NCBI RefSeq assembly: GCF_000172995.2 | Contig: NC_014731.1 | Location: 90,001 to 122,000 of the forward strand | Length of the DNA stretch: 32,000 nucleotides | Direction: 5' to 3' | From: Halogeometricum borinquense DSM 11551 | GTDB taxonomy: Archaea > Halobacteriota > Halobacteria > Halobacteriales > Haloferacaceae | Part shown: piece after piece, positions 1 to 32,000 of the stretch | Position numbering within the stretch: position 1 is the stretch's first letter | Layout of the letters: every line of letters starts with the position of its first letter | Translations under genes and position numbers: made by a program | The notes under the pieces: model-generated | The model's input: only the letters and a program-made list of their open reading frames with translations | What the model was told of the DNA's origin: nothing | The model's database searches: none

Positions 1-422
1 TCGCAGGCGTCATCCCGCTTGGTATCGCCCTCCAGCAGACGGAAGCTGCGGCGCTGCTCGGCGATGCCGTTGCTGCGACGTCGCTGTTCCTGCCACCGAT
101 CGGCGTCCTGTGGGTCTTCTACCTCGCGACCGGCCTGTTGACGAGCGTCATCAGCAACAACGCGAGCGTCGTGTTGATGATTCCGGTGGCTGCCAACGCT
201 GCCCAGTCGATCGGAGCGAACGCGTTCGCGTTCGTTCTGGCGGTCACGTTCGCAGCCTCGACGGCGTTCATGACGCCCGTCGGCTACCAGACGAATCTTT
301 TCGTCTACGGGCCTGGTGGGTACACGTTTTCTGACTTCATTCGGGTCGGCGCCCCGCTACAGTTCCTCCTCTCGATCGTTACCGTCCTCGGGATTGCGTT
401 CTTCTGGGGCGTCCGCGCGTGA
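1..422 (+). CDS. SLC13/DASS-type permease, C-terminal fragment (5' end outside window)
   Basis: Frame 3 is open from the window edge to TGA at 420-422. Translation ...SVISNNASVVLMIPVAANAAQ...FMTPVGYQTNLFVYGPGGYTFSDFIRVGAPLQ... matches the conserved C-terminal hairpin/TM region of SLC13/CitT-like anion permeases. Confidence 0.8.
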   Translation, partial: AGVIPLGIALQQTEAAALLGDAVAATSLFLPPIGVLWVFYLATGLLTSVISNNASVVLMIPVAANAAQSIGANAFAFVLAVTFAASTAFMTPVGYQTNLFVYGPGGYTFSDFIRVGAPLQFLLSIVTVLGIAFFWGVRA

Positions 423-519
423 GACGAACATGGTCTGCCCGAGATAGTGCGCCAACGTCACTCCTTCCGACTGGAGACGTCGTACGAACGTTGATTGCTC
501 CAACCGTTCACATAGGACC

Positions 520-876
520 ATGGCCGAATTTCCCGACGAACGACAGCTCGTACTACGGGCACGCTCTCAGTTGGACCAGTGGACGAAAAGTGTCCGAATG
601 GAGGCGTACACTGAACTGTTCGAAGGTGACGATCCGATCCTCTCTCCCGAAGAGGTGCAACTGCTCGATGCGCTCGATTCCGAATTAGAGCGAGAAGGCG
701 GTGATGGTGTCTGGGGGACCGATCAGTACGGAATCCACACGACGGGAACCTCAAGTTCGGATACCTCACTCGGGGTGGTCTGCGTGTACCACCCACAGAT
801 CACGAAAGACTCCATCCTCCGTGGGGCCGACGATCCGGACGACGAAACTGAAGAGCGACTCAACGCAGCGCTCTAG
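520..876 (+). CDS. hypothetical acidic protein (118 aa)
   Basis: ATG at 520. Strongly acidic, halophile-like composition (EEVQLLDALDSELEREGGDG...). No family recognised. Confidence 0.55.
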   Translation: MAEFPDERQLVLRARSQLDQWTKSVRMEAYTELFEGDDPILSPEEVQLLDALDSELEREGGDGVWGTDQYGIHTTGTSSSDTSLGVVCVYHPQITKDSILRGADDPDDETEERLNAAL

Positions 877-1311
877 AAATACAGCGAGCGCGTCTTGACA
901 CTCATCGAAGCAAAACTCGGCGATTTCGTCCGTCAAACGCAGAGTTAGGCCTCGGTCCAGGTTCAGCCTCGTATTGACAGATAGTTGGTTTACACGATAG
1001 TGACCCTCTTTCCACGAGTTAGTAGAGTGAAGACGACTGGTCGAATGGCACTCGCGGCTTATTCGGTCAACTGGCTGTTTGCTTGCATATGCGTCGAACC
1101 AAGCGTTTTCAGATTGCTTGAGCACTCTGCTTGTACTCCCAGAATTCATCAGCTGAGATCGTCAGCCGCTTTTCGTTGTGGTCGTTCATCTCCATAGGCG
1201 AAAGCCACCGAGTACGTCCGACAGAGCCGCTACCCTCAACGATATGTACTCGAACTGTTCACACTGACAAGCGTCCACACAGTTATCCGAATCGGGCACC
1301 TACTTGTAAGG

Positions 1312-1644
1312 ATGCCAGACGACAAACGAAGCCAAGACGAGAACAAAGACAACGAGCAGCCACAACAACCAGATCGGAAGCAAGAGAAGGTACGTGACCG
1401 CGCCCACGAAGACAGAGCAATGAGCGGCGACCCCGGTGGGCGGCTTGGTGACCTCGATGAGGCACTCGAAATCCAGAACTACCCAACCACGACCGAGGAA
1501 CTGGTTGAGGCCTACGGAGACTACGAGATCGAAACACAAGGCGGAACAGAATCACTCGAAGAAGTGCTTGCCTCAACTAAGAACCAAACGTACGACTCCG
1601 CTGACGATGTTCGAAGTCGAATACTGGGACTAATACATCGCTAA
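1312..1644 (+). CDS. DUF2795/DUF5789-like small protein
   Basis: ATG at 1312, with an alternative ATG at 1420. Low-complexity charged N-terminus, then LDEALEIQNYPTTTEELVEAYGDYEIETQGGTESLEEVLASTKNQTYDSADDV, the pattern typical of DUF2795/DUF5789 proteins. Confidence 0.6.
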   Translation: MPDDKRSQDENKDNEQPQQPDRKQEKVRDRAHEDRAMSGDPGGRLGDLDEALEIQNYPTTTEELVEAYGDYEIETQGGTESLEEVLASTKNQTYDSADDVRSRILGLIHR

Positions 1645-1821
1645 CCGCTGTCGTTCGGGTATCCACTATTGCCCGTCAACTCTCTATGTACTCTGAACTA
1701 GCTCTCCGCCTGACGCTTCGGGTATCGCTCTAGGAGTTCCGCAACACCGTCGCACGCGACATACGAAATCGACATCTGACTTCCCACGACACCATCTTCC
1801 TCGTTCCGCTGGAGTCCTCCG

Positions 1822-3000
1822 TTACTGAGCCAATTCACGTGCTTCGCTCGCTCCGTGAGATTGTAGCATCCGCGGCGACCCACCGCTCTGAATGACGTTG
1901 AACGCCCGCATCATGTCTGTCCGAGAAATGATTCCAACGAGATCACCGGCATCGTTGACGACCGGTAGTCGACCAACGCCGTTCTGCTGCATCTGCTGGA
2001 AGGCGGTCATTGCGTCGGCGTCGGGGGAGGTCGTATGGGGTTCGGTTGACATCACATCCTCGACGCGATATGCATCCCGTTCGACTTCTTCGATAGCACC
2101 TGCATCGTCCAGCGTCACCATCCCAACGAGATCGCCGTTTCGCATTACTGGGTACCCGATATGGCGCTCAGTAAACATCCGCGCGAGGAGATCAGAGATT
2201 GTAGTCTCCTCGGAAACCGTCTCGAGGTTCTCTTCGGACGTCATCACGTCGCTTACGGTGATGTCTTCGAAAGCTGCCTTGATCGTGGTCTGTTGGGCCT
2301 CGCCAGACGCGGCGATATAGATGAAAAACGCCAGTACGATGAGAAACCAGTTGGTGAACAACCCGAGAAGGCCCAGGCCGAACGCGAACACTTTCCCGAC
2401 GGCAGCAGCCTGTTGGGTTGCCTTCGCGTGTGGCTGGGTCCGAGCGAGGAGTGCTCGGAGAATACGTCCGCCATCCATCGGAAAGCCGGGGAGCAGATTG
2501 AACGCAGCGAGCACGATATTCAGGATTGCAAGATAGCCGAAGACGAATCGGACTGCGTCGACACTCGGCGGGAGACTGATAAATGCCACGTAGGAGCCCA
2601 CGCCAAGGAGGACGCTCACGACGGGGCCAGCGATAGCGATCACCAACTCGTGACGCCAGTTTTCGGGGAACTCGGTGAAGCTAGCCACGCCGCCGAGTAA
2701 CCAGAGTGTAATCGAATCGATCTCGTAGCCGTATCGCAACGCGACCAACGAGTGTCCGAACTCGTGTAATAGGACGCCGGTAAACAGTCCCAGCGCCGAA
2801 GCCAGTCCGAGTACCCACTGGAGGTTCCCGCCCGTTAACTGGTCCGGGTCCATCGTAGCGCCGAACAACTGGTTTATCACCACTACCAACTCAGCGATAT
2901 CCCAGGCGATGAATACGGCGAAGAGCGGAAGGACGATCAGGAAAGTCCAGTTAAGCCTGACGGGAATACCAAACGCCGAACCGACTCGGAATCCTCTCAT
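1822..3000 (-). CDS. M50 site-2 protease with C-terminal tandem CBS domains
   Basis: HEFGHSL (HExxH) in a multi-TM N-terminal region. The C-terminal half has two CBS-like repeats (VSDVMTSE..., VEDVMSTE...). I prefer ATG at 3000 (MRGFRVGSAFGIPVRLNW...) over the ORF-track start at 3096. Confidence 0.9.
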   Translation of the reverse strand: MRGFRVGSAFGIPVRLNWTFLIVLPLFAVFIAWDIAELVVVINQLFGATMDPDQLTGGNLQWVLGLASALGLFTGVLLHEFGHSLVALRYGYEIDSITLWLLGGVASFTEFPENWRHELVIAIAGPVVSVLLGVGSYVAFISLPPSVDAVRFVFGYLAILNIVLAAFNLLPGFPMDGGRILRALLARTQPHAKATQQAAAVGKVFAFGLGLLGLFTNWFLIVLAFFIYIAASGEAQQTTIKAAFEDITVSDVMTSEENLETVSEETTISDLLARMFTERHIGYPVMRNGDLVGMVTLDDAGAIEEVERDAYRVEDVMSTEPHTTSPDADAMTAFQQMQQNGVGRLPVVNDAGDLVGIISRTDMMRAFNVIQSGGSPRMLQSHGASEARELAQ

Positions 3001-3258
3001 GTATGAGTAATTACCCACGGAGCAGGTTAAAACGGCCGGGCAGTCGGAACAAACGGCAGCAGTAGGACGGTGAGCGACGCCACCAACCGCATCCATTCGT
3101 GACGAACAGACATACGGCGTCGGGACCGAGCCGCTGTGACGGAGTATCGAACATGTGGGAGTCTACCCGTCATGTTACAGGAACACGTCCGGGAGTTCGG
3201 CACCGGAGCTCTGGGAACCGTTACACGACTTTATTGTTCTGCCGGTGCAACGTCTCGT

Positions 3259-3732
3259 ATGGCACTCGACGTAGAATTTCCGGAACCACCGGACCTCTCG
3301 AACCGAGGGATGCCGCGTGAGTTCGAGTTGCAGGAGGAGACGCTCGGATCAGAGGACTTCTATCGCGAGGACCTCGAAGACCTGCTTCAGGAGGGTGCAT
3401 GGAAGGAGGGGTTCAACGAATGGGCCGAATACACGGACCTCGACGAAGGGCAGGTTCGGATCGTCAGCGACCTCGGCCTGTTCCAGGCGTTCGACTTCTA
3501 CTGGGATCCCACCGAAGACCGACTTCGGTTCGACACCCCGACGATACCGGACGACTGGCGCGAGCGGGACGCGACCGAGTCGCTCGATTCGAGCACGGTT
3601 TCGATGATCGACGACGCGTTACAGGATCTCGGCCGAGCCGTCTACGAGACGCTGGAGGACTACCTCGAACGGAACGACGAAGCCACCGATTCTGGCTGGG
3701 GGAAAGAGACGTACGGCAAACGAGACGAGTGA
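3259..3732 (+). CDS. hypothetical acidic cytoplasmic protein
   Basis: ATG at 3259 (MALDVEFPEPPDL...), inside the longer 3136 ORF. Highly acidic with high third-position GC. No family recognised. Confidence 0.6.
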   Translation: MALDVEFPEPPDLSNRGMPREFELQEETLGSEDFYREDLEDLLQEGAWKEGFNEWAEYTDLDEGQVRIVSDLGLFQAFDFYWDPTEDRLRFDTPTIPDDWRERDATESLDSSTVSMIDDALQDLGRAVYETLEDYLERNDEATDSGWGKETYGKRDE

Positions 3733-3751
3733 TCCACCACGCGAGTACTTG

Positions 3752-3973
3752 CTACCGCGAACAGTAGATCCCAACAGCGGAGTCCACGTACGACCAGATT
3801 CTCATATCGACGGACGGAAGTACCGAGACCGAACGGGCTTTGATATCCTCTACACGGCTGAATCCGTGGGCTTCCGCTTGTTCCATGTCAGTTTCGAGGT
3901 CGGCCTCGTACGGACCCACGACCAGACGGTTCACGCGCTGTACGTGACCGACGAGAAGGGTAGGAGAGTTCAC
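3752..3973 (-). CDS. hypothetical small protein (73 aa), start coupled to the mgtE-remnant stop
   Basis: GTG at 3973-3971 overlaps the TGA (3972-3970) of the mgtE-like frame as GTGA. Translation MNSPTLLVGHVQRVNRLVVGPYEADLETDMEQAEAHGFSRVEDIKARSV... is acidic. It is the 3' part of the 232-aa track ORF. Confidence 0.3.
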   Translation of the reverse strand: MNSPTLLVGHVQRVNRLVVGPYEADLETDMEQAEAHGFSRVEDIKARSVSVLPSVDMRIWSYVDSAVGIYCSR

Positions 3974-4203
3974 AGGAGGACGATTTGCGCCAGTTCGAGG
4001 AAAATGAAGAATCCGAGGACGGCGGTCGCGGTCGTGATGAAGATAGTCGCCGATGTTGCCGGATCGTACCCGAGCCGATCCAGAATGAGCGGAACGAGCG
4101 CGCCGAAGAATCCGGCGATGACGAGATTCAAAACCATCGCGCTGCCGATGACCAGTCCGGAGGCTTGAACAAATACTGAGTGATACGTCGCGCATAGCCT
4201 TTC
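3970..4203 (-). pseudogene. mgtE: magnesium transporter MgtE, C-terminal remnant only (last about 68 aa)
   Basis: A minus-strand frame absent from the ORF track (no start codon) reads ...VFVQASGLVIGSAMVLNLVIAGFFGALVPLILDRLGYDPATSATIFITTATAVLGFFIFLELAQIVLL*. This matches the last TM helices and the G-x-x-x-P-L-x-L-x-R-L-G-x-DPA motif of MgtE. The frame is closed upstream by TAG at 4206-4204, and no N-domain or CBS part is present. Confidence 0.6.
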
Positions 4204-4556
4204 CTACCTCCGAGAACGCTCGTGTTCTGGGGCGAGGTCGAGAAATGCGTCGTTCTCCGCACCACACCGAGGGGCAGGTATGTACGAAGTGGAGACCGTT
4301 CTCGTCACGCTTTTTCTGTGTGCCACTCTGACCGGAGGCGGGCGACGTTTCCACACTCCTTGCAGCGTTTTGGATGATCCTGAAGATACGTCTACATGAA
4401 GTCGATGAACGACTGCATACCGTGGTAGTGTGTCGGCATACGTTGTTCATTCGGGGGGAGTCCTAGCAGCGTGTTCACCCCCTCTAGCATTCCCTCTGCG
4501 CACCCAGTCGTTACCTAGCAGCAGGGAAGCCATCGTGAGGTAGACTGAATCTGGAT

Positions 4557-5147
4557 TCACCCACCGAGCCACCAGCCGTAGAGCTGTTCCTGTTCGTCTG
4601 TATCCGGATGCTTCTTCGACTTGCCGTAGGTCTTTCCCTTGAGAAGCTGGCGTTCGACAGCGTTCGCTGCGAGACGAAGAGCATGGGAGGCCCCGTAACC
4701 CTCCCCATCGGCCGTGAAGTAGCCACGGTCGGTGACCAGTCGAATCCGTGCCAGCACCAGCGGCACACCCCGGCTCTGTTCCTTGTGCTCCTGCAGTTGG
4801 ATGCTGGCCTTGATCACGCTCATCTCACCGTACTTCGAGGCCATGTTCTCAATCAGCGCGGAGACATCATCGTAGTCCATTCCTTCCAGTAGGTCGAGCC
4901 CGAACACCTGCACGGCGTTCCGGTCATCGCGCTCCCAGGTGAGCGCCTCGATGACATCTGTTTTCGTGACGATCCCGTTCGGTTCGTCGGTGTCGTCAGC
5001 CGTGACGACGAGCGAGGAGATCTCTCGCTCAAACATCGTCTCGACGACCTCGTCAAGCGGTGCGCTCCGCTCGACCGTCGCGACTGCGTCGGACATCAGG
5101 TTCCGTACCGGGATGTTCAGTGCGTTCGCTCCCTCGTTTTTGTTCAT
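4557..5147 (-). CDS. CBS domain protein with C-terminal HPF/RaiA (S30AE)-like domain
   Basis: The CBS region is VRNLMSDAVATVERSAPLDEVVETMFEREISSLVV...GIVTKTDVIEAL. The C-terminus VQVFGLDL...SVIKASIQLQEHK...LARIRLVTDRGYFTADGEGYGASHALRLAANAVERQLLKGK follows the beta-alpha-beta3-alpha pattern of RaiA/HPF. ATG 5147 is preferred. The GTG at 5408 adds 87 aa with visibly lower third-position GC by my hand count. Confidence 0.65.
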   Translation of the reverse strand: MNKNEGANALNIPVRNLMSDAVATVERSAPLDEVVETMFEREISSLVVTADDTDEPNGIVTKTDVIEALTWERDDRNAVQVFGLDLLEGMDYDDVSALIENMASKYGEMSVIKASIQLQEHKEQSRGVPLVLARIRLVTDRGYFTADGEGYGASHALRLAANAVERQLLKGKTYGKSKKHPDTDEQEQLYGWWLGG

Positions 5148-5456
5148 CGTCAGCGCGACAGTATCGCTTGCATTCGACGCACTTGGCGTCGTTGAGAGGA
5201 CGCCAATAGCGGGATCTAACCCTCCGTTCGATCCAGTTCGGGTCTTCCTCACCGGGGCGACGCCGTCCTGTTCACGCGCGACGTAGATTCGGCGTCCCGC
5301 ATTGTCGGCGGCGGACTCCTCAGGAGCGCCGTCTTCTTCCTGCTCTGAGATCGTTCCGCGACAGACCGAAACCACCTTCAAACCGCGAACAATCAGATCG
5401 GTTGTCACGAGTCGGGAGTTCGAGGAAATCGGCTCTCGACGCGACCGCCCTCCACA

Positions 5457-6857
5457 ATGAAGCAGCCACGAATCACACCGCCTCGGGCTATCGGTCTCGT
5501 TACCGTCATCGTCTCGAATCTGCTCCCCATTGTCGGAGTCGCCGCGTGGGACTGGAACCTCTCGTCACTGTTGGTGCTTTACTGGGTGGAGGGCATCGGA
5601 ACGGTGCTGTTCGCCGCGCTGAAAGCGCTGTTTGCCGAGCGGGCGTCCGAGGACAGTGGCAGGCACCACCTACCGCTTCAGGAACTCTGCGAGAAGCGCG
5701 GTGGCGTCTCCCCGTGGTCTGGAGGACCACCGATGTACGTGCGGAACGTACCCCACGCGCTCGGAATTTTGCTCATCACGGGGGGAATATCTGCGCTCAT
5801 CGGCGGGTATATCGCCCTTCGGCTGTCGATAGATGTCTCCGTCGTTCTCTCGACGAGTGTCGCCGTCGGCGTCCTCGGACTGTTGGTCGGCCGACTCACC
5901 GAGTTCCGATTCGACTATATCGACAACGAGGAGTACGCCGACATCTCTGCGCGGATGATCGCGGCGACGCCGGCCCGGCAACTAATACTACTGCTGTTTC
6001 TGCTCCCGGTGGCCGACGTGGGGCAAGAGGCTGGACCGCTACTACTGTTCCTCATCGTAACGGTGAAACTACTCGCAGAGACGTACAGTTTCTATCGGGA
6101 ACACTACCGGACCGAACCGGGACGATTCGGACAGTGGGTTTTCGGTCCCCGCGACACCTCTGAGCCACCACCAGAGATTTCCGTGCCTGACGAACCCGTA
6201 AGCGCCCGTCTCAGAACCGACACACAGTCGGTGCTTCTCAGCTCTGTCGCATCCATCGCGTTGGGGATGGCAAACCGAATCGGCTACCTCGCGTTGTTCC
6301 TCGTCGTGATGGGCATTCTCGTCTTCGGGTGGAAGTCCGTGGCCGTTGGCATCGTGATTCTCGGGAGTATCGCAGCAGTCAGAGCCGCCGGACACTATCT
6401 CCAGTACGGAACGATAGAGTACCAACGGCGCGGCGACTCCCTCGTCGCGTACGACACGCTCCTCGACGAACCGCAATGGAAGACAACGGTAGAGGCTCTA
6501 GACGGCATTTCGGTCGAAAATCCCATCTCGGACCGGCTACTCGGGACGGGAACACTCTCCCTTTCGGGCGTTGACTCCGCGAGCCGAACAGCGGTCAAAC
6601 TCGGACCGGTGTCCGACCTCGAAACCGCCGTTGAGATGTTCGCGTTGCCCGTCACCGAACCGAGTCGGCCCGAGGCGAATCACACAGTCCTAGCCATCGC
6701 GTTCGTGCTTGCAGCGTGTTTCGCCGCCGTCCCTACGACACTGTTCATGCTTCCAGATGTCGAAACAACCAACGCTATCGCTGTCACCATCATGCTAGGA
6801 CCGTTTTTCCTGCTTATTGTCGGTGTCTTGGTCGTGAGCGGACTGTCCCGTATCTGA
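5457..6857 (+). CDS. multi-TM membrane protein, DUF6498-like N-terminus plus bacterial-type PH (YdbS/YdbT-like) domain
   Basis: ATG at 5457. The N-terminus is NLLPIVGVAAWDWNLSSLLVLYWVEGIGTVLFAALKALFAE. The later segment GTIEYQRRGDSLVAYDTLLDEPQWKTTVEALDGISVENPISDRLLGTGTLSLSG lies between TM helices, as in bPH_2 proteins. Confidence 0.75.
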   Translation: MKQPRITPPRAIGLVTVIVSNLLPIVGVAAWDWNLSSLLVLYWVEGIGTVLFAALKALFAERASEDSGRHHLPLQELCEKRGGVSPWSGGPPMYVRNVPHALGILLITGGISALIGGYIALRLSIDVSVVLSTSVAVGVLGLLVGRLTEFRFDYIDNEEYADISARMIAATPARQLILLLFLLPVADVGQEAGPLLLFLIVTVKLLAETYSFYREHYRTEPGRFGQWVFGPRDTSEPPPEISVPDEPVSARLRTDTQSVLLSSVASIALGMANRIGYLALFLVVMGILVFGWKSVAVGIVILGSIAAVRAAGHYLQYGTIEYQRRGDSLVAYDTLLDEPQWKTTVEALDGISVENPISDRLLGTGTLSLSGVDSASRTAVKLGPVSDLETAVEMFALPVTEPSRPEANHTVLAIAFVLAACFAAVPTTLFMLPDVETTNAIAVTIMLGPFFLLIVGVLVVSGLSRI

Positions 6858-6939
6858 CTCGGCATTCATTTCCCATCATTTATTTGCCACTATCACGTGA
6901 AATTCGAACAACTTATCAATTAAACGGTAAACTTGTTGG

Positions 6940-7033
6940 TGCGGGAACTCCTCCCCCCACTCCCAGTTCCCGCAACGAAGCGGTGCCTTTCCGCACCGTC
7001 CCGAGTCGCCCGGACTCGGGCTGTTTTCCTCTC
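6940..7033 (+). terminator. three tandem stem-loops followed by a T-rich tract; candidate terminator or small structured RNA
   Basis: SL1 is TGCGGGAACT (6940-6949) / AGTTCCCGCA (6965-6974) with the 15-nt loop CCTCCCCCCACTCCC. SL2 is CGGTGC (6981-6986) / GCACCG (6993-6998). SL3 is CCCGAGTC (7000-7007) / GACTCGGG (7013-7020). CTGTTTTCCTCTC follows. Confidence 0.35.
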
Positions 7034-7152
7034 TAAAGTGAGCAAAATGGAGAGACGACCCGCCAATCAAGTCACTTTGCGGTAGCGCAGAACAACCTCC
7101 GAGAGCGGATATCTATCACCGAGTTATGCATAGTGGGAAACATTTATCAAGG

Positions 7153-7187
7153 TGTAAAGTAGACTTGACTGTATAGGTCGCTTTACA
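7153..7187. promoter_or_regulatory. inverted repeat TGTAAAG-N21-CTTTACA upstream of the DUF2178/XRE operon; candidate operator
   Basis: Perfect 7-bp arms at 7153-7159 and 7181-7187 bracket an AT-rich TGTATAGG element. The repeat ends 21 nt upstream of ATG 7208. Confidence 0.3.
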
Positions 7188-7207
7188 TCGCGGCCGAAAT
7201 CCGAACC

Positions 7208-7612
7208 ATGTCCACCACGAATGCGAAACCACCGGAAACGTCGTATCGCCGTCTGTACACCGGACTGTGGATACTGTCCGGAATCGCACTAGGCGTCTTC
7301 ATCGCCATCGGATACCCTCTCGTCGGCGTCGGATTGTTCGCCGCGTGCGCTGCCGGTTCCATCGTCGTCGTTCGTCGGTATGACGGTCCGCTGTTCGACG
7401 AACGCGACTGGACCGTGCAGGCCGCCGCGAGCAAGCGCACGCTCGGGATCATGGGTATAGTATCGGCCATCGGCTTCCCGACAGTGACCGCACTTTGGGC
7501 GCTCGATATCATCGAGTGGCCACTGTGGTTGACACCCATCGCGTTCTTCGTCGCGGCACTTTCGCTGCTCCACCTCGGCAGTACGATGTACGAGGCGAGG
7601 CAGTACGCATGA
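7208..7612 (+). CDS. DUF2178-like four-TM membrane protein
   Basis: ATG at 7208. Four hydrophobic helices and a small size. The stop overlaps the start of the downstream XRE regulator (ATGA at 7609-7612), the usual DUF2178/YozG-type pairing. Confidence 0.7.
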   Translation: MSTTNAKPPETSYRRLYTGLWILSGIALGVFIAIGYPLVGVGLFAACAAGSIVVVRRYDGPLFDERDWTVQAAASKRTLGIMGIVSAIGFPTVTALWALDIIEWPLWLTPIAFFVAALSLLHLGSTMYEARQYA

Positions 7613-7806
7613 AAAACAGCGTCCGCGAGCGCCGCAAAGCCCGCGAAATGACGCAGGGAGACCTCGCAGATGCAGTCGATGTCACCCGACAGAGCATCAA
7701 CGCCATCGAACGTGGCCGCTACAACCCGAGTCTCGAACTCGCGTTGAAACTCGCCGTAGAGTTCGATTGCGCCGTCGAAGATCTGTTTTGGCTTGAGTCC
7801 GACTGA
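7609..7806 (+). CDS. XRE-family (Cro/CI, YozG-like) HTH transcriptional regulator, 65 aa
   Basis: MKNSVRERRKAREMTQGDLADAVDVTRQSINAIERGRYNPSLELALKLA is a canonical HTH_3 motif. ATG at 7609 overlaps the upstream stop. Confidence 0.9.
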   Translation: MKNSVRERRKAREMTQGDLADAVDVTRQSINAIERGRYNPSLELALKLAVEFDCAVEDLFWLESD

Positions 7807-7846
7807 CTGCGGGGGATTAAACGCTCCGCTATCACACACGAATTAT

Positions 7847-8839
7847 ATGACCGACACGACATCGAGCGATTCATCCAAGGCAGAATCAGGCGATACATCC
7901 GAGACGGACTCGGACGATTCGTCCGAACCCGACGCCGCCTTCGCGGCGGTGTCGGACCCGACGCGAATCGCCATTCTCCGCGAACTTGGATCCCACGCCC
8001 GTGAGACTGGAGAGGAGACGGTCGGCTTCGCGGCGTTGCGCAAGCGTGCGGGTGTCGAGGATTCCGGACGATTTCGGTACCATCTGAACACCCTCATCGG
8101 CCACTTCGTAGCGAAAGAAGACGACGGCTATCGACTGTCGCACGCCGGATTCGAAATCGTCGCCGCCATCCTCGCCGGACGGTACACCGATCACGAACAG
8201 GTCGGCCCGACCGCAGTTGACGGTGCGTGCAACGTCTGCGGTGCCGAGGCCACCGGTATCTACGAGAACGGCCGACTGGAGGTCACATGCGCGAACGACC
8301 ATCCACTCCTCAGTTGGGCAATCCCGCCGAACGCAGCCACAGACGCCACGGTGAACGACTTGGCGACGTTGGCGACAAGCCTCATTCGCCACGCCATCGA
8401 CCTCGCGCTGCAGGGTGTCTGTTCGGAGTGCTATGGAACCATGACCACTCGGATTACGTCCGGCAAACGCGACGAAGACGGGAGCAATCGAAGGGACGAG
8501 GGAAGTGAGGACGGGAGCGGTGGCGACGGAGACAGCGATACGAGTGACAAGCGGACGACCCCGGTTTTTCGGGGTGACTGCGAGATGTGCGGCGCTTCGT
8601 TAGTCGGCCCGGCGTGGTTCGCGCTCACCGTTCACCCGACAGTAGACGCATTCTACCACGACCACGGGGTAGCGGTCCGAGATGCCCTTCTTTGGGAGTT
8701 AGGCCACGTCGAGTACGATACGAAACCTGTGCGAGACGACGACAGTGTGGTCATCTCGATCGTCCTCGACGACGAACGGCTCGACGTGACGCTCTCGGAA
8801 TCGGGGCACGTACTCGAAACGGATGTTGGACCGGCGTGA
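7847..8839 (+). CDS. ArsR-like winged-helix regulator with Cys-rich C-terminal domain
   Basis: ATG at 7847 (MTDTTSSD...). VSDPTRIAILRELG...FRYHLNTLIGHFV is an ArsR-type wHTH. The C-terminal part carries three CxxC motifs (CNVCG, CSECYG, CEMCG). Confidence 0.75.
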   Translation: MTDTTSSDSSKAESGDTSETDSDDSSEPDAAFAAVSDPTRIAILRELGSHARETGEETVGFAALRKRAGVEDSGRFRYHLNTLIGHFVAKEDDGYRLSHAGFEIVAAILAGRYTDHEQVGPTAVDGACNVCGAEATGIYENGRLEVTCANDHPLLSWAIPPNAATDATVNDLATLATSLIRHAIDLALQGVCSECYGTMTTRITSGKRDEDGSNRRDEGSEDGSGGDGDSDTSDKRTTPVFRGDCEMCGASLVGPAWFALTVHPTVDAFYHDHGVAVRDALLWELGHVEYDTKPVRDDDSVVISIVLDDERLDVTLSESGHVLETDVGPA

Positions 8840-8896
8840 AAGGAGCAAGACGGTCTGGCATTCTCAACGACGTTCGGCGAGCGAGCGACAAACTCG

Positions 8897-9406
8897 CTAC
8901 CAGTAGTACCAAATGGCCAGAAGAACGGCCGTAAATACCACGAGACTGAACCCGTGTTTGAACACTCGTCGCCACAGATATCGTCGAAATGCGTCGATTC
9001 CTTGGTCCGTGATTGCGAACGGAACCCCGTCGCCGCCGCGTAGGACGCGCTTACCGTCCTCAACGTCGAGATGACCGAGCACCGTTATCATATCGTCGTC
9101 TCGAACGGAAATCGAATCGGGATGGTAGTCGTCGTATCTCTCGGCGTCGATGTTCTCGAAGCAGTCCGGGACCTGGTCGAAGGTTCGCGTCGTCTCGTCG
9201 GCGGTCAACTGGAGGGCGGGAGATTCCCAAACCCAGTGCCTGAAGCGAGCCGATTCGATCCCGAGCCACCCTCCCATCTCGACGGGGAACGAGACGGTGT
9301 TGTACTGCTTCCGGAGCCACGATGGGTCCACGTGGATCGATTCGGTCCCGTTACGGACGCTGAACTGTCCCCATTTCGCACACGGGGGTAGTTCATCCGA
9401 AACCAC
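8897..9406 (-). CDS. hypothetical protein with C-terminal TM anchor (169 aa)
   Basis: GTG at 9406 is preceded by GGAGG (9420-9416), which overlaps the TAG of the upstream gene. The C-terminus is FSLVVFTAVLLAIWYYW. The upstream part of the 251-aa track ORF overlaps gene 9420-9743 out of frame and is Arg/Ser-rich junk. Confidence 0.5.
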   Translation of the reverse strand: MVSDELPPCAKWGQFSVRNGTESIHVDPSWLRKQYNTVSFPVEMGGWLGIESARFRHWVWESPALQLTADETTRTFDQVPDCFENIDAERYDDYHPDSISVRDDDMITVLGHLDVEDGKRVLRGGDGVPFAITDQGIDAFRRYLWRRVFKHGFSLVVFTAVLLAIWYYW

Positions 9407-9419
9407 GCCAGATACCCTC

Positions 9420-9743
9420 CTACTCGTCGGGATTGACTGGGCTCTTATACTTGGATTTGATTTTGTCTCCCTCCCGCCACTGCCAGTAGTAGTAGCGATT
9501 GTCGTTGATCTCCCTGATCGTGATCGTCGCTTTGGCAGGGACGTCGTTCGGGAGGTCGTCTGGTCGCTCTTCGACCTCTTCTTGATCTTCCGACTCCTCG
9601 AGACGGGCCTCTCGTTCCTTGTGCTCGGCGAGCGCTTCAGCGTACGTCGCAACGTCTCGGAGGTGCTCCAGGTCCGATTCGTTGAGCGTGTTGACTATCT
9701 CTGTCGGGAGGTTCGCCGGTGGGGTCGGGGGTTCGTAGGACAT
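9420..9743 (-). CDS. small acidic protein with C-terminal RYYYWQWREGDKxKSKY motif (DUF6788-like beta-hairpin)
   Basis: ATG at 9743. The acidic helical N-terminus is LRDVATYAEALAEHKEREARLEE. The C-terminus ITIREINDNRYYYWQWREGDKIKSKYKSPV resembles a family I associate with haloarchaeal plasmid and provirus regions. Confidence 0.65.
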   Translation of the reverse strand: MSYEPPTPPANLPTEIVNTLNESDLEHLRDVATYAEALAEHKEREARLEESEDQEEVEERPDDLPNDVPAKATITIREINDNRYYYWQWREGDKIKSKYKSPVNPDE

Positions 9744-9757
9744 CGGCTACTCTCGAG

Positions 9758-9799
9758 TTAACCAACGGGGGCCCGCGAATCCATAGTTTTGTTGGTTAA
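9758..9799. repeat. 42-bp palindromic module copy 1: TTAACCAAC-N24-GTTGGTTAA
   Basis: Read directly. Arms are at 9758-9766 and 9791-9799, with the 24-nt spacer GGGGGCCCGCGAATCCATAGTTTT. It lies between divergent starts 9743 (-) and 9883 (+). Confidence 0.95.
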
Positions 9800-9851
9800 G
9801 ACGATAAAGACGGCTCCTGTGCTTGCTGAATGTAACACTGCTCGAAACTTC

Positions 9852-9859
9852 TTTATATA
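9852..9859 (+). promoter_or_regulatory. TATA box (TTTATATA) for a leaderless or near-leaderless transcript starting at GTG 9883
   Basis: TTTATATA is centred about 27 nt upstream of GTG 9883, the canonical haloarchaeal TATA-to-TSS distance. Confidence 0.45.
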
Positions 9860-9882
9860 CAAGTTTCGTACTATGTTACACC

Positions 9883-10806
9883 GTGCTCCGGCGCATCGAA
9901 CTGGAGGTCCTTGCTACGGTCGACCGTGGCGACACGATCTCCGAACTCGCGACGAAGCTCGATCACAGCGAGAGCTACCTCTCCCGTGCCGTCGCCGACC
10001 TCGTTGAGAAGGGGCTCGTCTACACGGAACGCGACGGCCGGCGAAAACGAGTCGTCCCCTCGGATGCTCGTGCCGTCGAACGCTACCAGGACCTCGTTCG
10101 CCAGCACTCCCACATCGACTTCCCCGAGCTACTGACCGGCAAGGCACTCGAGGTGCTGTACTACCTCGACCAGCCGCGAACTGTCTCCGAGATTGCCGAC
10201 CGGAGCGACAACTACCGCAATACGGTCAACCGCGTTCTCAAGCGGTTTCGCGACCGTGGGCTCGTCGGGTCGGCCGACGGCCACTACGAGTTCAACGCCG
10301 ATTTCGACCGTCTCCACGAGTTCGCACGTGAACTCGCACATCATCTGCATCGCCAGCGCCTCGAAGCCGTCGCCCCGAAGGGGACGATTCTCTGGGAGGA
10401 CTACGACGAATTCCTCGCGCAGGCCGAGACAGAGATCGACGCAGAGGGGTTCCACGAAACCGGCCTCGCTCGATTCGCGGCCTTCGACCTCCAGTTCCTG
10501 CTCACCGGCCACCGCTACTACGTCTACTCCGAAGACCTCGACGCAGTCTCGCCGGCGGAACTCTGCTGTCACACGCTGCTGATCGACGACGGCAGTCGCC
10601 ACCGCTCGTACTGTCTCCTCCTGCTCAGCCACGTCGACGTCGACGAGGCGGACCTCCGAGCGCAGGCGGCGAAGTATGGCCTCGAAGACGAAATCGACGC
10701 CTTGCTCCGCTACCTCGAGACGCACGGCGAGGTCGACGACGACCGGCTCCCGGAGTGGGACGAGTTCCAGGAGTTGGCGGCTGACTACGAGGTGCCACTA
10801 CCATAA
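9883..10806 (+). CDS. tandem winged-helix (MarR/TrmB-like) regulator with C-terminal domain; AbiEi-like candidate
   Basis: There are two wHTH repeats (RIELEVLATVDRGDTISELATKLDHSESYLSRAVADLVEKGLV and ALEVLYYLDQPRTVSEIADRSDNYRNTVNRVLKRFRDRGLV) and a C-terminal domain of about 150 aa. The stop overlaps the start of the NTase gene (TAATG at 10804-10808). GTG 9883 is preferred to TTG 9823. Confidence 0.75.
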   Translation: MLRRIELEVLATVDRGDTISELATKLDHSESYLSRAVADLVEKGLVYTERDGRRKRVVPSDARAVERYQDLVRQHSHIDFPELLTGKALEVLYYLDQPRTVSEIADRSDNYRNTVNRVLKRFRDRGLVGSADGHYEFNADFDRLHEFARELAHHLHRQRLEAVAPKGTILWEDYDEFLAQAETEIDAEGFHETGLARFAAFDLQFLLTGHRYYVYSEDLDAVSPAELCCHTLLIDDGSRHRSYCLLLLSHVDVDEADLRAQAAKYGLEDEIDALLRYLETHGEVDDDRLPEWDEFQELAADYEVPLP

Positions 10807-11609
10807 TGAGACCAACATTCGGACGCGAGTACATCGAGAACGAATTCCAGCGCATCGGGGATGGCCTCTCAGCCCCGCTCACGGTCTACCTGATTGGTGG
10901 TGGCGCAATGTCGCTGCGCGACCTCAAGGGGGCGACGAAAGACATTGATCTGGTCGTCCCGGATGGCGACGCGTACGGCCAGCTGTGGGCGGTCCTGATG
11001 GACCTCGGGTATGCGGAGGTTCAATCGCTGGATCCAGATTACCGGGCGCTGGGGGCGACGAGCTGCGTCGAGAACGACGATGGGTGTCGCCTCGACATCT
11101 TCAACCAGCAGGTCGCGAACAAGCTCGTGCTCACCGACGGGATGCAAGAGCGCAGCGAGCCGTTCCTTGACACAGATCGACTGACGGTCCGGCTGGTCAG
11201 CAACGAGGATATCTTCCTGTTCAAGGCGATCGCCGGCCGCGACGACGACATCGAGGACATGAATATGCTCGTGCAGGCCGGCCTCGATTACGACGTCGTC
11301 CGGGATGAACTCGAAGCCCAGATCAAACGCCTGGGTGACGATCAGTTCGCCACGTTCGCGAACGAGGCCTTGGTCGAACTCGAGGAGCGATACGGGGTGA
11401 CCACGCCGATCGAGGGGCGCGTCCAGGAGCTCACGAATCGGTACTACCGGGGGCTCGAAGTCCTCCAGGCACTCGACGAGTCGATGACCGTCGACGAACT
11501 GGCCGCCGAACTGGAGCTGGATACTGACGAGGTTCACGACCGGCTCGCGTATCTCTCAACGTTCGACCGGGTCCGTCGAGATGGCGACACAGTCCGTCCC
11601 GTGGAGTAG
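10806..11609 (+). CDS. nucleotidyltransferase-fold protein (DUF6036 / AbiEii-like) with C-terminal wHTH-like tail
   Basis: LIGGGAMSLRDLKGATKDIDLVV fits the minimal NTase motif G[GS]-x9-13-D-h-[DE]-h, and a third acidic residue lies in CRLDIF. The C-terminus MTVDELAAELELDTDEVHDRLAYL is HTH-like. Confidence 0.8.
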   Translation: MRPTFGREYIENEFQRIGDGLSAPLTVYLIGGGAMSLRDLKGATKDIDLVVPDGDAYGQLWAVLMDLGYAEVQSLDPDYRALGATSCVENDDGCRLDIFNQQVANKLVLTDGMQERSEPFLDTDRLTVRLVSNEDIFLFKAIAGRDDDIEDMNMLVQAGLDYDVVRDELEAQIKRLGDDQFATFANEALVELEERYGVTTPIEGRVQELTNRYYRGLEVLQALDESMTVDELAAELELDTDEVHDRLAYLSTFDRVRRDGDTVRPVE

Positions 11610-11622
11610 CTCAGTCGTTACC

Positions 11623-12261
11623 CTACGGAGAGGGAAGGCGGCCGTCTGGTCGGGGTACACGGCCCCGTTTGATCTCGTGATCAACGCGACGCAAGTGTTT
11701 GCAGCCGCCTTCGGGTGAGCGTTGCTGCCAGTCGGGACAGGTACACGATTCGTCGATGACATCGACTTCGTACCTGTTGCCGGACGCGGACTGCACCTCG
11801 TAGCGGCCACCTTTCGAGAGGAGCGAGACATCCATCGCTTCGGCGACGGCACGCTTCGTGCGGGGCTCGAGATCGTCCTGCGACTCTGCGTTCTCGTCGA
11901 CGACCAGTCGGTCGCGAACGTCGCCCGTTCGGCCACCGTCGGGAGCGACGGCTTCCGCAGGGCCACTGAGCCGCTCGTGGAGTACTTCCTCCACCGGATG
12001 GCCTTCCGGCCACAGGTAGTGGACTTCGCGGCGCTCGCGATGGTCGTAGGAGCCGCACGCCGCTGCGCTCCCGGTCCAGACTCGCCAGGCACCCAGCGCG
12101 GCCATCACGTCGACGATGTCACGGGGAACCGTCTGGTGGTCGTCCGGGAAGAACACCCGGAAGCGGGTACACGCTTCTTGCGGCGGGACGGTCTCCCACC
12201 AGTCTTCGCTGGAGCCCCAGCTGTCGCACATCGCCTCGTCGCTCCCGTAGCCGACGGTCAC
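11623..12261 (-). CDS. SWIM zinc-finger domain protein
   Basis: CTCPDWQQRSPEGGCKH matches the SWIM CxCxnCxH signature near the C-terminus. Start is GTG at 12261, with an alternative ATG at 12231. It is convergent with the NTase gene across a 13-bp gap. Confidence 0.8.
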   Translation of the reverse strand: MTVGYGSDEAMCDSWGSSEDWWETVPPQEACTRFRVFFPDDHQTVPRDIVDVMAALGAWRVWTGSAAACGSYDHRERREVHYLWPEGHPVEEVLHERLSGPAEAVAPDGGRTGDVRDRLVVDENAESQDDLEPRTKRAVAEAMDVSLLSKGGRYEVQSASGNRYEVDVIDESCTCPDWQQRSPEGGCKHLRRVDHEIKRGRVPRPDGRLPSP

Positions 12262-12276
12262 GCCGTCGATCGGCGT

Positions 12277-12438
12277 TCAGCCCGTCGGGAGGTGGTCTGC
12301 CTGTCCCTCGAGTATCCGGAGGACGGCGTATCGAAGGTATTCGTGGGCTTGGTTGTCTATCGTTCGGGCGACCTGCTCGTGCTGCTCGGCGACGTGCTCG
12401 GCTTCCCTGAGGACCGTCGTGAGATAGGGTTCAGTCAT
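12277..12438 (-). CDS. hypothetical small helical protein (53 aa)
   Basis: ATG at 12438 (MTEPYLTTVLREAEHVAEQHEQVARTIDNQAHEYLRYAVLRILEGQ...). It ends 15 nt upstream of the SWIM gene start. Confidence 0.45.
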   Translation of the reverse strand: MTEPYLTTVLREAEHVAEQHEQVARTIDNQAHEYLRYAVLRILEGQADHLPTG

Positions 12439-12490
12439 TATTCGACGGAGGTCAGAACGCGCCTCCGCCCCTCTGGGGGCGCTGAAAAAA

Positions 12491-12532
12491 TTAACCAACA
12501 GAACGGAAGGAATCCATCACCATGTTGGTTAA
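12491..12532. repeat. 42-bp palindromic module copy 2: TTAACCAAC-N24-GTTGGTTAA
   Basis: Arms are at 12491-12499 and 12524-12532, extendable to 10 bp (TTAACCAACA/TGTTGGTTAA). The spacer is AGAACGGAAGGAATCCATCACCAT. GC-rich hairpins flank it at 12466-12481 and 12539-12558. Confidence 0.95.
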
Positions 12533-12861
12533 CTGAGTGAGGACGAGGACTCGTCCTCCAGAACGTCGATGAGTTCTTTTGCCGTTCGACTAACCACTCT
12601 TCGGGGTCGATCTCTGCTTGCTCGATCTCGTTGAGGTCAACCGACATTGATCCGGTTCACCTCAAGCTGTTGGGTACGCAGGTTCATTTTGAATCACTAA
12701 AATTGCGTCACAGGCCTGTTGGGACGCCTGCACCCCTGACTGGCGAAAAACAACTTGTACACCCACTATGACGACCTCTCCTACACCGGTCTCGAAGGCA
12801 GGAGCAACACCCACTGCCAGTAAGCAGTAACTGATTTGGCGGTTGTCTGTCTTTTCCAAAT

Positions 12862-13722
12862 ATGAACGGTCGGCATACCGCGACCGCCCTCCTGAGCGTC
12901 ATCCGACTTGAGTTCCGCCGACACCGCCGCTCGCGCGGCACAGTCGGGACGCTCACTGGCCTCGCACTGTTCTGTTCCTTCTGGAGCCTCCATAACCTCT
13001 CCATCTCAGCGTATCCGCCGGATGCGTCGCTGGTGAACGACGGCGTGTTCTCCGTCGTCGCCCCCGGTCAGGATCTCCTGTTGCTTGATGTCGCTACTTC
13101 AGTCTTCGTCGGCCCGTTGTTGCTCTGTACTGGCGTCCTCCTCGGCGTGGGCACCGTCACGACGCCGCGTGTCGAGGGCACGCTCCGGACGGTCCAGACC
13201 TTCCCGTACGGCCGTCGGAGCGTGTTTCTTGGTCTGGTCTTTTCACGGATCGCAGTCGTTGCAGTTGTCATTGCCGTCCTTATGATCTGTACCGTCGTCG
13301 TCGCGTCCCTCTCCGGGGTTCGACTCTCTCCGATGGTGGTGTTTGGCTTCGCCGGTCTCCTGACACTCCACGTGGCTGGTGGCGTCGCCGTCGGCGCGAT
13401 GCTCTCGACGCTCCGGAGCCAGCCCATCGTGGTATATCTGCTCGGAGTTGTCGCTGCCGTCGGCCTGCTGGTCTTCGGTGGTCTTCTCTCCTCGCAGTTC
13501 CTGCCGGCCGGTGTAGTCGCACCGCGGACCGCCTTCCACGTCGCACTGGCTGGCCTACACGAGAACTGGACGGCACTCTTCCAGCAGGCGCTGGCAGACA
13601 CGACGGGTGACATTCGACCGCTGTTCGGCTCCACGGCGGCCGGAATACTCGTGTTGTGTGCATGGGTGCTGGTACCAACAGTGCTCGGCGCAGTCAGTTA
13701 CGAACGGGGGGACCTCCACTGA
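12862..13722 (+). CDS. ABC-2 type transporter permease
   Basis: ATG at 12862. Six or more hydrophobic helices. The stop overlaps the ATPase start (TGATG at 13720-13724). Confidence 0.8.
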   Translation: MNGRHTATALLSVIRLEFRRHRRSRGTVGTLTGLALFCSFWSLHNLSISAYPPDASLVNDGVFSVVAPGQDLLLLDVATSVFVGPLLLCTGVLLGVGTVTTPRVEGTLRTVQTFPYGRRSVFLGLVFSRIAVVAVVIAVLMICTVVVASLSGVRLSPMVVFGFAGLLTLHVAGGVAVGAMLSTLRSQPIVVYLLGVVAAVGLLVFGGLLSSQFLPAGVVAPRTAFHVALAGLHENWTALFQQALADTTGDIRPLFGSTAAGILVLCAWVLVPTVLGAVSYERGDLH

Positions 13723-14654
13723 TGACGGACGCACCCAACCACGGTACACCCGCAGTTGTGACCGATGGATTCACCAAGCGGTTCGGCTCCGTCACAGCCG
13801 TCAAGGAGCTCAGAATGACGGTGCCGGCTGGATCGGTGTACGGCCTGCTTGGTCCGAACGGGGCGGGAAAATCGACGACGATCGACGCGCTTGTCGGACT
13901 CGTCCACGCCACAGAGGGAACAGTCCGTGTCCTCGGGTTGGACATCCGGACCTCACCGGTCGAGATCCGCCGACGAACCGGTATCCTGCCGGACGGCTTC
14001 ACCCCGTACGAGCGCCTGACTGGTCGGGAACACCTCGATGCCGCCGCCTGCGCGAACGGCGTGACGGTCGATACGGACGAGGCGCTGGCACGGGTCGGAC
14101 TCGCCGACGCCGCCGACCGCACCGCTGGCGGCTACTCGCGCGGAATGAGCCAGCGGCTGGGGCTGGCGATGGCGCTCGTCGGCGCGCCTGACCTGCTCGT
14201 GCTCGACGAACCGGCGGCTGGACTTGATCCACACGGGATCAAGTTGTTGCGACGCATCATCCGCGAGGAACACGCCCGCGGCGCGACCGTCCTGCTCTCG
14301 ACACACCAACTTGCACAGGTCGAAGCAGTCTGCGACACGGTCGGAATCATCGACGATGGACAGCTTGTCGCGGAGGACTCCGCAGAGGCCCTCCGGCGCA
14401 CCGTTGGGACCGAGACGACGCTCCGCATCCGGCTGGCCGGGTCACTCGACCGGGCCAGCGATCTCCTGCATGATCTCGACGGCGTGGCTGGGGTGACGGC
14501 CGAAGGCGGCGCGCTCATTGTGCGGTGTGACGCTGAACAAGACACCGCCGGCGTCATCGCCGAACTCGAACGCTCCGACGTGACGCTCGAATCGTACGAG
14601 AAATCCCACCCCGGTCTCGAACAGGTGTTCGAGGCCTACACCGACGAACGGTGA
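13722..14654 (+). CDS. ABC transporter ATP-binding protein
   Basis: Walker A is GPNGAGKST, the signature is YSRGMSQRL, and Walker B is LLVLDEP. I prefer ATG at 13722 (MTDAPNHG...) to the upstream track start. Confidence 0.95.
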   Translation: MTDAPNHGTPAVVTDGFTKRFGSVTAVKELRMTVPAGSVYGLLGPNGAGKSTTIDALVGLVHATEGTVRVLGLDIRTSPVEIRRRTGILPDGFTPYERLTGREHLDAAACANGVTVDTDEALARVGLADAADRTAGGYSRGMSQRLGLAMALVGAPDLLVLDEPAAGLDPHGIKLLRRIIREEHARGATVLLSTHQLAQVEAVCDTVGIIDDGQLVAEDSAEALRRTVGTETTLRIRLAGSLDRASDLLHDLDGVAGVTAEGGALIVRCDAEQDTAGVIAELERSDVTLESYEKSHPGLEQVFEAYTDER

Positions 14655-15514
14655 CGGGCCGTTCGTCGCTTCGTCGGCTAGCGGTTCAGACGGGTCGCGT
14701 CGCCCGACAGGAACTCCTGTGGCTCCGGCGTAGCTGGACCGTGCCCGCTGTCGCCGTCCTGTTCACTCTCGCGGTCGTGAGTGTCGTTCGGCGGGCCGAC
14801 CCGCCCAGTCCGGGTGAACAGCCACTCACGCTCCTTGCGCTGGTCCCCGACGGCGATCCCCTCTCAACGACCGCAGTCGTTCTGTTCACCCTCGCACGCG
14901 TACTGACACTCTTCCTCCCGCTCGTCGCCGTGGTGCTCGCGGCTGGAGCGCTCGCCGGCGACGCCGAATCAGGACGGCTCCGGACGCTCCAGACGTTCCC
15001 GGTCTCACGTCGCGCGGTTGTCGGTGGGAAACTCCTCGCTCGGTCGGCTGTTGTAGGAAGTGTGGTCGCAGTCGGCCTGGCCGCGGGCGCGTTGGTGTCA
15101 TGGTTCCGATTCGGCACCGTCGATCCGGTCAGTTACGGCCTGTTCCTCCTCGTCTCTGTGGGACTCTCGCTGTCGCTTACTGGGATTACCGTGGCAGTCT
15201 CGACGCTGACTACGGCGCGCTCCCGGGCAATCGCCCTCTCGCTGGGACCGCTTCTCGGCTGCGCGTTCTTCGGAGTTGACCCGGGTGTCCCCACAGTGCT
15301 TCGGACTGGACTGCTCGTTCAACCTTACCAGCTCCTCGTTGCGGGGACCCACTCCCAGCTTGTCGCCATCCCGCGGGTGGTGTCGACTAGCTTCCCGCGG
15401 ACGCAACTCGACGGACTCGCCCTCTCAGACGGAATTTCGCTCTGGGCACTGTGTGCGTGGCCTGTCGTGCTACTCCGGATCTCGGCGGGTCGGTACCGTC
15501 GTCGGGACCTGTAG
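14651..15514 (+). CDS. ABC-2 type transporter permease (second copy)
   Basis: GTG at 14651 overlaps the ATPase stop (GTGA). It is multi-TM and shares LRTLQTFP with permease 1 (LRTVQTFP). Confidence 0.8.
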   Translation: MTGRSSLRRLAVQTGRVARQELLWLRRSWTVPAVAVLFTLAVVSVVRRADPPSPGEQPLTLLALVPDGDPLSTTAVVLFTLARVLTLFLPLVAVVLAAGALAGDAESGRLRTLQTFPVSRRAVVGGKLLARSAVVGSVVAVGLAAGALVSWFRFGTVDPVSYGLFLLVSVGLSLSLTGITVAVSTLTTARSRAIALSLGPLLGCAFFGVDPGVPTVLRTGLLVQPYQLLVAGTHSQLVAIPRVVSTSFPRTQLDGLALSDGISLWALCAWPVVLLRISAGRYRRRDL

Positions 15515-15890
15515 AACCCTTGTGGTCTCCCCAACACGCGGAGCCCGCGTCGAACGACTTGGTCGGTGTTTACAACGACCACTCTACGAATGGTCGGTCG
15601 CGAGCGACGCGGAGGGCGGCAGCGGCGAGCGGGGCGGGCCGCTACGGACACACCTGTCCAGCCGGCTACGTCGCTCGGTGAGCCGTCCACCGCCCTGGCG
15701 GACTCAGAAAGGGCGAGGCCGCCTCGGTCGTCCCCTGACCTCGCAAGCACCGCAGCCACGGGGGGCGCAGCGGCGTCCTCGTGAGCGCAGCGAACGAGGG
15801 CCAGCGAGACTCCGTCTCGCGCGGTCGCGGGACGTCGAGCGGCCGAGGGCTTTCGAGTGTTCTCTTCACCCGAATCAGACTGGCAATCAG

Positions 15891-16400
15891 TCAGCTGTCA
15901 CCGCCGATCAGGTCCTCGATGAACCGGAAGCCGTTCACGAACGTCACCGAGTCCCCGTAGCCCTCGCTCGCGAGGACGGTTTCGGCCCCTTCGCCGGCCG
16001 CGATATCGGTCGTGTAGATGTACACATCGGTCGCCGTTCCCGCGCTGAGGTGCTGGGCAGCGAGGGCGGCGAGGGCGGCGTCGGCACGCTCGACTTCGTC
16101 GGCAGGGCGGTCGTCGGCGTTTGCGATGTACCGCTGGACGCCGTCCATCACTCGCGAGACGACAGGCTCGGAGAACTCGAGCGGCGCCGCAACCGTCGCC
16201 CACCCTTCGTCGATCGCAGCGTCGACGGGTGGCGTCTCGACATCGGGCTCGTCGACGGTCAGCTCCTCGTACACTCGTTCGGGCAGGACGAAGGCGATGT
16301 CGTTCCGGCGAGCGAACCCCCGAACGGCCTGGTACCGACTGTTCGACGGTTGCCCCATCGCGACGAACAGGCCGGTGTCAGCGATGTGGAGCCGGCTCAC
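15891..16400 (-). CDS. PIN-domain-like protein (putative VapC-type nuclease)
   Basis: The N-terminus LHIADTGLFVA carries a conserved Asp, followed by acidic residues in VYEEL and YTTDIAAGE. The GTG start overlaps the stop of the upstream wHTH gene (GTGA at 16397-16400). Confidence 0.7.
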   Translation of the reverse strand: MSRLHIADTGLFVAMGQPSNSRYQAVRGFARRNDIAFVLPERVYEELTVDEPDVETPPVDAAIDEGWATVAAPLEFSEPVVSRVMDGVQRYIANADDRPADEVERADAALAALAAQHLSAGTATDVYIYTTDIAAGEGAETVLASEGYGDSVTFVNGFRFIEDLIGGDS

Positions 16401-16993
16401 GCGTCGTCAGCACCGTCGCCGTCGATGGCCAACTCCTCGAGCCCTGCCCCGGCCTCCTCGATCTCGTAATGTTCGTGGACGACGGGGCGGAGCGCCTGGA
16501 GGATCATCTCCGCGGCCAGCGGCGAGATGTCGAGATCTTCCGCCATCAACCGGTGGGTCACCTCGCCGCGATCGCGGGCGACCGCATAGGTGAGCGCCGT
16601 CGCGAGGCCGGCGACGCCGTGGCGGTCGATGTAGGTATCGATGTCCGCATTCGTCTCGCGGCGGCCGACGGCGTCGATGAGCGCCGGCGTGATCGTGTAC
16701 TCACGGTCGCCGGCGGCCGTCGTCACGGTCAGGTCGATCTCCCGGGCGGCGTACCGGCGGGGCTGCTCGTCGTCGGTGACGTCGACGACGCCGGCGTCGA
16801 CGAGCCGGTTGACGTAGCTGTAGGCCGTCCCCTGGGCGAGCTTAAGGTCGTCCATCACGTTCTGGACGGTTGCCTCGCCCTCCCGAGCAAGGTACGCGTA
16901 CAGCTGGGCCAGCTGTGGCTCCTCGAGGAGATCGGCGACCGAGAGGAAGTCCTGGACGATGTCGCCGTCGGCGCGGTTTGAAGTGCGTGACAC
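16397..16993 (-). CDS. winged-helix DNA-binding protein (TrmB/ArsR-like), partner of the PIN protein
   Basis: QLAQLYAYLAREGEATVQNVMDDLKLAQGTAYSYVNRLVDAGVV is a wHTH. Start is GTG at 16993. It is translationally coupled to the downstream PIN gene. Confidence 0.75.
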   Translation of the reverse strand: MSRTSNRADGDIVQDFLSVADLLEEPQLAQLYAYLAREGEATVQNVMDDLKLAQGTAYSYVNRLVDAGVVDVTDDEQPRRYAAREIDLTVTTAAGDREYTITPALIDAVGRRETNADIDTYIDRHGVAGLATALTYAVARDRGEVTHRLMAEDLDISPLAAEMILQALRPVVHEHYEIEEAGAGLEELAIDGDGADDA

Positions 16994-17042
16994 GGGTGTT
17001 CTTGATTACAGTTTACAGCGAAACAGTAAAGAGTGTTTGGGG

Positions 17043-17378
17043 TCACTCTGCCGGCGTCGCGACCAAATGCTCCTCGAGGTCGCGCGTCCAGTACGTCGCG
17101 AGCCCGCCCGGACTGCAGCGGGCGCACAGCTGCAACGGGCCTTCCAGATGCCCCAGTTCGACCCGGAACCGGGTCAGTGCCGCAAGTGTGTCGACGACCA
17201 GTCCACAGCCGTCACAAGCGACGTGATCGCGCTCGTCGGGATTCGGCTCCCTCTGAATCGCGCAGTCGACGCAGATCGGGTGGGTGACCCGTTCGTCCTG
17301 CCACCAGGTATGGGCCTTGCCAGTCTCGGTACCAGGCGGCGCGTCGCAGGACGCACAGCCAGTGAGCATTTGCTGCAT
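17043..17378 (-). CDS. Cys-rich zinc-finger protein (four CxxC motifs)
   Basis: I prefer ATG at 17378 (MQQMLTGCASCDAPP...). The four motifs are CASC, CVDC, CDGC and CARC, consistent with two zinc ribbons. It sits 49 nt upstream of the wHTH-PIN pair on the same strand. Confidence 0.65.
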   Translation of the reverse strand: MQQMLTGCASCDAPPGTETGKAHTWWQDERVTHPICVDCAIQREPNPDERDHVACDGCGLVVDTLAALTRFRVELGHLEGPLQLCARCSPGGLATYWTRDLEEHLVATPAE

Positions 17379-17480
17379 CACTCGCCCTCCGCGTCGGCGT
17401 CGTGGCCGACCAGACTTTGATAACGAATCCGTTTCATGGCCGTGAAATGGCGGTTCGTGGGGGCAAAAAACCCGTCTCGA

Positions 17481-17488
17481 TTTAATAA
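17481..17488 (+). promoter_or_regulatory. TATA box (TTTAATAA) for a leaderless transcript starting at GTG 17514
   Basis: TTTAATAA is centred about 29 nt upstream of GTG 17514. The hairpin ACCCCC-GTCAACAA-GGGGGT lies between the box and the start. Confidence 0.4.
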
Positions 17489-17513
17489 CCCCCGTCAACA
17501 AGGGGGTGGTACC

Positions 17514-18104
17514 GTGTCCGCGCTTCCGTCATGGATCGATGAACGGATCGATCGGAACCTCGACAACACGCTCTCCCAAGAGCACGTCGTCAAGACGATG
17601 ATCGAGTCAGATCGACCGTTCTTCTCCCTTCGACAACTGCACGCACGTATCAAGCCCGAAGTGAGCAGGGCAACGGTCCGAAACCGGTTACAGGAGTTAC
17701 AGACGATTGATGTCGTGGCCACAGAGACGTACCCCGACTCGATCACCCTGTACTACATTAACCATCCAGAATCGGACTGGCCGCTCTCACCGGAGGGAAA
17801 ACGCGCGCTACACACAGATACCCCGCTGGACCGGCTCTCCACTCGTGCATTCCTCACGCTATCGGACACAGCAGGGATCCGCACGCTCGTGCTCGCTGGA
17901 CTTCAGTTGAGTTTGGTGCTGTTCGCTCTCGGTGGTGTTCTCACAATCGTCGGTGCTGATGTAAGCAGTACGCAGAGCGATATCGTGCTGTGGGACACCG
18001 CAGCTGAGCTGCTGGTGATCAGCCTGGCGTTGCTCCTCGTAGAGCGACTCGCCCGCTGGGTCCGCGACCGATACAGCCCGTTGAACCTCCTCCCATCGAC
18101 GTAA
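17514..18104 (+). CDS. membrane-anchored winged-helix protein (N-terminal wHTH, two C-terminal TM helices)
   Basis: PFFSLRQLHARIKPEVSRATVRNRLQELQTIDVV is wHTH-like. The C-terminus has two helices, IRTLVLAGLQLSLVLFALGGVLTIV and AAELLVISLALLLV. I prefer GTG 17514 to ATG 17436. Confidence 0.6.
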   Translation: MSALPSWIDERIDRNLDNTLSQEHVVKTMIESDRPFFSLRQLHARIKPEVSRATVRNRLQELQTIDVVATETYPDSITLYYINHPESDWPLSPEGKRALHTDTPLDRLSTRAFLTLSDTAGIRTLVLAGLQLSLVLFALGGVLTIVGADVSSTQSDIVLWDTAAELLVISLALLLVERLARWVRDRYSPLNLLPST

Positions 18105-18158
18105 TCTGAAATCACGCAATAACATCGCATCGCCCACCACACGACCCTCCACAGCCCA

Positions 18159-18998
18159 ATGACATCAGCATCCACATCCATCGCACCTGGTCCCGAACTG
18201 CTCAACGAACGATCGATCGGCGGCATTCTCGTTCACCTGCTGTCGATCCCAACTGGCGTCGTCGGCGCCGGAATAGTGTATCTCGTCGCGACCAACGAGT
18301 TCACCAAACGGAACGCTCGTAACGCACTCGACTGGCATCTTGCCGTGCTAGCACTGACAGTGCTGACGTTCAGCTCCGTATTCACCTTCGCCGAACTCAC
18401 CGGACAGGGCATCACCAACGGGATTACGCTTTCCGAACCCATCGCCGCCGGGGGGAGTTTCGTCATCTCGGCGTTGTTCCTCGTCTGGATGATCATCACG
18501 ACCTGTACGTTCCTTGTCGGATTCATCGCGACGGGCAAAGCAATATTCGGTGACGCGTGGCGATATCCGCTGACGCCGGCGCTCGTCGAGCGGTTCAGCT
18601 CACAGGTCGAACTCCCCGGTGGATGGCCAATCGTCATCGTCGGGTACGTGGTGTTCGCGCCGCTCGTCATCGGGGGAGTCTTTCTCGGGCCACATGAGGG
18701 AGCGGCCTTCTTCGCAACTGTATTCGGCTTGTTCGGTCTCATCTTGGTACTCACACCGCTGACCGGTGTTGCGATGTATCTTCACGCAAAACGCGCGAGC
18801 CAGACAGATACGGCTTGGGAGCCGCATACCGCCGCGTACATTGGGGCGCCTGTTCTCGTCGCTGTCCTCGCATACGCTCTCTCTGGGGCGTTTACTGACT
18901 CGATCAACCCTGGTGGCGACGCGATGTATGTCTTCCTCGCCGCGTTCTGGGTTACCTCAATCGCGTACGTGGTTCGGTGGAGAACGGCGTTGAGCTGA
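18159..18998 (+). CDS. DUF4870-like multi-TM membrane protein
   Basis: ATG at 18159. The N-terminal pattern is GGILVHLLSIPTGVVGAGIVYLVATNEFTKRNARNALDWHLAVLALTVL, followed by further TM helices. Confidence 0.7.
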   Translation: MTSASTSIAPGPELLNERSIGGILVHLLSIPTGVVGAGIVYLVATNEFTKRNARNALDWHLAVLALTVLTFSSVFTFAELTGQGITNGITLSEPIAAGGSFVISALFLVWMIITTCTFLVGFIATGKAIFGDAWRYPLTPALVERFSSQVELPGGWPIVIVGYVVFAPLVIGGVFLGPHEGAAFFATVFGLFGLILVLTPLTGVAMYLHAKRASQTDTAWEPHTAAYIGAPVLVAVLAYALSGAFTDSINPGGDAMYVFLAAFWVTSIAYVVRWRTALS

Positions 18999-19116
18999 CA
19001 GAGTGGAGGTATACACCATTCATGCTGTTTGCTATACACAGCGACAACGGACTCGACACGAAGCCTATGACATAGGGAGAACATGTCGAGAGGTGGCCAG
19101 AAATTCAGTCGTCGAC

Positions 19117-19469
19117 TCAATGGCTCGCTGACCAGGCGTTGAGCCGTCGTGTCGTCGACATCCGCCGTGTCAACGCCAGCGGCGTCCCCCTCGTACTCGT
19201 ACTGCGAGAGCCCGTCGGCGATTGTGGCATCGAACCCACCGACCTCCGTGTGTTTCGTCGAGCCGTCGAAAACGCTTGCTGGGACGGACCCGACGGCCGA
19301 CCGAATCGACGCCAGCGCATCGTCCGGAAACGCCTCGGACGTGGTTTGGGTACGGCGCTCGCTCAGTTTGGTGACCTCCTCGACGACGACTATACTCGCT
19401 CTCGAAGAGTAGCGGCCCGATAAAACCCGTCGCGACCGCCGTTCGAGCCGACCGGTCGCCAGGATTCAT
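19117..19469 (-). pseudogene. frameshifted acidic ORF of unknown function
   Basis: The frame from ATG 19469 reads MNPGDRSARTAVATGFIGPLLFESEY and then turns into Arg-rich junk. An adjacent frame with no start codon reads VVVEEVTKLSERRTQTTSEAFPDDALASIRSAVGSVPASVFDGSTKHTEVGGFDATIADGLSQYEYEGDAAGVDTADVDD. Removing one nt near 19390 (GAGTAT-A-GTCGTC) joins them. The 3' end is uncertain. Confidence 0.4.
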
Positions 19470-19511
19470 TCACTCGAGGAGTAGGGCGAGGGAGTGGATC
19501 CAGTCCCAGTG

Positions 19512-19553
19512 TTAACCAACACAGTGTCGGTATCGGTTCGGAATGTTGGTTAA
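19512..19553. repeat. 42-bp palindromic module copy 3: TTAACCAAC-N24-GTTGGTTAA
   Basis: Arms are at 19512-19520 and 19545-19553, extendable to 10 bp. The spacer is ACAGTGTCGGTATCGGTTCGGAAT. It lies between stop 19563 and start 19469 of two minus-strand ORFs. Confidence 0.95.
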
Positions 19554-19562
19554 GCATAGCCG

Positions 19563-19901
19563 CTACGGCGTTCGGAGCTCTCGAACTGGCTTCACGACGA
19601 AGGTGCCTGGCTCGCTGGCTGCTCCCTCACCTGACCGCTCCGCCGGCGTCGAAGGCGACCGCGTGAGCTGGGTGATGAACTCGTCGCGAACGGTTCGTCG
19701 GGGAACGGTGGTCTCGTGCCAGCCCAGCCGGTCGTCGAAGTGCCGCTTCTGGAACTGCTCGCCGACGTCGTCGCGGGCGACGTACTGCGTCCGCGTCGAC
19801 CGCCCGACCTGCCGTGAGACGAAGAAGCCGCCAACGGTCTGAACGGAACGCCGACTCGCACGGAACGCGCGGTGCTGCACGCCGGACAGCGAGTTACTCA
19901 C
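19563..19901 (-). CDS. hypothetical basic protein (112 aa) downstream of copA
   Basis: GTG at 19901, 46 nt after the copA stop. Third-position GC is high throughout. No family recognised, and it may be a gene fragment. Confidence 0.4.
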   Translation of the reverse strand: MSNSLSGVQHRAFRASRRSVQTVGGFFVSRQVGRSTRTQYVARDDVGEQFQKRHFDDRLGWHETTVPRRTVRDEFITQLTRSPSTPAERSGEGAASEPGTFVVKPVRELRTP

Positions 19902-19946
19902 GGCGAGAGAAACGAGTAAGGCATCCGCCGACCGCCGAGCGCGGCC

Positions 19947-22613
19947 TTATCGGCGGAAGCGTCCGAACAGTTCGTAGTCGTGGTCGGGCGTGTACTGTCG
20001 GAACAGCAGACTGTTCGTGAGCACCGATACCGACGAGAACGCCATCGCTCCGGCCGCGAGGACAGGTTGGAGCAGGCCAATCGAGGCGAGCGGAATCATC
20101 GCCGTATTGTAGCCGAGCGCCCAGAACAGGTTCTGCTTGATCTTCGCAAGCGTCCCCTCGGAGATGCGGATGGCTTTTACGATGTCGAGCGGGTCGTCGC
20201 GCATCAGCGTCACGTCGGCCGCCTCGATAGCGACATCCGTCCCGCTTCCGATAGCGCACCCGACGTACGCGACGGCGAGCGCGGGGGCGTCGTTGACACC
20301 GTCACCGACCATCATCGCCTTGCGCCCGTCGGCTTGGATGTCCTCGACAGCGTCGGATTTATCCTCTGGGAGAACCTCCGCGCGGACGTTCTCGGGGTCG
20401 ATGCCGACCTGTTCGGCGACGGCGCGAGCGGTTCGGGAATTGTCGCCGGTAATCATCATTACCTCCGCACCGCGGTCGCGGAGAGTCGAAACGGCGTCCT
20501 TTGCGCTCTCTTTGACCGTATCCGCGTCAGCGACGACACCGAGAAGTTCGCCCGCTCGCGGCGTTTCGGCGCTCGCATCGCGGTTCGCGCTCCGCTCCGA
20601 ACCGCGCACACGAGCGACGAGCATCGCCGTCTTCCCCTCGCTCTCCAGTCGCTCCATCGTCTCAGCGGCCGGTTCGGGGTCGATTCCCGCATCGCGCAGG
20701 AGTTTGCGGTTCCCGACCAGCACGTCAGTTCCCTCGACGGTAGCGCGAACACCCTGACCCGGCACGTTTTCGAAGGACGTGGCGTCCGGAACGGCAAGTC
20801 CACGTTCCTGTGCGCCTTCGACGATAGCGCGGGCGAGCGGATGTTCACTGCCGGACTCGGCGGCCGCCGCGAGTCGAAGTACTTCATCTTCGCGGGGGCG
20901 TTCACGGGCGGTGATCGCGCCGCCGTCGGATGCGAGGTCCGACGGGGAGTGCGAACCGCCATCGGTGAGGGCAGTCCCGCTATCCCCGAACGCGACGACA
21001 TCTGTGAGGCTCATCTCGCCTTTGGTGAGCGTCCCCGTCTTGTCGAACACGACCGTATCCACGTCCTTCGCGCGTTCGAGTACGTCACCGCCTTTGAACA
21101 GGACGCCGTTCTGCGCGCCGATAGTCGTCCCGACCATCGTCGCCGCGGGCGTTGCTAATCCGAGTGCGCAGGGACAGGCGATGAGGACCGACGAGGCGAA
21201 GACGACGACGGCGAACTCGAACGCCGAGAGGGCCGCCGGGCCACCGCCGACCAGTCCCCACAGGGGGAGCGACCCGACGAATTCGGCGAGCGTCACGGGG
21301 AAGAAGTACCAGACGACGCCCCAAAACAGGGCGTTCAGGATGACCGCAGGGACGAAGTACGCCGAGATTCGGTCGGCGAGGTTCTGGATGTCAGGTTGCC
21401 GCGACTGCGCCTCCTTAACCGTCTGCACGATTTGCTGGAGAGCGGTGTCCTCGCCGACGTTCGTCGCCTCGACGACGAGAACGCCGTTTTCGTTGATAGT
21501 CGCGCCGACGACTTCGTCGCCCTCGGTCTTCTCGACCGGGACGGACTCTCCGGTGACCATCGACTCGTCAACCGCGCTCTGGCCGTCTACGACGACGCCG
21601 TCGGTCGGGATCTGTTCGCCGGGTCGAACCTTCATCCAGTCGCCGACTTCCACGTCCTCGATAGGGACTTCGCGTTCGGTCCCGTCATCAGCAACGAGCG
21701 TCGCGGTGTCGGCTTCCATCTCCAGCAGCGTCCGGAGCGCTTCGCTGGCCTGTCCCTTCGACCGCGCTTCGAGATAGTTCCCCAGCGTGATGAACACGAG
21801 GATAAGGGCGGCCGTATCGAAGTACAGACCCTCACTAGCGAGGAGGTCGAAGAGAACGACAACTGAATAGATGTACGCGGTGGACGAACCTAACGCGATG
21901 AGCACGTCCATGTTCGCCGTCCGGTTCTTGACGAGCGCCTTGTACGCGTTCCGGTAGAACGGCCATCCGAGGATACCCTGTACGGGCGTCGCTAATGCGA
22001 ACTCGACCCACCCGAACTGGACGCCGAACACCTCCTCGGGGAGCGTACCACCGAGGATGAGTTTGTCAACGAGGAAGAACAGAAGCGGCACAGAGAGTGC
22101 CGCGCCGAACAGCGTGAGGCGGAGTTGCTTGCGAATCTCCGACTTCCGTGCGGCGTCGCGGCGGTCTTCTGCCGACTCCTCGCCGCCCTCATTCTCACGG
22201 ACGGGCGAGTAACCCGCGTCCTCGATAGCGCTGTAGAAGTCCGGGCGCGACGCTTCGGCCGGGTTGTACGTAACCTGCGCTTCGTCGGTTGCGAAGTTCA
22301 CGTCCGCCGAGACGACACCCGGCGTCGATTCGAGTGCCTCCTGTACCGTCTCCGAACAGTTCGCACACGACATGTCGGTAATACCGATTGTCGTCGTCTC
22401 CGCCACCGGCGAGTATCCTGCATCGTCGATGGCGTCGTAGACGGCCCCCAACGAAACCTGCTCGGGATCGTACTCGACGGTTCCCTCGTCAGTGGCGAAG
22501 TTCACATTCGCCTCCGACACGCCGTCTACGGATTCGACGGCGTCGGCGACTGTCTGCGAACAGTTCGCGCAACTCATCCCCTGTATATCGATCCGACTTC
22601 GGCGCCGATTCAT
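19947..22613 (-). CDS. copA: copper-translocating P1B-type ATPase with two N-terminal HMA domains
   Basis: GMSCANCS occurs twice. The CPC motif is [12 protein letters not shown], the phosphorylation site is FDKTGTLT, and GDGVNDAP is present. I prefer ATG at 22613 ([18 protein letters not shown]) to ATG 22685. Confidence 0.95.
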
Positions 22614-22953
22614 ATCTCTAGATACGTCGGCCTTATTCAACCGACTTTCCCTTTTGAATACACAACTATCGGGGGAAGACAACATTAGAATTCAAAGTGA
22701 GTTCGAGATCCACGATGGTTATCCGGTCATTTGGTGAGACGCAGTCAGGACTCACTACCAAACGAGTACAGATCACGGAGTGAGACTGCCGTTTCGTCTT
22801 TCCGGTCGTCGTTTCGATATGATACCGATCTGTAAGCAGAAATCGGGATAAGGCAGATGAGTGAACTGATCAGGGGGTGTGTTGTCACAGCAAAGATGAG
22901 ACACGTCGAGAGATGGGAAAACAGGCGGAGCGTTTACGACGAGCGTCGTGAAC

Positions 22954-24144
22954 TCACCACTGCCATTCCTCGCGTGGATCAACGGCGTCCTCGGCGCGGT
23001 CGAAAACGTGTTCGCCGTCCACGAAGACGTGCTGTGCGCTGGTGTCGAACTGGTAGAACGGGCCGTCCCAGACGACGATATCGGCATCGGTCCCCTCCGC
23101 GAGCGTTCCGACACGGTCCTCGATGCCGAGGATTTCGGCGGGGTTGCGCGTCACCACGTCGAGTGCGGCCGCTTCAGGGAGTCCCTCGCGGACGGCGAGT
23201 CCGACACACACGTCGAGGTGCCGCTGTGGGAGGACCGGGGCGTCAGTCTGGATAGCGACGTTCACGCCAGCCTCGTGGAGGATACCGGGCGTTTCGAACG
23301 TGATGTTTCGCAGTTCGTACTTTGCGCCGGAGTACAGCGACGGTCCGCACACAGCCGGAATGTCACGCTCGACAAACTCCTCGGCGATAAGATGTCCCTC
23401 CGTCGCGTGTTCGATAGAGATGTTATCGATACCGAACTCCTCGGCGATGCGAAAGACAGTCATGATGTCGTCCGCGCGGTGGGCGTGGACGCGCAGCGGT
23501 AAATCGCCCTCTACGACACGGGCGAGGTTCTCCAAACCGAGGTCACGGTCGAACGGTTCGCCGTCCTCGACGGCCTTCTCACGTTTCGCAACGTAATCTT
23601 CGGCGTCCATCAACGCCTGTCGAAGCGTCGCCGCGACACCCGGACGGGTTGCAGGCTGTCGATCCTTCTGTTCACCATGGAACCGCTTCGGATTCTCCCC
23701 CATCGCAGCCTTCATGCCGTCTTCGCGGACGAGCATCCGGTCGGCCACGTCACCGTACGTTTTCATCGAACAGATGACGCCGCCGACGACATTCCCCGAC
23801 CCCATCCGTGCGGAGACGGTAGTAACGCCGTTTTGGAAGGCGTACTTCAGTTCCTCGTCGCGCGGATGGAACCCGTCTAAGGCGTTCACGTGCGGCGTTA
23901 CCGGATCCGTGCCCTCGTTTATGTCACCGTCCTCGGGTTCACCCCACTCCGCCATCCCGGCGTGACTGTGCGCATCTACGAGTCCGGGTGTTACGGGCGC
24001 GCCGTCTACGTCTATCTCGGTCGCTTCCGGTGGCGCATCAACGTCACCAACGGCCACGATTTTTCCGTCTTGAATAGACAGGTCACCCTCGACGGTGCCG
24101 CGGTCCGTCGCCGTGTGGAGCGTGGCATTGCGAATAACGTACAT
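22954..24144 (-). CDS. amidohydrolase-superfamily metal-dependent hydrolase
   Basis: The N-terminus is GKIVAVGD...VTPGLVDAHSHAG (HxH metal site), and the C-terminus GTLAEGTDADIVVWDG is typical of amidohydrolase_1/3. Confidence 0.9.
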   Translation of the reverse strand: MYVIRNATLHTATDRGTVEGDLSIQDGKIVAVGDVDAPPEATEIDVDGAPVTPGLVDAHSHAGMAEWGEPEDGDINEGTDPVTPHVNALDGFHPRDEELKYAFQNGVTTVSARMGSGNVVGGVICSMKTYGDVADRMLVREDGMKAAMGENPKRFHGEQKDRQPATRPGVAATLRQALMDAEDYVAKREKAVEDGEPFDRDLGLENLARVVEGDLPLRVHAHRADDIMTVFRIAEEFGIDNISIEHATEGHLIAEEFVERDIPAVCGPSLYSGAKYELRNITFETPGILHEAGVNVAIQTDAPVLPQRHLDVCVGLAVREGLPEAAALDVVTRNPAEILGIEDRVGTLAEGTDADIVVWDGPFYQFDTSAQHVFVDGEHVFDRAEDAVDPREEWQW

Positions 24145-24545
24145 ATCAACTTGTCAAAGGTCATCATACAATATGTTTCGGTTCGAAAACAGTACTGCCG
24201 CATCGACTCGAACGCAGAGACGGCCGCACAAAGCAGAGTGGTTGTAACTTGCAACTGCAACGAGACACCCGCCGAATCGGAACACGCAGATCCGTGTTAA
24301 CTGACGGCGTGATAGGCAGATCCTACACGCTTCGGTTCCGAGTACATTCTGACGGTGGGATACTTTGACCAAATTTAGAGGACAAAGCTATCCAGTCGGG
24401 CGATTTTAACCGAATCGTTTGGAATAAAATTTGGGTGAACATGGCAATCCCCTCAGGGAGGTAGACGAGTCCAATTATCGTATCCGAATTTGTAGTGTTT
24501 TTCTACAAACAGTATTAAACGGGGTGGGTGTCAATTCTCTAAGGA

Positions 24546-25244
24546 ATGCCCCGTAAACAACACAGAAGGCGAATAGCCCTCACCGCCGGACTCGTCGGAC
24601 TCATCCTGCTCGCAGGATGTCTCTCCGTTCCCGGTAGTTCGATATCTAACGCCGAGTCAGTCGGCGATCAAGTCCAAGCGCGTTACGACGCGATCGACCG
24701 ATACGAAGCGACGGTGACGAAGACAGTACAGACCACCAGTGACACATCGTCTGTTCGGGCAACTGTGTCCGTCGATACGGCCGAATCTGCGCGTATCGAG
24801 TACCACACCGGCCCCCGTGCCGGAACAGTGGCGAACATCGACCTCTCGTCGGCGTCGCCCGCGCGCCCGTCACTCTCGACAAGCGTTCAGTCCGCAACAG
24901 ATGGACAGGTGCCGACGTACGGCGCACTTGCCTCGGAACTCGTCCGAAGTAACAACGTGACTGTCGAACGGACCACCGTCCTCGACGGCCGACAAACCGC
25001 TGTCGTCTCACTAGTTCCGAACGCTGACGAGACGAACGGAACGGCTGTAAGCGTCGAGCGTCGCGTCTGGGTGGACACAGAGCGACTGATTCCGCTCCGC
25101 ATCGAGACGACGTGGACCGGTGAAAGCGGAGAGACTGTCACCGAGACAGTTCGATACACCAACGTCACGCTCAGCGAAGAGCGAGAAAACACCTCGAACT
25201 CGCAGGTTGAAGCGTCGCCGCGTGCCGGAGGTGTCAGTGCATGA
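24546..25244 (+). CDS. lipoprotein, LolA-like / DUF2092-like fold
   Basis: The signal peptide has a lipobox (LILLAGC). The mature part is Ser/Thr-rich and beta-rich. The stop overlaps the sppA start (ATGA at 25241-25244). Confidence 0.7.
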   Translation: MPRKQHRRRIALTAGLVGLILLAGCLSVPGSSISNAESVGDQVQARYDAIDRYEATVTKTVQTTSDTSSVRATVSVDTAESARIEYHTGPRAGTVANIDLSSASPARPSLSTSVQSATDGQVPTYGALASELVRSNNVTVERTTVLDGRQTAVVSLVPNADETNGTAVSVERRVWVDTERLIPLRIETTWTGESGETVTETVRYTNVTLSEERENTSNSQVEASPRAGGVSA

Positions 25245-26155
25245 GTCGGAAGTCGTTCTCGAACTTCGGCCGAGTACTCCTCGTCGTCGGTGTCATCGGT
25301 CTCCTCGTCGGTGCGGCCGTCGCCCCAAACGTCTGGGAGCGAGCGACCGGACCTGACGGCACAGTTGCCGTCGTCGAGATGCACGGTACCATCACCGGTG
25401 ACAGTGCGACAGAAGTAATCGACAATCTTCGAGAAGCACGACAGAACGATTCCATCAGGGCAGTCGTCCTCGACATCAACAGTCCCGGTGGTGCCGCCTC
25501 GGCGAGTGAGCAACTCTACCTCGCAGTCAAGCGCACCCAACAGGAGATGCCAGTCGTGGTCAGTGTGACCGGAATGGCTGCCTCCGGTGGCTACTACATG
25601 ACCGCACCGGCAGACGAAGTCTACGTGACGCCTGCAAGTACTGTCGGGAGCGTCGGCGTCCGTGCCGTCGTTCCGGGCAGTCAGGCCCCTTCGGGTGAAA
25701 TCCTCACGGGTCCCGACAAAGGTTCAACGTCAACGAACGCTGAAGTCCGACGCCGCGTCGAAGCACTTCGCCGCGCGTTCGTCGGATCCGTGATGGAAGA
25801 ACGCAGTGAATCGCTCAAACTTACCGAAGAAGAGCTCTCCTACGCGAAAGTGTACTCGGGCGCTCGCGGGGTCAAACTGGGCCTCGCTGACTCCATCGGC
25901 GGCATCGATACGGCCATTCAGGGCGCTGCCGACCGTGCCGGACTCTCGGACTACGCAATCGTTCGCATGGAGTCACCGAAGCAGAACCCGCTCAGTCAAC
26001 TCGGGTTCAGTGCCAACGGACAGGCCGCGTCTGCCGCAGCGGCAAACACGCAAACCACGTTCGACTACCAAGGCGTGGACACGGTGCAGTATCTAATGCT
26101 CCACGGGTCGATTGGAGCCCCTTCACAGGAGGTGAAAGCCAATGAAAGCCAGTGA
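25241..26155 (+). CDS. sppA: signal peptide peptidase SppA (S49 family)
   Basis: N-terminal TM helix, then VVLDINSPGGAASASE and VTGMAASGGYYMTAPAD (Ser nucleophile region). Confidence 0.9.
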   Translation: MSRKSFSNFGRVLLVVGVIGLLVGAAVAPNVWERATGPDGTVAVVEMHGTITGDSATEVIDNLREARQNDSIRAVVLDINSPGGAASASEQLYLAVKRTQQEMPVVVSVTGMAASGGYYMTAPADEVYVTPASTVGSVGVRAVVPGSQAPSGEILTGPDKGSTSTNAEVRRRVEALRRAFVGSVMEERSESLKLTEEELSYAKVYSGARGVKLGLADSIGGIDTAIQGAADRAGLSDYAIVRMESPKQNPLSQLGFSANGQAASAAAANTQTTFDYQGVDTVQYLMLHGSIGAPSQEVKANESQ

Positions 26156-27197
26156 TATTCTCAGTGTCGTCGTCACATTCGCTCTCGCAGTACTGCTTGT
26201 CGTCGGCGCAACCGCCGGTGCTGGTGTCGTCCTCGGCGACGGTCAATCACCGACGACGGCACAGCCCAGTGCGCCCGCGTACAAGACTGGAGCGCTGCTT
26301 CCCAACCCGGTCTCCGAAGACGGAGCGATCACCAGCCCCGAAGCGGAGACGAAAAACACCGTCGTCGTCGATATGAGTCACGGCAACGACGTGAGCAGAG
26401 CTGATATGCAACCGCTCGTGGACGCACTCGTCAGTTCCGGTCACGAGGTTCGGTTCTTCTCGGGAGGGTCGTCCGGGTACGGCCTCGCCAGTAGCTCCGG
26501 ATCCTCACCGCTAAACAAGACGCTCCGCAACGCGGATGCGTTCATTGTCGCCAATCCGGCGTCCTCGTACAACAACAAGGAAGTCAACGGTATCGAAGCG
26601 TTCGCGGATGCGGGAGGCCGCGTCCTCATCCTCGCTGATACGGCGACCCAAGCGTCGTCGTCCTCTCCGTCGATTATTCCCGGCATCTCGTCTGGCGGGT
26701 CCATCTCAGCAACCGGTCAGCCGACGAACGTGGCCGGTCGGTTCGGAATCACGTTCGGGTCCGGATACCTCTACGACATGACGGACAACGCGAACAACTT
26801 CCAGTACATCTATGGCTCCGCGGCCGGTGACAACGCTGTCTCCACCGGAGCCAATCAGACGGTGTTCCGCAAGGCAGTCCCCGTCGTGACGGGCGGCGAG
26901 GCGACTCCGGTATTGACGAGCGAAGACGTACGACTGTCCTCGACGCGCAAGGGCGGCAATTACGCTGTCGCAGTCCGTGACGGTAGCGTCCTCGCCGTCG
27001 GCGACACGTGGTTCCTCTCTCCGGAAGCCGCGACGCTAGCGGATAACGAACAGCTCGTCAGTAACGTCGCGTCGTTCCTTGTCACCGGCGACAAGGAACC
27101 CGGCGCACCGAAGAAAGCATCGCCCTCAACGCCGTCGTTCGGCGGTAGCTCACCCGTTTCGTCGTCCGGAACTGGGTCTACGAACGCGAGCGCATAA
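26142..27197 (+). CDS. secreted or membrane-anchored DUF4350-like protein
   Basis: ATG at 26142 is preceded by GGAGGTGA (26128-26135) and overlaps the sppA end by 14 nt. It has an N-terminal TM helix and VVVDMSHGND...NADAFIVANPASSY...GGRVLILAD, as in DUF4350/GldG-like domains. Confidence 0.65.
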   Translation: MKASDILSVVVTFALAVLLVVGATAGAGVVLGDGQSPTTAQPSAPAYKTGALLPNPVSEDGAITSPEAETKNTVVVDMSHGNDVSRADMQPLVDALVSSGHEVRFFSGGSSGYGLASSSGSSPLNKTLRNADAFIVANPASSYNNKEVNGIEAFADAGGRVLILADTATQASSSSPSIIPGISSGGSISATGQPTNVAGRFGITFGSGYLYDMTDNANNFQYIYGSAAGDNAVSTGANQTVFRKAVPVVTGGEATPVLTSEDVRLSSTRKGGNYAVAVRDGSVLAVGDTWFLSPEAATLADNEQLVSNVASFLVTGDKEPGAPKKASPSTPSFGGSSPVSSSGTGSTNASA

Positions 27198-27318
27198 CGT
27201 CGCTCACTACGGCTGAGACACGACGCGCTCGGGCGACCGTCGTCCGAGCGTTCGTCCCGACCGGATCTGAAAGGTAACCGCAGATCACCGGTTGAACACG
27301 GCGGCAGGACTGAGCGCG

Positions 27319-29007
27319 TCAGTCTCTGTCGCCGTCACGCGAGAGAATTGGAACGTCAACGGTGACGACAGAACCGGTTGGGTTGTTTTCGCTAAAGGAG
27401 ATATTGCCACCAGCAATCTCTGTTCCCCACTTAGCTATCCAGAGACCCAGTCCGCTCCCGTGTTTCAACGCGGTTTCGCTACCGTCCTCCAGCACGTTCA
27501 GTTCGTACGTGTCGATCCCCGGCCCGTTGTCTACGACACTGATATGAACTCGCTGGTCCGCCTCTCGGACCCGAACCCAGACGTGTGGGTCGTCGCTGGT
27601 GTTGTGCTCAACCGCGTTTTCGACAACGTTCGAGAGAACGGTTCTGAGCGACCAAGCAACAGTAACGTCGTCGCCGAGCGGGTCATACTCGAAAGTGACT
27701 TCCGGATGCTCTCGACGTGCAGAGTCGAGACACTGTTGCAAGAGTGCGCTAAGCGGCCGCGAATCGTGTCCCTCTCGTCCACCGTTGAACAACTGGATGG
27801 CCTCTCGACCTTTTCTTCCCATCTCCTCGATTCGTAACGCCCGTCGTTTGACGGTTTGTGCGTCCTCGTCGTCCGCAAACCGGTCAACGTAGCCGTGTAT
27901 GATGTTCGTCTCGGTGCGGATGTTGTGTCGGAGAATTCGATTCAGCACTTCCAATCGCTGCTGCTGACGGAGGTGCCGACTGATGTCGTGGAACGTGATG
28001 ACCCGACCGATAGATTTCCCCCGGACGTTGCTAATCGGAGTTACCGTCACGTCGTACGGGTGTTCTCCCGTTTCGTCATTGATTGTGAGATGGCCGGAGA
28101 GTGCCCCTTCACAGGGGAGACGGTCGTACCCGGGAACGATTTCGTCGGCGGGCGCTCCGAGAATATCCTGCTCGTCCATCCCGAAGATATCCTCGCAACT
28201 GTCGTTTGTATCGACGATGTGGTCGTTCGTATCCACGACAATCGCTCCTGCCTGCATCCGGTCGAATATCAACTGCCGGGCGCGTACTTTCGGTGCCGGG
28301 TTCGTTCCGAAGAGTCGGTACCGACTGATCGCACTCAGATACGCGACGCCGGAGATCGAAAACGAAATCGGCGTCGGATCGATGCCGGTAGGCATGAAAA
28401 AATCAGTGAGAAAAAGCGCGTTCGTGAGCCACGGAGCTAACAGCCCCACAAGGAGCGCCACGCCCTGACTACGAAACGTCGCCGCATCACTCGTAAGCAG
28501 TTCAAGAACGGCGAGCATCCCCGTTCCACCGAGGAGATAGGTATACCCAGTGATCACACGGTACCAGACCCCGCCGTGGTGAACGATCATGACACCATCC
28601 GGACCAACGCCACCTGGTCGAACGTACAGCAGATTGTGATACTGTGCAGTCACGACAAGTAGAATCGTGACTAGCGGGACGGCCGAGAGAGCAATCACAG
28701 ACCGCAAATGGATATACTCGTCGTGTCCGGTGTACTCTAACGAAAACAAGAGCCACGCGACAGGAATCGTGACGACACCAACCCACGCGAGGTCTGCCCA
28801 GAGGAGTTTCGAACTCACCGTTGGTGCCCGCAGTCGGAAGATGAGACAGGCAGACCACCAGCTCTGTCCGAGGAGTAACGCGACAAGCGGGGTCGCCCCC
28901 GGTTCCGGTCGCTGTCGCCAAGCAAGTATAGCGGCCGCTGTACCGACGGCCACGGAGACGAACAGCATCGGAATGAGAGAGATCACAACGCCACCAGTGG
29001 GTGGCAC
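27319..29007 (-). CDS. sensor histidine kinase (N-terminal 7TM domain, PAS, HisKA, HATPase_c)
   Basis: Seven N-terminal TM helices, a PAS-like region (IVVDTNDHIVDTNDSCEDIFG), the H-box LRHNIRTETNII, the N-box VVENAVEHN, G1 DNGPGI and G2 GSGLGLWI. Start is GTG at 29007, with an alternative ATG at 28968. Confidence 0.9.
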   Translation of the reverse strand: MPPTGGVVISLIPMLFVSVAVGTAAAILAWRQRPEPGATPLVALLLGQSWWSACLIFRLRAPTVSSKLLWADLAWVGVVTIPVAWLLFSLEYTGHDEYIHLRSVIALSAVPLVTILLVVTAQYHNLLYVRPGGVGPDGVMIVHHGGVWYRVITGYTYLLGGTGMLAVLELLTSDAATFRSQGVALLVGLLAPWLTNALFLTDFFMPTGIDPTPISFSISGVAYLSAISRYRLFGTNPAPKVRARQLIFDRMQAGAIVVDTNDHIVDTNDSCEDIFGMDEQDILGAPADEIVPGYDRLPCEGALSGHLTINDETGEHPYDVTVTPISNVRGKSIGRVITFHDISRHLRQQQRLEVLNRILRHNIRTETNIIHGYVDRFADDEDAQTVKRRALRIEEMGRKGREAIQLFNGGREGHDSRPLSALLQQCLDSARREHPEVTFEYDPLGDDVTVAWSLRTVLSNVVENAVEHNTSDDPHVWVRVREADQRVHISVVDNGPGIDTYELNVLEDGSETALKHGSGLGLWIAKWGTEIAGGNISFSENNPTGSVVTVDVPILSRDGDRD

Positions 29008-29105
29008 AACACAGTCACCACATATGAAATATCCGCTAAACGCTTTCAGAAAGGACCAAAATGAGCTGCGGAAATCGAACGACGAAAGAGGTTCGGAAGG
29101 TGAAA

Positions 29106-30047
29106 TTAGATTCCGGCAGCAGTCAGACAGAGAACGATAGCGACAACGACGAGGTGCTTAGCCTCACCGGCGATAGAAAGTCGGCCATATCGCTCCGTTC
29201 TGCCGATGAAAGCAGCCAAGATGAGCGCATAGCCGAGTCCAACGAGGATGCCCACTGTGAGCGCGATAGAGAGTAACCCGGCGAGGAATGCGGTGACAAG
29301 GAATCCGATAAGACAGAGGTCAAGAGCGTACAGTATCTGTCGCGTCCGCCTAACACCGAAAACGACTGGCAACGTCGAGACACCGATTTCTGCGTCTCCT
29401 TTCCTGTCGCGGACGTTTGGGATCTCAGTATTGACAAACGTATCGACAAAGAAGTAAATAAACACGACGGCGGTCGTCGGGGTGAGCGCCGCGTCCGCGA
29501 AGGCAACGGGGAGAAGGACGACCGCAATCGCCCACGCGCCAGCGACGATGGCGGAGTTAACGACGAGAATATCCTTCAGCCGTTTAAACTGTCCCCCGAC
29601 CGACGGAAGCCAATCAGAGGCGTAGAGCACCCAGAATGCTCCAGGGAGAAGAGTGATTGCGAGTGCCAACGGTCCACCCGTGATGGCGATAGCAACCGCT
29701 AACCCGTACGATACTGCCGTGAGGACGGAGAGGATAGACGCGTGCCGTCCCACAAAAGCGGATTGCTCGGGAGTCGTCATCTCGTCTGAATCTCGGTCAG
29801 CAATCCGGTCCCCGACGTAAACGGAGAAGGTGACGAGTCCGACGACGAACGGTGCGGGACTCGGGGGGAGCGACAGCGCGAACATCGCGGTTGCAACCTC
29901 AACCATTGCGATGAAGACGAGATATATCGAACTATACACCAATGCGTCCGTTGCCTGCCGAGCAGTGGTCAGTGCAGACCGAAAAAGCGTGCTGGACAAC
30001 GATTCGTCGTCCGCGTATGCGGACATTTTTCTTATTCCATTTGACAT
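29106..30047 (-). CDS. UbiA-family prenyltransferase
   Basis: The Asp-rich motifs are YVGDRIADRDSD and NVRDRKGDAEIG, with eight to nine TM helices. Start is ATG at 30047, with an alternative ATG at 30026. Confidence 0.85.
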   Translation of the reverse strand: MSNGIRKMSAYADDESLSSTLFRSALTTARQATDALVYSSIYLVFIAMVEVATAMFALSLPPSPAPFVVGLVTFSVYVGDRIADRDSDEMTTPEQSAFVGRHASILSVLTAVSYGLAVAIAITGGPLALAITLLPGAFWVLYASDWLPSVGGQFKRLKDILVVNSAIVAGAWAIAVVLLPVAFADAALTPTTAVVFIYFFVDTFVNTEIPNVRDRKGDAEIGVSTLPVVFGVRRTRQILYALDLCLIGFLVTAFLAGLLSIALTVGILVGLGYALILAAFIGRTERYGRLSIAGEAKHLVVVAIVLCLTAAGI

Positions 30048-30292
30048 ACTGTGTCCTGACGACAGTCAGACGGGACATCCCGCCCAGTGTCCGTCACGTG
30101 AAGCTATGAGACGTACCGTTAATTACATGGGAGACTCTATCGATGTTTTTTCGGCTTAATCGGGTGTTTAGGACTCAAAAAGGCGATATTGAAAGCAAAC
30201 CGCGGGGGTGATAGCCAAAATTTCCGAAGTAGAACTGGACGCCGTCGTGTTCGTGACAGGACCGTTGTGCTGAGATGTCTGTGAGCGAAAAC

Positions 30293-30955
30293 TCAGATCG
30301 GGTCGACAGTCGCCGTAACTATCTTAGACTCGATACGCTGGAGATGCTCGCTCACGGTGCCCGTCGAGACATCGAGTTTTGTTGCGAGGTCCTGGTGCGT
30401 CGTCTGCCGCGGAATCTCATAGTAGCCCTCTCGGACAGCAAGATCGAATATCTCCAGTTGGCGGTCGGTGAGTAGTCCAGACAGCTTTCCAGTGTCCGGT
30501 TCATACTCACCCATTCGTTCGAGGGTGAAGTCAACGGCCGTCGGAAGGTCCGCCACCGCGTCCTGAATGGCGCTACTCGTTCCGACCACAGTCACCTTCA
30601 CGCCACGGCTTTCGTCGTCGAAGGAGTACATCGGCCAATCGACGACGATTTCGTGGTCGTGGAGGAGATTGAGCAGGTCGTTCACCAGACCGGCGGTTCG
30701 GCACTGAATGTAGGCGACGCCGCGACCCTCGGTCCCCGTGATATCGTATTCGAGTGCGTCGGGAGAGTCATCAAGCAACTCCTCCGCGCGCTCGATATCT
30801 CCCCTGAGTTCGAGCAGTTCGACGTACCGTCCCTTAGGACCGGGGCTGACGTACTCGATAGCCTCGACTGTCACGCTGTCATCGCGTGCAAACTTGTCTT
30901 CGAGGGGGTGCAACTGGCAGTCGGTCCACGTCAGAGTCAGTGTCGCGTATCTCAT
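30293..30955 (-). CDS. Bat-type HTH_10 transcriptional regulator
   Basis: The C-terminus LTDRQLEIFDLAVREGYYEIPRQTTHQDLATKLDVSTGTVSEHLQRIESKI is the haloarchaeal HTH_10 domain. I prefer ATG at 30955 (MRYATLTLTW...). Confidence 0.85.
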   Translation of the reverse strand: MRYATLTLTWTDCQLHPLEDKFARDDSVTVEAIEYVSPGPKGRYVELLELRGDIERAEELLDDSPDALEYDITGTEGRGVAYIQCRTAGLVNDLLNLLHDHEIVVDWPMYSFDDESRGVKVTVVGTSSAIQDAVADLPTAVDFTLERMGEYEPDTGKLSGLLTDRQLEIFDLAVREGYYEIPRQTTHQDLATKLDVSTGTVSEHLQRIESKIVTATVDPI

Positions 30956-31090
30956 CGTGGTAGGGTGCGTCCGACGCCGCTCGGCATCGCCAACGCCTCC
31001 ATCTCGTTGACCGGTGTTATCCCCGGGTGTATTTAAAGTCACCTAGGATAGTCGGAGATAGAAGCAGGGGGGAGGCGCTCGAATAGACAA

Positions 31091-32000
31091 ATGATGAGTA
31101 GCGATACGCCACCCGTGACGGACGAAATGCCGCCGGGGCCCGATGGGCTTCCGGTTGTCGGTAACTACCCGTCGTACATCCGCGAACCATTCGAGTTCAT
31201 GACGCGAAACGCCCGCGAATACGGCGACATCGTGGGGTGGGAAGAACGAAACGGTCCCGTCTATCAACTGAATCACCCCGACCACATCGAGCAGGTGCTC
31301 GTCCAGAACAACCAGAACTACGTGAAGGGCGACGCCTTCCAGAGCACCCTCGGCCCGATTACGGGGAGCGGGATCCTGAACAGCGAGGGCGCTATCTGGC
31401 GTCGGAACCGTCACCTGATCCAGCCCGCGTTCCACCCGAACCGGATCGAGGAGTACTCCGAGATGATGACGGGGTACACAGAAGAGATGCTGGAGACGTG
31501 GTCCGACGGCGAAACGCGCGAGATTCACGAGGACATGATGACGGTGACGCTGAAAATCGTCTCGCGGGCGCTGTTCGGTGTCGATATCGACGACCACGTC
31601 GAGGATATCGGCGAGGCGCTCGAATCGTTCATGGAGGCCTCCGAGAGTCTGTCTCACTACGTCCTTCCCGAAGAGATCCCCACGCCGTCGCGCAAGCAGA
31701 TTCAGGGCGCACGCGAGCAACTCGATGACGTAGTGTACGAACTCATCGAGGACCGGCGCGCGAATCCGGGCGAGCAAGACGTTATCTCGATGCTGTTGGA
31801 CGTGACCGACGACGACGGCAATACGCTCTCGACCGAGCAGATCCGCGACGAAGTCGTGACGCTGCTCTTGGCCGGACACGAGACGACGGCGCTTTCGCTG
31901 TCGTTCACCGCCTACGCACTCGCCCGCCATCCGGAAGCGGAAGCGAAGTTGGTCGAAGAGTTAGACGAAGTCCTCGACGGCCGGACGCCGACGATGTCGG
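31091..32000 (+). CDS. cytochrome P450, N-terminal about 300 aa (3' end outside window)
   Basis: It is absent from the ORF track because no stop lies in the window. ATG at 31091 gives MMSSDTPPVTDEMPPGPDGLPVVGNYPSY..., and the I-helix motif is LLLAGHETTALSL. The 295-aa minus-strand track ORF here is its antisense shadow. Confidence 0.9.
   Translation, partial: MMSSDTPPVTDEMPPGPDGLPVVGNYPSYIREPFEFMTRNAREYGDIVGWEERNGPVYQLNHPDHIEQVLVQNNQNYVKGDAFQSTLGPITGSGILNSEGAIWRRNRHLIQPAFHPNRIEEYSEMMTGYTEEMLETWSDGETREIHEDMMTVTLKIVSRALFGVDIDDHVEDIGEALESFMEASESLSHYVLPEEIPTPSRKQIQGAREQLDDVVYELIEDRRANPGEQDVISMLLDVTDDDGNTLSTEQIRDEVVTLLLAGHETTALSLSFTAYALARHPEAEAKLVEELDEVLDGRTPTMS

Follow-up and report, generated by a model that had tools for sequence, protein, structure and literature searches.

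Results

Three exact palindromes and a DUF6788 gene

The window (the whole stretch of DNA that was analysed, 32,000 nucleotides) carries on its minus strand a gene for a small DUF6788 protein, preceded by the first of three exact matches to TTAACCAAC-N24-GTTGGTTAA (Table 1). This first copy occupies the gene's own promoter, with a gap of 14 nt to the ATG at 9743. The second is found at the 3′ remnant of an ArdC-like gene, 52 nt ahead of the ATG (12438) of a SWIM-finger gene that an in-frame stop interrupts in the window, whereas the third is flanked by small minus-strand ORFs, lies 42 nt from its minus-strand ATG and sits downstream of a heavy-metal P-type ATPase gene (19947-22685, Pfam result). 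These gaps agree to within a base with the 15, 53 and 42 nt given in a preliminary description of the locus, which had also counted three exact copies and no further full one in the 32 kb. Our pattern search returns the same three, a tolerance of two mismatches adds none, and 100 dinucleotide-preserving shuffles of the window sequence contain no match at all. The window contains six exact 9-mer arms, every one of them in these pairs, so that no exact arm is unpaired. Near-arms beyond them are limited to three half-sites with one mismatch and no partner (at 984, 2350 and 17758); partnerless half-sites with one mismatch had likewise been noted. The copies, each an inverted repeat, are 2.7 and 7.0 kb apart, and when they are aligned neither their flanks nor their spacers match each other.

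Table 1. Coordinates of the palindromic site copies, the DUF6788 gene and its TATA-like box in the window
Feature	Position	Strand	Remarks
Site copy 1	9758..9799	.	arms 9758-9766 and 9791-9799, N = 24; exact match
Site copy 2	12491..12532	.	N = 24; exact match
Site copy 3	19512..19553	.	N = 24; exact match
DUF6788 (PF20586) protein, 107 aa	9420..9743	-	proposed cognate DNA-binding protein; homologs, AF2 model, site linkage and covariation
TATA-like box AAAACTATGG (minus-strand reading)	9781..9790	-	in the spacer, adjoining the distal arm; conserved among own-promoter copies only

A recurrent intergenic site of haloarchaeal plasmids and viruses

Outside the window, hundreds of further copies were found, carried by plasmids and viruses of more than 30 genera of Halobacteria, across which the arms of this class (class A) are identical. 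In 205 such instances the conserved arm measures 10 bp, TTAACCAACA, with A at position 10 in 87-91% and no sequence information past that position, and the same instances hold 197 unique spacers. Spacer length among the unique instances is N = 24 in 83, 23 in 81, 25 in 13 and 22 in 11. The original claim of invariant arms and spacing therefore stands for the arms, which are exact although 10 and not 9 bp long, but must be relaxed for the spacing, and the accompanying proposal that selection acts on the arms and their approximate spacing, not on a transposed unit, is borne out by exact arms around spacers that are nearly all unique.

Gene positions taken from annotated replicon records place 22 of 22 site centres, on five annotated replicons, outside annotated coding sequences; pJ7-1 is 89% coding, yet all of its eight copies (six exact, two with one mismatch) are centred between genes, among them the orthologue of window copy 2 at 40474-40515. 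Copies number three to eight per replicon in the six replicons compared and are dispersed, lying in divergent promoter gaps, in gaps between convergent genes and on stop codons, a range of settings that does not support the common role upstream of a start codon suggested at the outset. Most are without a TATA-like box, their neighbours are often replication or maintenance genes (orc1/cdc6, repH, polB, ArdC, xseAB, parA), and many mark junctions between gene modules, so that the division into modules seen in the window is supported in these comparisons. The 42-bp palindromes are genuine copies of a previously undescribed DNA site of haloarchaeal plasmids and viruses: a full-text search of the literature gave nothing relevant on the palindrome arms of any class or on DUF6788/PF20586, and the genome papers of ChaoS9 and PhiH1 nowhere mention the palindromes.

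Several familiar identities were tried and rejected. A MITE or IS terminus is contradicted by the lack of common internal sequence and by a weak flank signal (gtc...gac) that is inverted around the site, with no direct duplication, and a CRISPR repeat by the distances between the inverted repeats and the absence of an array. Integron attC sites and the pdif modules of Acinetobacter plasmids resemble the site in being short and imperfectly palindromic, constant at the ends, variable in the middle and located at the boundaries of exchangeable gene modules, and the inner bases AACCAAC/GTTGGTT are one base off the attC cores RYYYAAC/GTTRRRY. The site nevertheless differs from both in having a single conserved arm pair with no second inner repeat pair, no linked IntI/Xer-type core geometry and a fixed promoter position at one gene; its length of 41-42 bp compares with about 55-140 bp for attC, and its flanking genes run in both orientations, divergent and convergent pairs included, which also speaks against a cassette array. 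The window ORFs that were scanned include no integrase. The earlier remark that the site was not recognizable as an IS end, attC or CRISPR repeat is upheld, while for ORB elements the picture is mixed, in that the sites (with GC-rich spacers of 21-26 bp) are often near orc1 but are dispersed over replicons. As a fixed-geometry promoter element the dispersed copies fail because their distance to starts varies between 15 and over 1000 nt and some lie between convergent genes; as a terminator, because a long ORF ends nearby at only about a quarter of them; and as an intrinsic-terminator hairpin or known RNA family, because the stem is AT-rich, a T-run follows copy 2 only, and Rfam yields no match at gathering score.

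Linkage of the site to DUF6788

The 107-residue protein has 1474 homologs in a protein search of this archaeal branch, with a precomputed Pfam assignment to PF20586, and DUF6788 is present on 221 sequenced haloarchaeal plasmids. Among 77 metagenomic DUF6788 genes chosen by the protein alone, regardless of the site, 74 have the site upstream of their ATG (71 exact, three with one or two mismatches), at a distance of 11-16 nt with a mode of 14, and the identical arrangement recurs in 23 of 23 homologs within loci selected by the motif; a divergent homolog (L310) has no palindrome upstream. The own-promoter spacing is 23 in 73 of the 74 loci, as against 24 in window copy 1, and the spacer begins with AAAACTATGG, the putative core promoter of the DUF6788 gene. 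AT-rich boxes hold the same place between the arms in own-promoter copies of classes A and B, and in phiH1 the annotated, mapped T8 start (31672) falls within the proximal arm and the TATA sequence TTTAATA between the two arms. An orc1 gene is found within 2.5 kb of 37 of 41 DUF6788 genes.

In the six-replicon comparison only DUF6788 is both present throughout (by BLAST in five, and by annotation and alignment in phiH1) and adjacent to a site. ParA was found in five of the six, with no site near its operon, and we reject the tandem-wHTH protein as the binder, as it occurs in three of six site-bearing replicons, is absent from ChaoS9 and phiH1 and was not found in the Halomontanus plasmid. Two co-occurrences with the site had been proposed as a check: that with the 9420-9743 product is strongly positive (the 74 of 77 above), and that with homologs of the 9883-10806 product extends to just three of the six replicons. 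Of the dimeric or tandem-wHTH protein first envisaged, the former half survives, with a nearby-encoded, presumably dimeric protein as the best candidate.

In the AF2 model of DUF6788, which is of low confidence (pLDDT 61), residues 15-52 form N-terminal helices and residues 73-100 a C-terminal sheet of three strands, the two being joined by an acidic linker that is disordered. A Foldseek search with this model gave no match below E = 0.5 and no significant DNA-binding fold.

Site class follows the DUF6788 subfamily

Class B is represented by DUF6788 proteins at 37-39% identity whose β3 strand reads SWKNEY/NWRNEY and whose genes are preceded by GTTACCCCAC-N21/22-GTGGGGTAAC abutting the ATG. Plasmids of Halomontanus rarus (NZ_CP135526) and Haloarcula sp. 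CBA1115 (NZ_CP010531) each carry four class B sites and no canonical arms. Likewise without canonical arms, phiH1 has three copies of CCTT[AG]TCAAAC-N26-GTTTGA[CT]AAGG (class C) and encodes a DUF6788 homolog with a CxxC-bearing sheet. Tabulating six replicons against the three site classes yields a strictly diagonal table in which every single arm is paired and no replicon has arms of the other classes, a covariation that rests on three classes and hence on few independent events, gene and promoter also co-diverging by descent. In the model, the class-specific residues of DUF6788 lie in the C-terminal sheet. Class A and class B elements both occur in Haloarcula, which indicates that site class is specific to the replicon and not to the host.

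Viral contigs carrying class A sites

Class A sites were also found on more than 50 viral contigs of high GC content from IMG/VR, and one group of viruses has the site 67-69 nt upstream of orc1. Scans of these contigs for canonical DUF6788 found none, the ChaoS9 type being confined to ChaoS9 and one fragment, and a related-locus search of viral contigs with the wHTH or DUF6788 proteins returned no match. The presence of class A sites without a canonical DUF6788 implies that the protein acts in trans from co-resident plasmids, that the contigs are fragmentary, or that the site has another reader.

Discussion

In light of these results we lean, on balance, toward the 42-bp module being a double-stranded DNA operator of an autoregulated DUF6788 protein with further sites on each replicon. 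A palindrome at the gene's own promoter (74/77), extra intergenic copies (three to eight per replicon) and a class-specific change in sequence (the diagonal table) are all found, as in an operator set, and autoregulation predicts what all three classes show, a site at a constant place in the DUF6788 promoter. From its linkage to the site and the covariation with it, DUF6788 is probably the protein that binds there. We propose that it probably dimerizes through its N-terminal helices, so that two C-terminal β-sheet domains on flexible acidic linkers would each read one 10-bp arm, an arrangement that would account for half-sites some 33 bp apart and for a tolerance of one base pair between them. 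At its own gene the arms would bracket the TATA box, the distal one covering the BRE position and the proximal one the transcription start, and binding there would repress the protein's own synthesis. The dispersed copies, including the other two in the window, would be further sites for the same protein, and could couple transcription units to the regulator or mark the boundaries of such units. Simple operator logic does not cover every copy, since several are found in gaps between convergent genes, which would not be expected to contain a promoter.

An unlikely alternative is that the palindrome is a protein-binding site read by another factor, whether a host protein, the ParA partner or some other product of the element, with DUF6788 merely the most tightly regulated of its genes. 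The identity of class A arms across so many genera, their presence on viral contigs without detectable canonical DUF6788, the lack of a DNA-binding fold in the structural search and the sharing of ParA and a small partner by most site-bearing replicons are all consistent with such a reader. Against it, site class follows the replicon and not the host in Haloarcula, no site is found near the ParA operons, half of the six replicons lack the wHTH protein, and phiH1 has a site class of its own but no annotated orc1 in the examined 50 kb of its record (length 58,072); the constant placement at the DUF6788 promoter, moreover, fits autoregulation. We regard it as appreciably less probable still that the sites are recombination sites or passive hot spots bounding exchangeable modules, pdif- or integron-cassette-like, served by some putative recombinase. 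Homology ends do gather at the sites, with 187 of 2297 within 10 bp of a site edge against 26 expected and, in pJ7-1, 18 of 95 intergenic ends at sites against 4.2 expected, statistics that are inflated by the choice of loci for carrying the site or its neighbour. Several plasmid homologies also break off inside copy 2, the DUF6788 and wHTH halves of copy 1 lie apart in locus L099, each with a full site, and in L230, L231 and L302 the arm's outer edge is the exact point at which the upstream region has been replaced. Against this stand a non-conserved spacer of 21-26 bp unlike the core sites of tyrosine or serine recombinases, the absence of any recombinase consistently linked to the sites, and a backbone order (DUF6788-site-wHTH-NTase-SWIM-site-ArdC) that is retained in most plasmids, and recombination would leave both the fixed promoter geometry and the covariation with the protein unexplained. 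Recombination at the sites may instead be a secondary consequence, module exchange occurring there because the module boundaries of all such elements share one short sequence.

It is also important to consider the hairpin raised in the preliminary description. On this reading each copy would fold, as RNA or as single-stranded DNA, into a stem-loop that might, for example, signal processing, termination or transfer priming. Both arms change jointly between classes with pairing preserved, gene 3′ ends are a frequent location of the copies (in 18 of 235 the arm's TAA terminates a long ORF), and elements of this kind encode ArdC-like single-stranded-DNA-binding proteins. The predicted stability is nonetheless modest (-6.8 to -9.0 kcal/mol, z-scores -1.0 to -3.4), for an AT-rich stem in a 60-65% GC genome, and within a class the arms are invariant instead of covarying; an uncompensated arm, GTAGGTTAA, is kept by a whole subfamily (pHV1, L303-L307), and every other one-mismatch variant observed is uncompensated as well. 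The T-run confined to copy 2, the lack of an Rfam match and the location of some copies in divergent promoter gaps point the same way. Overall a hairpin role is weakly disfavoured, and we give this explanation a low probability.

Returning to the operator reading, some of the closest parallels lie in plasmid regulatory circuits. KorA and KorB of IncP plasmids are small, plasmid-encoded autoregulated proteins that link the operons for replication, maintenance and transfer in a single circuit, and their operators (OA and OB, e.g. in RK2) are likewise short palindromes at several intergenic places per replicon. Those are bacterial systems, in which HTH or ParB-type proteins recognize compact operators of 12-13 bp in promoters, whereas here the half-sites lie about 33 bp apart, the candidate is a DUF with a β-sheet domain, binding is deduced from linkage and covariation, and some sites lie between convergent genes. 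AspA of Sulfolobus pNOB8 and the repressors of archaeal viruses, such as F55 of SSV1, are small proteins of archaeal mobile elements that bind a palindrome or repeats at their own and a few other promoters; they differ from DUF6788 in their winged-helix or ribbon-helix-helix folds, their lineages and their site architecture, and we found no sequence relation to them. The unusual spacing of the half-sites suggests a binding mode new among archaeal regulators. Repeated regulatory sequences also mark module shuffling in the intergenic repeats of halovirus HF2 (PMC8707807) and in T4-type PeSL cassettes, but those are promoters, or a promoter plus stem-loop, conserved over their full length, whereas only the two arms are conserved here.

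The operator reading gives DUF6788 a testable function, sequence-specific DNA binding, and identifies a cis element that is conserved to the base on plasmids and viruses throughout an archaeal class. The reading thereby offers an entry into the control of replication and maintenance genes of haloarchaeal replicons, a field in which little is known, with three natural specificity classes as ready material for swaps. A more far-reaching notion, which we hold to be rather doubtful, is that DUF6788 and its long-spaced palindromes form a regulatory code shared by haloarchaeal mobile elements, with a few mutually exclusive specificity classes, in which a plasmid's DUF6788 could control viral replication genes. 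The class A sites upstream of viral orc1 and at other boundaries of replication modules, in many viruses that do not encode DUF6788, are the reason for entertaining it, since a plasmid-borne protein could thereby control co-resident or incoming viruses; alternatively, such viruses could exploit the plasmid-borne protein. If true, this would be mobile-element cross-talk or incompatibility of a form so far undescribed in archaea. The position of the site at module junctions, finally, bears on the origin of mosaic haloarchaeal plasmids, and window copy 3 is kept together with its right flank in a further locus, L152.

Distribution and architecture of the site

The pattern TTAACCAAC-N24-GTTGGTTAA (N, spacer length in nucleotides) matches the 32-kb window exactly three times, with no fourth copy even when up to two mismatches are allowed and no match in 100 dinucleotide-preserving shuffles of the sequence. 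All six exact arms within the 32 kb belong to these pairs, and neither the spacers nor the flanks of the three copies can be aligned with each other; together, these results show that the preliminary description of three copies was right as stated, including its remarks that spacers differ and that half-sites with one mismatch (three in the window) have no partner.

Features of the window
Feature	Coordinates	Strand	Remark
Copy 1, TTAACCAAC-N24-GTTGGTTAA	9758-9799		exact pattern match
Copy 2, TTAACCAAC-N24-GTTGGTTAA	12491-12532		exact pattern match
Copy 3, TTAACCAAC-N24-GTTGGTTAA	19512-19553		exact pattern match
107-aa protein (DUF6788)	9420-9743	-	block member
Tandem-wHTH protein + DUF6036 nucleotidyltransferase	9883-11609		block members
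SWIM-finger gene / ArdC-like remnant region	11623-12647		SWIM-finger gene is a block member

Plasmids and viruses of haloarchaea share this site, a widespread cis element that is apparently undescribed: scanning a single genome per species yields at least 120 loci, the matches listed being nearly all from Halobacteria (more than 30 genera) and predominantly on plasmid-sized contigs, and the IMG/VR scan adds 89 loci with the pattern. The logo of pooled instances defines 10-bp arms, TTAACCAACA, with A at about 0.9 in position 10, flanked by a weak gtc/gac extension and nothing more, while the spacer carries no information (197 distinct spacers among 205 instances); across the pooled loci, 206 of 215-222 single arms have a partner. 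N = 23 and N = 24 are roughly equally frequent, and spacing is therefore constrained rather than invariant as originally proposed. High-GC IMG/VR contigs feature spacings of 24 (n=37), 23 (n=13), 25 (n=8) and 22 (n=3); a spacing of 27 is found exclusively on low-GC contigs, to which spacings of 14, 26, 31 and 32 are likewise confined.

On the Natrinema sp. J7-2 plasmid pJ7-1 (95,989 bp, 89% coding), all eight copies (six exact, two with one mismatch) have intergenic centres, distributed over one convergent, two divergent and five tandem gaps, two of the latter with overlap of a stop codon, and the distance to the next start ranges from 15 to about 1200 nt. These contexts and distances are too varied for one common promoter or terminator geometry, which we rejected.

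Linkage to the DUF6788 gene and its promoter

The 107-aa protein encoded downstream of copy 1 has 1474 homologs with a precomputed Pfam assignment to PF20586 (DUF6788). Among 80 metagenomic loci picked by the DUF6788 protein alone, 77 have enough upstream sequence, and the site precedes the gene exactly in 71/77 and with one or two mismatches in another 3/77, so that the co-occurrence check suggested earlier for this product is positive (74/77). This own-promoter copy, to which copy 1 corresponds with one additional base in its G/C run, lies 11-16 nt (mode 14) ahead of the ATG, has N = 23 in 73/74 loci, and its spacer opens with AAAACTATGG beside the distal arm, the one farther from the ATG. 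In the 3/77 exceptions the upstream region is swapped out, in two of them precisely at the proximal arm's outer edge. Furthermore, orc1/cdc6 lies within 2.5 kb downstream of the DUF6788 gene in 37/41 loci, versus 1/40 upstream.

Three loci (L230, L231 and L302) share a recurrent DUF6788 promoter variant without the site, where the replacement ...CTACATAAGAGCGA abuts the exact outer edge of the expected proximal arm. In Haloferax volcanii pHV1 (L293, 5864-5996), about 115 nt separate the arms TTAACCAAC and GTAGGTTAA that precede the DUF6788 gene, as if after an insertion between them; both arms sit within a 28-bp imperfect inverted repeat.

Covariation of palindrome and protein

From 221 haloarchaeal plasmids with a DUF6788 homolog, six with divergent homologs were chosen for analysis, and three classes of palindrome were distinguished.

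Palindrome classes and associated DUF6788 proteins
Class	Palindrome	Replicons	Protein
A	TTAACCAAC(A)-N23/24	window, pJ7-1, ChaoS9	KVKSKY in strand 3
B	AGTTACCCCACA-N19/20-TGTGGGGTAACT (= GTTACCCCAC-N21/22-GTGGGGTAAC), abutting ATG	Haloarcula sp. CBA1115, Halomontanus rarus	37-39% identity; SWKNEY/NWRNEY replacing KVKSKY
C	CCTT[AG]TCAAAC-N26-GTTTGA[CT]AAGG	phiH1	CxxC-bearing sheet

Tabulated over six replicons and three classes, the occurrences are strictly diagonal and all single arms are paired. Class B sites number four on each of the complete plasmids of Halomontanus rarus (92 kb) and Haloarcula sp. CBA1115 (134 kb), both of which lack class A arms, and class B occurs at only one viral locus in 2.05 Mb of other haloarchaeal DNA examined. 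In Halobacterium virus phiH1, class C is represented by three copies, each located in the L segment, and arms of classes A and B are absent. Among isolated viruses only ChaoS9 encodes a class A-like DUF6788 protein, and its three sites, of class A, are confined to the non-structural half of its genome. Upstream of the remaining divergent homologs, the arms are of class A or form a symmetric variant, CTAACCAAC/GTTGGTTAG, except for one homolog without a palindrome.

The first class C copy of phiH1 lies at the promoter of T8, the constitutive transcript with the DUF6788 homolog: TTTAATA comes just after the left arm, transcription is annotated to start (31672) inside the right arm, and the ATG comes one base after that arm. 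Class A and B own-promoter copies feature an AT-rich box at the corresponding place in the spacer, and copies elsewhere lack it. Archaeal autorepressors usually have operator arms that cover the BRE position and the transcription start.

In the L segment of phiH1 (L301, 31631-38253), three 48-bp palindromes flank the stretch of the classic immunity plasmid with T8, parA, repR and repH; the repR 3' side has one of them, 49-96 nt ahead of the T7 start, and another occupies the gap where repH and imm converge. They go unmentioned in the genome papers that were read. A viral contig (L067, IMG/VR 3300003635_000004, 2570-5069) combines three class B sites with one class A site, two of its sites being merely 20 nt apart (4966-5008 and 5029-5069), and no DUF6788 gene was found within the 8.4 kb of it examined.

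Possible alternative roles for the site

The preliminary description also considered a stem-loop, and the copies do fold as single-stranded DNA at -6.8 to -9.0 kcal/mol (z-scores -1.0 to -3.4). Between classes both arms shift jointly, as would suit a stem or a protein dimer alike, but within any one class the arms are invariant, a whole subfamily (pHV1 and L303-L307) retains GTAGGTTAA opposite TTAACCAAC as an uncompensated change, the remaining single-base arm variants are likewise uncompensated, and the site matches no Rfam family. A hairpin is therefore weakly disfavoured. As to module exchange, 187 of 2297 homology ends fall within 10 bp of a site edge versus 26 expected, as do 18/95 intergenic ends at pJ7-1 sites versus 4.2 expected, both figures being inflated because the loci were selected for carrying the site or its neighbour, and at locus L099 the two halves of the copy 1 neighbourhood occupy separate places with a full site at each. 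Such exchange is likely a by-product of the sites and not their primary function.

A candidate reader of the site

DUF6788 is the sole gene both common to all six site-bearing replicons and site-adjacent, as detected by BLAST in five and by annotation and alignment in phiH1. ParA and its small partner, likewise common among the six, have operons that lack the site; the examined 50 kb of phiH1 contain no annotated orc1; and the wHTH/nucleotidyltransferase pair, source of the wHTH binder favoured at the outset, is present in just 3/6, which argues against that candidate. In the AF2 model of DUF6788 (pLDDT 61), two helices (15-22 and 25-52) are followed by an acidic linker, which is disordered, and by a sheet of three strands (73-100) that contains the class-specific residues; a Foldseek search with this model returned no significant match. 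Half-sites about 33 bp apart, with a tolerance of one base pair, would suit a dimeric protein whose two sheet domains are tethered. We lean, with moderate confidence, toward the sites being operators of an autoregulated, predicted DNA-binding DUF6788 protein, tied to replication and maintenance modules. The logic would resemble that of KorA/KorB-type plasmid regulons; what is new is the protein family, the wide separation of the half-sites and where many of the copies are placed.

Class A sites occur on more than 50 high-GC viral contigs, yet three independent IMG/VR scans found no canonical DUF6788, and the ChaoS9-type protein only in ChaoS9 and one fragment. There are thus three possible explanations for these viral sites: action of DUF6788 in trans from co-resident plasmids, incomplete contigs, or recognition by another factor. 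In one IMG/VR group (L007, L022, L056, L073 and L079), where no DUF6788 gene was detected, a class A site is fixed 67-69 nt upstream of the orc1/cdc6 start; a Zn-ribbon gene ends 31-50 nt ahead of it in all but L079 (4/5), the gap across that gene family being 22-50 nt.

The block around copies 1 and 2

The block at 9420-12594 is 91-93% identical to its counterpart in about 200 plasmids of many genera, in most of which an ArdC-like protein comes next. In the window, only the last ~65 nt of the ArdC-like gene are left (12529-12593), the SWIM-finger gene, intact in pJ7-1 (273 aa), has an in-frame stop at 12277-12279, and the surroundings are ordinary cargo (ABC-2 transporter, P-type ATPase, M50 peptidase, histidine kinase); the block thus looks like a decayed remnant of a plasmid backbone. 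Its DUF6788 gene has no adjoining orc1, in contrast to the 37/41 other loci that do.

The tandem-wHTH protein (MarR_2, TrmB/HVO_A0261_N and HVO_2833_C domains) and the DUF6036 nucleotidyltransferase have genes with a one-base overlap and resemble an AbiEi/AbiEii-type pair. Lying 27 nt ahead of the GTG at 9883, the TATA box TTTATATA (9852-9859) suggests leaderless transcription. Between copies 2 and 3, the stretch at 13000-17000 has a GC content of 64-68% versus 58-60% around it and carries genes for a TrmB/DUF7437 regulator and for the two permeases and the ATPase of an ABC-2 type transporter. It looks like cargo of a different origin.
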